Shown here: positions 1 through 64,000 of the stretch, piece after piece
How positions within the stretch are numbered: the stretch's first letter is position 1
How the letters are laid out: each line of letters opens with the position of its first letter
From: Diplonema japonicum
Lineage: Eukaryota; Protista; Euglenozoa: Diplonemea
Direction of reading: 5' to 3'
Assembly (NCBI GenBank): GCA_964019335.1
Contig: OZ025661.1
Span: forward strand, 1 to 64,000
DNA: 64,000 nucleotides
The notes under the pieces: generated by a model
Told to the model about the DNA's origin: nothing
The model's input: the letters and a program-made list of their open reading frames with translations, nothing else
The model's database searches: none
Made by a program: the position numbers and the translations under genes

Positions 1-2110
1 TGCGGGTTTGCGGGTTTGCGGGTTTGCGGGTTTGCGGGTTTGCGGGTTTGCGGGTTTGCGGGTTTGCGGGTTTGCGGGTTTGCGGGTTTGCGGGTTTGCG
101 GGTTTGCGGGTTTGCGGGTTTGCGGGTTTGCGGGTTTGCGGGTTTGCGGGTTTGCGGGTTTGCGGGTTTGCGGGTTTGCGGGTTTGCGGGTTTGCGGGTT
201 TGCGGGTTTGCGGGTTTGCGGGTTTGCGGGTTTGCGGGTTTGCGGGTTTGCGGGTTTGCGGGTTTGCGGGTTTGCGGGTTTGCGGGTTTGCGGGTTTGCG
301 GGTTTGCGGGTTTGCGGGTTTGCGGGTTTGCGGGTTTGCGGGTTTGCGGGTTTGCGGGTTTGCGGGTTTGCGGGTTTGCGGGTTTGCGGGTTTGCGGGTT
401 TGCGGGTTTGCGGGTTTGCGGGTTTGCGGTTTGCGGGTTTGCGGGTTTGCGGGTTTGCGGGTTTGCGGGTTTGCGGGTTTGCGGGTTTGCGGGTTTGCGG
501 GTTTGCGGGTTTGCGGGTTTGCGGGTTTGCGGGTTTGCGGGTTTGCGGGTTTGCGGGTTTGCGGGTTTGCGGGTTTGCGGGTTTGCGGGTTTGCGGGTTT
601 GCGGGTTTGCGGGTTTGCGGGTTTGCGGGTTTGCGGGTTTGCGGGTTTGCGGGTTTGCGGGTTTGCGGGTTTGCGGGTTTGCGGGTTTGCGGGTTTGCGG
701 GTTTGCGGGTTTGCGGGTTTGCGGGTTTGCGGGTTTGCGGGTTTGCGGGTTTGCGGGTTTGCGGGTTTGCGGGTTTGCGGGTTTGCGGGTTTGCGGGTTT
801 GCGGGTTTGCGGGTTTGCGGGTTTGCGGGTTTGCGGGTTTGCGGGTTTGCGGGTTTGCGGGTTTGCGGGTTTGCGGGTTTGCGGGTTTGCGGGTTTGCGG
901 GTTTGCGGGTTTGCGGGTTTGCGGGTTTGCGGGTTTGCGGGTTTGCGGTTTGCGGGTTTGCGGGTTTGCGGGTTTGCGGGTTTGCGGGTTTGCGGGTTTG
1001 CGGGTTTGCGGGTTTGCGGGTTTGCGGGTTTGCGGGTTTGCGGGTTTGCGGGTTTGCGGGTTTGCGGGTTTGCGGGTTTGCGGGTTTGCGGGTTTGCGGG
1101 TTTGCGGGTTTGCGGGTTTGCGGGTTTGCGGGTTTGCGGGTTTGCGGGTTTGCGGGTTTGCGGGTTTGCGGGTTTGCGGGTTTGCGGGTTTGCGGGTTTG
1201 CGGGTTTGCGGGTTTGCGGGTTTGCGGGTTTGCGGGTTTGCGGGTTTGCGGGTTTGCGGGTTTGCGGGTTTGCGGGTTTGCGGGTTTGCGGGTTTGCGGG
1301 TTTGCGGGTTTGCGGGTTTGCGGGTTTGCGGGTTTGCGGGTTTGCGGTTTGCGGGTTTGCGGGTTTGCGGGTTTGCGGGTTTGCGGGTTTGCGGGTTTGC
1401 GGGTTTGCGGGTTTGCGGGTTTGCGGGTTTGCGGGTTTGCGGGTTTGCGGGTTTGCGGGTTTGCGGGTTTGCGGGTTTGCGGGTTTGCGGTTTGCGGGTT
1501 TGCGGGTTTGCGGGTTTGCGGGTTTGCGGGTTTGCGGGTTTGCGGGTTTGCGGGTTTGCGGGTTTGCGGGTTTGCGGGTTTGCGGGTTTGCGGGTTTGCG
1601 GGTTTGCGGGTTTGCGGGTTTGCGGGTTTGCGGGTTTGCGGGTTTGCGGGTTGCGGGTTTGCGGGTTTGCGGGTTTGCGGGTTTGCGGGTTTGCGGGTTT
1701 GCGGGTTTGCGGGTTTGCGGGTTTGCGGGTTTGCGGGTTTGCGGGTTTGCGGGTTTGCGGGTTTGCGGGTTTGCGGGTTTGCGGGTTTGCGGGTTTGCGG
1801 GTTTGCGGGTTTGCGGGTTTGCGGGTTTGCGGGTTTGCGGGTTTGCGGGTTTGCGGGTTTGCGGGTTTGCGGGTTTGCGGGTTTGCGGGTTTGCGGGTTT
1901 GCGGGTTTGCGGGTTTGCGGGTTTGCGGGTTTGCGGGTTTGCGGGTTTGCGGGTTTGCGGGTTTGCGGGTTTGCGGGTTTGCGGGTTTGCGGGTTTGCGG
2001 GTTTGTGGGGTTTGCGGGTTTGCGGGTTTGCGGGTTTGCGGGTTTGTGGGGGTTTGCGGGGGTTTGCGGGTTTGCGGGTTTGCTGCGGGTTTGCGGGTTT
2101 GCGGGTTTGC
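1..2110. repeat. Terminal tandem array (GGGTTTGC)n, ~264 units; probable telomere with inverted polarity
   Basis: Near-perfect 8-bp repeat from base 1. Isolated 1-nt deletions occur near 428, 948, 1347, 1490 and 1651, and variant units cluster at 2000-2090 next to unique sequence. The three long + ORFs over it are artefacts. Confidence 0.95.
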
Positions 2111-3413
2111 AGGCTTTGGGGAGCATCGCCACCAGCAGCCAAGCCTCCTCTGTGTTGTCCTTCACCACTCGGCCCAGAGTGTGCTTAAGGGTAAGCCCCC
2201 ACAGTCTTTGAAGGCTCGTCGGGATCGACCCCATGGTCGTGACGTTCATGGCGGCTATGGTTTCCAGGCTGGGTAACTCGGTCCTCGTCGGGGCAGGCGG
2301 GGGGGTCGTGTATTCCCCTTCCCTTCGCACCGCCTTTTTGCACTCGTCGTGGCACCCCTGACCCTTCCACACACAGCCCCTGCACACCAGGCACCTCTCG
2401 AGGTCCAGTCTCCTCAGAACGCTCTCCGGGATCTCATCACTCTCCAGGTGCCCATCCAGGTGACACTTCCATACCCTTGTCGAGTTGAACGGGGTCGTGC
2501 TTTTGCACTTCGACCTAGCGCAGTTCGCCACCGGACAGTACAGGAATTGCTGGTTCCTTGCCCCCATCTGGTCCAACACCCCTGCCTTCCCATATCCAGG
2601 GATCGCACGGTCTATTATGTCCCACTCCCCGATGTCCTCACCCGGGGCCTCGGAGGGTTGCTTACCTGCCTTTTGTAGAGCTACCGATTGGGACTCATCA
2701 AGGAGCATCATCATCGACTCCTCCTCTCCGACTGCATACTCGTAGTGGTTGCCGTTGTACGCCAGCACCACCACCTTCTCGTGGTCGGAGTTGTACTCCC
2801 CTATCATCAGGACTGGGTTGTTCCCCCCAGCAACCACGAGTATCGTGCGGCCAAACGCTTGTGCTGCGGCTGCCAGGCACAAGTGGTCTCCCCACGTCGC
2901 TGCTGTGCCCATCCCTTCCAAGTACCGGTCCCAACCCTCACTGCAAAACGGGGCATAGTGCTCCTCCCGGTGTTTCATCCATTCTACAACCTCGCTCCTG
3001 ATGTGGGTGTGGTCGCCGTAGGCTTCCCCGAGCGAACCGGCCAGGGCGTGGAACATGCAGTTCCCGTCCTTCTCCGTCGATCTCCTCGTCAGCTTGAAGC
3101 TCTTCATGATCTCGTCCACTGACTTGCCGGCCCTGGGTTGTTTGTCGGGGTTCCACAGATTCCGCTGCCTGTGTAGTGCACAGTGCGTCTGGTTCGACGA
3201 GCACGCCGCAGCACACGTTCCACAGAGGTTCACCTTCATGCTCCTCGCCTGCTCTTGTTTCACAAAATGATGGTGGACCGCATTGAGGTGTTTAACTAGA
3301 CAGCTTGCCACACTGGTGCGGAAAGAGCAGTCTTCCATCCGGCATTGATGTTTGTCTGATCCTTCTTTTTCCCCCTCCTTCTGCGCCTCCATGTGCTCAT
3401 CATCCAAATCCAT
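2109..3413 (-). mobile_element. 5' part of a CRE/SLACS-like non-LTR retrotransposon ORF (C2H2 fingers + OTU protease), 3'-truncated by the terminal repeat
   Basis: Manual translation from ATG 3413 gives 435 stop-free codons: HQCRMEDC..KHLNAVH finger, OTU motifs DGNCMFHAL / WGDHLCL / YNGNHY, CPVANC..CHLDGH finger, then LPSLETI..SIPTSLQRLW..DNTEEAWLLVAMLPKAC, which resembles the pre-RT region of CRE-clade ORFs. The frame stays open into the repeat, so the ORF track omits it. Confidence 0.75.
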
Positions 3414-3430
3414 GGGGGGATCTCCCGGTA

Positions 3431-3762
3431 TACAGGGGCTTGGGTAAGCCTCTGCAGGGTCGGCAGGGCCGCGCCCGCCTGTAGCAAACCCCCCTGATCC
3501 TACGTTATTTTGGGTTGGGGGTCTCGCAAACCCAAACTCGCAGCGCCACCTGCAAGGCCGAGAACCCAAAGAATCCATTTTTTTAAAGCTTTTCCCAGGG
3601 CTTTGGAATTCTTCGGGGGGTGTGTGGGGGTACAGGGCTCGGGGAAGCCTCTGCAGGGTCGGCAGGGCGTGGTCATCTTTCGCATATATAGGGGTAATAT
3701 TTTCCGCATATATAGGGGTGATTTTCCGCATATAGGGGGCGATTTTCCGCATATATAGGGGT
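3431..3762. repeat. Repeat-rich putative 5' UTR of the CRE-like element
   Basis: ~39-bp imperfect direct repeat with core AAGCCTCTGCAGGGTCGGCAGGGC at 3431-3469 and 3631-3668, plus four ~21-24-bp tandem units ATTTTCCGCATATATAGGGG at ~3675-3762. Confidence 0.75.
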
Positions 3763-3764
3763 TT

Positions 3765-4200
3765 ATGTCTCCTACCGTTAGGACGTTATCGCCGTCATGC
3801 AGGTCTTCCGCGGTGAAATCCTCTGTGCGGGTGTCGTCCCCTCCGTTGAGTGGTGGGCGGTAGAGGTTCACAATGTGGATGTCCGGTCCGTTCTTCTGGC
3901 TGATTAATACGGATATCTTTTCCGTCACTCTCTTGGTGTAGGTGTCGCTCTGCCTGGCCGGGATGCCTTCTCGTACCAGGATGGCTACGCCTCCGCCTTC
4001 TATTGCCTTTCCTTTCCGTCTTGGTATTGTACGGTTCTGTTGATAGGTGTTGTACCCCTTGATTTCTATCGGTGTTTTGAGGAAAACTTCTGGAGGCACA
4101 GCACGTCTATCCGGTTTTCCTGCAGGCCGTTTATTACGAAGTCTCTGCTTGTGGTCCACCTGTTGCAGTTGAAGGTGACCACCTTTCTCCTTGCTCGCTT
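3765..4200 (-). pseudogene. Frameshifted APE-type endonuclease fragment of a non-LTR (ingi/L1-type) retrotransposon
   Basis: KVVTFNCN..IDVLCLQ, a frameshift, then GY..R..GGGVAILVR..IVNLYRPP..VGDIN (APE motifs). Cut off at the tandem repeats at ~3762. Confidence 0.8.
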
Positions 4201-5486
4201 GTTATCAAGATTGGGTTCTGCTTCGCATGTCTGTTTCGCTTTTCAATTTCTTCTCTTTTCTTCTCACGTTCCCGTCCTTTCCTCTCCTTTTCTTTGTATT
4301 CTTCAAATTCGACTCTTATGTCCTCTTCGCTGCTGTCTTCCTCTTCTCCGATAGCATGAATGGCATCCGCTAGCGCTGCATGTCGTTGAAATGAAGATGG
4401 AGTGGGTGGCAGGAAGTGGTTGTCTGACTTCGGAGTGGCTGGTGCCAATGTTTCCGATCCAATGATCTGCGCAGCGGATCTTGCACGTAAGTGCATGGTC
4501 ATGTTTAGGAGAAAACAAAACAAAAAAAAAAAGAAAGGTGGGTTTGCGCAAGCGCAGCACCACCGCTACCAAAAATTTCATTGTGGAAGCCAGGCAAGCC
4601 CAGCCCCTACCAACGTTCCAAGCGAAGTGCAATGCAAGGACCGTTGATATGTCGGCACCCTACTTGATCAGGCCAGACACCAATCAGGTATGTACCTTCC
4701 CAAGAAACAAGGAAGGCTATCTTATCAGAAATCCCAACCCAAGATCTTTGCCACAGGTTATGCACACATCCTCGATTACAACAAAGGAAACCCAAAGAAA
4801 CGTGAAATTGAACCGAGCAACTCCATTTTTGATGGGCTCACGAAGGGCAAGACTGTACTCTACACAGGATCTGTTTTTGAGTATACTCGTGTTGGAGATT
4901 ACTTACTTCGGCACAAGACCAAAGCTGAGGCCAGGCTTGTACCGCATGAGCGATGATTGCAACTTTCGTTTGCCTCCGTCCTTTTATGGTGGAGAATGTG
5001 CAACCTGGTCACTTACAGCTTGTGAAACACACACACATTGAAGATTCTTTATTTCTTCATCTTTTTTGATTCCAAAAAAATACCTCCAGACATGTCCTTT
5101 CGTACGGATTCGATATGCTCCAGGTATGCAAATAACAAAGACCACTTTTTGTCTTCACCTTTGCTTCGCACGTCACTGGTTCATTTATTATTATGAGTTC
5201 TGCTTACAGACTTGAGTGGAAAAAAGTTATTTGGTAACCATGTACGTTGTTTTTCTCTTGTTATTATTTATTATTTAGTGACTAGGTTTTAAGAGGTGAT
5301 ACCCAAAAGGGCCTGCGTGGTGACACATCTGCATGGATTATAGGAAGACAATACCGACCTCGCTCCAGCATAATCGTCAGATTATAACAGATCGTACCAT
5401 AAACCCCTCCTTTTTCTTCAGTTACTTTCTGCAGAGGGTTACTAATGCTATTTACTGCCAACAAGTAATGACTTTACTGATGACAA

Positions 5487-6201
5487 GAGCCGGGTTTGAA
5501 AGGGTGGGAGGTTACAGGGTTACAACAGGTGAAAAGTGGGATTTGGGTTACAGGGTGTCGTCGCTAAATTTCAGTTTGTGTTACTCTTTTGTCCTGCAAA
5601 CATGCAAGCTGCATATGCCTGACACACTATGTTGTAGGGGTCGCTGATTTTCATTGCCAGATACTCTTTCATTTGTTCCTGACTGAACACCGAAGCTTTT
5701 TTCACCTCATGGCCTTCTTCAAAGCGCTCCAAAAGAAGTGCAACCCTGGGAAAGCTCTGCATTTTTTTACCGAAGTTTCGTTGGATGATGGCGTTGATCT
5801 TGCTGTAACTTGCCCAAATTGCCCTTCATATCTTGGAAATACAATACTAACTCGTCTTCCATCGGGCTTTTCGATCTTGTTGTTCTGAAGTTGTAAAAGA
5901 GCAAAAGCGGTGCCACTCTGCTTCGTAAGTGCTGGTGCTTTTCATGGCAAGCTAACGTTCATGATCTTCGACGCCTCTGCCTTTGTACCCTTCGCCTTTT
6001 GCCTTCGGCTTCCTTCCCATTGTAAAAATAGGTGAAATAGGTGAAATTAGGCCCAGGAGTGGAATAATGTTACATTATTTCACGCTCGAACATTATTTCA
6101 CTCCTGGGCCTAATTCAAGGTAAACTGGGAGTGAAAATAAAGCTGGGAGTGAGATAATGTAAAATATTTTATTTTCACTCCCACCCTTGAAAACCCGGCT
6201 C
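5487..6201 (-). mobile_element. Degenerate Crypton-like (tyrosine recombinase) element with inverted repeats
   Basis: Minus-strand fragments ELVLYFQDMK / WASYSKINAIIQ..LLERFEEGHEVKKASVFSQEQMKEYL..ACMFAG resemble the Crypton YR N-terminal region. A 24-bp inverted repeat at 5487-5510 / 6178-6201 matches 22/24, and there is an internal ~27-bp inverted repeat at 6045-6071 / 6089-6115. Confidence 0.6.
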
Positions 6202-6919
6202 GAGTTATATAAATAGTTATTATTTCACGACACACTGAAGTTACTTCACCACGAGGTACATAAAGGAACAAGGGGTACAACAAGAGAGGGGAAACAAATG
6301 TTACAATACAAGTTGCCCCCCCCCCCCCCCCCCCCCCGGCGCGGCCACTCGCTCCTCCCTGGTATTTTGAAGTCTCCTACAATACAAGTTGCCCCACAAC
6401 TGAACCGAGCAAAAATTGGCCTATTACTATTGTACCGTAACACAAACCGCCAGCGTAGGCGTAATCTGCATGTCACCCTTCGATTTCAAGACCTATCGAA
6501 AGATGGATTACTGATACGGATGTCCCATCCTCTGACCAGCAGACAACCACACGTCGCGTACTCACTAATGTACAGCCTCAAGCTCCCCACCTTTCCTCCT
6601 GCAAAGCCGCACACTTCTTGTAACACCCTTGTTTACTAGTGCCCTTAATTCCGTATGAAGAAAGGATCTTTGTATTATTATCATTTGGTCGATATATCAT
6701 GTCTGACGTCTGCTCAAGTAAGATGTGCCGACTCCACATGTACTTCGTGACTTGGACTGATTTTAATATGGGTTGATTTCAAACCCCCCCAAAGCCAAAC
6801 ACGAGAGCACACCAAAGTGGCTGTCCCTGCTGTTTTTGCCCAGAAACCACAGGGAAAACGTCCGATCAGGATAGACATAACGAAGACCAAAAAGAACAAG
6901 TAGCAAAATTCCTTTGCAC

Positions 6920-7445
6920 GAAAGTACGACGCCCACCGTCAGTCCGGAGGAGGTGTGCATGATCTTCCTAGCAACTGCTTGGTAGTGGCCGTTGTTGAGA
7001 TCTGTACCTCTCCGTTGTCGTCGAGCGCCCTCCTTGGTTGTTGCTGGGGCTCGGCTGCAGCTGGAGTCTTTCTAGAGACTAGGGCCCGCTTGTCCCATGC
7101 AGACTTCTGCCTCCGGAATGTCTTTGGGGACTGGGGCTTGTCAGATTTCTTGTCGCAGACTGGTTGCCCCGTGTGGTAGTCCGTCTGTCCTTTGGTGCAG
7201 TAGCTGGCTTCGTGAGATCGCCTGCGTGGCCTGTCTTGCCCATTCAGGTTTGGGCTTGCGTGTTCTTCCGTTGCCGGGTTTGCGGGTTTACGGGCTTCGG
7301 GTTGTTCCAGTGCTGCTTGCCACGCTTGTAGGTAGCTTGTCCATGCCACGGCGCTGTGATCTCGGTCTTCTCGCTTCTCGGCAGCGTCCCCAACATTCGC
7401 AACTTCGCGGAACTGAAATGCGCGGCGGTAGCTGAACCACTCTCA
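6920..7445 (+). ncRNA. Unassigned structured RNA; candidate telomerase RNA with G-rich template
   Basis: A-poor, G+T-rich + strand with several hairpins that need G-U pairs on + (e.g. 7155-7188). Contains a perfect 15-nt match CGGGTTTGCGGGTTT to the terminal repeat at 7275-7289 and sits next to the SRP and U2 genes. Boundaries are approximate. Confidence 0.4.
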
Positions 7446-7474
7446 CCAATATGAAAAAGCAAGCAAGCAAAAAA

Positions 7475-7783
7475 GATGGGCGATGCGGTTCAGGTAGTCT
7501 GAGTGGCAGAGACACAGGCACTGCTCAGTTCTGCTATCCTGGAACTGTCCGTTGCGGGAACTAGGAGCTGCTCTGATGGCCAGCCTGGCCCGGTTCGTCC
7601 CTCTTCAAGCTCTGTGTTGACGAGTCTTGCGACAAGCCTGCACTGAGCACACCGGACTAACCAGGACAGAACATCAACACAGCACACTGCGCCTCCGATC
7701 CCCACACAGGAACGACCCAGTTCCACATCGTCGCTTGCCCCCCCAAAGCTGGGTGTTTCAGGATGCTGCCTACACATCCCGGC
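7475..7783 (-). ncRNA. SRP (7SL) RNA
   Basis: Starts GCCGGG..CCTG..CCCAGCT (Alu-domain-like). The S-domain reads GAACCGGGCCAGGCTGGCCATCAGAGCAG, matching helix 8 CAGG..AGCAG. Length ~309 nt, ending in a T6 Pol III terminator at 7469-7474. Confidence 0.85.
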
Positions 7784-7853
7784 TGATTGTCTCTATCCCT
7801 TCCAAAAGGGGGTCGGTGTTGTGCCCTCCGAAAGTGAAAAGACCACAGGGTCT

Positions 7854-7864
7854 GGATTCGAGCC
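7854..7864. promoter_or_regulatory. B-box-like element upstream of SRP RNA
   Basis: GGCTCGAATCC on the minus strand, one mismatch to GGTTCGAATCC, ~70-80 bp upstream of the SRP start. Confidence 0.35.
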
Positions 7865-7980
7865 TACCATCCAGGACTGACTTTTCCCGTGGGTTCATAT
7901 CAATATCATTTCAGCTTGTGAAGTGACACGTTCATCTCGTCTCCAGCATGTTTGAGTTGGTGGATTTTAAAAAAGAAAAG

Positions 7981-8172
7981 TAGGGTGTGCCACTCCTGGA
8001 TGTTGTGCAGCTCCAGGGCAACACCTGTGGACAGACTCAGGTTGCCCTGAGCTACCTGCCACCCCCAACGACAAATTAGTTTAATATCGCAGCACACGAG
8101 GTGCTGTATCAGATATTAAGCTGATAAGAACAGATACTACACTTGATCTTAGCCAAAAGGCCGAGAAGGTAT
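7981..8172 (-). ncRNA. U2 snRNA
   Basis: Minus strand reads ATACCTTCTCGGCCTTTTGGCTAAGATCAAGTGTAGTATCTGTTCTTATCAG, the canonical U2 5' end with GUAGUA. Also an Sm-like AATTTGT, a 3' hairpin CCTGGA..TGCAC..TCCAGG and a following T-run. Confidence 0.97.
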
Positions 8173-8339
8173 GCCCTCTCTGAACAAAGCAATACCTAAA
8201 AAACAAAAAACCCTTCCCTTTTTTTGCCCAGAGTCCATGGAGGACATTACTAATCTGCAACATGAGAACAAGAACCAACTGGAATTGAGCCCACAAGAAG
8301 ATTCAAGGGTAATCCCCCTGGGGTCTCGAGCCAAAGAGC

Positions 8340-8514
8340 GGGTGCTTCCATCCACGAAGAATTTTGACCACCACTGTTGGTGAGACCTGTCGCTTGCTTG
8401 AGGAGGGTCAAGGGGAGCATCTGCCTCATTTCGGGCCACGGGCGCTTCCAGGGTCAACGTCTGGACGCCGACCGTGTCGCGTGTCCCTTGACGGTAGGTA
8501 AGCGGTTTTATTTT
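8340..8514 (+). ncRNA. Unassigned structured small RNA, divergent from U2
   Basis: Nested stems with G-U pairs on +: 8391-8400/8495-8504, 8407-8415/8484-8492 and an inner hairpin. Followed by TTTTATTTT; Sm-like AATTTTGA at 8360-8367. Confidence 0.4.
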
Positions 8515-9018
8515 ACGACACTCTGAAATTACAGGGTGACAAGGGGTACAACAAGAGAGGAGTTACAAAGGTTACTGAAATGAGTTGGAATAAAGAAGCG
8601 AAAAAGTAAAATAAAAAAGGGGTGGAAAAGGATAAATACTGCATACGAAAACAGAGAGTCGAATAAAAAAGAATAAAGGTGACTGACATCCTCAAGAGGA
8701 GCCTCCCACGTACCAGGAATTAAGCAGAGGTTGCTTCCATGGCCCGTATCAGTCTATCGCCGGAAAGAATAATGAAAATAACAGAACGAAGTGAAAAAGG
8801 AAAAGAGAAAAGACAGCCTGGTCGCCAGGAAGTGCTGGTTCAGACGCGTCGGCGGACGCAGTTTAACGTCATACCCGGGACCGAAAACATGTGGGAAAAG
8901 GAAAAAGGAGAGGGGAATAAAAAGTTTAAAAGTGGAAAGAAATGGAACAATACAAGTTGTTTTTCCTCCTTTTGTTGACTAAGGCCGCTGTCGCTGGCAT
9001 TGCCACTGTCACCATGCC

Positions 9019-9365
9019 TTCTGTACTTTATTGAGATGCCATTTATATGGAAGCAATCTCACACAACCTGCTATGCCATAACCAAGAACACTGCAGCATT
9101 GAGACGGGTGGATGGGGATGTTACGATACAAGAGGCGGTATGGCCCAATGTCCACCCGAGATGTGTGCTGAGAAGTGCTTCGGGCGGTACTGCTGCGGGT
9201 GGTGACCTTCTGGGTGGTGTAAGAGATTACAGCATGGTAGAGTCGGACAGCGAGTCCTTCGATTGGGCAGGTCTCGCAATTATCTTCGTGACCGTGATCT
9301 TACTATGCTGTCTTGCAGCCAGTATTCAGTATGCAGAGGTTGTTTCCATAAGCTCCGTAAGCTGA
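9019..9365 (+). pseudogene. Probable processed retrocopy of a trans-spliced mRNA (SL remnant + short ORF with TM segment)
   Basis: TTCTGTACTTTATTG (9019-9033) is the 3' end of the euglenozoan spliced leader. An in-frame ATG follows at 9036; no SL-intron GT follows the remnant. Confidence 0.65.
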
Positions 9366-9749
9366 CTAAATAGAAAAGTTGAAACTGACAAGGCCTTGCC
9401 AAAAGTGGGTAAATTAAGAGGAAAAAGGAACTGAGCCGAGGCAAAAGTTGGCCAGTTGAGCTGAACCTGGAAATGTCTTTCAAGTATTTCACACGTTCTG
9501 TAGATACTCCTTGCACTTCCCGTGCTCCCTCACGTGGACCACCCAAAGAGCTCCAGTCAGCATTCTCCTGGCGTTGTTCTGTATGCCACGCCTTAGTTGT
9601 CTTCCATATCATGAGCAGCAGGGGTTCAAAACTTTGGAAAGTCTTAGTTCTTTTTCCAGCAAATCCAGTGGTTATTTTATTTCACAGGACGGTACCTAGT
9701 AACTTTGAACACATTGCAAACACTTAACTCTTATCAATCTTCAACTTTA

Positions 9750-10130
9750 AAATGCAACAGGGAACTTTGACTAACTGGGTTGGCAAGCGTACTGACAACT
9801 CCAGCCACCTTACCCCCAGACAAGTGCAAGAGATCAATGCCCCGCACACTGCAAAAAAGGCCAAGCCTGCCCTTGGGAAACCCAAGCTCTCAGACCGAAA
9901 AAGCCAGAATTGGCGAGTACGCTGAGACCTACGGGACAACAGCAGCACAAGTCTAGTACCGAGCAGAAACAAGTGCTTTGGTATCGACCTCCAGCATATC
10001 GGACTGGAAAGATCAGTATGCTAACAGAAAACCTGATTCCCCCGTCTGCTGTTGGTCGTCCACCTCTTTTTAAACAGGAAGAAAAAACAAGCCTCTTCAC
10101 CTGGATCGAAAGGCAGAACGTAGCGATTTC
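9750..10130 (+). pseudogene. Degenerate DNA-transposase N-terminal HTH (pogo/CENP-B-like)
   Basis: Frameshifted fragments KARIGEYAETYGTTAA..SISDWKDQY..GRPPLF..E..LFTWIE. Confidence 0.45.
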
Positions 10131-10555
10131 GCAGGGGGTCTGCTCCGGTCCACTGTGCTACGGTGGAGTTTAGGGCTCCTTCTCTTCGTCCTTAGCGAAT
10201 ACTGTGTGCAACCCATGGTTACACGAGTAGGCATTCAACGACACTGATCAAGCGACTGCTCATTTCCTCTTGTTTAGTTCTGCGGTTCCTCCTGCTCCAC
10301 CACGAACTGCTTCACGTTCCCCACGAACTTCAGGAGACACGTGCTCTCACTGACCGCCCCAAGGGAAAGCAACATGTACGCAAGTGCGCGTGTCATTGTG
10401 TGTTGTGTGAATCTGTATTTTTTGTTTTGTTTTGTTTTGTTTTGTTTTGTTTAGAAAAGACTCTCTTGCGTAGCATAATCTGGTAAACGAAAAAGTAAAA
10501 AAGGGGGGTAGATTTGCATTCTCTTTCCGATTCCAATTTGGGTTCGTCACTTTAA

Positions 10556-10917
10556 AATTTTATCTGATAGTTCAGAAATTTCTTCACTCCTAACCCCCCC
10601 TATAATCTGATTACCCCCCTCTCATAATTTGATAATCCGGGCTATAATTTGATAGCTCAATTATGGGCAGGACTTAGGTGTTTATGGCCCGTGGCTGCCA
10701 AATTATGGGGGGGGAACGTGACATTATTGGGGGCAGAGTGAAATTTTTTTTAACAGGGTTGTCTGGGGACTAAAAATGTGTAGGGTCACCGCACTTCTGC
10801 CTAAATCAACTGAAAATAGGCCGTTTTTCATAATTTGATAGCTATTATTGACAGTTGATAGCTCATAATTTCTCGGTCACTCGGAGTGACTCAATTTCTG
10901 AACTATCAGATAAAATT
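10556..10917. mobile_element. MITE-like element, 362 bp
   Basis: Perfect 25-bp terminal inverted repeats AATTTTATCTGATAGTTCAGAAATT (10556-10580 / 10893-10917). Internal ATAATTTGATA repeats and no ORF. Confidence 0.75.
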
Positions 10918-11358
10918 ACTTACTTTGCGCCAAAATATGGCCATCCCATTACTCTCGAACCGTTTTTTTTGACCTCGGGCCCTGCGGGCCCTCGGCCAAA
11001 AAACCCATGATTCTCGAGTAAATTATGGCCATAATTTGTTGCAAATAAATAGCTATAAAAATTAGAAGTTGAAATTTGCTTTTCAAGGGTTCCAGGGATT
11101 TTAGCCAAAATTCCTTCATCATCTGCTTTTTCCGTCTCCTATAGTTTGCTTTGTCTGGCGTGTTAGGAACGGTTTGCCAATTGCGCTTGTCTTTGCTCCG
11201 CACTTGTCGCAGGACAGTAGACTCGGTGGTGGGTTGTCGTATACCTCCGCGTGACCGCCACTCCCTCTTTGCGTCTTTCTTGCCTCATCTGCTCATAATT
11301 TTCAACTTCAAGGTTGTTTAAGTTAGCAGTCACTAAATAGAAATTGTACTAACAGATA

Positions 11359-12810
11359 CTAAGGAAGAAACAGAACGAAGTTTGTTTTATGGAACGTTCT
11401 ACCACTACTATGCCATAGGTATGAAACAAGAGTTGTCCATGGAAGATGCTTTCTTTTGAATAGATTCGAATTTCTTTTTATTCAGCTTGATCGATTTTAT
11501 TGTGCCGATGAGCCCCGTGCCGTCGAGGTCTACGTGCAGGTAGTAAGACATTTACGAACATACCTTTCGGAAGGTGAGTGAGTAGGTGAAAACAAGCATC
11601 GAAAGAAGCTTCTGCAAGCTCTTTATGAAAGTGTAAAAGTAAACCTGGGGTGTAACATAACGATTATTGATTAATTGAATGTACCTATCGCACTCTTAAA
11701 CAGCCAAGAGGGGTGCAGCAGAAACAGATCCCAAATATTGCAAGCAACATCAATCGGAAGGCTTTTGCTGAATATCGTAATAAACCTAGCAAGTGGCTCA
11801 TTGTTGAAATAAGTGCCATACCAATCGTAAACGTAAAATTGTGGGTGCAGCCCGATTGCGGAGAAGTGCCCGTACAAAGAAGGCAACACCTCACAGAAGG
11901 TCAAATCATACACGCGAAGGGAGATGCCAATCTCCTGCGGGATGACTCTGAAAAAGGACAATAGATGGCTGTGGTGCAGCAGGTTGGCCAGCGACACAAA
12001 CACGTCTTCGGGGTTCATGTGCAGCAACATCATCGCAACGATGTACGACATGCCCTGCACGTACCCCACATCAGGGCGATACTGCACGTAGGCCTGCAAG
12101 ATCGACGCCATCGCGTCTCGCAGTGGCCCTTCTTGGAAGAACTGGAAGCTGGGAAAAGTCCGCGGCAAGTCAATATCGATGCTCTCCAACGCCGCCTGCT
12201 CAGCTTCGGCCTCCTCCGTGATGCTCCTGTTCTTATCTTTCAGCGCCTCCCGTGCAGCGGCTCCCCGTATGCGGAAAATATTATACAAGTCGGGAGTAAT
12301 TTGCAGCTTGTTCCCTATCGCCCTCTGCCACAACGCCGCACGCACCTTCTCAGGAACACCCTCCATCCACAACTTCCGTGCGCGCTTTGATCCATTTGCT
12401 CCTTCCCAGTTTGGGAAGATATCTTGCTCCCACACAGTAATCTGCCTGCAGGTGTTCTTCTCTTGTTCTTCTTCTTCTCTTCTTCGTCTCCTTTCACTTT
12501 CAGCGGCCTTTTTCGCCCCTGCATTCAGTGCCGCTATCTGTTTGGCGTGCAGCAATGCTTCATTGCGCGACTTAGGCGGCAGTCCTGAAGGCCGCCCCGT
12601 AAGGCCGTTCAGCAGATCTGCTGGCGTAGTTGCCATGCTTATGCTTGGGGGCGCTGTGGACAGCTTTAAATTAGGCTTGAAGATCCCTTTTACTTTTTTC
12701 ATGACCTTCTTGGCGCCATTCTCCCTACTTCCTTCGGACCTTGTCGGCGAGCACACTTCATGTTCTTCGGTGTCCGGACCTGTGGTCCCGCTCCCTGCTG
12801 ACTCTAGCAT
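11359..12810 (-). CDS. TBC-domain Rab GAP (TBC1D12/14-like), 3 introns
   Basis: IDIDLPRT and GYVQGM motifs. Introns 11786-11821, 11645-11684 and 11530-11563 restore the C-terminus; the 3' end is approximate. Confidence 0.9.
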
Positions 12811-12972
12811 AGTTGCAAGGTTGCTGCTGTATGCATATTTTTTGTGTCCTGAGGGGAAAATAGTGTTATTTAGATAGCAAGCAGCAGTTCAAAGCAGTAG
12901 TAGTGCATAATGTAAATTAGTTAACCATAAAATATAAAGCAAGGTGCAAATACAACCTTGCTTACTAGCCTT

Positions 12973-13833
12973 CTAGGCTTGCTTATTTTGGCACTGCTGG
13001 AGACATTTTATTTTTAAGCCCGTCTGCTCCTGCAGCAGCATCTCATCCCTTTTTCTCTCCATGCATACAGCACGCTTTTGCTCCAACAGCTGTTTCGTGG
13101 CTAAAAAATGTACAATGGGCACCTGCGTGACACCGCAGAGGTCATGGAACGACACATGCACGAAGCACTCGCGGAAGCGGGTACGTGACTGGTCGCAGTC
13201 GCCCGTGGCAGGCGGTTGGGGTGCGTTCTGCTCCATCTTTGATGATGACTAAGGTGGAGCGATATATGCATACCAATGCCTCATCTGCTACGTCGGATGG
13301 TTGCAACAACGGGTTGTTGTGGATGAACAGCTTCTGGAGCTCTCTCATTTCGAGCACGCCACTGGGGTACGCTCGGATGTGGTTCGTATCCGCTTGCAAT
13401 TCTTGCAATTTTTTTAAGTTCCATATTTCATGGGGCAACTCCTGTGCGGCAGTGCAACATCACTAAAGCATACCGTCAATCGATTGTTGTTAACATGCAG
13501 CCTCTCCAAGTGCCGCAACTTTCCAATGTCTGCAGGAAGACTCTGCAGGTTGTTGTACGCAAGATTCAGCCACGTAAGATTTGTGAGGTTCCCTATTGCG
13601 GCAGGCACGCTGCTCAGCTGATAGCAGTTGTCAACGTGCAAAATAGTCAGCTTAGGCTTTAAAATCTTGATGTCTTCAGGAAAGTGCTTCAAGTCATGGT
13701 TGTGGCAAAAGTGAAAAGAGGTGTCGCCCCTTTCTAGCGCATCCTGTGAAAGTCGGAAACGTGGGAATCATACCTGTATCTCTTCGCACAACTGGTCCTC
13801 CACCATCTCCTCTTCTGTGAGGACGCCATACAT
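12973..13833 (-). CDS. Leucine-rich repeat protein, 3 introns
   Basis: LRRs (LxxLPxxIGxLxxL). Introns 13744-13773, 13442-13473 and 13249-13273 join the ORF pieces in frame. Confidence 0.85.
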
Positions 13834-13860
13834 TTCTGAATAGCTAATGTCTTGAATGAG

Positions 13861-16800
13861 TCATAGAAAACCGAAGACTAGAAACAAAAAGCCAGCTGAT
13901 CTAAACGAAACTACTTGTACTTTACAATGTGATGATCTGGTTATGTTGTTCATAAGGGAGTCAGGGCACACCTTTGATAACCGTCCTTTAACATCGTCAC
14001 TGCACAAGAAGGGCACAGGCGAGTCCTTCAGCGCGGCAACGATGTCATTCCGCACCTGCGACCTGCCCATTGGCTGCAGCAGTCCCATGACTGTCGCGTG
14101 AAGCTGTTGTGATAGCTGAGGTTTGCTTTTGCATACTTGTGTAAGAGATATCTTTTCTACAATGGCTGGCGTCATGAGGCACACGAGGGTGATGTAGTTG
14201 TAAATATCTACAGAGCCCTTGCCAAGTGCTCCGCTCCGCAAAGCACGTAGCTGCAAGTTAGTCACATTCAGAACCTGAGAAAGACGTTGAATTTTGCCTT
14301 CACATACCTTCAGGCCACATATCTCCAGTACCAGATGCTCAGCCTTCCTCATATCTTCCTCAGTGGCACCGATGCTAGAAAGGATGTTTTCAAGATCGTC
14401 TTTTTTGCTCTCACTCTTGCTGACAACGCTTTCTTCTTCCCCCTCAATCTCTTCTTCTTCTTCTTCTTCTTCCTCGTCTTCTTCTTCCTCATCTTCTTCC
14501 TCCTCCTCTTCTCCTTCGTCCTCGCTGCTCTTTTCGGTATCACTAGCGGAACTTAACTGTGGTGAACATGAATACTCTGCACAACGCATACCTCGTCCAG
14601 CTCCAGACTACATGAGGAGCTGCCTTCGTCGTCCGAAAGGTCGAAGTAGTGATCTTCAATCACTTTGTGTGCCATAAACAGGCAGCTGGTTGCAATTAAA
14701 GGACTGTGCAATGGCCGTGGCATGCCTGCGACCTTGACAAAGGTATCAAACAGATAAATGCCGACCAAGTAATGGCTGACGTCTAGTTGTTTGTAGCATT
14801 GTGCAAACAAGCGCAGTACCTCCGTGAGGCACGCGGTTCGCTGGCGAAGGGTTTCTCCATTGAGCAAAGGCGAGCTGTCGACAGGAAGGGGATGCACATA
14901 AGCATCAGCTTTATGCATGAGGCACAATTGCTTATCGTCCTCTGCTGGTGTGTCGACAGTAACAGTGTCGAAGAAAGAGTGTTGCTTGGCTGCAGAATGG
15001 AGTATCCGCTTTGCAGGGTTGCAGATTAGCATCTCGCTCAGCAGGTCTGCCAATGCTTCCCACTCGGGATCTTCTTCATCTCCAACGATCTCTTTCCTCA
15101 TCGTATGCTGCGGTTTTCTAGGCACCTTAGACAGCATGTCTGTCATTTGAAGGTACTTGGGAAGCTCTTCGAAGCCTGGCCAGTCGTTTTCAGTTGGCAC
15201 ACCCAGCTCGGTGAATACCATCTCCAGAAGGTTATCATCGTTGTGTGAGGAGTCATCAGTGTCGAAGAGAGGACCTCTCACCACAAGGAAAAACACTACC
15301 AGTGCAACGGACCAAATGTCACAAGCGAAGGTGTATGTGTCGCAACCCATTGATATCTCGGGTGGGCGGTAGTCCAGTGTGAAGATGTGTCGATGCCACA
15401 TAACTGGTGCGAACAGCCGTGCTTGTCCGAAGTCCGCAAGCTTGATAAGCTCAGTCTTGTCGTCCCACAGGATATTAGCGGGTTTCCAGTCTCTGTGGAC
15501 GATGTTCTCGGAATCAAGGAACTCGCATACTGTCAGCAGCTGGTAGAAAATTCTCCTGATTTTAAACAAGTTCCTGTTGAACTTAATGTCGTGCAGCGTG
15601 CGGGGGTGACTATCCATAACAAGGAAGACGTCTCTAAGATTGACTGCTAATCCATGTAGACACACAACATAGGGGTGGCCTCGCAGCTTTGTGAGGGTGC
15701 TGATCTCTCTGAGTACGTCTTGGCTTATCGTCTTACTTTTTAAAAGGAAGCGTTTAACTGCCAAAGGTGTGCGAGAGCTGTTGTTTGCCACGTAGCATTT
15801 ATAGACCTTGCCGTGCACCCCTTCTCCTAGTATCTTACAATACCTAAAGTTTGTGAAGCTGAAAGACTCTGATGACTTCGTGACTGGCTGCCCGTTCACG
15901 ATGTCATTTGTACCCTGCGTGTAGATCCCATAGTACACGTCTGCTAGTGCATAGATGATGGCAGTTGTTGCACTCAGCACTGTGAGGCGACCCCTCCCTG
16001 ATGAAACGAGGGTCTTGATGCTACTGTATATTTCGTCAAGCTGCCTGTCCATGAACCTGTCACTCACGTCATGTATAGTGAAGCAAGGACTTTCGTCAGG
16101 GTATCCACTTGGTACGAACACCTCAATGCCTGCCTTCTTTCCTGGGCGCAACCCTTTAACTTCAATATCCATCCAGTACCTATCCTCCCCCTCTTCCCTC
16201 AATGGAAGATACGACTTGAGGATGGTCAACTCATCTTGTAATGAATTTATAGCCCGTGGACAAGGTTCACCGGTGGGCATGTCCTGTGCAGATTTATGGA
16301 TCGTGCAAAACTTGATTCGAATAACGAGTTACTTTTTCTCCACGCTTAACAATGGATTCACTTGAAATATGAGAGACAGTACCTCCCGAGCATCTGATGT
16401 TGTAAAACCATCATACGCGTCACTGTCGTCGTCTTGGTCGTGGTCCATCGCTTTGATGGTGTAGTAGTAAAGCCCAGCGCTGTCGAGGTCTTCCCTCACA
16501 TCCGCATCCCACACCGAAGCATAGCCGTCCCTTAAGAGCATCGACCAGGCCTGGGAGGGCGTTGGGTGGTTGGCATCCTTGACGACGTATTTAGATTCAG
16601 ATTTGCTTTCAGTATCGCTGCCCAAGGCGTCACTTTGAACAATACGTGTGACCCGTCTGCAAGGCAACATGGTGTCAGGCAAGAGCTCTGCCAGCTCGCT
16701 GAACACCTGAGATGTGCATGTCACCAAGAACATCTCAGGAAGTGCTTTCGTTATCTTCATAGGGTGTGTGCCCCTCGGGTACAGCAGGTCCCAGTCCCAG

Positions 16801-17138
16801 TTCATCGCAATGGTCATCCCATCCTTGCTCAGTGTCATGCTCAGCGGGCTAATGAACTTATCGTTCTCGTCACTGACACGTACACCTGCCAGCAGCAGCC
16901 TACTATCCGACAGCAGCCCTGAGAAATTGTACTGCACACCCTCGCCTGTCCATGAACAGCTAACTCTGTCCTCGCATTGTTCAAACCTCACATTGTAGTA
17001 GACATTGTCCTTGAAGTGCCACAATCCCCACCACCCTTCCCATTGCTTCGTAGGCAGAGAGCTCTTATAATTATCAAACTCTCTATCGTTGTCAATTAGT
17101 GTTCCGTGCTGCTCCTCCAGCAGTTGGGCCAAACTCAT
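13861..17138 (-). CDS. RWD-like + CDK-like kinase + cyclin-box fusion protein
   Basis: VPSGYPDESP (RWD-like); GEGVHG, AVK, HRDWKPAN, DFG, TLDYRPPE (CDK-like); LFDTF..IATSCLFMAHK (cyclin box). Intron 14557-14591 links to the acidic C-terminal ORF. The link to ORF 16329-17138 (same frame, GT-AG sites at 16284-16382) is less certain. Confidence 0.75.
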
Positions 17139-17196
17139 CTTGCCAGCCTGTGTGACCTCAGTGGAATAAATTAATTTATATCAGAAGAGAGGGCCT

Positions 17197-18165
17197 TTAG
17201 TTGCGTATTCCTTCTAAGAAGCGCCTGACAGCACGCTGTAAGACAACTGAGGCATTGATGTGTACCTGGGTGTACGACTCAGTACGCTGCAGGGTGTGCA
17301 CCTCGTTGCACGCAGCTGTGACATAGGCTGCTACCGACAGGCCCTCAAGTCTTGAGTTGCCTGACAGCTCTGGGGTGAAGCAGGGGAGGGCCACACAGGG
17401 TAGCGTTCTCAATGTTTTTGGCGGTACTGGCTTCCGAAATCTGCTGGTGTGTAATGGCGTTAGACTGTAAAGTTCTTGCAGCACAGCGGCATTGTATTGA
17501 CCGTTGGTCTGCCACGGCACTTCTTCGTTTTGATCGCTCTGCCTATTCAGAGCAAAAATGGTGTCATCTAACGACACTGCAACCACAGGAGCGCTCTCAG
17601 AGCATTCGATTTCACCGACACGAACAGGGACCTTCCCTGCTACTATCTGCTGCTTCACACTGCAAGACTCCAACTTGTTCAACACATGCATCAACCTCTT
17701 TTCCAAAATGTCCTTCTTGCTACTATCACTGCACAACGCCTTTAATGTGTGCAACATGTTCCAACAGGCTGCTGCTGCAAGCGATCGATCCCCTTCGCTT
17801 TCTGCCTTCTCTAGTCCAATGCAGCTGTATTCATACGCACCTTTCATGTCCTCCGCGTCCATGCATGCTGCCGACATGTTCACGTAGATCTTCGCGTCGT
17901 TTGACATTTGGTTGTTGTCACGTGTTTTTATCTTTCTCACAGCAATGCCCAATTCCCTAATAGCAGCGTGTTTGAGACCCGTGTCGGATATCTTCTCGAC
18001 AAGCAGCAGTGCCTCCGACAACCACAGTGCACCATCGTCACCACCGAGGTCTGCTGCTCTGCAATGCTGCGTGATGACCTCCTTCAAGATATGGTATTTG
18101 TGCGATGCACTTCCTACTGCGAGTAATAACTCAAGGTCGGCTAGGCGCTTCCTGACTCCTTCCAT
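17197..18165 (-). CDS. Hypothetical protein (helical, TPR-like middle)
   Basis: Long ORF co-oriented with its neighbours; ATG at 18165. Confidence 0.6.
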   Translation of the reverse strand: MEGVRKRLADLELLLAVGSASHKYHILKEVITQHCRAADLGGDDGALWLSEALLLVEKISDTGLKHAAIRELGIAVRKIKTRDNNQMSNDAKIYVNMSAACMDAEDMKGAYEYSCIGLEKAESEGDRSLAAAACWNMLHTLKALCSDSSKKDILEKRLMHVLNKLESCSVKQQIVAGKVPVRVGEIECSESAPVVAVSLDDTIFALNRQSDQNEEVPWQTNGQYNAAVLQELYSLTPLHTSRFRKPVPPKTLRTLPCVALPCFTPELSGNSRLEGLSVAAYVTAACNEVHTLQRTESYTQVHINASVVLQRAVRRFLEGIRN

Positions 18166-18223
18166 AGCATCATAGTGTAACCTATGGTGCCGTTTGTGTT
18201 TACAACTGTGTCGGTTGTGAATA

Positions 18224-19108
18224 TTAATTGAAGAGAGCTCTATAAGTCTCCCGCGGGTTCTTTGTTTCCCGCTCAGTGAGAAATGATGGTGGGTCCATGG
18301 CTGAATCTTCCATGAGCTCTTGCCGTCTCTCCTCTTCCTCGTGCGCACGTTGCCTTTTCAAAAGCTCCAACGTTTCGAAGGTCGAAAGTGCCTTCACACA
18401 CCGCCTGTCAGGTGCCGCAGTCTTGTTCGGGACCACGTGGATGTTGCGTTTCAAGATCTTTGCTTGCTGCGCCCTGTGATGGTTATTTAGGCAACTTGCA
18501 TACCTGTCTCCCTGAGGCAGTGCCGTGACGCTTAAGGTGTCTAGAGCTGCTAATATCTTATTTGCGGTTTCTTTGTCGCCGCTCCTGTTGCATTATGAAA
18601 AATATACATGACAATACCTCAAGTAAACTTCCATTTGCACCAGCATGGGCGCTCTGTTGTCCGCCACGTTGTCTCGCGTAACGCTCCAAGGTGCTAGCAT
18701 TTTCTCCGCAGCTTTAAGCTGCTCTTCAGTAGGCATCTCTGGTTTCCTTGATTCAGTTACTTCACTCCGTTTTGTTTCTGTTTTTACTTCGCTCGCCGTA
18801 CCCCCAAGAGGATCTCCTGCGGGCACGCAGATCCTTACTTCTTTCTTAGGCTCCGCTTTGACCTCTTTCTCTACTTCAGTATTTTCATTCAGCTTAATAT
18901 TCCCGATTTTCATTGGCAAACCGCCAAGCAGCATGGCCTCTTCCTTGCTTTTGATGTCTTCTAGCCTAGCCTTGTACCCCGCGATCCTCTTGTGTATTCT
19001 CTCACCTTTGTCACGTAACCTGTTGATGAGCGCTTCATCCGCGAGAAGTGACTCAGCCCCTTGCAAATCATTCTCCACTTCCCGCTTCTCCCTTAGGAGT
19101 GTTTCCAT
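18224..19108 (-). CDS. Hypothetical coiled-coil protein with weak GRINL1A/Gdown1-like N-terminal motif, 2 introns
   Basis: LINRLRDKGERI motif. Introns 18585-18617 and 18474-18503 join the ORFs. Confidence 0.55.
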
Positions 19109-19180
19109 GATGCCTGTGGTGTGTTGCATAACGAATGTGTTGGTTTAAATAAGTGTACTGCTTCTTTCCCTCTCCTATAT

Positions 19181-19870
19181 TTAATTATCATCCGTTTTTT
19201 CATCAAGCTTTTCTTTGAGTTCAATCGTTTCGGAGATAGGTTCTCGCTTCTCCAGCGGCGCAGCCCCAGGGTCGTCGCTGCCACGCGGGCCGTTCAGGAC
19301 GTGCATGCAGTAGATGTTAAAGAAGAAACCACCCAAGCGTGTAAAGGCCACCCTGTGTCTCAGAGGGACCAAAGTGAATGTAAGCGTGTCCATTGTTAGC
19401 CACAAGGGCAACCCGACCACGAACATCTCCTTGAACTTAACGGGCCACTCTTTGCAGAAGTTGCTGAGGTTCCCATCTCTCATGCCCATGTTCATGATGA
19501 TACCGCATGTGTAAATGCACGGCGTCACCACAAAGTTATCAAGCATCACCTGTTGCCACCAAGGCATCCCGTACTGCAGCAGAGCGAAGTACCCATACTC
19601 TACTGGCCCATAGACGGAGCCAATCACTAATATCCTTCCTAATCTGAACCAGTCCCAGTCTTGCTCAGCTAATTCTAGCTCTTCACCTTCCTCGGCCTCT
19701 TCGAGCTTCTTTTTATTCTGTATGCTGTTTGCTGCCATCTCGCCCGACTGCGACAGCAGATCTGAGATGCCTGCCGTGATCGACACCACAACAGAAGCCT
19801 CGATGATGGCACCGTGCACACCCGACATTAGCCATTTGAAGCCACCACCGGTGAAGATAAATGGATGCAT
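19181..19870 (-). CDS. Mpv17/PMP22 family membrane protein
   Basis: SDLLSQ..DWFRLGR..LDNFVVTP..FTLVPLRHRV pattern. Confidence 0.8.
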   Translation of the reverse strand: MHPFIFTGGGFKWLMSGVHGAIIEASVVVSITAGISDLLSQSGEMAANSIQNKKKLEEAEEGEELELAEQDWDWFRLGRILVIGSVYGPVEYGYFALLQYGMPWWQQVMLDNFVVTPCIYTCGIIMNMGMRDGNLSNFCKEWPVKFKEMFVVGLPLWLTMDTLTFTLVPLRHRVAFTRLGGFFFNIYCMHVLNGPRGSDDPGAAPLEKREPISETIELKEKLDEKTDDN

Positions 19871-20051
19871 TGTGTAACTGTAAGGAAATGATGAAAGAAA
19901 CATCAAAAAGGCACAAAAAGACGAACTTCAAAAAAAGGAACGCAAGCAGGCAAATATAAAAGGCCGAGTGTAAGCAGTACATTTACTGATGGTAATACAG
20001 CAATACTAAACAAAAAAAAATTGACAAACTGGCAAACAGGATTCCACGATC

Positions 20052-20582
20052 TCACAGAACGATCTTCCTTTCTTGTAGAGGTCGCAGCTTAGGGCGCATG
20101 AGTTGAGAAGGGTTGCTCAATTGACTGTTTTCGATGATAGCAAGTGTGTGGTCAGGAACGTGTTCCATTTTGGGGAGCTTGGGTCTTTGCAACTTGTGAT
20201 CTCTGCGCCTAGGGACGTTGTGTGTTTCTCCAACCTTCAAAAGGGAAGCATTACAGCACGTATGCTTCTTGAGCACCTCATTGTACAGCTTCCTCTGTTT
20301 GGTTGCCTTTTGCGCAGCAAGGTGGACCTCTTGAAACAGCAGTTTATCACTACATCGGGGGATGGGGTCTAACCATGGCCTATAACCTAGCAGATTGGGG
20401 CGCAGCCGAGCCTCCGAAGACCTGTCGTGCTCAATGTCGTCGCTTGATTCTTGCTGATGACCACATGCCTTTTTGAACACCCCTATCCGTGCGTTGTCTG
20501 GCATGGGTCGCTTCAACCAAGCACTGCTGTACCCCACCGCTTGCACAGGACATCCAGTAAGCTCATCTTCCGGGATTAGCAT
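20052..20582 (-). CDS. Hypothetical protein
   Basis: 176-aa ATG ORF co-oriented with the array. Confidence 0.5.
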   Translation of the reverse strand: MLIPEDELTGCPVQAVGYSSAWLKRPMPDNARIGVFKKACGHQQESSDDIEHDRSSEARLRPNLLGYRPWLDPIPRCSDKLLFQEVHLAAQKATKQRKLYNEVLKKHTCCNASLLKVGETHNVPRRRDHKLQRPKLPKMEHVPDHTLAIIENSQLSNPSQLMRPKLRPLQERKIVL

Positions 20583-20667
20583 ACCATTAGAAGTGATGCC
20601 TAGTTAAGTGGAGTGCCGAATTATACTCATCAATGAAAGAAAACCAGAGAGCAAGTACTAAAACGGC

Positions 20668-22449
20668 TTATTTATTGGTTATAAGAGCCTGTAAAATGAA
20701 GACATAGTTTACAGCTGCCATACAGGCAAAGCAGCCGTACCACTGTGGATCGGTGTCGCAGTCTCTGGTGAAGAGTGCTACGTGACCCCAAATGATGTTG
20801 GCCAACCAGCTTATGAACAGAAGCAACAGTGAGACACCCCCCGTTATTTGAGTAAATCGATCTTGCGCTCTGTTGAGATCTTCTTGGACCCAGTCGGCAA
20901 CCAAGTACACCAACGATGCTGCAAGCGTCACGGTACCGTGGAAGATGCACCATGCAGCCAGGAGACCCGAGCACACGGAGACGGCGTAAGCACCCCATCC
21001 TACACATATGAGCCCTGTGATCCCCACACAACTAAGCTTGGCTCGCCTCCATAGCACCCGTCGTCGTGTGCTTTGCCTTGCTTTTTTCGCAAAGTCTTTC
21101 ACATTGTAGCACACATCGGGAAACGTGGTTACAAAAGGACACTTCTCCCAGTTCAGCTTCTGAGTGAACTTCTTCATTTCGCTCCATAACTCGATCCCCA
21201 TGTCGTGGTCCCCAGTCTCTACTAAGTGCAGCTCTTTCTTCCCTACCGGTGTCCCTGCCAACCCGTACAGCCTACTCGAGTGATCATAAGGGATCACAGG
21301 GTCCAACATGCCATGAATAATCATAAGGGGACATGTCACATGTGCGATGCTCTTGTACGACTCGAACCTGTTAAACACGAGCCGTGCCGCAGCTGATGTG
21401 AGGCACCCTGCTGCATTTTTCCCGAGATGCTTCACTATGTGGCACCAAGAAAGATATGGAGACTTGAGAATCATTGCACCTACAAAAAGCCCCTGCCTCT
21501 CGAGCATGGCAGCGGCCTGGACACACGGCCCTGTAGCTAAGCTCCTCCCGTACAATATTATCCTGTCCAGAGGGACATCCAGCTCGCTGTGGATATACAG
21601 AATTGTGTCCAGCAACACCTCAGAGAGATTGCACTCTGTGGGCTTCCCTTCTGCCAGACCGTACCCAGGCCACTCCAGACCAAGGACAGACATCTCGAAC
21701 GTAGACCTGTACGACTGTACTACGGGGTTCTGTCCTATGTCACAAGCGTTGCCATGAGCAAAGATGACGACACCCCTGGACCTTGGGAAGGGCAACCATC
21801 TGGCGGGCACGTCTAGATTGCAATTAGGGAGCGATAGGTATATGAGATCAGCAAGCGTTTCGTCGTAGTGGGCTTTGGGGGGGCGGAAGAAGGCGCTATT
21901 GACGATAGAATGTTCTTTCAGAAAGGTTTTGATCCACGGCTCGACACAGGGAGCGGACCACATGGGAACGATGGGCGGAGAGCCGTAGGGGTCAGTACCA
22001 TGCCGCCGCCATCTTCGCACTTCGATGTCGCGCTGTAGGCGCAGCTCGGGTCTACTCAAGCTGTTGTAAAAGGCAGCGATCTCTGTCTTGTTTACGCCTT
22101 TCGCAGTATCGCCATTGTAGCCACTGACTGCAGCCCACTCATCTGCTGCGGCATCACGCAAGGTGAATGTGTTGTCCCGCAAGTTGTCGTTGTACGTCCT
22201 GCACAGCATGGCAACGCTCACCTCAGAGTAAGTGCAGAGGTTCAGCAGTGCGTCATCTTGATGGGTGTCGGTCACACTCCCCTCGCATACGGGTCTCTCT
22301 TCTTCTTGCTCGTCGTCGCTGGACCCAACAATACTTAAGCTCTTCGCCGCGTCATGCAGTTCCGGCCCCGGTAGCGTCTTCACCACTAAGGGACTCTCAA
22401 CTGTTAGGGGGCATTGCTTGCTCTTATTACCCCCTGTAATGTCAGCCAT
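20668..22449 (-). CDS. ABHD17-like alpha/beta hydrolase with C-terminal TM segments
   Basis: HGNACDIG, WPGYG, YGRSLATG, IIHGMLDPVIP, GDHD; hydrophobic C-terminus. Confidence 0.85.
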   Translation of the reverse strand: MADITGGNKSKQCPLTVESPLVVKTLPGPELHDAAKSLSIVGSSDDEQEEERPVCEGSVTDTHQDDALLNLCTYSEVSVAMLCRTYNDNLRDNTFTLRDAAADEWAAVSGYNGDTAKGVNKTEIAAFYNSLSRPELRLQRDIEVRRWRRHGTDPYGSPPIVPMWSAPCVEPWIKTFLKEHSIVNSAFFRPPKAHYDETLADLIYLSLPNCNLDVPARWLPFPRSRGVVIFAHGNACDIGQNPVVQSYRSTFEMSVLGLEWPGYGLAEGKPTECNLSEVLLDTILYIHSELDVPLDRIILYGRSLATGPCVQAAAMLERQGLFVGAMILKSPYLSWCHIVKHLGKNAAGCLTSAAARLVFNRFESYKSIAHVTCPLMIIHGMLDPVIPYDHSSRLYGLAGTPVGKKELHLVETGDHDMGIELWSEMKKFTQKLNWEKCPFVTTFPDVCYNVKDFAKKARQSTRRRVLWRRAKLSCVGITGLICVGWGAYAVSVCSGLLAAWCIFHGTVTLAASLVYLVADWVQEDLNRAQDRFTQITGGVSLLLLFISWLANIIWGHVALFTRDCDTDPQWYGCFACMAAVNYVFILQALITNK

Positions 22450-23419
22450 ATCCCTCGAATACCTGTACTGTGAGGTCAGTGTGCAAAATGGTGAGAAAAG
22501 AAAAGAGAAAAAAGAAACTGATAATAATATTGCCACTTCGCAAGGTTGTCATATGTATTAAAAGCTTTGTCAAATTATAGGGAGGCTCACGAGGTACAGG
22601 AGGCCAGAGCCCACTTACCTCGTAGCGTACATGAAGTTTCTGAAGGCTTCAGCATGGAAGGGTTACTCGCAAAATATATGTGACTCAGAACCCACCCATC
22701 GTCAACAGGGCAAGATCAGCAAAAAGGAGTACATTTCATCTCCAATGGGTTTTCGTGGTCCCATCCAAAGCACATTTGCACAACGGACATCTGGGGTTCC
22801 TGAGGGCACTGTTTTATAGTTTTATGGCACTCTTCTTCACAAAACCGAAAGAATATCGGGTGAAAAGCACTGTTGGGACAATGCGTGGATTCTGAGTTAT
22901 TGGTTTATTTGAAAAAAAGGAGAAGACATGAAGTGTGGGTGGGTGGGTGGGGGACATCGAAAAAAAAGGAGAAGACAGGGGTCCCGTATTTCTTTACATG
23001 ATGCCAAGCAGGGAGAGTCTGCTCAGAATAAGTTTTTTTTCCCATCTTTTTTCTTCCACTTTGTTGTTGCAAGAGACTGGTGCAATGTTGTCCTTGAAAA
23101 ACCGAAGAAAGAAAAAGAAAACTTATCACGAGAGGCGAAAACCATCCGGCCTCTCGAAGCCCTTGGCTAGGCACTTGTGAACGGGACGCTGAAAGATAAA
23201 AAAAGGAAACAAAAATTACTGCCAGGTGCCTGACTCCTAGGTCACAGGACTACAGTACCCCTTAGAGGCTTTAGCCCTTTACGACAAGCAATCGAACCAG
23301 TGGATAACATCTCGCGCTGAGATGTTAACAACAACACAAGGCTGCTTGACGCTTCTTCACATAGACCGGATAACAGGAAAGAAGAATGCATACGAAAAGG
23401 AGACAAAGGGTGGGGGGGA

Positions 23420-23490
23420 CAAAAACATAAACAAAAACAAAAACAAAAACAAAAACAAAAACAAAAACAAAAACAAAAACAAAAACAAAA
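23420..23490. repeat. (AAAAAC)n microsatellite in a long intergenic/3' UTR region
   Basis: Direct inspection. Confidence 0.9.
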
Positions 23491-24131
23491 TAACGAATAA
23501 AGAAAAGAAAAGAAGAAAAAAAAGAACAAGTAAGACCCCATTCAATGATCGACTCTTTTTTGGGTGACAAAAAAAATGCTTTCTGACGGAGCGTCAAAAA
23601 TCACAACACTAATAAGACTATTTCTTTTCTAAAAGAAAGTCTGGGTTGTCAAGAAAACCCAAAATGCTGCATCTGTCTGCGTTGAAATGTTGATAAATAA
23701 AAGCTTCCATTTTCTACACGAGCTCCGGCGGCAACGTCAACACTAAGAAAATGCAACTTAAGTCCTTTGAAACCTTTCAATTTCAAACAGCTTTTTACAA
23801 CAAAATCGGTGAAACGAACGTGCTTAAGGGGCATAGCGATAGATCAGAAGATCGAAGACCAGATGTATGACTAGCACTAGGGATGCCAACGGCTTGAGAG
23901 AACTCTATTGCCGTCGCCACCTCAGGGCTTCAGATCAAGAAATTCTACCTGCTGGAGTATTGCTGCTGCGCCAAAGGCTGCAGTTTTACCTCGGTCAGGC
24001 AGTGGGTTTATTTTAAAATAAAGGCGATGTTTAAGGGCAAATCCCACTTGAGGACCACCCTAAAAAAAAAAAAAGAAGAAAAAAAAAAAACGAAACAGAA
24101 CAACCAAAAAACCAGAACGAACCGGCGGCAG

Positions 24132-25999
24132 TTACAACCCTACTCCGCTAGGGAGGTAAGTGCTGTTAGTGTTGCCACACAAGCTGTTCTCAGAAGGTGT
24201 TATCAACTGAGAAACACGCATTGCCAGCGGTGACCTGAAATGTGTAATAATGAGGATACAGTACATACGTCTCTGCAAAGGCAGGCCTGATGGTGTGCTC
24301 CTTGGTCCCATTTTGGATACACACTGGTGAAGAGTGGTTGCTTGAGAACGATGTCGACCGCGATGTGACCTTCTCAACATTGAGCGAGTTCGGAGGCAGG
24401 CTCAGGAAAGCAGGAGCTTTCTTCGTAGGTGTTGTAAGACCAACAAGGTCCGACTCGTGCGTGGAGAACAGCGTGGAGGCGGTGCGCAGCCACGCCGGTT
24501 CGTTTGTTGGCCGCGATGCGTGAGGACCGATATCGTTGGCGTGCTTGTCGACAGATGCTGCGATCATTTCGTTCAGCCGCAACGCTACGTGTTTCTCAGT
24601 GTCCTCACCATCGTCGGACTCCGTCGTCGAATCCCCGCACGATTCTTCAAGCCATGCGTGGCTCAAGAGCTCCTTAGCGCAGCTTCGCCTTGTCGGCATA
24701 GGTTCGAAGCACTTGTAGAGAAGATCCATTGTAACACTCGACAGACCTTCGGGTATCTCTGGAGGGAGGGGCTTCTTCCAGTTGCCTATTGTATAGATTG
24801 CCTGCCATGACGATTCCCATGCCATGGGCCAGGGAGGCTTTCCGCAGTTGAGCAGCTCGCATATTACGCACCCCACGCTCCATATGTCCGCCTTGAGCGT
24901 CACTTCATCGGTCTTTGTGATGGCCTCCGGTGCCATCCACAGCGGAGTCCCATGAATGGCAGAGTGCTGCGTTTCATTCTGTATCTTTTTGCTTGTCCCA
25001 AAGTCGGCAAGCTTGATACAGCCGTCGTTTGCAATGAGGATATTGTCGCCCTTCAGATCCCTGTGAATGATCTTGTTTTCGTGCAAGTAGTCAACGCCCA
25101 TGAGGATCTGCTTCACGTACGCTGCAACAGACAGCTCCTCCAGCCGTTGGCCGTGCCGTCTGCTGAGGGCACCAAGACTGCCTCCCTGCACGTATTCCAT
25201 AAATATATTGAGCTCATTCGCTTCAATACTCACACCGAGGTACTGTGAAATGTTATGTTGCCTGTGTACGCTGCATACCCTCACTATGTTCCTATGTTTC
25301 AGCTTTGACATCAGCTCCACTTCACGCTTCACTTCAATGAGTCGTTCCTTAGGAAGTCCCGAGTGTAGCGTCATTACCTGTAGTAGTTGGCATCGAGAGG
25401 AACAAATATACCTTGACTGCGAAGAAGGTTCCGTTCGCACGCACGCCCATATATACATTACCAAAGGAGCCACTTCCCAAGAGCTGGCCTCGCTGCCATG
25501 TTCTGGGGAAAGAGCTGTCTCTCCTTCGCATAGAACCTTCACAAGGTGATGAGGGGATGCTGCGCCTTCGGATGTCCCAGTCACTTACGGGTGACGTGCA
25601 AAGGGCGTCTTTTGGCAGATCTCGGTAGTCCCGTACAGGCATTGGGGAAGGAGGCGCGTAGGTCGATTTGACTTCGTCTTGCTCGTTGCCAGTGGACACC
25701 GGTGGCGGGCGAAGCCTTGGCTTCATGAGCAATGGAGAGGAGGCAAGAGGTGTCTCCTTAAAGGAATCTTGAGAGACGTGTTGTTGTAGCTGGTGTTCCA
25801 GCTCTCGTCGTATATTCGTCAGCTCTTCATCTTTTTCTTTGCTCGCTTTTCTGAACTTCGTTGTCATCCTTCGCCATTGCAAGAAAGCAAGAGCGACAGA
25901 ACATATACACACTAAAGGGAGCCATATCGGTAGGTACCAGTATGATGCCAGCATGTCTTTGTCTTCAGAGCTGCTAGGAGGATCACGGGGAGGTTCCAT
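24132..25999 (-). CDS. STE11/MEKK-family kinase with N-terminal TM helix, 3 introns
   Basis: WQRGQLLGSGSFG, FAVK, HRDLKGDN, DFGTSK, GTPLWMAPE. Introns 25378-25411, 25243-25278 and 24235-24268. Confidence 0.92.
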
Positions 26000-26071
26000 T
26001 AGCAATACATTTCATATGTTTTCCTGTATGTTTTGAGACGGTAAGGCAAATAAATATAAGATAAGCTGATG

Positions 26072-27871
26072 CTAAACATCCAAAACCTTGACATCCCCTT
26101 CAACGCCCATTCGTGCCAGGGCGTTGTCGATGTTTGAATTCTCTTCAGGTGACGACGTGCGAATTTCAACGACAATACTTGTACTAGATGCATGCAGACA
26201 CGACGCAAGCGCTGCTAGCTTGTCAGCGTCGCTCAAAGGGTCCAGACCGGCCTCGGTGGCTCCCTTGACATCAGAGCAGACCCGCTGCTCTGCAATACCG
26301 AAGATTGCTGCACCGTTGTTGTGAGCTGCATACATGCCCAGTGCCTTCAGTGCGTGATCGTCATAGCCCTCTACCTGCTGCTCGCGCATTTCATCTCCGA
26401 TCATCTGCAGCGCTGAGAGAGTCGAATATGGCACAAGTATTTGAGTTTCTCGCGAAGCGGCCGCTTCTTCAAGCAGCTCCTGGAAGTGCTTCAGCATATA
26501 ACTTTCGTGGGGCACCACAACACGTTTACTATTCTTGAGGAATGCCTTCAGCCCATTCGGCCCACCAATCGCAGGCCTCGTGTTCTTATACTCTCTAAAT
26601 CCAGGCAAGTAGTAAATGAGCCTGTCTTCAACGTTCTGACAATATAGTGTGGCCGCCTGCAGCACAAGATGGTCCCACGTCGAGTCGATGGCTACTTGTA
26701 GATGCTGCAGCGTTGCGTAACACGCTTCAATGCGGTACTGTTGCATGTGCATGAGGACCTCAGACAGCTTCTCGGAAGAGGCGGTGCCAATAACGGAGTT
26801 CAGAGTAAGCAACGCGTGGCACGATGGCTTTGATAACCAGGCTGTGCCGGGGTGCTTTAGGATTATCTCAAATGCTTCGTTGGCAGGCTCCTGAAGACGC
26901 AGCTCATGGCACCGTGTTATGAGAGCATCGTAAGGAGCGACATAAGCAGCATACTTGTGTACCTCGCCGAAGGTAGGGCGGGGGACACTTCTCTTGTCAA
27001 GACCGGGGACGAAGAGTAGCTTAAGTAGTTCGACTCCCAGCTTTGCTTGTTCTTTAGTTTGGATCTCAAAGAACACCCTCCACTTTGCCTTTTGGTATTC
27101 CCTGCTGTCGAGATCGTCAAATCCACGCTGCACAGCTTCAAGCAAGAGGCTCAGTGCTAGCCCTGGCTCACCGTTGTCGATGGCAACGACAGTACCCACG
27201 GAAAGGGCCCGCTCACTCAAAATATTTCCACTGTGCGCCTCCAGCAATCTCTCCAATTCAGAAAGCATCATGTTTTCCGTGTACAACATGCCCAGCTCCT
27301 GCAGCACATACAGGGACATCGCCGTGCCCTCTTGGGCCATTGTGTCCAGAACTTCCTGCACCTTCTCGGGGTTCTTTCTTATTCTAAATCCTTTAATTAG
27401 CGCATGATAGCATTCTACAGTCAGCGGTCCTTTCTCCTTTAGTGCCACAAGCTTCTGATCTAGCACTTCTTTTTCGCCAGCTATCGCGTACAAGGTGAGA
27501 AGTCTGTACTGGGACCACTTGCCGTTAACCACTGCATTCCCGAACTTGTTCACAGTATGCAGAATCGGGCACACTTCTTCTTCGACGTACGCATCAGGTA
27601 GATTCACGAAGTCTTCACACTTATCGATGAGGTGCATCAGCAGCTGACTAGTGTTTTGATCTGTCCACATGTAACCAACGTTGTCGAGGTCTTGCATGAC
27701 AGTTTTCATGTTTGGTGCGTATGGCGCTTGGATGAGACTCGTCACCGCTGGTAGTTTCAGCCCTTTGCGAGATAACTTATCCGCACGGTTCAACAGCTGC
27801 TTGTAGCCGCCCGCCCCATCGGTGCCTACCTTGCGGGCTACCAATCGCAGCCTCAAAGATGTCCGCTGCAT
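26072..27871 (-). CDS. PPR-like protein with degenerate PIN-like C-terminus, likely mitochondrial
   Basis: TVECYHALIKGF..VLDTMAQEG PPR motif; Arg-rich N-terminus; ILVPYSTLSAL PIN-like segment. Confidence 0.6.
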   Translation of the reverse strand: MQRTSLRLRLVARKVGTDGAGGYKQLLNRADKLSRKGLKLPAVTSLIQAPYAPNMKTVMQDLDNVGYMWTDQNTSQLLMHLIDKCEDFVNLPDAYVEEEVCPILHTVNKFGNAVVNGKWSQYRLLTLYAIAGEKEVLDQKLVALKEKGPLTVECYHALIKGFRIRKNPEKVQEVLDTMAQEGTAMSLYVLQELGMLYTENMMLSELERLLEAHSGNILSERALSVGTVVAIDNGEPGLALSLLLEAVQRGFDDLDSREYQKAKWRVFFEIQTKEQAKLGVELLKLLFVPGLDKRSVPRPTFGEVHKYAAYVAPYDALITRCHELRLQEPANEAFEIILKHPGTAWLSKPSCHALLTLNSVIGTASSEKLSEVLMHMQQYRIEACYATLQHLQVAIDSTWDHLVLQAATLYCQNVEDRLIYYLPGFREYKNTRPAIGGPNGLKAFLKNSKRVVVPHESYMLKHFQELLEEAAASRETQILVPYSTLSALQMIGDEMREQQVEGYDDHALKALGMYAAHNNGAAIFGIAEQRVCSDVKGATEAGLDPLSDADKLAALASCLHASSTSIVVEIRTSSPEENSNIDNALARMGVEGDVKVLDV

Positions 27872-28536
27872 TTTCCTTTTCTTTCTTTTTTTTTCCCGGA
27901 CCTTTGTTTCGAATGTGTTTTTAAACCAAGGTCGTGTGTGAGACCTTTCTCACGGAGACAGCTGGTGACACCGGCAACGTGGCTTCTGCCTATCACCACG
28001 AAAACTATGCTGTCCTCCAGCTCCAGGGTATTGCATGTCTCAAGAATCTCAGCTGCCATCACCTGCTCTCTCTCGTCGTCAGTTGAACCCTTTGCAGTAT
28101 CGATAGCCTTAACAAGCACTCCCGCCTCATTGCCGTAGCTGTAGGCGGCAAGCATCTCGCCTCCTGTAAGCACACCACTCCTCAAGGCAGACACCGCATG
28201 TGGGGCAAGTCGTATGTTCCTCACAGCTAATTCCGTAATGAGTAACTCCGCTTCCTGCTTGCTTGTGATACAAGGAGCCATCTTCTTCCTTTTCACAGAC
28301 CGCACCGCATCGCACATGACCCTCAAACCCTGGTCTGAAGGCACTTCTATGCATATCGCAGCAGGTTTCAATGTCTCCAGCAAGTGCTGGACTACTTCAA
28401 TACACAACTTACAGATGTGATTCGTACCCGCGAAATGCACAGTGCACCCTGCGACACTAACTGGCCGAGAGAGACATTCTATCTTCACGTTTTTACGACA
28501 ATCATAAAGAGCTTCTTGCTCAAGGGATCTTTTCAT
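27853..28536 (-). CDS. TraB/PrgY-family protein
   Basis: FAGTNH, PAAICIEV, GGEMLAA..AID, EREQVMA, VVIGRSHVAGV. Confidence 0.75.
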   Translation of the reverse strand: MKRSLEQEALYDCRKNVKIECLSRPVSVAGCTVHFAGTNHICKLCIEVVQHLLETLKPAAICIEVPSDQGLRVMCDAVRSVKRKKMAPCITSKQEAELLITELAVRNIRLAPHAVSALRSGVLTGGEMLAAYSYGNEAGVLVKAIDTAKGSTDDEREQVMAAEILETCNTLELEDSIVFVVIGRSHVAGVTSCLREKGLTHDLGLKTHSKQRSGKKKERKGKCSGHL

Positions 28537-28618
28537 GACCTTAGCTACGTGGGGGAAATAAATAATAACAAGCACTTTGCGGAAAACTAGGACATAAATC
28601 CGAGCTCATGGAAATGGC

Positions 28619-29734
28619 TCAATCACACTCCTCTGCGTCCTTCACGATGCTCATCATGTCGTCCCATGAAGATTCGTCGTGCGGTTCCGACTCTGGGCAC
28701 ATACACTGGTCACTAAGGGAGCCTTGTTCATTCGAAGCTGTCGTGATCCAGCGAGAGGATAGGGCAGCTGATGCTGTGGGGCGGTCTTCAGGTGTGTTGC
28801 TGAGCATTGACTCCACCAGCAGTATTGCATCTTTGGACACCGTTCCATCAGTCGGTAGCTTTGCGGGGTGCAATTTCATTAAGTTGCGTCTCTGCGACAA
28901 CGACAGCCTCTGCTTCCCTGTGTCGTAAGGCAGGCGGCCGGTGAGCATTTTGAAGACTGTAGCACCAGCTGCATAAATGTCTAACTTGTACAACTGCTTG
29001 CCTTTAGAAACCCAACCAGGTGCATCTGTTTCGTCAGCTTCCAACTTCCCTGCAAGTCCTTCTATGGCCAGGTAAAGCGCCGTGCCAGCCTCTGGGGTCA
29101 TGAGACACCTGTCCATTGAGTTGTTTGGAAACGGCAGTTCTGCTTCTAGTGGTGAAAAGAGAAGGGCGTCTGCTTGCGGGAAGGCATTGCGCCCCCCAAC
29201 AAACTTGCCCAACCCTAAGTCAATAAGGCAAGTTACAAGCGTCAAGGGTTCCACCATAATGTTGTCGGGCTTTACGTCCCGATGCACTAAGTGGTAGCTG
29301 TGGAGACACTGCAATCCTGACAGCACTTGCGACAGGACGATGGCTGAATCTTTTTCTCGTAGTTTCGTGTAGCGTTGTAATAGCTCCGTCAGCGTTACCC
29401 CTTGGCACCTGTCCATAATCAAGTAGATGTGTGTGTCAGTGTGTAGCACTTCTGCAGTTTTCACGAGTGAGGGATGCTCTAGTTGCTTGGTCGCCGCAAT
29501 CTCCACGAGGAGCTGCTTCACCTTCGTGAGGTCCGATCCTGCCACCGATCGCTTCATGAAAATCTTGACAGCGCAGCGTGCCTTGTTGCTCTTCCTGTAA
29601 TACGGAACCACCTCTGCATACGTACCCTTCCCCAGCAGCCCTTGAGAGTCACATTCGTAATACTCGCCTATGTCCTGCACCTTCTTGCACCAGGTGTGTC
29701 CCTGCAGCCTCCTATCAAGAAGGTCTAAAGCCAT
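28619..29734 (-). CDS. CAMK-type Ser/Thr kinase
   Basis: GKGTYA, AVK, HRDVKPDN, DLG, GTALYLAIE. Confidence 0.9.
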   Translation of the reverse strand: MALDLLDRRLQGHTWCKKVQDIGEYYECDSQGLLGKGTYAEVVPYYRKSNKARCAVKIFMKRSVAGSDLTKVKQLLVEIAATKQLEHPSLVKTAEVLHTDTHIYLIMDRCQGVTLTELLQRYTKLREKDSAIVLSQVLSGLQCLHSYHLVHRDVKPDNIMVEPLTLVTCLIDLGLGKFVGGRNAFPQADALLFSPLEAELPFPNNSMDRCLMTPEAGTALYLAIEGLAGKLEADETDAPGWVSKGKQLYKLDIYAAGATVFKMLTGRLPYDTGKQRLSLSQRRNLMKLHPAKLPTDGTVSKDAILLVESMLSNTPEDRPTASAALSSRWITTASNEQGSLSDQCMCPESEPHDESSWDDMMSIVKDAEECD

Positions 29735-29990
29735 ATCGCCTAAGTGCTGTTGAAGCAGGACAAAACAGAACAGAATGCAGCGTGGCTGAACCACAAGCGT
29801 GCGAGAGGAGAAACAAGGAACGTAAAAGGGCAATCAGCGAGCACGAACTAAAGAAAGAAAAATTCATATGCGAGCCACGGCTCATAAACGGCCGGTCACC
29901 GATCGAGAAAAAGAACAAAACGTTTCAAACCCTTGCCCTATACCGTACTCTCGTGCCTTCCGACAATGAGTCTAGAAGGCGCTGCATGCA

Positions 29991-32447
29991 CTACTTGCAC
30001 AACACAGAGAGCACTTCGTTAAATGCTTGAATGAAATTGTCAACGCACGTCCTGTCCCACACGATGGGGGGTTTAATCTTCAGGACGTTGTTGTCGGGTC
30101 CGTCAGTAGTCACGAGAATGTTCTTCTCCTTCATAGCCTCGCTGAGAAGTGGGGCCTTTGGCCACGGCTTCTTTGTCTTCTTGTCACAGACCAGCTCAGC
30201 ACCGATGAACATACCCTTTCCACGTACGTCACCAATGATGCCATACTTCGGCTCAAGTCTCTTGAGCTCGGACATAAAGTACTCCCCAACCTCTTTCGCA
30301 TTCTGCAACAACTCCTCCTCTTTAATAACGTTCAGAACCTGCAGTCCTATGCTGCAGCTCACGGGATTCCCTCCGAAAGTAGCAAAGTATTCCAGCCCTG
30401 TGCTAGAAAAGGCATCAGCAATTTTCTTCCTGCACACCACAGCGGCCATAGGGTGCCCGTTCCCAATTGGCTTCCCGAGTGTCAGAATGTCGGGGACAAC
30501 ATCGCCGCCCTGTGCCTGAAAGGCCCACCAGTGCGTCCCCACTCTGCCAAACCCGACCTGAACCTCGTCCGCAATGCACACAGCGCCGTGCTTCCGAGCA
30601 TTCTCGTGACATTTTGCCAGCCAGCCATCAGGAGGGATCACCTGGCCACCCACGCCCATTAACGACTCAGCCCAAAATGCGGCCACCTCGATGCCCTTGC
30701 CTTTCAGCTCATTCAGCTTTGTGTCGACCTGATCAGCGTACAACCCAGCTGCCTTGTCGCCGTGCTCATCTGTTGTAAAGGTCCCTCGATAAACATCAGG
30801 CATGTCGACACAGCTCGTGGTGGCGGGAGGATCCTGTTTCCCTTGGTCCCTAAACTTGTAAGGGCTCACCTTGATAAGGGACGTGCTATGGCCGTGGTAG
30901 GCGTGGTCGACTACAAGCATGTGCTCCCTCTTTGTGTACGTTGTAGCCAGGCGGTACGCAAGCTCGTTGGCCTCCGTACCGCTGTTCACGAGGAACACAT
31001 GATCGAGCTCATCAGGCATGGTTGCCAGCAGCTCCTTAATGTACACTACGATGTTGTCGCTTAAGTAGCGTGTGTTTGTGTTCAGCTCCTTCAGCTGCTT
31101 CTGCCCAGCAGCTACAACCCTGGGGTGGCAGTGCCCTACGTGGCACACATTGTTGACACAGTCTAGGTATCTTTCACCGTTCTCATCGATGAGGTAGGAG
31201 CCCTTACCCTTCACAATCTTCAGAGGATCCTTGTATTGGATAGACATAGTCTTGGGGAAGTGCAACCTGCATAGAGTCATTTAATGATTCAGTGGCATAC
31301 TTCCGGTACTCAATCAGCTCTTCTTTGCTGTGCACGTTTGATACGGCAACGATAGGCGAGACGCCGGCAGGTGAAAGAACCGCGTCTGTGTCCTTATCTG
31401 TCTCCATGTGCCCACAGGCCACGAGCAAGCACTGTTTCTTTTCTTTTTTTGTTTGATGCATACCTTTGTGAAGAGATCACCGCCAGCCTCCTTCATTACC
31501 TTGAGCATGCTCCAGGCTGGTTTTGCAGAAATCTCGATGTAGTCCTTGTTACCAGGGTTCTTCGTCACCTCGTACGCACTAATGGTGACGCTCACACAAA
31601 GACGTGCCGCAACCAACCACCACAAAATGTTCAGCTCGTCCTTAAGAAGGGGTCTCTTCGCATGGTATGCTTGCACTAGGTGCACAGCGGAGGAAAGCAA
31701 CATAGGCATGTCTTTGTCCATCAAACAGTAAGCCAGTGCAATGGCCAGTTCACAGATCGTGAAGGATGTTACCATGTCACCGAAGTCGGTGAGTGAAGTG
31801 CTGCTGCCGTCGCACAGAATGTTGTAGTCATTGGCATCATTGTGGATCAGGGTTAAGGGCAGCGAAGTGAGCAGAGGCAGCTTTTTATCGTAGATTTCCA
31901 TGAAGTGCTGCACGAGCTGTTTATCCTCGCTGTTTGTAATAACAAAATCAATCAGAGGCGTCACGTTGCTGGCAGCCTTCAGGTCCCACCGCAAGAACCT
32001 GTGCGACGCCTTAATGTCCAAGCAGGCCAGCGCACTATCCATGCTCCCGAGTAGGGAGCCCAAATCCCTCATCACCGCAGGAGTATGGCTTACTTTGGCA
32101 AGGACATCACCCTTTAAAAAGCTGATTAGTCTCACGAAGTTATCGCCCTTCTTGAAGTACCTTTCCCCTTTGTGGGTGGAGATCACTTCTGGGATCCTTC
32201 CCTTGACCCCCGGTGCTTTGCTGAGCGTGCGCATAGCTTCGTCTTCAGCTTCTATCTGGTCTCTGCTCTCTTCGCTGTTGGCTACCTTCAGTACGTACCT
32301 TGGTGTGCCATCGATGCTAACCTTGAAGTTCTGATCGATGTAACTGTCCAATTTCCCCACCACAACCGTGCCCTTCTCGATATTCTTGGAGTAGTGCTCA
32401 TTCACGATCTGCGCAGCTTGTTCGAAAGACACTGTGGGCACCACCAT
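29991..32447 (-). CDS. Fused hydroxylysine-kinase-like (APH) + class III aminotransferase/phospholyase (PHYKPL/ETNPPL-like), 2 introns
   Basis: IHNDANDYN and DFGD (APH); DCVNNVCHVGH, ADEVQVGFGR, GKPIGNG, FGGNP (AT-III). Introns 31432-31463 and 31267-31300 give one continuous frame. Confidence 0.85.
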
Positions 32448-32871
32448 CTTGTTAAACGCTCCTGGGGAACAGTACAACATTCAAACACAATGTATCACAA
32501 GGTAAAAAGACAATGCCACCAGAGGACTGCCTCTTTTGCGGTGTGACAAAGTTACTGAACTGGTAACATCTATACTGCATGCGCCAGGTGTGATCGCTTT
32601 AAAACGTTTGAAATGACAAGTTTGTTCATGTCTATCTAAACAGATAGCCGAAGCCATCAATGACAGGAAAGAATGGTAGTGTGAAAAGGAAAGAGAAAAA
32701 AAAGGAAACTAATGACAGAATAGAAAAAGACTACGAAGCACTAATATCATAATGCCACTTCAAGCCACGAAAGCTCGTTGCTCAAGTGAAGAATTGAGAT
32801 CCGAAGGGTGTAAATAAAAAGCTCAGATCGTCCTGCTCTGTACTTCGGCGCAAACGACGAGGATGCGGTGC

Positions 32872-34854
32872 CTACTCGGTGGTGACCATGCCATACAGCT
32901 CGAAGTGTGTGACTGTTAAGTCCTCAGCCCCGTCAGTGCGCACCAACTGCACTTCGATAATGCTAAAGCAGCAGCTAAGCTCATAATGCACCGGTTGAAA
33001 AGGATACAACAGCCTACCAGACTGCCTGTCCAACGTCACCCACGCCCCATCCTTGAGCTTCCCTTTCAGCGTCCAGCTTGTCAACGGCTCGCAACTGTTT
33101 CCCTGAGCAAACTCGTAGTGTGAGGGGAACACCACCCCCACTAACGGCGAGGTGAACTTGACAGAAACAAAAGGTGCCTTCTGTAACTTTGTGCAGGTGC
33201 AACGAATCTGTGGCCTGCTACCGAACAGTTTCCACCCTGCCGACAGGGGGTTCTTGGGTGAGGACGTGGTCACAACCACGGCTCGCTGCTTAGCTATGTT
33301 CCTCTCGTTGTTCTTCTTCAAGTAGTCTAGCACCCCTCCCGTACCGAGAGAGAAGACCTTGCCCCTGCTACTGCTTGTGTTCTCCTGTGCTGGATTCGCC
33401 GTGTCCTTCACTGACTGCATTGACGAGGGAGGCATAACTATATTGCACCACTCTCGTTGTAAGCACGTTTGTGCAATATTATACACGAGGCTGTCACGAC
33501 GGTCACTACTGTTGTTGCAGTGCAATAACGCTTCCGCTAGGACATCCTGAGGTAGCTCACTAAACACGCCATAGCTTGTGCTCCCAGCGTGCTGCCCTAT
33601 ATTCCCAGACAATACCTCAATAAGCTTAGTTCTCAAGCTCTTAAGGCACAATTTGTTAGCAACTGTGCACAACATGAGAAACTCATTGTCACAGTCTTTG
33701 ACACGATCTATCAGCTCTTTCTCGCAGCTGCTAGTGCCATGTTCAAGTCCCAACATAGTGCATATTTCAGCGAGCGAGACAATGTTGTCCGTCGGGTGCT
33801 TCCTCAGACTAAGCTTCTGCGGTACGTTGAAGCACTCCAAGTATATGGCCTCCGCAAGTTCCTTATTCAACGGAGTGTCAAAACTCACGGAGAGCATGCT
33901 GCTTTCTTCCCATTCAGAATCAAGCATTCTCTTGAAGTAGCTGTGTCTTCTGAGGACGTAAGAAAAGACATGCGCCGCATCAGTGTCACCAGTGCCCACG
34001 AGCTGCATTTCTGCCATGCGGCTATTTTCCAAAAGCCTGCTAATGTGCAGCCGCCGAATGTTTGATGTGCTCGTTCCCATCACCTTAGATGCCTCGGGAG
34101 TCGGCTGCAAAAACCGCTGAACGCTCTCGTACCATGACGTGAACGTCCTGAGCAGCACGCCCTCCAGTGTGATGGTGCTTCCTTCCATAACGAGCAACTT
34201 CCGTCTACACAAGTCACTGCAGTGCAGGAGCAGAATAGGACACTCAGTGACAACATCTTCAACTTTTACGTTTACCATCTGAGGCCCCCATGCTTCCATG
34301 CCCCTGAAAAGGGCCACTGTCTCCGGACACTGCAGTGGGAGCATATCTATAGGACGGAAACACTCAGGTGTGACCCGAAGGTTTTGTACTTTGATGGAAG
34401 ACCCCCAGGTGGTGAAGCCGATCCTGGATAACACGAAGGTGGAGCTGTTATCAACGAATGAAATAAGACAAGTGGCCTTTGAGGGGAGGCCCTCGCCTGC
34501 GCTGATGGTGGCTGTATTATTTTCCATCGATATATTGAGCCATAGGAGCGTGAATTTATCTTTTGAGAGGAGCTTGTCGTGCTTCGCTTGACAAACGACA
34601 CCTTCGTCACGCTTCCCAAGCAGCGTCTTTGTGTTTTGGTAATTAGCGTACCGCACGATATAGGCCGGCACACCATCACCTGCAGACTTGCTCCTCGTCT
34701 CTACCACCTCGTGCTCATCTGTCACACACACACTAGCATCCGTGTCGCCGAGGACCTGAAAAGTCAATAGCAACCCGTTGCTGATACACACCCCTTCCAG
34801 GCCGATCCACAGGATCTTGTTATCATAACCGCCTGTCACCGTGAATGAGGCCAT
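32872..34854 (-). CDS. BTB/POZ protein with N-terminal FAMeT-like and C-terminal discoidin-like domains
   Basis: VLRRHSYFKRMLDSEWEES (BTB); IGFTTWG (FAMeT-like); PSHY..SWTLKG..WVTLD..FELYG. Confidence 0.65.
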   Translation of the reverse strand: MASFTVTGGYDNKILWIGLEGVCISNGLLLTFQVLGDTDASVCVTDEHEVVETRSKSAGDGVPAYIVRYANYQNTKTLLGKRDEGVVCQAKHDKLLSKDKFTLLWLNISMENNTATISAGEGLPSKATCLISFVDNSSTFVLSRIGFTTWGSSIKVQNLRVTPECFRPIDMLPLQCPETVALFRGMEAWGPQMVNVKVEDVVTECPILLLHCSDLCRRKLLVMEGSTITLEGVLLRTFTSWYESVQRFLQPTPEASKVMGTSTSNIRRLHISRLLENSRMAEMQLVGTGDTDAAHVFSYVLRRHSYFKRMLDSEWEESSMLSVSFDTPLNKELAEAIYLECFNVPQKLSLRKHPTDNIVSLAEICTMLGLEHGTSSCEKELIDRVKDCDNEFLMLCTVANKLCLKSLRTKLIEVLSGNIGQHAGSTSYGVFSELPQDVLAEALLHCNNSSDRRDSLVYNIAQTCLQREWCNIVMPPSSMQSVKDTANPAQENTSSSRGKVFSLGTGGVLDYLKKNNERNIAKQRAVVVTTSSPKNPLSAGWKLFGSRPQIRCTCTKLQKAPFVSVKFTSPLVGVVFPSHYEFAQGNSCEPLTSWTLKGKLKDGAWVTLDRQSGRLLYPFQPVHYELSCCFSIIEVQLVRTDGAEDLTVTHFELYGMVTTE

Positions 34855-34944
34855 TTAGCATTCCTATTGAGCGTAGTGAATAAATTGTAAAAAACGCCAA
34901 AGATAATAATACAGCTAAACATAACTAAACTAAACAGCTGAACT

Positions 34945-35571
34945 TCAGATGTATCGCATATTCGTGCCTTCCTTCTCAGTTAAAAGCACCTTATCAAACA
35001 TGGCATCTATTTTCTTCTTATCAAGCTTCTCCTGCTTCCTGCGTGTGTATAACGTGACGATCCAGCTCTTGGCGCCCCACGCTGCAAAGTAAGCGAAGCA
35101 CAGCAAACATGAAGCGAAGTAGAAGTAAGCTGTGCCCACCCAGTAGCAGTACGTAGGGTCGATGAAGTAGGCCATCGCGGACGTGGTAAGGAGCACGCCT
35201 GCAACAAGGAACAGCGAGCACCACGCGATGAATGTGTGCTGGTTGCCACGCATCCTGTTTCTGTACCGCTTCTTTGTCCGTTTGTCCACCTTGGACCTCG
35301 CATCGTAGAAGTGCACATTGTACCACAGCCCAATAAGCCCAAAACCGATTGTGAAGCAGTTGATAAAATACAACAGCACAGTCACCTCGAAGGAAAAGTA
35401 CTTATAGCACCAGGGTTCCGACACAGTTGTCGAGTTAACCCTACTTGCAATGATCTCCCTCTCAACACACGGCCCTGTCTGGTTCGCTGTCAATATGAAG
35501 TAGCAGAGGTCCTCAGCCTCGCATAGCCCTTGACTCAGTATCTCACTGCATACTACTTCAGTCCCGTTCAT
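34945..35571 (-). CDS. Hypothetical multi-pass membrane protein
   Basis: 208-aa ORF with ~3 hydrophobic segments. Confidence 0.65.
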   Translation of the reverse strand: MNGTEVVCSEILSQGLCEAEDLCYFILTANQTGPCVEREIIASRVNSTTVSEPWCYKYFSFEVTVLLYFINCFTIGFGLIGLWYNVHFYDARSKVDKRTKKRYRNRMRGNQHTFIAWCSLFLVAGVLLTTSAMAYFIDPTYCYWVGTAYFYFASCLLCFAYFAAWGAKSWIVTLYTRRKQEKLDKKKIDAMFDKVLLTEKEGTNMRYI

Positions 35572-35644
35572 ATTCCCTATATTGTGTTCATGACAGGATC
35601 TTCTTGCAGAAAAAAGCGATAAGAGATTGCGGCCACGCTACGAC

Positions 35645-37837
35645 CTACGACCTGCGGATAAATTGGTTGGCTGCCATCGATCTTTCCTCGTTTTCCATAT
35701 CCTGTGTTTTAATGATATGATATTGATGAACTTCAGGAAATACCTCGCGAAAGGGGTCTGTACTGATTGCCCTCACGTCTATGCCTAGCTTCTGAGCCTT
35801 TTGTTTCACTAGCTGATCCTGCTTCAGTCTCTCTAGGCGGCTGTTTTGGTTTGTTTTTTCATTTGTATAATATATTTCTATCTGGAGGTAGAAAACTGCT
35901 ACGTGACGTGGAATGTCTATGTACAAGAGAAGAGTGGCATACCTCACAAATCTTCCCCCAACCTGTTCGCCGTCTCCCGGTCTGTGGTGCTCTCTGTTAA
36001 TGTGGAAGAGGTACGAATGCGGGTTCTTTATGTCACCGGCGATCTTCTTCACTGCAACATATCCCGGAGGCCCGTACTTGCTAGCCGCCCGCACGCCCTT
36101 AGTAAGGTACGTGTACCTTCTGAGGGAGTCGAGGTAGTTGGCATCGCTGAGTGTCTTTTGTTGTTGTGTGTTCCCCAAGACAAGTTCTTTGATCTGTCCC
36201 TTAGAGAACAGGGATAGCTCCTCGCCTGTCATCACAGTCGTTCCTGTTTCGTACGTGTCACTGTTCCTCATGTGCATCAGCAGCTCGAATGCCTCTTTAT
36301 TGTATCCCTGCGCATTGTTCAATAACGTGTCTTCTTTTTCGAACATCTTTGTTTCCGCCCTCCGTGGAAAGGCCCTCTCGGTCCCTGCATAAGCCTTGCT
36401 GTTGTCATAGAACGGCTGCACTTCTTCAAACCGTGTGATCGGCTTCTTCCTCTTAGCACGTGTCTCGGCAACGTCGTGAATCGCGATGAATGCCTTTCTC
36501 TTCAATTCTGCGATCACCGGCAGCCCCTTCAGCTTGTTGATGACTTCACTACAAGGAACAAGCGGGTCAGTCAAGTACTCAAATTCGGGTTGTACCGTTT
36601 TCTTTGGTCGTCTCACGGTGAACCATTTACCTCTTTTGATCTTCCTGAACTTTTCGGGCTCTTCTTCGTGCAACAAGTCCTGCACAGGCTTTTTCTTCAA
36701 AGTCCCCTTTGCTTGCCGCAGCTTAAAAAGCAGCATCTGGTCGCGTGTGATGCGCTTCTTCTTTAAACCCTTCTTCCGCTTCTGTACACAGAGAGCCTTC
36801 CCGTCAGACCACCTAGGGTCATTCTCCGCTGTCGCCATGCAGATGCCCACGTGCAGCAGCTCCTCATCGGCTACGATCTCTGAATCGATGTAAGCAAACC
36901 GTACGGACCGCCGCTCGCACTTTAGATACGAAATCATCCCGTCGATCAGCTGCTGCAGTTGTTTTTGGGCATCACGAAGCTCCACGTCCTCGGCAGTCGG
37001 CTGTGGCTTGGGAGGCTGTTCCGGGATAGGCGTTTCATCGCTGAAGTTTTTAACATTCTTCATGTCCCTTCGGTTGAACCACATCGTAGGGTGGGGGGTT
37101 TTGTGATTGAGACCCAGCGTCACCTCCTCAGGTGACTCGAACAGCTGATCAATGATAGCGACTAATGGAATGCAGGCCGGGAAATATTTAACACCATCTT
37201 TCTCCTTTACTGCATTTAAGTACTCAGCTACCTCGTTCTCAGTTTGGAAGACTGGAAGGAAGGCTGGTGCCGAAGGATCGTTTTCTCTGCCTGGCAGCGG
37301 TATGAAGGAGGGGGTTACTTCTGTTTCTGTCTCGGTCTGTGATCTGACGAGCTCGAGCATCTCCTCAGGGATGTCGTCCTCAAAGGCGCCAATGAAAGAC
37401 GATACGTCCATCTCCTGCATGGGGATCCACGCGTCGAATGCCTGCAGCTTTTTGTACAGGGCAGGCTGCGCAAAGATGGAGCTCGACGTCTTCATGAGTG
37501 TGATCAAGTCGTTGATGTTGAGCGTGTTGGGGTCCTTCTTCGTGAGGTCATCCTCAGCAGCTGGCCACGCAAACACGTTAGGATTCTCTGTATCCACCGG
37601 ACACGCTGCCATCCTTACCTGCCGGACTTTCGGGAGCAAGGTGCTGGTCCACATTTCCATACCCGCCTCCTCCCCGTGCATGTCCTTCAATGCCCTTTGC
37701 ATCTCCATCAACCAATCATGTTTCTTAACTCTCTTCTCCCACGGCCATGCCGCGTCCAGGGCGCTGTCTACAATATTATTCTTCCCATTTACTAAAAATC
37801 TCCTCTGCAACGATTTTGATGATAAAGCGTGAAACAT
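35645..37837 (-). CDS. Hypothetical protein with SseB-like segment, possibly mitochondrial
   Basis: Long ORF with an FLPVFQTE..VTLGLN SseB-like pattern; possible in-frame intron(s) near 35850-35942. Confidence 0.6.
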   Translation of the reverse strand: MFHALSSKSLQRRFLVNGKNNIVDSALDAAWPWEKRVKKHDWLMEMQRALKDMHGEEAGMEMWTSTLLPKVRQVRMAACPVDTENPNVFAWPAAEDDLTKKDPNTLNINDLITLMKTSSSIFAQPALYKKLQAFDAWIPMQEMDVSSFIGAFEDDIPEEMLELVRSQTETETEVTPSFIPLPGRENDPSAPAFLPVFQTENEVAEYLNAVKEKDGVKYFPACIPLVAIIDQLFESPEEVTLGLNHKTPHPTMWFNRRDMKNVKNFSDETPIPEQPPKPQPTAEDVELRDAQKQLQQLIDGMISYLKCERRSVRFAYIDSEIVADEELLHVGICMATAENDPRWSDGKALCVQKRKKGLKKKRITRDQMLLFKLRQAKGTLKKKPVQDLLHEEEPEKFRKIKRGKWFTVRRPKKTVQPEFEYLTDPLVPCSEVINKLKGLPVIAELKRKAFIAIHDVAETRAKRKKPITRFEEVQPFYDNSKAYAGTERAFPRRAETKMFEKEDTLLNNAQGYNKEAFELLMHMRNSDTYETGTTVMTGEELSLFSKGQIKELVLGNTQQQKTLSDANYLDSLRRYTYLTKGVRAASKYGPPGYVAVKKIAGDIKNPHSYLFHINREHHRPGDGEQVGGRFVRYATLLLYIDIPRHVAVFYLQIEIYYTNEKTNQNSRLERLKQDQLVKQKAQKLGIDVRAISTDPFREVFPEVHQYHIIKTQDMENEERSMAANQFIRRS

Positions 37838-37878
37838 GTGTTGCCTGGGTGATATGTACGATGACCAAGAGCCAATAA

Positions 37879-40242
37879 CTACCACGCTTTAAGTGGAATG
37901 TACCGGAATCTACCCGTAGTTCGCTCTTTTCGTATCTTGGGCGCTGCTCCCGTAGAAGCTCGGCCTTGCACATTGGTAGGAGTGGTAGTAGCGGCAGGAG
38001 TGCTAGTAGCGGCAGGTGTGGTAGACGCGTTGAGAGGAGAGTGCTCCGAAGGATTAGAAGGTGGTGGGCTTCTTCCGCTGAGGTGCATTTTGAAGGCATC
38101 CAAGAACTTGTTGTGTTCAGGCCGCAAGCACGCCCTTCGCAGAGCTCTTTTTAAAACCTTTACATCCTTTGGCGGTACGTGACGGTATATAGAAGAAGCA
38201 AGTTTTACAAGCACATCAGTACTAAGCGCGGTCATGGGTGTGGCTGTGACGCACCTGAATGTGATGAGATCCATCACCTCGTGCCGTTTGTACCCTGTCG
38301 CCTCCCCTGCTTTACAGAACAAGGCATCGCAGTAGTTGATGATGCTTATCTCTGACCCGTGCTCCGCTGACTTCAACAACTTGTACACATCTCTTCCCTG
38401 CAGTCCCTCACAGCCGTGTTTCCCGTACTTCATCAGGAGCGGCCGTGTACTGCCCTGCAACTGCTTGATGTAACACACACAGTCCACGTACTCCCCAGTA
38501 CTGAGCCCTTTATTCTCCAACATCCTTTTCCCTATGGCATCAACATCGCGTTTCGAAATCCCAGGCATGGCAACCAGTGCCGACAAAGTGATGCTGAAGT
38601 GCGCACCCGACATAGGGCACAGCATTTTAGAAACACAGCTAGCCATCAATGCAGTGTTGACAACCAGCAGTGTGGCATGGGCTTTTATCATCTTGGCCAG
38701 TGCTGGAACTCGCAGACATTTAACATTTATGAAGGAAGAGAGCCAAGTGACGTGTTCCTTTCCGACGCGGCATTTCGCGGCAGACACCATTAAGGAAGAT
38801 GCCTCTTCATGAGTGGGGGGCGGGTCCTGCTTCGCGCACAGACCAGCAAATGCAGTTCGAAGAGCATCAGATTTCTGCTCAAAGAGTGCAAGTGCCCTGC
38901 CTGTTGCTATTCTTGTTCGCCATGGCAGGGTGGATGAACCCCCGTGCTCGATGAAGCACGCCACTAAGACCTTGCAGACACGCATAGCCACAGGACTATC
39001 CTTGTAAGCGTTATATGTGCTAAGCAGTTTTGTGTGAATAGCACCCCATTCCTCGTCACAACAGCGCTGTACAGCACGTAGCACGACATCTTCCGTAACT
39101 TGCGTTGGCTTTCCCAGCAGCATCACGTCTTCTGGCAAGAGATCAGTGCGGTTGGATAAAGCATTTTTTATTTTCTTCCATGCACCTTCATTGATGCCCG
39201 AGGCATCCATTTTCACGAAACAGCTGTAAAATATACAGCACTGCGCATTGCTAAGCGTTGGAATGTGAGCAGCGCACTTCGCAAGCACCATGGCCAGTAC
39301 GTTGTCGTCTATCTGTGACGCCTTGACACCACCCTCGGATAGATATTTCAGGACATGTAGTATCTCCACAACATGCAGATCACGCCTGCACAACACAGTA
39401 AAACATGCCAGCAACGTGCGCCGGTTGGAATCTTCGTATGGGCCCTTCCTGTGTTGAGCGTAGCCTTTTATGAACTGCATCATTTGGCTGAGAGGCAAGC
39501 CTTTCCGAAACCACTTCTTGACCAATTCACTGTACTTAAAGTACACCAGCTGCTGCAGATCATAGTTACTTTTGAACATATAAATATGCCGAAGGATATT
39601 GCCTGCCTCGTCAGAGAGCACAGCTTCCTTGAAGGAACTGCCGAGACACGCGTTGAGAATGGAACGGTGCAGCGCGCTGTGTTGCGGAGTGTCAAAGTGG
39701 TGGGTCACAATGGCATGGCACAGTGCCGCAGCCATGACGGGTTCTATGGTGCTGGCCTTGTTGCATGCGTGATGAATGAAGGAAATAACATCGTCGGAGG
39801 AAAAAAGGGTACTGTTGCTGGCTGTGATGGCAATCAGGGAAATGAGGTGCCTAACCGGAAGGGACCTGAAGGCACGCTTGGTCCTTGCGAGACATTCTAC
39901 TTTTATGTGCTGCGTGCAGTCGTCCACCAAGTTCACGGGTAGAGTGTCCAACGCACGCAACCCATCATGCGGATGCAGCATGCCGCTTTCGAGTTCCCGC
40001 ACAAGCACTGAGTTCAAGACTTTAAGAAAGTCTCGATCTGCAATCACACCCCATTCCCGCACTTTCTTCTTATAAAGCATTAGTATCAGGCATGCATCTC
40101 TTCCTGAGATGAAGTTCGCTGAAAGCCCCCGCGGTACTGCTGTCAAGATGCTGCTAAACTGCTTTACATCCTTCCGGTCACTTGCAGCTTGCAGCATGCG
40201 GTGCAGTTCCCTGCCAGAGGAGCACACTAAGAGCTTCCGCAT
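37879..40242 (-). CDS. Hypothetical helical-repeat protein
   Basis: ~790-aa uninterrupted ORF; start ambiguous (40242 or 40344). Confidence 0.65.
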   Translation of the reverse strand: MRKLLVCSSGRELHRMLQAASDRKDVKQFSSILTAVPRGLSANFISGRDACLILMLYKKKVREWGVIADRDFLKVLNSVLVRELESGMLHPHDGLRALDTLPVNLVDDCTQHIKVECLARTKRAFRSLPVRHLISLIAITASNSTLFSSDDVISFIHHACNKASTIEPVMAAALCHAIVTHHFDTPQHSALHRSILNACLGSSFKEAVLSDEAGNILRHIYMFKSNYDLQQLVYFKYSELVKKWFRKGLPLSQMMQFIKGYAQHRKGPYEDSNRRTLLACFTVLCRRDLHVVEILHVLKYLSEGGVKASQIDDNVLAMVLAKCAAHIPTLSNAQCCIFYSCFVKMDASGINEGAWKKIKNALSNRTDLLPEDVMLLGKPTQVTEDVVLRAVQRCCDEEWGAIHTKLLSTYNAYKDSPVAMRVCKVLVACFIEHGGSSTLPWRTRIATGRALALFEQKSDALRTAFAGLCAKQDPPPTHEEASSLMVSAAKCRVGKEHVTWLSSFINVKCLRVPALAKMIKAHATLLVVNTALMASCVSKMLCPMSGAHFSITLSALVAMPGISKRDVDAIGKRMLENKGLSTGEYVDCVCYIKQLQGSTRPLLMKYGKHGCEGLQGRDVYKLLKSAEHGSEISIINYCDALFCKAGEATGYKRHEVMDLITFRCVTATPMTALSTDVLVKLASSIYRHVPPKDVKVLKRALRRACLRPEHNKFLDAFKMHLSGRSPPPSNPSEHSPLNASTTPAATSTPAATTTPTNVQGRASTGAAPKIRKERTTGRFRYIPLKAW

Positions 40243-40478
40243 CCTGCCCCCCCCTCCCCCATTCCTGAGTGCTGTTACGTACAACGAAACATAAAAAAAG
40301 AGGCCGAATCCCTGCCTATGTTTTTTGCATGCTGTTCTACTCATATGAATCGGCGGTCTGTCGTTACGACGAGATGGTTGTGCTAAGCCGAAAGAGAAGA
40401 CGTAGGTTCAAATTAAAGTTCGAAGCTTCCTTAATATCAAAGTGTTAACGATCGTTGGCAGTGTCCCAGGTGCGCTTT

Positions 40479-42281
40479 TTACCTTAAACCACCGTAACGA
40501 CCAAGGAGCTGCTGGTAGCCTTGCAGCCCCTGAAGGTTAAATTGGAGATTTTGCATCTGCATCATTGGATTCATGCTACCGCCCCCTGCTTGCCGCATGC
40601 TGTGATGGTGATGGTGATGGTGATGATGGTGGTGGTGGTGGTTAAAGCCCCCACCACCTCGTCCCTTGCCACCATACGAATGGTAAGGCACTGGGCGAAC
40701 TGGAGCACCGCCACCGCCTTGCATCTCAAGCTTAGATGACCTGAAGATTTCGATATACCGGTGTCCCAAACGTGATCTGTCCTTCTGCAGAGCGCCGTCT
40801 ACGTCCATTGCGCTTCTGAATTCAACAAATGCCTCGCCAGACGGCCTGTTCTCCGTGTTGTACACAAGATGAATTCCCTGAGCAGCGATGTTCAAGTTAG
40901 TGAACAGGTTTGCGATGTCTAACTCTGTAGCTGCATAAGGGAGCCCTCGCAGCTTCACCACGTGGTCCGTCCCCGCGGTGCCATGCATTGCGGGCTGGCC
41001 TGCCATTGCCTGCCCTTGTGCTAAAATCTGATTGAGTTCCACCTCTGATGCCCTGTACAATTCTACATAGCGCGTTCCAATGTACACGCGACCCAGACCC
41101 AGTGCCTTCTGCGCGTCGTTCTCGGAAGCGACTTTTACGAAAGCACACCCAGCAGGGCGCCCGTCGTGGCCCATCTGTATGTGTATGCTGTTCAGTACTA
41201 TGTTGACGCCGTGAGTAGAGAAGAACTGCACAACGTCGTGGTCCGTCGCGCTATATGGGATACCACGCATCCTCAGGGTCAGGCTGCTCGACACGTCGTT
41301 CTTGTTGCTGACGGCAAGAGCCTCGTCGACCTCCTTTGCTGAGCAAGGGAACAGCTCGATGTATCTGGTCCCTATCATCTGGTTGCTCTTCGACACCAAG
41401 GCCCTGTCTGCCTCCGCGTCATCCATGAACCTGGCGTAGGCCTCGCCTCTGTGCTTGCCCACGTCATCATAAGAGATGACCACACGCTCCAAAGCAAACC
41501 CTTCGAAAAAGCTAGCAACTTCTTCTTCCCCAGCGTTCCACGGTACGCCTCTCATTCGCAGATTGCACCTGTTTTCATTAATATACATGTTGTTTTAAAC
41601 ATACCCTCCTGCAGAGCCTGCTACAACACTCTTACTCACGCTCTTAACTCCCTTGTGCTGTTGGGGATGAGTGTTGCTCGTGTTGCATACCACAGGAGGG
41701 GAGTCTGGATCCCACGAGAAAGGTCCTGTGAACTTATGACCGTTAATGAGCAGGGCTTCTATCAACGTCGCAATGTTTCTGCACGTCTGGATGCCGGGTG
41801 TGGCTTCAGGGGCCTGTAGCGCCATGGTAGTAATACATGACTGTATGTCGCTGGGAGGGGGGCTCGACTGGAACTTGCCAATCTCAGTGCGGACGTCGAA
41901 GTACTTGGACCATGTAGAAGAGAGTGTGGCATTCGCATCGCGTGCATGTTTTGCAAGACACGTTTCAAGAGGGAAACGGCCGTTGGTGACGAGGCAGAAT
42001 CTTGTCCCGGTTTTAGTGTACTGTGTTGGCTAGATTTACGCGTGTAGCATACGTTTGTGAAGATGAAGCACTCGAATTCTTGCAGTGCATCCAGAGTTGC
42101 GTCGACAATAACGGTGCGCTCCGTGTTCCCGCTTTCTGACACAGAGAGAAACGACAGCTCTTTCATCTCCTCCTGGCCATCTAAGTCTCCTCCAATCTGG
42201 AGGCTGCTCTGTAGTGCGTGACGGGGAAACAGTAAGGCATACCACTATGTCTACAACCACAAAATTCGTGTGGCAAGACAT
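40479..42281 (-). CDS. ESRP/fusilli-like splicing regulator (exonuclease-like domain + 3 qRRMs)
   Basis: Three LRMRGxP..RYIE qRRMs. Upstream exons joined by 32-36-nt introns give FCLVTNGRFPL..KYFDVR..CRNIATLI..LLINGHKF. Confidence 0.75.
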
Positions 42282-42427
42282 GTTGTTCGCGGGTATCCTA
42301 GCAAAGTGAGAACAGGCAAACGAAAAGACTAATATATAAGCATTAAGTAATAGTACCAGCATTGCACAAGAACGGGATTGGGGGAGGAGGGTACTTAATA
42401 AGGTTAGATGGTGTATCTTGCTGTCGC

Positions 42428-43167
42428 CTACCCTTGCGATTCAAACAATGTAGCAAAGTACCTCTCAAAGTATCCCACTGTGTCCGAGTCAAAGTTGGTG
42501 AATCGCACCTCCTTCAACGCACCTGTTCAGTGGTGAACAAATGAAATTCAACGCACACCTTCGCCTTTCATCTTCGTGTCGAAAGCAATCGTCTCGTCAA
42601 TCAGAATCCGTGCACAAAGGTCTTTAGGGAATCCGAAGAGACCTGGCATGAGTGCTTTTGAAATACTGCAGTGCATACCGCTGCTCAGAGCCGGGACAGA
42701 CAAAGAACTATGTTTGAGTCCTTCAGTAGTTTTCAGAGTAGTACGAATGGCCTGATTGTGGTTGGAAAAGGAGGTGTCAATACCTGTCTCAAGAGATCGT
42801 CTTCTCCCTTTTTACCATTGTCGTACATGGGACCTACCACGTGCAGCACACTCTTGCAAGGAAGGTTGCCAGCTGACGTCACAGCAAGCTGCCCCGTGGC
42901 TACCGGGCCGTGGGCTGCGATGTATTCACCAGACTCTTTACGGATCACAGGACCCCCCTTCATCGATATTGCCTTCGCCAATCCCGCACCATGCGCCAAC
43001 TTGCTATTGGCAGCATTAACGATACAGTCGACCTTCTCGCATGTAAGGTCGCCCAAGGCCACTGTCAGTGTCAGCCCGTTCGGCAGTACGGTTTGCTTCT
43101 TCACCATAACCTCTTTTCCAATGGAAGTATCAGGCTGTCGTGTTGTTGGGTGCGCCGCACCTTGCAT
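42428..43167 (-). CDS. Macro domain protein (MacroD-type), 3 introns
   Basis: GDLT..IVNAANSKLAHGAGLA, HVVGP, and after splicing PALSSGLFGFP. Confidence 0.9.
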
Positions 43168-43327
43168 ACCTTTGTAGCTTTCAGACTTTTCCCAGGAACA
43201 TACTTTTTTGGTATGCTATAGACTGGGCCCGACATGTTTTCCTAAATATTAATGTGCACAAACACCATGCTTGCTTTGAGAAGAACTACTTGGACACTTT
43301 GCAGTGCAAGTGCTTGGAAAAGCGATG

Positions 43328-44362
43328 CTACACTGCAGGTGTATAAGGGTTGGTGATTGGCTTTGGTTTGTCCCACGCTGTGCTGATGTTGCGTGTGACG
43401 AAGTCGTGGCGGTAAATGTGACTCCTGGCGCGAGATGCTTTGATCTTCTTTGTTAACACCGAGATCGCCTTTTTAGGGTTTTGTTCCAACTGCTCTGAGA
43501 GAAGGCTGGCGACCTGCTTTTCGAGTCGCCCTCTCTGCGGCGAGTGCTCAACGCGTGACGAAGCAGTGCTGGCAGTGCTCACGGTACGGAAGGTGGATAT
43601 GAACTGAGAGTACAGCTTATCGAGCTCCAACTGTGTGGCAGTTGAACTAATCTTAGGTTCCATAGGTTCAGCTACAGGAGAGGCAGGGGCGCCCCATGCT
43701 GATTTTAGATTACTTGTCATCTCTGCATTGGCACACGAGGTGATGTTCGCAGATAGCCCACATGGTACGTGAGCTAGGCTTACATCATTCCATAATAGCA
43801 TTTCTGACATACGGCTCTTCGTCCTACTACTGGCAACAGTGACTGCTGATACATCCACCGACACTTCTTGATCCCATTTCTGGCTTCTTGTATCTTCGTC
43901 GTTGCCCCGCGACATCCCCCACTCTCTGGGGGTCAGATTCTCTGCAGCCTCGGGCTGCTTCACTCCCTGCACGGGCAATGGTCTCCATTTCTTCTTGTTG
44001 CTCACCTTCATATCTACAAGATCATGCCCTTTCCAATTCTTATTCTGTTTCTTCACCGTGTCCGCTTCTACATCTCTCACAAAGTCGTTAGTGTTCTTCT
44101 GAAACCTCTGCAGCCGACTTACGTACTTGGCCTTCCGCGTTGATACCGACACCGGAACGGTCTTGGGCTTCGTTTTCTTCTTCTGTTTTGCGGTTGGATC
44201 CGAGTCTTCTGCAACTCTGATGCCGGTGCGCTTATTGTGTAGTATTTGTATCCATTTTATATCTCGAGCCAAAAAGACCCCACCCATGCTGTAGGAGTGC
44301 ATCGAGGAAGAGCAACAGGGAATAGCCAAGGGACACAGAAACGAGCTCATTGTGACCTTCAA
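43328..44362 (-). CDS. Hypothetical low-complexity protein
   Basis: Long ORF co-oriented with the array; start uncertain. Confidence 0.55.
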   Translation of the reverse strand: MKVTMSSFLCPLAIPCCSSSMHSYSMGGVFLARDIKWIQILHNKRTGIRVAEDSDPTAKQKKKTKPKTVPVSVSTRKAKYVSRLQRFQKNTNDFVRDVEADTVKKQNKNWKGHDLVDMKVSNKKKWRPLPVQGVKQPEAAENLTPREWGMSRGNDEDTRSQKWDQEVSVDVSAVTVASSRTKSRMSEMLLWNDVSLAHVPCGLSANITSCANAEMTSNLKSAWGAPASPVAEPMEPKISSTATQLELDKLYSQFISTFRTVSTASTASSRVEHSPQRGRLEKQVASLLSEQLEQNPKKAISVLTKKIKASRARSHIYRHDFVTRNISTAWDKPKPITNPYTPAV

Positions 44363-45884
44363 CGTCAGTGTTTATGGGGCCTGCTGAAGGCATCGCCGCG
44401 TACAAGAAAAACAAGAACAGAAATAGGGCAACAAGCCAGGTAGAAAAGAAGCGCACCGGTAGTGGGTCCCGTACAACAGCCTCAAGCTCTAAGAGGTACG
44501 AGTAGTACGATGACATTGAGTGCGCAGATGAGGAATGCTCTTTGTATGTGTGATGCGGTTTATTGTACACATTCAGAAGCACGGGGCTAAAGGAGTGAGG
44601 AACGAGCGACAAATGCTGTAGCACATGTGCTAAAGCATAGGCATCACTCTCATTTGTTGTCAAACAGCAAGCTAGCGACAACCGAAACGAGGCATCGTGG
44701 TGCAAATGGTTGCCCTCGTGCAGAAGGGCACTTGGGACAGGGTCGTCGGAGTGTTCGTAAGCAGCCGATGCTTTGCACCTCTTGCTTATCTGATCTTTCA
44801 GCAGCTTCACGTCGCCTGCAACAACCCGTGGCGCGCCGAAGGTCACCAACTCGATTTCCCTGTCGTTAAGGACATCCAAAAGCAACAGGCCGATGAGCTG
44901 CGCATACCCCCCACCCCTTCCATGCCCAGTTACAACAACTTTGCTTTTATTTACTTTTTGGAGAGCCGACAAGACGGCCGGATACACCTGCCTGGCAGTG
45001 GACCATAACCCGCCGTGTACAGTTGTGGTGTGTCGCATGAACGGAACCTCTATACAGCTCGTGAGAGTGATGTCTGTGTAAGCTGCTGGTGGAGCAATCA
45101 CAAGGTAGGCAATCTCTGAATCCAACACCACCTTCCACCTCGGTCTCACCCCGTTGCCTGCATACGTTTCCTCGGCTATAGTGGGTGATGCCTGCGATCC
45201 CATAAGGGGAATTGGACCGCCTGTGCTCATCCATGTGCATAATGTAGCAGCGCGTATATGGGTAGCTAGGGCAGCACGGGTGAGGTTGGGCACGCTACTT
45301 CCGATGTCGTAGACACGTAGCTTTGATTTCTTGGGGGAAGTGCATAGTGCAGCAACACACTCCACAATGCTTTCAAAGGTGAGGTGCTGACCCTCTATGA
45401 AGTGAATAGCATGGAAGGAAGAATGACTGAGTACTTCATGTGGCTGAGCACCTTTCTCCAGCATGATGGTACGTGCTGCCCAAGGTTCGGAGTGCACACG
45501 TGTGTGCGTTGCAACGGGACTCGAGACAAGTGAGACAGGTGATGTAGAGACAGAGCTAACAACCAGCAATTTCTGCTGGTGCTCCTTAGGAACCTCATCC
45601 CATGTCACTACACCCCCTTCGCTCTCACCGGCTGGAATCACCTTCGTTACCACTATAATTTTCTCCCTCCCTTCCCATGAACATTCCTTACATTTTACTT
45701 CTATTCGCAAGCACTCTCCGCCTATCAGAGCACCATACGAAGGCCGCACCACAAGAGCACTGTTACGCACAGTCCTTATTTTGAACATTTGCTCATGCTC
45801 AATACTACTGGACAAACTAAATACGGTAGACGTTGCACCATGCAGAATAAGCTCTGATGGCGCCACAGTGAATACGTTTGCCAT
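44232..45884 (-). CDS. MSP (VAP-like) domain + lipase class 3-like domain + C-terminal TM
   Basis: FKIRT..VVRPSYG (MSP); VHGG, VVVTGHGRGG, TFGAPRV, DDPVP, HSMSSY (lipase 3). Confidence 0.75.
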   Translation of the reverse strand: MANVFTVAPSELILHGATSTVFSLSSSIEHEQMFKIRTVRNSALVVRPSYGALIGGECLRIEVKCKECSWEGREKIIVVTKVIPAGESEGGVVTWDEVPKEHQQKLLVVSSVSTSPVSLVSSPVATHTRVHSEPWAARTIMLEKGAQPHEVLSHSSFHAIHFIEGQHLTFESIVECVAALCTSPKKSKLRVYDIGSSVPNLTRAALATHIRAATLCTWMSTGGPIPLMGSQASPTIAEETYAGNGVRPRWKVVLDSEIAYLVIAPPAAYTDITLTSCIEVPFMRHTTTVHGGLWSTARQVYPAVLSALQKVNKSKVVVTGHGRGGGYAQLIGLLLLDVLNDREIELVTFGAPRVVAGDVKLLKDQISKRCKASAAYEHSDDPVPSALLHEGNHLHHDASFRLSLACCLTTNESDAYALAHVLQHLSLVPHSFSPVLLNVYNKPHHTYKEHSSSAHSMSSYYSYLLELEAVVRDPLPVRFFSTWLVALFLFLFFLYAAMPSAGPINTDVEGHNELVSVSLGYSLLLFLDALLQHGWGLFGSRYKMDTNTTQ

Positions 45885-46096
45885 TTGTCTGAGTGTTAAT
45901 GCCAAATGCGGGATGGGTTAAAACAATGATATTGCTTGATTGGCGGCATTCAAAGCAATAAACAAAATTACACGCATATTGCTATCTTCAACAATTCGTA
46001 CACACGAAACACTGGTACCCACCGTCGTGGGGTTTCTAACGTTTAATTGAAACAAACATTCGCACCTCGTGAAGGTGCGCTTTAGATGTCCCGCGC

Positions 46097-48496
46097 TCAA
46101 TGCTGCGGTGTGCACGCCGTCGCACACTTACCGTTCTGCATAATATTTGTGTGAAGTGTAGAGTCTTGCATACCTCAGCAGTGACAAGCTGGTAGGTGTG
46201 GGCAGGCGTTTGTTTGATGGACCACTCTTGGTTGGAGCCGCCATTGCAAGAGTACCACTCAATGTTTGAGCCATCGGCAGTCTGTGAACGTGTGTCGAGT
46301 GAGGAAAACATACCGCGTGTCCTGTGATATCAAGACAGTAGTTGCCGTTCTTGATGGCTTGACCATTCATAGTGAACTTCTGGTTAGCAGCAGAAGTGCA
46401 GGTCTCGAGGGTTGCTGACGGCGAGCCAGAAGAAGGGTCCTTGTTGGGACCAACCGTCATGCACAGGTTGTTGATACCGAAAGTAAACTCGCTGCCGACA
46501 GCCGTCTGCGTGAAAGACTGGAAGTTGGGCACATTACAAGTGAAGATGGTCAACGTGGTGCCGGAGGCAATGGTGTCGGCACATGTTGGGGGGGGCTTCC
46601 CAGAGAAGTTGGGGGAGTCAGTAAAGGCAATGGTGAGGTCCTGCTTTGCTTCCTCAAGCTCCAGAATAACCACGTCATTGTTCCCCGACTTGAGCTTGTC
46701 AGCGGGGAGGAAAAGGGCGTGCTGAGGACCCTGGGACTCCCAGTATCTCCCAAGGTTGAAGCCATTCACCCACACCATACCCTTCCCGAAGCCAAGGGTG
46801 CTAACATATGTGTCGGTGGCAACGTCGATGTTCACGGAGCCCCTGTAGAATGCGGGTCCGGTGGTGGTGTTAGTGTTGCTGGTGTACGACAGGGAGGCAA
46901 TGCTTGAGTAATTGGCAGGGATATTGTATATTCTCCAGCCGCTGAGCACCTTTCCGTCAAGTGTAACTGCAGTGTTGATACCCTTAGGGTCCGTCATGCC
47001 ACCGCCAAAGTTCAGCCTCCCCATTGCCTCTACCAAGATGTCGATCTTAGAACCAGCGCTGGCACCCAAGCCCTTAAGGGGGGCACTGGTGGGTCTGTAG
47101 ATCGTGCCGATTTTCTTCCCATCCACGAAGACCTGCGCTCTATCCCTTGGGTAGTCAGTGATCTCGAGCACATCTCCAGCGGTGGAGGCAACCGTGCTGT
47201 AGAGGACGTAGCCATAGTTCTGCCCATAGTACTCCATTGGCATGGGCTGGGCCGCTTGCTTGGGAGAACCTGCAAGCACTTGGATAGAGGCCGCAGACAT
47301 CACATCAGCACGTGTACTCAGCTTAACATTGCCGTAGGCAGTCCTCTTTCTCGCAGCGGGCTCAGGGGGGATGTTGCTGTTGTACTTCTTTAGGACATTC
47401 TGAATGGCCACGAACTTGTCCAGCTTATCACTCCCATAGCCGTGGTCGCCGTTTTCAGAGATAGGAGAGTCATAGTCATAGGAGGTAATGTGGGGAGAGT
47501 AGCTGGCACCGCCGCCGTTAGCACCTGCAAACCATCCAAAGTTGCTACCACCGAACCCCATGTACAAACTGAAGGAGTAACCCTTGGATAGGGCGACGTC
47601 CAGGTACTTTGCAACATTGGCAGAGGAAGTGTTGGCCATGTTCTCACCCCAGTGGGTAAGCCACCCTGTGTAGTACTCCGTGTCCATGCAGGGGTTCTGG
47701 CCTGCGGGGTTGTACTGAGCCTGCGCGTTACAGGAGCCCGTGAAGTCACCTGGACCGTGGTCACCAAAAGTGAGGACAACATCGCCCTTCAACGACCCTC
47801 TGCTCATGTACCCGGTGTTCCCACCGTCAGTGGTGTAGATCTTAACGGCGTCTTGCCCAAGGTTCTGGTGCACAAGCTGCACAAGGTACTCCATGTACTG
47901 CTTGTCCTTGGGGTTGGATTCTACGTTCCCGTAAGAGCCGAACTCGTTCTCAACTTGGAGCATCACAACAGGGCCACCGTTAGAGTAAAGCATAGGCTTC
48001 AGTTGTGCGTGGAGTTCCTTGAAGTAGGCGGTAACGAGACCTGCAGGTGTGTGCATGTGCTTCTTAACATACCAATGTAGTTGGGCTCGTAGGTACGGAT
48101 GGTCACGTTACGATTGAGGATCCACGCGGGGAACCCACCAAACTCCCACTCACCGCACATGTAGGGTCCACCCCTGACCATCACGATCATTCCCTCCTCC
48201 TGGCAGATCTTCAGGAACCCCGCAAGATCATGGTCGCCATCCCACTGAAATTGTCCCTGAACAGCCTCGTGCCAGTTCCAAGGGACGTAAGTTTGCACTG
48301 TGTTCAGCCCCATTGCCTTCATCCTCTGAACGGTGTCACGCCAGTAAAATGCTGGTGTCCTTGAGTAGTGAAGACTCCCAGCCATGATCTGGATTTCTTT
48401 CCCGTCCTTGTAGAATTTGTCATTCTGCACAGTCCATGACCCTGCTGCTGCGCTGCACACGCATGACAGCAGCGCCACAAGGCACAGCTTGTTCAT
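46097..48496 (-). CDS. Secreted GH35 beta-galactosidase with C-terminal ricin-B lectin, 3 introns
   Basis: Signal peptide; HYSR, TYVPWNWHE, QVENEFG, TEYYTGWLTHWG, SYDYDSP; CLDI..NQEW. Introns at 48041-48072, ~46282-46313 and ~46136-46173. Confidence 0.93.
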
Positions 48497-48550
48497 TTTT
48501 TTAGATAGACTGTAATGCAGATGAGTAATTTGTATGTAAATGAAACAATA

Positions 48551-51500
48551 CTAAAGCGCCCGTAACTCCTGGCCTAGCAGAGACGTGACCTCTTCGACAC
48601 ACGCACCTGCGGTGGGAATGCCGCCCTCAGGTGCTTCTTCACTTTCTAAAAACGATATTAGTTTTTTGATGAACTCGGCAAGTGGCTCTGATACATTTAC
48701 GGGGTATTCAAGATCGGCCATGTGACCTTTCAGCAGAGACAGTAGACCGGAAGGACAAATGGCTGCGACGCGTAGAGCAGCAAGTGACACATCGATCTGT
48801 ATGCCTTGTTCCTTCATAACTGAGAGTGCAGCAAGGATGGCCAGTTGGATGGCTGTGGCGCCAGGTATTTCCTTTACGGTGGCGGTATTCAGCTGCAGGC
48901 TTGTCGGTGATCTCTTCCCGCTGTAGTACGTTCTGTTCTTCCATAAGTACCGCACGGCATGCCTCAAAAGAAGTGGCGTGAAACGCCGTTCAGAAACCTT
49001 GTCGGCCAAGGGCACACTTGAATCACCGAAGTAATATTCAACAGCCACAGCTGCTAAAGCCAGAGGGTGTGGAACTTTGCACCCAACACCGTGGAACAGG
49101 GGGGTGGCCGTTATGTCGTGCTGCAGTGCACTAGCAGCGTATTTGTCTCGTACCTCGTTCAAATATGCGATTTTTTGGCTGCTGTCTTCATCTTTGCAGC
49201 GCAGCTCTGCCAAGAAACAGCTCAACTGCAAGTTCCCAACAGAAGGATCCTGGTTCAACAAGTGAAGTGCTGTTTCATAGTCAGAGGACATTATCTTGCC
49301 CATAATAGTCTTGGATAAGCTTTGCTGGTGTTCTGTACTTTGCTTGTCGTAAATGCATCCCAAAAGCTGCTGCATCTGTGATGGCGTGCAGTCCTTCGCA
49401 TGTGAATACGCCACAAGGGCTGCTTCAGCGGTCATCCCGCACTCTGCAAGAAGCTTGCAAGCATCGCCTGCCCTGTCGACAGCGACAAGGCAACATGCAG
49501 AGTACACAGGCATTCCCGTTCTCGCAGAAGCAACGGTGTTCAGCATGGATTTCCATTGCTGCTTCCCGAACAAGGGCAACATAGCAAGCCCATGTGCATC
49601 ATTCTTTGTGATGAGCGAGGCAGCCAAGTCGAGCGGCGACGCATCTGGAGCAAGGCCATCGAGGCCTAGTTGCGTCTCTTTGTTAATGATGGATTCCGAC
49701 AGCAGCTTTACAGCGTGCAGCGTACTGCGGTCGATCTTAACACTTATATCGCTCGGCGTCTTCCTATCAACGTCCTTGAGGCTGTTGAACCATGCCCGTG
49801 CTCCTGCAACAGAATCATGTTTTGGCCTTTTCGCCTCCTGCCCACCCTCGTCTGCATCCTTCTTTCGCTTGTTCGATTCGGGTGTGGCTTCTATTAGAGG
49901 GGGTGCCGTGTAGTGCTCTACCTCAGGCGAGTGGTAGGAGTTGCGCCTTATTGTGTTGTCACCCGAGCAAGTGTACAGGAAGTGGCCTTTGCTTAAATCA
50001 CCCAAATCAGGAACGACCCAAGCTTGGGAAAATATCCTTGCTGTGTGGTTTCGGTATGATGTGAGAGGTACCAAGGTCCCTTCCACAACCTTCCATATCT
50101 GCGCTGTGCGGTCGTACGAAGCAGATGCTAAAAGGGTGGCATCGCCAGGTGACCACTTCACGTTCATTACAGGTTTGTGATGCTTGCCTTCACACACTAA
50201 AGCGGAGGACGTGATCTGTCTCAGCGATGGCTCCTCAAGCAAGCTGCTTACATCAAGGACCTTGACACAACCATCATTACCGCAAATAGCAACAACGCAA
50301 GTACCCTCACGCAAGTCAATATTGTTCACCTGGTCGCTGTGGTATTTAAATGTGTGGGCAAGAGACGGCTGCACGGACCCCGTTGTCTTCAGGACTGGCG
50401 CCTTCACAAGCCATACGTCAACGATTCCATCCTTGCTGCCGACGATGAACAGTCTGGGTGGATGGATGAACTTGCCATCGGCACCCTTTTGACCTTCCAG
50501 AGCTGCATGATTGCCCACGCACACAGAGCTGTTGAGAGACTTACCTATCGAGGCAACGACGTCGGGAAGGTCCGCCAAGACCGCACGCTTCAGGTGCCAC
50601 ATCTTCGTAGTCACGTTGATGGGAGGTCTTGTTGGTGTTGCAACGCAGTGCTCGAAGATCATGCCACCACCCGACAGTGAAAACATAGCAGCACCAGGGC
50701 CGCTCCATACCCCTGTGCACCAAAGCAGCGTGTAAACAGATACTTTGTGGGGTGTCTTAAATACCTGCATTGTCCACTTCCTTTCTCGTTTCTCTCTCAA
50801 AGTTATCGACCCGTCTGAGTGACCCACAAAAGCTGCTAGCTGCTTAGGGTGACATGCAATAGCGGTGATTCTATTTGGTCCAGGCAACACTTCTATGTTC
50901 AAGTGAGACGAAGGTGGCGGGATGACTGCCAGTGACCCGTCGCCACAACCAGCAAACACGAAGGAACTCTTGTTGCTTGCCATGCAAAATCCCGGTCCCC
51001 CAAGACAAAACTGTTTGCCTTGCGAAGTAGCAGAAAGCTGCTTCATCCCATTGTTATCCGTCTCTGACACGGCAGCCGCTCTAATGATTCGGTCTCTGCT
51101 GAACAGTGCTATGTTTCCTTCAGTATGGGCTATACTGTAAAAGACCGTTTGCCCGCCTGCTTTTGCAACCAAGTTGAACATCACTTTTAACTCCTGGCAC
51201 TTCGCTGGGTCTGCCGCATGTTCAAGCAGCACTGCTAAGTTGTAAGACACTACATTCCCAGAAGACGAAATCCCTGCTATGAGGTGGGTAGACACACAGC
51301 ATAAGGGGATGAAGCGCTGCTCGTAGTTCTGTGACTGTCTATTAGGCAGCCACTTGTTGGGAATGAGTAGCTGCTTAAGCCTCGTGAGTGAGCTGCCGTC
51401 TTTTGGCGCACTCCACACAACAATCTTTTGATCTTTTGCTGCCGAGGCCAAAAGTAAGCGGTCTTGATCACCTACCACAGCACACCATGCAAGGCACTGC

Positions 51501-52042
51501 ACAGCCTCGCTGTGCAATGTAACAGAGCAGAGAACAGCACCATGCGTTGACACCAACGAGACCCTTCCTGACAGATAGCCCAGGGCCATGATGCTTTCTT
51601 CACTGCAGAACCTCAGAACAGTCAGCACACCGTGAAGCGGTGTGAAGGCAGCACCTTGGCTAACATCACATTCATGGACACTAAAAAGGCTCACCTGCCC
51701 GCTGAAGTCACCACATGCAACAGTTCCTTCAGTGCTGTCGAGGGTTTTGGGTGGGTGCTGTAGCGCTACTGTGTGCAACACTGTCTTGCCGCTTACGCTA
51801 TAAAAGTACAGCTTGCCGTCATCGCAGCCTACTGTTAGAATCGGACTGCCTTTTAAGAAAGAGACACATGACACCCGCTGAGAGGTGCTGAACACATGAT
51901 CATCCACATGAACACCACCCGCACGCGTTTTTACAAATTGCACAACATCCTTCGCTCCAAACGCCACGATGCCCCGCTGTGCCGAGGCCACGTCAATGCA
52001 CCCCCAGTTGCATGATGCCGGAAGTGGGATGCACTGGTCCAT
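48551..52042 (-). CDS. Large WD40 protein (Gemin5-like architecture)
   Basis: Multiple WD repeats followed by a helical C-terminus; 1163 aa. Confidence 0.75.
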   Translation of the reverse strand: MDQCIPLPASCNWGCIDVASAQRGIVAFGAKDVVQFVKTRAGGVHVDDHVFSTSQRVSCVSFLKGSPILTVGCDDGKLYFYSVSGKTVLHTVALQHPPKTLDSTEGTVACGDFSGQVSLFSVHECDVSQGAAFTPLHGVLTVLRFCSEESIMALGYLSGRVSLVSTHGAVLCSVTLHSEAVQCLAWCAVVGDQDRLLLASAAKDQKIVVWSAPKDGSSLTRLKQLLIPNKWLPNRQSQNYEQRFIPLCCVSTHLIAGISSSGNVVSYNLAVLLEHAADPAKCQELKVMFNLVAKAGGQTVFYSIAHTEGNIALFSRDRIIRAAAVSETDNNGMKQLSATSQGKQFCLGGPGFCMASNKSSFVFAGCGDGSLAVIPPPSSHLNIEVLPGPNRITAIACHPKQLAAFVGHSDGSITLREKRERKWTMQVFKTPHKVSVYTLLWCTGVWSGPGAAMFSLSGGGMIFEHCVATPTRPPINVTTKMWHLKRAVLADLPDVVASIGKSLNSSVCVGNHAALEGQKGADGKFIHPPRLFIVGSKDGIVDVWLVKAPVLKTTGSVQPSLAHTFKYHSDQVNNIDLREGTCVVAICGNDGCVKVLDVSSLLEEPSLRQITSSALVCEGKHHKPVMNVKWSPGDATLLASASYDRTAQIWKVVEGTLVPLTSYRNHTARIFSQAWVVPDLGDLSKGHFLYTCSGDNTIRRNSYHSPEVEHYTAPPLIEATPESNKRKKDADEGGQEAKRPKHDSVAGARAWFNSLKDVDRKTPSDISVKIDRSTLHAVKLLSESIINKETQLGLDGLAPDASPLDLAASLITKNDAHGLAMLPLFGKQQWKSMLNTVASARTGMPVYSACCLVAVDRAGDACKLLAECGMTAEAALVAYSHAKDCTPSQMQQLLGCIYDKQSTEHQQSLSKTIMGKIMSSDYETALHLLNQDPSVGNLQLSCFLAELRCKDEDSSQKIAYLNEVRDKYAASALQHDITATPLFHGVGCKVPHPLALAAVAVEYYFGDSSVPLADKVSERRFTPLLLRHAVRYLWKNRTYYSGKRSPTSLQLNTATVKEIPGATAIQLAILAALSVMKEQGIQIDVSLAALRVAAICPSGLLSLLKGHMADLEYPVNVSEPLAEFIKKLISFLESEEAPEGGIPTAGACVEEVTSLLGQELRAL

Positions 52043-52081
52043 GTTGTGCCTGAGGAATTCTGAAAAAATAAGAACGAAAAA

Positions 52082-53440
52082 CTAAAGGTAGATAATTCGA
52101 ACGACAGGCAACCGTTTCGTCTGCGCTGTACCAAACCCTTTAGCCGGGTTCCCCATGCCCTTCCAGGTGGCTGCTATTTCGGAAACTGTGTTGTTCGCGT
52201 TGCGTGCTGTTTTCTTGTTGTCCGCCCACCTCCGTCTGTCAGCTTCTGTGAACAATCGCATTGAGGGGCGGCTATTGTTATGTACAGCTTTCCATTCCTT
52301 GCCTGTGAGATGCAAGTACAGATGTGCAAGGGTGTTGTGCTGTACTGTCGGGAGCTGAGTTGTGAGGTAGCGGTGTGTCTCTTCTGCCTTCTCCACGTCG
52401 TGCACTGCGTGGTAGATGGTCATAAGAGATATCCAGTGCGCCTTGTTGTCCTGCAGCTTGCGATTGAAAACAACCTTAAAGACCTCCTCCGCGGTGCAGT
52501 AGTAAAAGTCGTTTCGCTTTTTCACACCCTGCACGCACGTTTGCAGCACTGTAGCCACAAGGATATGATCTGGCACAACACCAGGGTCCTGCACAACATC
52601 TGACCATATGGCTACAGAGTCCTCCAACCTGTTAGTTTTCCGCAGCAGCGCCATCATCTGCGTGTAGCAATATGCACACAACAAGCCTTCTTTCTGCGCT
52701 TTCTTATAAACCTTTTCGCCTTGTGCAACATCAAGATTCTTGAAGCACAGCGAGAGCTGGAGTGACACACCAGCTTTTGCATCCAGCATGTTGCTGTGTT
52801 TCGTGTTGCTTATGAAGTCTTGCAACTCAGAGAGGTCGGTGAAGCTCTTCGCACAGCTTACGACGTGGCTACAGTGCACTGCATTTGTCTCCGATGCCGA
52901 CAGTTGCTCGAGGAGCTTCAAGCATTCTGATGTACGACCTTCTTGTGCCAGTCGCTTCATTTTCAAGGTGTAAAGTTGGTTAGTAGGATAGTAGCCAATA
53001 CCCAGCATGGCTTCGATCACCTCGTTCGCTTCGTCATATCGCTTGTCACGGTAGAGGCTCACCGCTAAATTGGAGAAGGTCACGCTGTCCGGGTGCACGT
53101 TCATCATGTTGAAGATCCTCATTGCCTGGGCCGAAGCCGATAACCTTCCCAGAGCGCTTATGGCAGTGTTGTACCCTGTGAGTCCTATCTCTTCATTTCG
53201 CACACCGAGCCTCACAACCCCTAATATATCTGAAATTTGCTGTCTCTTAGCAGCACCCTTAGCTGCCATACCGTGCATTGAATCTTTCACAACACTCTTG
53301 ATCTTTTGCGCTATGTCCCTATCCAGCTGCCGTTGCCTTCGTGAAAACGGACGTGACTTAAATGACAGGCTTGTCAGCCGTTGGAGGTTCATATTGCAGC
53401 AGTACCTACGGGCGTGGCTTAGGAAGCATGTGCTAAACAT
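52082..53440 (-). CDS. Pentatricopeptide repeat protein, likely mitochondrial
   Basis: YNTAISAL..PDSVTFSNL and PD..ATVLQTC repeats; presequence-like N-terminus. Confidence 0.85.
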   Translation of the reverse strand: MFSTCFLSHARRYCCNMNLQRLTSLSFKSRPFSRRQRQLDRDIAQKIKSVVKDSMHGMAAKGAAKRQQISDILGVVRLGVRNEEIGLTGYNTAISALGRLSASAQAMRIFNMMNVHPDSVTFSNLAVSLYRDKRYDEANEVIEAMLGIGYYPTNQLYTLKMKRLAQEGRTSECLKLLEQLSASETNAVHCSHVVSCAKSFTDLSELQDFISNTKHSNMLDAKAGVSLQLSLCFKNLDVAQGEKVYKKAQKEGLLCAYCYTQMMALLRKTNRLEDSVAIWSDVVQDPGVVPDHILVATVLQTCVQGVKKRNDFYYCTAEEVFKVVFNRKLQDNKAHWISLMTIYHAVHDVEKAEETHRYLTTQLPTVQHNTLAHLYLHLTGKEWKAVHNNSRPSMRLFTEADRRRWADNKKTARNANNTVSEIAATWKGMGNPAKGFGTAQTKRLPVVRIIYL

Positions 53441-54119
53441 GGCGCCCAAAAAACTGTCTAATAGTGTCAGGGTGGAGTCTCTCATCTGGGACCATGCCGT
53501 AGCAAAGGATCACATTGATGCGCTCGCCTTGCAGCACCTCTGTCACGCCATGCATGGTGTGCTGGCCGCGAAAAACAACGATTTCACCTGGGACGAGTCC
53601 GGCATCGGTACCCTGCACTGTGCCGGTGATGACGCTGTGGACCAGCTGCTCACCGGCCTCGTCCTTCGAGGTACCTTTTCCGTAGAGGAGGTCACCTCCT
53701 TGGGTTGCCTTCTGCAGTAGGATGTTGACCCCAAATGTCGAATTGTCGAAGTGCCATCCTAGCTTGTGACCCTTCTCGAAGATGTTATAGTAGTACCTAT
53801 TCATTACATTACCGTGGGGGTACAGTTCTACACCGAGTGCCTCCTTCACCAGCGGTAGACACTCTTCGTATATGCCAGGCAGCAGGGATGTGCTTTCTAA
53901 ACGGTCCCCTGCGATTAGTAATTTCTCGCTCTCAAGATACTTCCTCCTCACACTACCAGCTCCGTCTCTTTCCTCGGGTGGCTTCAAGTACGCAGTGTGT
54001 CTTTCTGTGCTGTGAAAAACGTTATGGGGGCTGCTTCGTAATCTTTTGCATTCACTCAACAGCTCCCCGACCCTGCCCTTCCCCAACACACCTGTCAGCC
54101 TTGTCGCGATAAAGCACAT
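53433..54119 (-). CDS. 2OG-Fe(II) oxygenase family protein
   Basis: WHFD..GG..HGVT..R facial triad and co-substrate Arg; start uncertain. Confidence 0.8.
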   Translation of the reverse strand: MCFIATRLTGVLGKGRVGELLSECKRLRSSPHNVFHSTERHTAYLKPPEERDGAGSVRRKYLESEKLLIAGDRLESTSLLPGIYEECLPLVKEALGVELYPHGNVMNRYYYNIFEKGHKLGWHFDNSTFGVNILLQKATQGGDLLYGKGTSKDEAGEQLVHSVITGTVQGTDAGLVPGEIVVFRGQHTMHGVTEVLQGERINVILCYGMVPDERLHPDTIRQFFGRHV

Positions 54120-54238
54120 GTGTGGTGTAGCGCCTGTAATATCTGTAGCAGGTCAGGGAAATATGAGAAAGAAGGCCCGTCATTACATAAAACCGTATCA
54201 CTCGAATACCAGACCGAAAGAACGGAAGAATGGAAGAC

Positions 54239-57237
54239 TTAACCCCCTTGGGTTGCATCGGTCACCATCTCATCGATAAGGGGCAGTGACGGCCAGTGGT
54301 CGGTCTGGACTGTGACAGTGGCACTGCCGTCGTCGCTGGACTCAGCATGGAGGAACATGTGCCTGCCTCCTGAAAGCGATATGAGATAGTCGTCTTTGCT
54401 GTCAGGCAACAGGAAGGGCTCGAGCAACAACAAAAAAGAGGTTCCAGCACCCGAAAGGAGAGATGTTTTAGAAGTGAACAAATCAGCACAAGCGGCACTA
54501 TGCAGTTCGGAGTGCACTCTGACGAGGTCTGCTCTAGGCACAGGACAAGGCTGCAGGATGTCTGTGGCAGCAAACACTAAATGCGGCAGGCGCGAGGCTT
54601 TTTCGCACCATACCTCGTTGTCGTTGATGGAAAAGACGACGGTTGGCATTAGTTTCACGGCAACCGGTTCAACTTGCTCTAAGTGAAGTTTCAAGTCTAC
54701 GACGCTGCCGCCGTTCAAACATGGAACGCTCAAAACCTCCAAAGGCAGCACGTAACACCGCTCGACACCTTGATCACCGACAACACCAGCCACAGGCTCC
54801 ACTTCAAAGTGTATTTCGACAGCCAGGAGCTCTCCCACACCTTCATATGTAAGTTTTAAGTCCATGCATAAAGTCATGTTCTTCACTTCACTGCTCGTGT
54901 ATTCGTCAGCATTCCTGACAGTCGCGTAAGCCTTCCCCGAGCGGGTTAGCGTGAGTCCCTACGAGTAGTTATTGCATTCATCATTTAGAACATACCTCAG
55001 GGCAAGGATCACTGACAGGCACATGTGTGTCGCACTGCAGGGCCTTCTTGATGCATTCAACACATGTGTTGTAACTACACTCCTTGCAGTAGTAACACGT
55101 GAAAGGGTCGATATCCAGATTGCACGTTGTGCACTTCAGCAAGCCCATAGTTCCGTCACCCTGAGTGCAGTTGTGGCCTTTGGGACACTCAGGAATCGGC
55201 ACAGGCTCATCGACAGCATATTCGTGGTCTTCAAAGCAGTCTGCCTCCATGCGTGTGTGTTGGTTGTAGAGCATGCTTGCCTGAGCACGCACACTAGGAC
55301 TACGGAAGAACCTAACCATCTGGGAAAGCGCTTGTAAGATGAAAGCATCGGCGGATGTTGACACAAGTGCTGACTTGATGCAGTCCAAACACAAGATCTG
55401 CTCACGCCAAGTAGCTGTTTCAAACCTTTTCTTGAGCCATTCTACCAACAAACGGCAGGCTACGTGCTTCGCTTGGCAGTCACTCTTAAACAGTATATCC
55501 ATAAATACTAGTGCTGGACCTAAGCTGCACCCACCTCGCTGCAGAGCTGACCTCATCAAGGCCAATGGTAACTCCCTCAGCAGCAGCTGGTAAGTCGCTC
55601 CTGCATCGGTGACATCCTGATCCTGCGAGGTGTCAGAATACTCTGAGAACCGTGATGGCCTCAAACTCCCAGCACGTGACTCGAGGATGCTATGCGATTG
55701 GAAGGACCCATCCCCACCAACACTCCCATACCCAAATCCCCCATTTCCAGATTGCGACTCCTCCTGTTGTGAGTGGCATGTGCGGTAGTTCATACCAAAG
55801 GGTCCTGCTTGTCACACTGTGCTTCCTGCAGCAACGAGAGTCGTTTAAGCTCTTCATACATCTCAACTACCTGCAGCCCGAAGTCATCCGGGTACGCCAG
55901 CAACATGTTCACTAACATCTGGAGCACCATCTCCTTCCCACCACAATACCCTGCGGCCATGAGCCATTTGCACCACACATCAACAAACACCAGTTTGGTG
56001 TACCGGGACCGTGCTTGGTGCCTTTTAACCGCCAAGATCATGGGGCCTAACACCTCTGCCAGGTGTGTTAGTTCCATCAGTGCGGCTGGGCCAGCTTGTA
56101 ATGCCTGCTGTGGTCAATAATATTGGAATAACATACCTCAGACAACACCATTGGGTCGTAGTACGCAGCCGCACCGCCCATGCGCAGGGGGGACGACATG
56201 GGCACTTGCCTGGCTGCTAAGTGGTAGCAAAGATCCTTACGCCACTTAAAGTACAACCATTGCTTCCAAACAGGCAATGTGGGGTCATGCAGACCGAGCT
56301 GGATCAGCAGCGTTGCGCCTCGATCCGAGAGCAACTCAGGCAGGCCTCCAGAGCTTCGTAGTGTCACAGCCAAGGCAACAGCTAAGGCGTCTGCAGGAGT
56401 GCTTGACTTTCCCGAAGTGAGCCCTCTGCAGACTTTGGAAATGGCAACGTGCACAGCCTCGCGCTCGATGACAAGGGGCCGTGACACCATCATCAGAGTT
56501 GCAACGACGGCAACCTGCGCTGCAAGGGGGAGCCGTGATGTGAGCGAACAGAGCTGCAGCATGCTTGACTTCAGGTCTGATATCTCTTGCCGTTCGCCGT
56601 CCTTCGGCACTTTGAATTGCAAGGGGTAGGAGAGATACGAGGCAGGAACTGTGTAGTACACCTTCATAGGTATTGCTGTACCTGTGCTGCTCTTGCTGTT
56701 TTGTCTGGCTCTTCGTGAAGGAGCATTGGTCGACAGCTTCACGCCAGAGGGAATGATGGCAGATGCAAGAACGGTATACGCAGCAGCGGCAGAAGGGATG
56801 GTCTCACGCGATGCAAGCTCGGTCACAAGAGATGCTTGCAAGATGAGGATGCCAGGGAACGCCAGTTCTATCTCGTACAATGACAATGCTGCGTCGTGCC
56901 TGATCCGCACGTTTTCTTCGTTGCAGGACATTATCAAATAAGAGAAGAGCACATTCATAAATTCGCTGAATAGGTTTTGCCGCTTGTGAGGAAGGTCGAG
57001 TATTATATGCACCGCCGCCATAGTGCACAGGGCCTGGCCTTTGACGGCACCCCCTAGCCCGCTATCATCCCTTCCCTTGTCACCCACAATCCTTTCCAAC
57101 ACACCCAACACGCTCTCTACTTCACTCATATCTACCTTTGCTATCCTATTCTGGAACGCAGCAAGCAGCGCTATCTGCCTCTCAGCTGCTGCGGAGACCA
57201 CTGTGTTGAGGAACGCAGCATGGCCATCCTCGGACAT
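54239..57237 (-). CDS. AP5B1: AP-5 complex subunit beta-like, multi-exon
   Basis: VKGQALCT..SLYEIELAFPGIL and C-terminal FLLP..TDHWPSLPLID. Four ORFs are joined by short GTATG..AG introns (~56105-56136, 55764-55795, 54959-54995). Confidence 0.65.
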
Positions 57238-57322
57238 TACACCTGTGGAAGGGATACGAGACGGACAACAAGGGGTGGATAACAACACTAAAGTAACACT
57301 CCAGCTGATATGGTATTGGCTT

Positions 57323-58695
57323 CTAGGCGAAGAACTTGTGAGGGTTCCCACGTTTCACCCAGTGGTATCTGTGGTTCGCAGCACGCTCGCCAGTGAACTT
57401 CACCCACTTACCTCGTCGGACGCTCGAGTGCAGGAAGCCTGCCATGTTAAGGTAGACTTTCGTGTGGGGGAAGTATTTGACAAGGGCGTTGGAGATACCC
57501 ATCCGGATGGCATTCCCCTGCAGCGGCTCCGAACCGTTAAAGACCTCGATGTCCACATCGAAGTCGAACACGTTGAGGTCGCACTCATCAAAGGGCTGCA
57601 GCAGCATCTCGACAGCTGGCACATGACCCTTGAAGTGCGCAATTGGCACTGATCCATTGACAGACATCTTGCCGTTACCATCTGCGTTCTCCCTTATACG
57701 GATGACCGCCTCCGCTTGCCCCACCTTACCCGTTGCGTATGAGTACTGTAGTTGTTCGTCAACAATGACACGTTCCGTAATAGGAATCTTCTCCTCAGGT
57801 GCCTCGCCCTTGTCCTTCTCCAGCCACTCGATGTAATCTTTGTAGATATCGTACACAATGTCCACCACGTCGGGAACGGCGTTCGTGTACTTCTCACCCA
57901 TAAGGTGGACATTCTTCCGCAGCTGCTGCAGGTGCGACCACTTGAAATTAAGGTCTCTAAAAAATTCATCCCTCGCTTTCTGGACCTTGTGTACTTTCGA
58001 TGACTGCCTCCTGGACACTGCCTCCATCATGGCGGTGAAGGTTTGGGGGTACCCCTGTCAAAATTCTTGCTCTCCATGTTGGTCATACCTGCAGCTGGAG
58101 CATTTCAGAGGTCATCACCTTGTACTTCTGACCCTGAGAAACATCCTTGTCCTGCAGCTGGATGGACTCGATCACCTGTGAAGATTGGCTACGCTACAAT
58201 TCACACCTTTTTGAGGAGCGCATTGGTTTCTTCCCGCTCCATGTTTGGAAACAAGTTTGATATCAGCTCTTCGAGCTTTTCGTAGTCGAGAGAAGGGATT
58301 TTCAGCAGCAAATCGTGCTTGTTGGCAATCATGTTGCTTGCCTTGGCGGATGAGGAGTAGAGGGTTTTCATGTTCTGAATGCTAATTGACTGCACGTCGT
58401 CAGCATTAGCCTTGTACTCACCAGGAAAAAGGGGTTGTGCGTGCTGCCTCATGGGCCCTCCCCTCCCACTGCTCGAAACACTGAATGACGGCGACTTCTG
58501 CGCCAAGTGCTCGGCACCTCCAGGCATGTAAGGCTCCCATGCCTTTTCCTGCAGCCTGCTGAACTCCTGGTCATCTTTCTCTCGCAGATGATTGTTCAGC
58601 CACACCTTCACGTCCATTTCACTTGTGTTTGGCTTCAACTTCCTCATTGCCCTGAGGACGCTCACCTGCTGCGCACTTGCAGCCGACGTCAACAT
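57323..58695 (-). CDS. Mitochondrial ribosomal protein uS9m-like, 2 introns
   Basis: SYATGK..AEAVIRI..GKMSVNG, QGNAIRMGISNAL, HWVKR. Introns ~58176-58206 and ~58057-58088. Confidence 0.8.
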
Positions 58696-58763
58696 TTTGC
58701 CTCCCTTCCTGTAGTGTGTAGGCAGCAGCAATGGGCGGATAGCAATACATCTATTGTCTAACT

Positions 58764-61080
58764 CTACATTACTAAGCACGGGCAACACTTCCCTGACTTT
58801 TCTTTTTCTTTTTCTTTTTCTTCTTCTTTTTCCTTTCCCCTATCTGGGAGGTGGTCGGGCTGCCGTGCAACTTCGTTTTCCATTTCGTTTTTTGCCTGTA
58901 CCTTGCCAGGTGGGGCGGGTTGCTTAATTGTGCCAGAGACTGGCTGTGTTCCTATTGTTGGCTGCTGTGTTCCTGTTGTCGGCTGTTGCGGCTCTGCGAT
59001 GTCCTCATTGTCGTCCACCTCGATGACAACCTCAGGCATCCTCCGTGCCCCCTCCGGCGTCACTGTCGCGGGTGGCTCCTCTACCCGTACCCTCCTCTTG
59101 CTTCCAGCAGGGTTCATGGGCGGCACATTGTGGTCCACGTTACCGTTCTCAAACATGGGACGGAGCTGTGATAGTTAAACGTGGCAGATGACAGTACCTT
59201 TAGCAACAGAGTGCCTTCGCCCTTTGCGAGGGACACTGTGTACCCCGTGCCCACTAAATCAACTGTCGAGGCATCTTCGTTCCAGTCCTGAAGACATGAC
59301 AGATATGACGCGAACATACCGCTTTTGTGACCTTCTGCTGCGGGGTTGACTCGCTCGCCACCAGCAGCACACCTTCATTAAGAGTGAAGGTGACGTCGTC
59401 CCCCAGTGTATTAGGTATGGTGATGTTGGGAAGTGACTTCTGCCCAAACGGGATGTGCACTGGTGAAGGCGAGCGTGTTTTGCTGCCCTCCATTGTACAA
59501 GGGGGTGTCACTGGAGGAGGTGCTGCGCTTGCTGCACGGCCCATTGATGGTGACACGAAGTCTGGCCGCATCAGTCGGTAAGGCGATTGCGAAGGTGACA
59601 TCGAGGCAAGTGCCATATCCCCCTCGGACACGGATGGAGACGCGTCGGCCGTCGGGTGCTCCGCGGGTGACGACATTGATGGAGACCGCAGGTCACCTTC
59701 GTAGACTATCTCCTCATGCTGCGGAGTCCGCAAGGGGACAGGGGTCCTGATGACGGGAGACACAGACACGTTATTGGGCAGCCTTGTAGGAGGGCCTTTT
59801 GCGCTGGTCTTGGGTCTCGGCGGTGTTGTTTTGTATGTATACGTAGGAGACTCGACTATATTGTCATCGATCACAATTACCGTCTCAGCAACCTCAGATG
59901 TGTCGGTGCACACGCGGAAGGGCTGATGCAGTGTCTTCTTGGGACTCGGCTTCCCCTGGTCCCATACATGCTCAAAAAGTTTCTCATTTTCGGTTATACT
60001 AAAAGATGGTGCATCACGCGGTACCTGGGCATTGGGTGGCTGCGGAGACAGAACAAGGGGAGAGTCAGTTCCGCCATATGGAGCGTGGTGACGGAGCGGC
60101 GTAACAGGCACACTGGACACGTCATCATCAGGCGGCAGCAGCGCACGGCCCGAAAGAGGCGAACCCAATACATACTTGTCTCGTTCTACCCTCATAGGAG
60201 AGGTTGCAGGTGAATGCACATCAGAAAGCCGCCTCGACGGCTTCACAATGTGCGGCGGGTCCTGTACATGCCGGCGATGTGGCGTACGTGAATAATAATC
60301 GTCCGGCCTCAGAGCAACACGATGTGCGGAGCCTAGAGGGACACTGTATTCAGGTGGAGGGACGTATGCAACAGGGATGCCAGCCTGGGTGCCTTTCACA
60401 GGCATCACCGACTCGGTGCTAAGGAAGCGATCCCCTCTGTTACCTACTTTTGGCGTTATGTCTTTCGGTCTGAGAGAGAGGTACTCCCTGACGCGCAAAG
60501 GTGGTGGTGGAAGAGGTGCCGACATCTTTGGCTCACCAGCATCTTGCAAGATTACCTCAGCAATAGCGGAAGTAGACGCGACAGGAAGCGAAGGGGGCTC
60601 CTGGTGCGAACTTGTTCTTGGTCTATGCACGGGGGCTGGTTCGGTTGGCTGAGGCTGAATATTGAGAAGGGCGTTCTTGATCTCTAGCTTCGTGGCTGTG
60701 GTAGAAGCTTCAGACTCTGTATCGTACTGCCTGATGTTGTAGTAAATCTCACGCCTCTTAGTTGCAGCTCCAAGGGACAGCAAGGGTGCACTCATCGGTA
60801 CACGAACAGTTGTCGCTTCGTCCTCCTGTAGCATGTTAGGTTCCGCCTGAGGCTCCAACCCAGTCGGGGAAGGGGTCGGTGCCCTGGAATTAGGAAGAGG
60901 TTCCTCATCGAAATCATTATCGTTCGGCTTCTGAAGCAATGAGGTCAACTCCCGTTCATGGCCCACTTTACCCTCCTCACAGGCACCCTCGGGCCTCTCA
61001 TCAGCGTCTAAGAGGTCTGCCAATGACATGCCTCCCAGGACACTGGGTTCTCGAACACCGTACTGCCCTACAGATGACAT
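58764..61080 (-). CDS. Pro/Ser-rich hypothetical protein ending in CaaX (KCCPCLVM), 2 introns
   Basis: Introns ~59288-59319 and ~59166-59197 join three ORFs. Confidence 0.7.
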
Positions 61081-61218
61081 TCGGCCATTTTTTTTACACG
61101 CCCTTTGCTGTGTGCAATGAAGAAAAAGCTAATGTAAAGAGAGATGGCAGAAGCACTTTCCTCCAAATATAACAAAGACACTGAACTTTCGATTTCGTAG
61201 CTGTAGCAAGATAAATAT

Positions 61219-62360
61219 CTAAGCAGCTTCATCCTTGCATGTTTCATTCACCCACATCCAGAGGCCGTGGCGGTCGAGCTTCTCAATTTTCTTCGAGCCC
61301 TGCAGAATCCAGTTCGCGTGAAGAGAGACCATTCTGTGGCAGTGCTTGATATATTGGTTTGAAGTCCATACTTCGCAGGGTTTATGGTGTGACGTCCTGC
61401 GGGGTGCATCTGGGGGTCCATCACACAGAACTGCAAGTTTTCTTCTTGGTTGCTAGGTGTGCCATCGTTTTCATGTTTGCAGAACTCCGCCCCTTTGAAG
61501 GAGGAGTCGGGGAGCGGTGGCTTTGCCATGCTAGGTTCCATGAGCTCGTGGATCGCCTTGTTAACTGCTTGCTGGTCATCGCAGCATGTCTTTGATCTCG
61601 GCTTCATCAAACAATGATGCACAGCACGCTTTAGCACAATAGCCGTCCTGGGCCTCTTTGCCGAAAAGTAGTAAAACCCACCGTTGGCGGTTTTCCCCGA
61701 TTTCCATTTGAAAGGGCAATTCTCTCGGCTTACACAATCAAAGTGGTCTGCCTGTATGAGCATGTCGTACTTGCCCTCCGCCATCTCTTCTAGAAGCTTC
61801 TCCGGCACCCTCCCTATCACATTGTCAGGGTCAGTGAACAGCACGTTGACCCCTAGCTCTACAAGATACTGGATGGCCTCAATCTTGTGGCACCCCAGGT
61901 CAAAGTAGGTAGCGGTGCCCCACTCTTGCTTCCCCTGCACATCGTCCATCAGTAGCGATCTGCTTGCCCCCAAGAAATTGTGTAATTTTGAATCCATTGA
62001 CAACACGATGTAGTCCAGCCCCAGTTTTTTCGCAAAGCAAGCCCAGTTAAAGAAAAAAGTATTAAACCCCCAATTAGCCATCGTCACCATCACTGTGTTA
62101 TTGAACTCGGGCCTCAGAGCCTTGTTTATAAACACCCCGCTCCTCCTTTTCGTCAGATCTAGCAGACTTTTCTTCATTATCTCTTCAAGGGTCATTTGAG
62201 GAGCCGTCGCTACACTACTGTTGGGTGGTAACGGAAGCGGGGACGACGGTCTCGGCCTCTGTTGTGGTGCGGTGAACATGCCAGCTACGATGGTTGCCGC
62301 CACACAACCGAGGATGAACACTACCGCATACAGCCCGTAGTTCCCCGCATTCTTCATCAT
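61219..62360 (-). CDS. Nucleotide-diphospho-sugar transferase (GT77-like) type II membrane protein, 1 intron
   Basis: N-terminal TM; LGVNVLFTDPD, NGGFYY, DDQ; after splicing HANW..KIEKL..GLW. Confidence 0.85.
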
Positions 62361-62439
62361 GGTTCCTAAGGATACTGTGAGCTGATGAACAGCGATGAGC
62401 AAGACAGGAGGAAATAAGACCATAAACGTTGTGTGTATT

Positions 62440-63279
62440 CTACCTCCACCCCAGTAATCCGATCGTAACATTTCGGAACCATGCGCAGCTTCTTCCGTCC
62501 TGTTTTGTCTGTGCAAGCTGTTCCTGCATAGCACGGGCTCTGGCAAGCCGCTTCCGTCGTGTTTCCATTTCTGCGCGTCGTAGCCGCCTGGCTTGCAGCA
62601 TCACTCGCAGGTCCTTCAGCTCGCTCACTGGTGGCACAATGTGCGTAGTGCCCTCGTCTGACGAGTCCACACTTTCAGCTTCCTGCATCAGCTGCGACAC
62701 AGGGTGCGCGTCGTCGCTCTCCATCGTCTCCATCTCTACTTTCACCTCCACTGCGTCTGTTGTCTCGGTACCCAGCGAGGCCTTGTGCGAGATGTGCGAG
62801 TAGTAAACATTGTAGACAAAGGCTGCCGACCGTATCGTGACCGCTTGCATGAAGATCTGATGCGGGAAGACAGCAAACGCCAGCAAATTGCTTGCAGGCT
62901 TCACGAGGTAGCTGATAGACTGCGCCTCTACGAAGTCCGCAGCAATCTTACGCTTGACCTCTTCCCAACATCCCGTGTTCATGAAAACTAAGCTGGCCAT
63001 GCTTGAGAGCCGGATTATCGGCGAGAAGACCATCTGGTTGATGGCTGTTTTCTGCAAGGCGCCCATGACGCCTTCACCCTGGTGCACCACTGTCTCGATC
63101 ACACGTAGCCGGGCAAACTGCGCAACACCACAGAACACAACCCCGGTTCCTGCAAATTTTCCCGCTCTTTTGAAATCGATCCCCATTGGAGGCTTGCCTT
63201 CCACAAGTATCTGCGCCGCGGCATCGGACCCGAAGCTGAAGGCCAAGTTCATCCCAATGAAGTTCATAAACATCTCCAT
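62440..63279 (-). CDS. Mpv17/PMP22 family protein
   Basis: DAAAQ..IDFKRAGKF..KTAINQMVFSP pattern. Confidence 0.75.
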   Translation of the reverse strand: MEMFMNFIGMNLAFSFGSDAAAQILVEGKPPMGIDFKRAGKFAGTGVVFCGVAQFARLRVIETVVHQGEGVMGALQKTAINQMVFSPIIRLSSMASLVFMNTGCWEEVKRKIAADFVEAQSISYLVKPASNLLAFAVFPHQIFMQAVTIRSAAFVYNVYYSHISHKASLGTETTDAVEVKVEMETMESDDAHPVSQLMQEAESVDSSDEGTTHIVPPVSELKDLRVMLQARRLRRAEMETRRKRLARARAMQEQLAQTKQDGRSCAWFRNVTIGLLGWR

Positions 63280-63560
63280 CTCATCGACCGTCGGTGTAAA
63301 CACTAGCATCCTTGTGTAAGAAATCTGGGATGTAGTGTACAAAAAAAAGAGTCAGCTGGTCGTTGTTTGTGCAAGCCGGTCAAAACCAACCCAGGTTGAC
63401 ACCCTCCTGGTGTCCACCGAATACGGAAGCTCCTGTGCTCCTGTACCTGGGTCGAGGTTCTCTGGGTCAGCAAGACCCAGGCTCTTTTGTCCGTACGGGC
63501 TAGGGGGGAAAAAAAAGAGAAAAAAATAAACGACCACCCATTACTACCCTGTGTAACTGA

Positions 63561-64000
63561 CTAAAAACGTGTATAGTTATGTAGCAGGCGATGCCGCCCC
63601 CATCAGCCCTTGAATCTCCGAACGTTGGCCTTGGCTCAGACTGTGTTGTGGTGTAGTGTGTCGTGTGACAAGGTTATCAATACCATCCACTGTTGATGGC
63701 TTTCCGCACGGCCTTCACAGGGTTGTGACCGCTGCACGACTTCCTTCCTCCCTTTTCTAGTGCCAGCTGTGTTTTGGTGTCATCGTTGCTGCTGCCTGTA
63801 CCATACCGTAAAATCAATATCGTTGTGTCCAGCGCCGTGTCCTGGTAATGGGACATCGACACCACCCCCATTCGGCCCCAGCCCTACGCCTGCACCTACC
63901 CCGTTGAAGGATATGTCATACTTCGTTCCGATATGCGGGCTGGGCATTTCCTCCTGCAATGTATACGAAAAAAGATCGCCTTCATAGCAGATAGAAAGGT
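63561..64000 (-). CDS. 3' end of an unidentified intron-containing gene (partial)
   Basis: Open minus frame YEGDLFSYTLQEE..IDFT followed by two GTAT..ACAG intron-like segments. Confidence 0.4.

What the first reader, a model, noticed from the sequence alone, without database searches (positions are those of the whole stretch)
1..2115. Probable telomere with a non-TTAGGG 8-mer and inverted polarity (C/A-rich strand runs toward the end)
Seen: (GGGTTTGC)n from base 1, homogeneous distally and degenerate proximally, then transposon debris, then a gene array transcribed toward it. This is the usual telomere-subtelomere layout. Established: in telomerase-maintained telomeres the G-rich strand runs 5'->3' toward the end, so a left end should read C-rich on +; trypanosomatids use TTAGGG. 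Here + is G-rich, so the 3'-terminal strand would be (CCCGCAAA)n. Inference: if base 1 is a chromosome end, the organism extends a C/A-rich strand. That would need different end-binding proteins and would preclude a G-quadruplex 3' overhang.
Basis: partly seen in the sequence, partly recalled or inferred. Interest (0 to 1): 0.9.

Follow-up and report, generated by a model that had tools for sequence, protein, structure and literature searches.

The report
Chromosome-end repeat with reversed strand polarity
The window starts with a real chromosome-end repeat, an unusual 8-letter unit in what is very probably the marine protist Diplonema japonicum, and at every end examined its G-rich strand points inward, the opposite of all known telomeres; if wet-lab tests confirm this, it breaks a rule thought to be universal.

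Summary
**Observation confirmed.**
- Bases 1-2110 are 263 copies of TGCGGGTT (98% match).
- The window is the first 64 kb of contig C14. No gap lies between the array and the genes.
- The assembly matches the PacBio HiFi genome note for Diplonema japonicum. This is a diplonemid, not a trypanosomatid.

**Polarity.**
- Of 16 contig ends sampled, 13 end in this octamer. All 13 have the G-rich strand 5' at the terminus.
- (TTAGGG)4 is absent from the genome.
- Eight of the 13 termini start exactly 5'-GGGTTTGC (p = 4e-5), so these look like natural DNA ends.
- On chromosomes 1 and 4 a perfect array sits 400-700 bp from ordinary genes, so the polarity does not come from retroelements.

**Context.**
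- A divergent TERT gene exists. No telomerase RNA was found.
- Window 2111-3420 is an internal piece of a >9-kb OTU+RT retrotransposon, joined to the array with 2 nt of overlap.
- The "debris" zone also holds U1, U2 and SRP RNA genes.

**Verdict.**
- It is a telomere with a new repeat (about 0.9).
- The polarity is physically reversed (about 0.75).
- Telomerase extends the C-rich strand (about 0.5, inferred only).
- No raw reads were available.
- Other first-stage notes flagged the same reversed octamer on other pieces of this genome. None was followed up.

The parts
1..2110 (+). Terminal array of 263 copies of the octamer. The G-rich strand (GGGTTTGC) is on +, so its 5' end is at the contig and chromosome end. 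The strand ending 3' at the terminus reads (GCAAACCC)n.
   Evidence: The window is C14:1-64000.
1999..2110 (+). Proximal degenerate part of the array, with variant units GGGTTTGT, GGGG/GGGGG and an extra TGC.
   Evidence: unit census.
2109..2111 (.). Junction between the array and a broken retrotransposon. The two bases GC (2109-2110) fit both the repeat and the element.
   Evidence: One search compares the junction with the intact element in L039. Five other ends show 1-4 nt of overlap at different internal points of the element. (run X1) shows the array joined to four further internal points.
2111..3420 (-). Internal fragment of a >9-kb R2/CRE-clade non-LTR retrotransposon, truncated at both its 5' and 3' ends. 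It corresponds to about codons 575-1010 of the element's 2554-aa ORF. The OTU protease domain is encoded at about 2751-3068. The sense strand points toward the chromosome end.
   Evidence: at least 40 copies, 97-100% identical; maps to L039 5920-7231; OTU + RVT_1 in the full ORF; RT most like R2 proteins; open 436-aa frame, OTU E = 3.6e-13.
4536..4695 (-). U1 snRNA gene, full-length model match, followed by a T-run in the sense direction.
7247..7304 (+). Decayed interstitial relic of the same repeat in the same orientation as the terminal array. Its core is a 15-nt perfect run at 7275-7289.
   Evidence: In-register degenerate units flank the core.
7479..7783 (-). Signal recognition particle (7SL) RNA gene, full-length model match, followed by a T-run.
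7980..8172 (-). U2 snRNA gene, full-length model match, followed by a T-run.
11671..63342 (-). Dense same-strand array of protein-coding ORFs transcribed toward the chromosome end. It includes RabGAP-TBC, several protein kinases, a class-III aminotransferase, APH, beta-galactosidase, WD40 and PPR proteins.

Best explanation
Window 1-2110 is the left telomere of chromosome-scale scaffold 14 of what is very probably Diplonema japonicum.

**Shown**
- In this diplonemid the telomeric repeat is the octamer TTTGCGGG/CCCGCAAA.
- The duplex tract is oriented with the G-rich strand 5' at the terminus. The strand that ends 3' at the chromosome end is therefore (CCCGCAAA)n.
- A divergent TERT gene is present.
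- On the G-rich strand the tract is followed by a T-run and then antisense element sequence. This fixes the direction of cDNA synthesis as running from the array into the chromosome.

**Inferred**
- The divergent telomerase uses an RNA template with a permutation of GGGUUUGC to extend the C-rich 3' strand.
- The G-rich strand is then filled in, and its 5' end is trimmed to a fixed register (5'-GGGTTTGC).
- Eroded or broken ends are healed by new repeats added at 1-4 nt of overlap. The window's junction on a broken retrotransposon would be one such event.
- 3'-OH ends of the G-rich strand, pointing inward, prime reverse transcription of polyadenylated RNAs (TTT pairs with the poly(A) tail). This builds stacks of retrotransposon copies whose sense strand runs outward, in the same direction as the last gene cluster.
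For: **Terminal position and polarity**
- The array starts at base 1 of a contig. No gap lies between it and 62 kb of genes.
- 13 of 16 sampled contig ends carry the array, all with the G strand 5' outward. Lengths are 164-2110 bp, median 385.
- The first rows of the pattern scan show the same polarity at C1, C3 and C4.
- 8 of 13 termini begin exactly GGGTTTGC, binomial p = 4e-5. Natural ends with a defined 5' nucleotide would give this. Random breaks inside an internal array would not.
- No run of four TTAGGG units is present anywhere.
- On C1 and C4 a perfect array lies 400-700 bp from ordinary genes (FAD oxidoreductase, exostosin, peptidyl-tRNA hydrolase) with no retroelement between.
- The data are 102x PacBio HiFi assembled with hifiasm. 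Reads average about 9 kb by my arithmetic from the read and base counts. That is long enough to span the array plus unique DNA at these ends.

**Telomerase**
- The TERT candidate has Telomerase_RBD followed by RVT_1.
- It has three homologues at 37-42% identity, two of them with Telomerase_RBD above the Pfam cut-off.
- A profile of the four sequences hits telomerase reverse transcriptase chains as its nine best PDB matches. The only other match is much weaker, at E = 0.25.

**Junctions and retroelements**
- Healing-type junctions with 1-4 nt overlap occur at six ends. Four more appear in an independent run.
- 40 of 41 element copies lie within about 13 kb of a contig end, all in the same orientation relative to that end.
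- The C75 end reads array, then a 257-nt element piece, then T50, then a 19-nt mini-array, then T7, then the element. This shows outward read-through transcripts that carry C-rich repeats before their poly(A) tail.
Against: - No eukaryote is known, to my knowledge, in which the 3'-terminal telomere strand is the C-rich one, so the prior is low.
- Everything rests on one assembly from one technology. Only Logan contigs, not raw reads, could be laid, and none of the listed ones bridges the 2110/2111 junction.
- No telomerase RNA was found, so the template polarity is unknown.
- The only template-like run in the window (7275-7289) would read C-rich if transcribed with its neighbours on the - strand. 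That is the canonical template polarity. However, it looks like a repeat relic.
- cDNA chains start from G-strand 3'-OH ends in variable register. That is also what a canonical G-rich 3' overhang would produce, although such chains would then have to lie distal to the array, and they do not.
- The octamer looks like a derivative of the TTTAGGG/TTAGGG type. By homology, the G-rich strand would be the telomerase product.
Confidence: 0.5

Rival explanations
1. The arrays are the true ends with the reversed polarity, but telomerase does not maintain them by extending the C-rich strand. Instead the tract is kept up by recombination or break-induced copying between ends, or by reverse transcription of repeat-containing read-through transcripts by retroelement RT. 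TERT would then have another or a reduced role.
For: - Read-through, polyadenylated transcripts carrying C-rich repeats are demonstrably reverse transcribed back into the ends (the C75 chain).
- Near-identical elements (97-100%) at about 40 ends show frequent exchange or recent activity.
- The TERT is very divergent, only 24-28 bits to Telomerase_RBD.
- No telomerase RNA was found.
Against: - Ends on C1 and C4 have perfect 330-385 bp arrays directly on ordinary genes with no retroelement.
- The defined terminal register and the 1-4 nt overlap junctions at many different internal points of the element are typical of templated de novo repeat addition.
- TERT is conserved in three relatives with catalytic motifs invariant in the alignment.
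Confidence: 0.2
2. The arrays are subterminal, not the physical termini. Something distal is missing from the HiFi assembly at every end, for example a canonical-polarity cap, a covalently closed hairpin or palindrome, or heavily modified DNA that does not yield HiFi reads. The true 3' end could then still be G-rich.
For: - No raw reads could be inspected.
- Diplonemids are reported to contain base J (it appears in the abbreviation list of the D. papillatum genome paper). In kinetoplastids base J concentrates in telomeres (my own knowledge).
- Three of 16 ends stop inside elements without an array, so the ends are not all complete.
- The low prior for reversed polarity also favours this reading.
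Against: - If arrays were internal, contigs on both sides would give both polarities. Observed: 13 of 13 in one polarity.
- The fixed 5' register at 8 of 13 termini argues for natural ends.
- Internal arrays that do exist are short (20-120 bp), degenerate and read through by the assembly.
- No contig starts with an inverted C-rich-to-G-rich switch.
- Array lengths vary from 164 to 2110 bp, as telomeres do.
Confidence: 0.2
3. An assembly or scaffolding artefact: terminal contigs were flipped during Hi-C scaffolding or curation so that repeat arrays face outward, or hifiasm inverted the terminal blocks.
For: - The genome note reports 242 contigs in 121 scaffolds and 69 manual joins or breaks.
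- Small repeat-rich terminal contigs are hard to orient by Hi-C (my own knowledge).
Against: - There are no N gaps in the window or in any of the fetched end loci.
- In the window only 1.3 kb of shared repeat separates the array from chromosome-specific sequence.
- On C1 and C4 only 400-700 bp separate the array from unique genes, so single reads of about 9 kb (my arithmetic) fix the orientation.
- The same pipeline gives canonical polarity in other published assemblies (my own knowledge).
Confidence: 0.03

Closest known systems
Canonical telomerase-made telomeres of other Euglenozoa (TTAGGG in trypanosomatids)
   Same: - Short tandem repeat tracts cap both ends of nearly all chromosomes.
- Tracts run from a few hundred bp to 2 kb.
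- Same-orientation relics lie in the subtelomere.
- The last gene cluster is transcribed toward the end.
- A TERT gene is present.
- Healing-type junctions show short overlaps.
   Different: - The unit is an octamer (TTTGCGGG) not reported in the papers I could search.
- The G-rich strand has its 5' end, not its 3' end, at the terminus.
- The telomerase RNA is unknown.
Telomere-repeat-specific non-LTR retrotransposons TRAS and SART of Bombyx mori (from my own knowledge)
   Same: Non-LTR elements sit inside the telomeric repeat tract in one fixed orientation, with their poly(A) tail abutting the repeats, alongside a telomerase-type repeat.
   Different: - Here the RT is of the R2/CRE clade and is fused to an OTU protease.
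- No AP endonuclease was detected.
- The repeat register at the junctions varies, and many copies lack their 3' part.
- This looks more like priming from pre-existing 3'-OH ends, or erosion followed by healing, than a site-specific nick.
Drosophila HeT-A/TART/TAHRE terminal retrotransposon arrays (from my own knowledge)
   Same: Head-to-tail stacks of non-LTR elements lie at chromosome ends, all in one orientation, with variable truncation.
   Different: - In Drosophila the poly(A) ends face the centromere and there is no short repeat cap.
- Here the 3' ends face the terminus and a short-repeat tract caps the stack.
5' C-rich overhangs in ALT cells and C. elegans (for ALT; C. elegans from my own knowledge)
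   Same: A C-rich telomeric strand can be single-stranded at chromosome ends.
   Different: Those are 5' overhangs on telomeres of canonical duplex polarity. Here the whole duplex tract is reversed, so a C-rich overhang would be a 3' overhang.

Membership tests
Telomerase-maintained eukaryotic telomere | Short tandem repeat tracts at both ends of (nearly) all chromosomes | tested here: met
   13 of 16 sampled contig ends, both left and right, carry the tract. The genome has 5568 four-unit matches against 0 in the reversed-pattern control.
Telomerase-maintained eukaryotic telomere | The G-rich strand runs 5'->3' toward the terminus and so is the 3'-terminal strand | tested here: not met
   All 13 array-bearing ends have the G-rich strand 5' at the contig end. 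No gaps separate arrays from genes. This is an assembly-level test only.
Telomerase-maintained eukaryotic telomere | The genome encodes a telomerase reverse transcriptase | tested here: met
   The C41 ORF has Telomerase_RBD followed by RVT_1 and motif-like stretches A, B' and C. Homologues carry Telomerase_RBD above the cut-off. A profile of the four sequences hits TERT chains as its nine best PDB matches, at weak E-values from 5e-4.
Telomerase-maintained eukaryotic telomere | A telomerase RNA whose template is complementary to the 3'-terminal strand | tested here: inconclusive
   Roughly 70 isolated 12-19 nt repeat-like runs exist inside chromosomes, plus a satellite. None could be fetched or singled out. 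The run in the window looks like a relic.
Telomerase-maintained eukaryotic telomere | The tract is physically terminal and heterogeneous in length | tested here: inconclusive
   Lengths are 164-2110 bp and the terminal register is fixed at 8 of 13 ends, p = 4e-5. Both favour true ends. No raw reads were available, and Bal31 cannot be done here.
Telomerase-maintained eukaryotic telomere | De novo repeat addition onto non-telomeric ends at short overlaps | tested here: met
   Six ends show 1-4 nt of overlap at different points of the element, including window 2109-2110. Four more join points appear in run X1. The same junctions could also arise by internal priming of reverse transcription.
Telomere-repeat-specific non-LTR retrotransposon (TRAS/SART type) | An RT-encoding non-LTR element inserted in the telomeric tract in one fixed orientation with its poly(A) against the repeats | tested here: met
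   The full ORF has RVT_1 and OTU and its RT resembles R2. 40 of 41 copies lie near ends in one orientation. The array is followed by T4-60 and then the antisense 3' end of the element.
Telomere-repeat-specific non-LTR retrotransposon (TRAS/SART type) | A site-specific endonuclease nick at one fixed position of the repeat unit | tested here: not met
   The junction register varies: after GGG, GGGTT, GGGTTT, GGGTTTG and GCG. Pfam detected no endonuclease domain. An R2-type endonuclease was not excluded.
Drosophila-type retrotransposon telomere | No short-repeat cap, and elements attached with their 3' ends toward the centromere | tested here: not met
   A short-repeat cap is present, and the 3' ends of the elements face the terminus.
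Interstitial satellite | The array is flanked by other sequence on both sides | tested here: not met
   The array starts at base 1 of contig C14. The same holds at 12 other ends.

The most novel reading that the evidence does not exclude
Diplonemid telomerase (or another end-dedicated reverse transcriptase) copies a G-rich RNA template and extends the C-rich strand. Chromosomes would then end in a (CCCGCAAA)n 3' strand, with the G-rich strand as the filled-in, 5'-trimmed strand. This would be the first eukaryote with reversed telomere polarity. It would imply end-binding proteins that recognise a C-rich overhang and outward telomeric transcripts that are C-rich.
Probability: 0.5. Interest if true: 0.95.

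Novelty: new variant of a known kind. Interest (0 to 1): 0.85.

Why it matters
In every telomere studied so far, the strand that runs 5'->3' to the chromosome end and is extended by telomerase is the G-rich one. Models of end protection are built on that: POT1/Cdc13/TEBP-type binding of G-rich overhangs, G-quadruplexes, t-loops, G-rich TERRA, and CST-directed fill-in of the C strand.

Here a gap-free long-read assembly shows the opposite orientation at every end examined, in a free-living relative of trypanosomes that still has a TERT gene. That makes a sharp question directly testable: is G-richness of the 3' strand a mechanistic requirement or a frozen accident?

Even if the polarity call fails, three things are new for this lineage as far as the searchable literature shows:
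- the octamer repeat;
- the defined terminal register;
- the retrotransposon stacks primed from the repeat tract.

The organism is cultivable, and a genome, Hi-C and RNA-seq already exist for it.

Tried and rejected
1. **Raw-read test of the ends.** The look-up of sequencing runs returned only runs kept as Logan contigs. Laid on window 2030-8000 (5971 letters, within the operators' limit), they cannot show read ends. None of the listed ones bridges 2110/2111. They did show the array at very high depth and joined to four other internal points of the element.
2. **Wider tally of contig ends.** Later genome-search runs could not cut loci for the same reason. I did not try to read more genome letters by other routes.
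4. **Telomerase RNA by motif.** Two phase-specific patterns with non-periodic flanks gave 129 and 42 hits against 4 and 2 in controls. That is too many to single one out, and they include a 77-bp satellite. I abandoned this after two of eight phases.
Its core is a 15-nt run flanked by in-register decayed units. It lies in moderately repeated DNA, and on the strand of its small-RNA gene neighbours it would read C-rich. I rejected it as a good candidate, but it is not excluded.
6. **Metagenome scan for the repeat.** It returned 22 loci, all short internal minisatellites in unrelated contigs and none with the diplonemid spliced leader. It says nothing about polarity.
7. **Literature.** No paper in the searchable library reports this octamer as a telomere or describes diplonemid telomeres or telomerase RNA. 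The D. japonicum genome note does not mention telomeres in the text held. One indexed mention of 'telomeric repeat' is outside the readable text.
8. **Scaffolding artefact.** Rejected because no N runs exist in the window or the fetched loci.
9. **Taxonomy from proteins.** The aminotransferase search and the protein atlas gave no useful lineage signal. The genome-note match and the spliced leader settled it.
10. **Word-based homologue search with TERT.** It found nothing. The exhaustive HMMER search was needed.
Full report
**What is in the sequence**

Window 1-2110 is a tandem array of the octamer TGCGGGTT (GGGTTTGC in another register). It has 263.4 copies at 98% match. In a unit census, 252 of 262 units are exact. 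Before base 1999 the only variants are five one-base homopolymer losses. Substitution and insertion variants are confined to 1999-2110.

The + strand is the G-rich strand. At 2110/2111 the array meets non-repeat DNA.

**Is base 1 an end?**

The window is G000:C14:1-64000, so base 1 is the first base of a contig. The assembly has 62.5 Mb in 132 contigs.

Size, chromosome number and individual lengths (C1 1,191,308; C3 999,969; C4 980,513) match the genome note for Diplonema japonicum YPF1604. That note reports 62.30 Mb, 118 chromosomal scaffolds, chromosome 1 at 1.19 Mb, 102x PacBio HiFi, hifiasm 0.16, and YaHS scaffolding with manual curation.

Subtelomeric copies of a spliced leader ending ...CAGTTTCTGTACTTTATTG agree with a diplonemid or kinetoplastid-type organism. 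That comparison rests on my memory of the published leader.

There are no N runs in the window or in any fetched end locus. The array is thus joined to the genes within one HiFi contig, not by scaffolding.

**Polarity at other ends**

I fetched 16 contig ends.
- Eleven left ends begin with (GGGTTTGC)n on the + strand.
- Two right ends finish with (GCAAACCC)n on the + strand.
- Three ends stop inside subtelomeric elements without an array.
- None has the opposite polarity.

The first rows of the genome-wide pattern scan show the same at C1, C3 and C4. The reversed-pattern control gave 0 hits against 5568. Four TTAGGG units in a row occur nowhere in the genome.

Terminal arrays are 164-2110 bp long, median 385.

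Eight of the 13 termini begin exactly 5'-GGGTTTGC. The expectation for random breaks is 1 in 8, giving binomial p = 4e-5. A fixed terminal register is what natural ends with a defined 5' nucleotide give after end repair. Shearing inside an internal array would not give it.

If the arrays were internal, the contigs on their two sides would show both polarities. They do not.

**The polarity does not depend on retroelements**

On C1 and C4 a perfect 385-bp or 330-bp array lies only 400-700 bp from ordinary genes on the outward strand. These are an FAD-dependent oxidoreductase, an exostosin-family transferase, a peptidyl-tRNA hydrolase and glycosyltransferases. No retroelement lies between.

Reads average about 9 kb (7.93 Gb in 840,000 reads; my arithmetic). 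Single reads must therefore cover array and unique genes together. In the window itself only 1.3 kb of shared repeat separates the array from chromosome-specific DNA.

**What flanks the array in the window**

Bases 2111-3420 are an open 436-codon frame on the - strand with an OTU protease domain. The fragment is 99.8% identical to an internal part (L039 5920-7231) of a >9-kb non-LTR retrotransposon. That element's 2554-aa ORF carries OTU and RVT_1, and its RT is most like R2 proteins.

At least 41 copies exist. Forty lie within about 13 kb of a contig end, always with the sense strand pointing outward. The window's copy lacks both its 5' part and about 5 kb of its 3' part.

The array is joined to it with two shared bases, GC. 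Five other ends show the array joined at other internal points with 1-4 shared bases. Contigs of an independent run show four more join points.

The rest of the 'debris' zone is not only debris. Full-length matches to U1 (4536-4695), SRP RNA (7479-7783) and U2 (7980-8172) lie on the - strand. Each is followed by a T-run in the sense direction, as genes rather than retro-copies would be.

A decayed four-unit relic of the repeat, in the same orientation as the terminal array, lies at about 7247-7304. From 11671 onward a dense - strand gene array runs toward the end.

**An arrow from the retroelements**

Intact 3' ends of the element read, on the G-rich strand, as array, then T4-60, then antisense element. 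That is cDNA synthesis primed by a 3'-OH of the G-rich strand on a poly(A) tail.

At C75 the order is array, a 257-nt element piece, T50, a 19-nt mini-array, T7, then the element. This requires an outward read-through transcript that carried C-rich repeats before its poly(A) tail, followed by template switching.

The direction of synthesis is therefore from the array into the chromosome, and the register of the priming end varies. Both fit insertion at nicks or lagging-strand ends within a tract of the assembled polarity.

A canonical G-rich 3' overhang would also prime such chains. But they would then lie distal to the array, which is not what the contiguous assembly shows. I count this as unresolved tension, not as refutation.

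**Telomerase**

One ORF on C41 matches Telomerase_RBD and, downstream, RVT_1. It has stretches resembling TERT motifs A, B' and C (the motif assignment is by eye).

An exhaustive HMMER search found three homologues at 37-42% identity. It also found, weakly, a protein with a 99.7-bit Telomerase_RBD match.

A profile of the four sequences hits telomerase reverse transcriptase chains as its nine best PDB matches, in both the RBD and RT regions, with E from 5e-4. The only other match is much weaker, at E = 0.25. So a divergent TERT is present.

I could not identify its RNA. Isolated 12-19 nt repeat-like runs are far too numerous: 129 and 42 hits for two registers against 4 and 2 in controls, including a 77-bp satellite. 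The loci could not be fetched.

**Most likely mechanism**

*Shown:*
- an octamer tract caps the chromosomes;
- its G-rich strand is 5' at the assembled ends, in a preferred register;
- the tract is joined to broken DNA at short overlaps;
- G-strand 3'-OH ends prime reverse transcription of polyadenylated RNAs;
- a TERT gene exists.

*Inferred:*
- the 3'-terminal strand in vivo is (CCCGCAAA)n;
- telomerase extends it from a G-rich template;
- the G-rich strand is the filled-in strand, with its 5' end trimmed.

My probabilities:

| Claim | Probability |
|---|---|
| The tract is the telomere | about 0.9 |
| The polarity is physically reversed | about 0.75 |
| The full telomerase reading | about 0.5 |

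**Rivals**

- Reversed ends kept up by recombination or by retroelement RT: 0.2.
- True termini missing from the assembly (a canonical cap, a hairpin or modified DNA): 0.2.
- Scaffolding or assembly artefact: 0.03.

**Comparison with what is known**

The layout is that of a telomerase telomere with telomere-targeted non-LTR elements, as in Bombyx TRAS/SART. It fails the defining polarity feature of canonical telomeres at the assembly level.

It is unlike Drosophila ends: a repeat cap is present and the elements have the opposite orientation. It is also unlike the 5' C-overhangs of ALT cells, which sit on canonical duplexes.

I found no paper describing this repeat or diplonemid telomeres.

**Earlier notes of this scan**

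Other first-stage readers flagged the same octamer in the 'wrong' polarity on other pieces of this genome, together with stacks of retro-copies joined by it. None of those polarity notes had been followed up. They are not independent evidence, because they read the same assembly.

**Limits**

- Only assembled contigs of public runs, not reads, could be laid.

Noticed in passing
window 4536-4695, 7479-7783, 7980-8172 (all - strand): Full-length U1 snRNA, SRP (7SL) RNA and U2 snRNA matches cluster 4.5-8 kb from the chromosome end. Each is followed by a T-run in the sense direction, so they look like genes rather than retro-copies. No tRNA gene lies anywhere in the window, unlike the tRNA-linked small-RNA genes of trypanosomatids.
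   Followed up: partly
G000:C112:201119-205683 (- strand): A tandem satellite with a 77-bp period and at least 55 copies. Each copy contains ATTGCGGGTTTGCGGGTCGACC, which is 15 nt of telomere-like sequence.
   Followed up: no
Genome-wide, e.g. C47:127809, C54:380110, C66:160073, C85:244532, C95:355851: Dozens of isolated 12-19 nt runs of the telomeric octamer (often CGGGTTTGCGGGTTTGCG) lie deep inside chromosomes, far more than the reversed-pattern control. Some are followed by T-runs, like retro-copy junctions. Others might be protein-binding sites, or one of them the telomerase RNA template.
   Followed up: no
L041 (C75:1-9000) 1-620: A chain reading array, a 257-nt element piece, T50, a 19-nt mini-array, T7, then a full element. 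This is evidence that read-through transcripts ending in C-rich telomeric repeats are polyadenylated and reverse transcribed, with template switching.
   Followed up: partly
L056 (C105:282000-291999) 727-800; L047 (C3:990000-999969) 1845-1890, 2455-2500, 3795-3835: Copies of the spliced leader (...ACCAACGATTCTAAAGCTACAGTTTCTGTACTTTATTG) sit in subtelomeres in the outward orientation. At least three continue into closely similar intron-like sequence starting GTCGT or CTCGT. One abuts a C-rich octamer tract directly.
   Followed up: partly
L047 1625-1675 and L048 (C16:762000-771999) 5485-5545: A conserved stretch of about 50 nt ending ...ATTTCTCGTGCGGGTTTGCGGGTTTGCGG recurs at two subtelomeres. 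In L047 it lies about 180 nt upstream of a spliced-leader RNA copy on the same strand. It could be a promoter-like element or part of a repeat.
   Followed up: no
L055 (C105:1-9000) 316-706 and the 3' ends of other element copies: The retrotransposon's 3' UTR begins with a 24-nt tandem repeat, on the G-rich strand AAAAAGGGGGACTTGAGAAAATAAAT. Its copy number varies from about 2 to more than 15 between copies.
   Followed up: no
window 29991-32480 (- strand): A class-III aminotransferase gene is followed by an APH phosphotransferase gene. After four eukaryote-like hits, the aminotransferase's best matches are bacterial (Dyella, Rhodanobacter, about 55% identity). Several database relatives have the two domains fused (PF00202 + PF01636). 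This may be a horizontally acquired gene pair.
   Followed up: no
L059 (C41:532474-535800): The TERT candidate starts with a weak CCCH zinc-finger-like stretch (aa 53-82). It also has an unusually short spacing between the motif A-like and B'-like stretches. One homologue (P0121) is fused to, or merged with, a cyclin domain in its gene model.
   Followed up: partly
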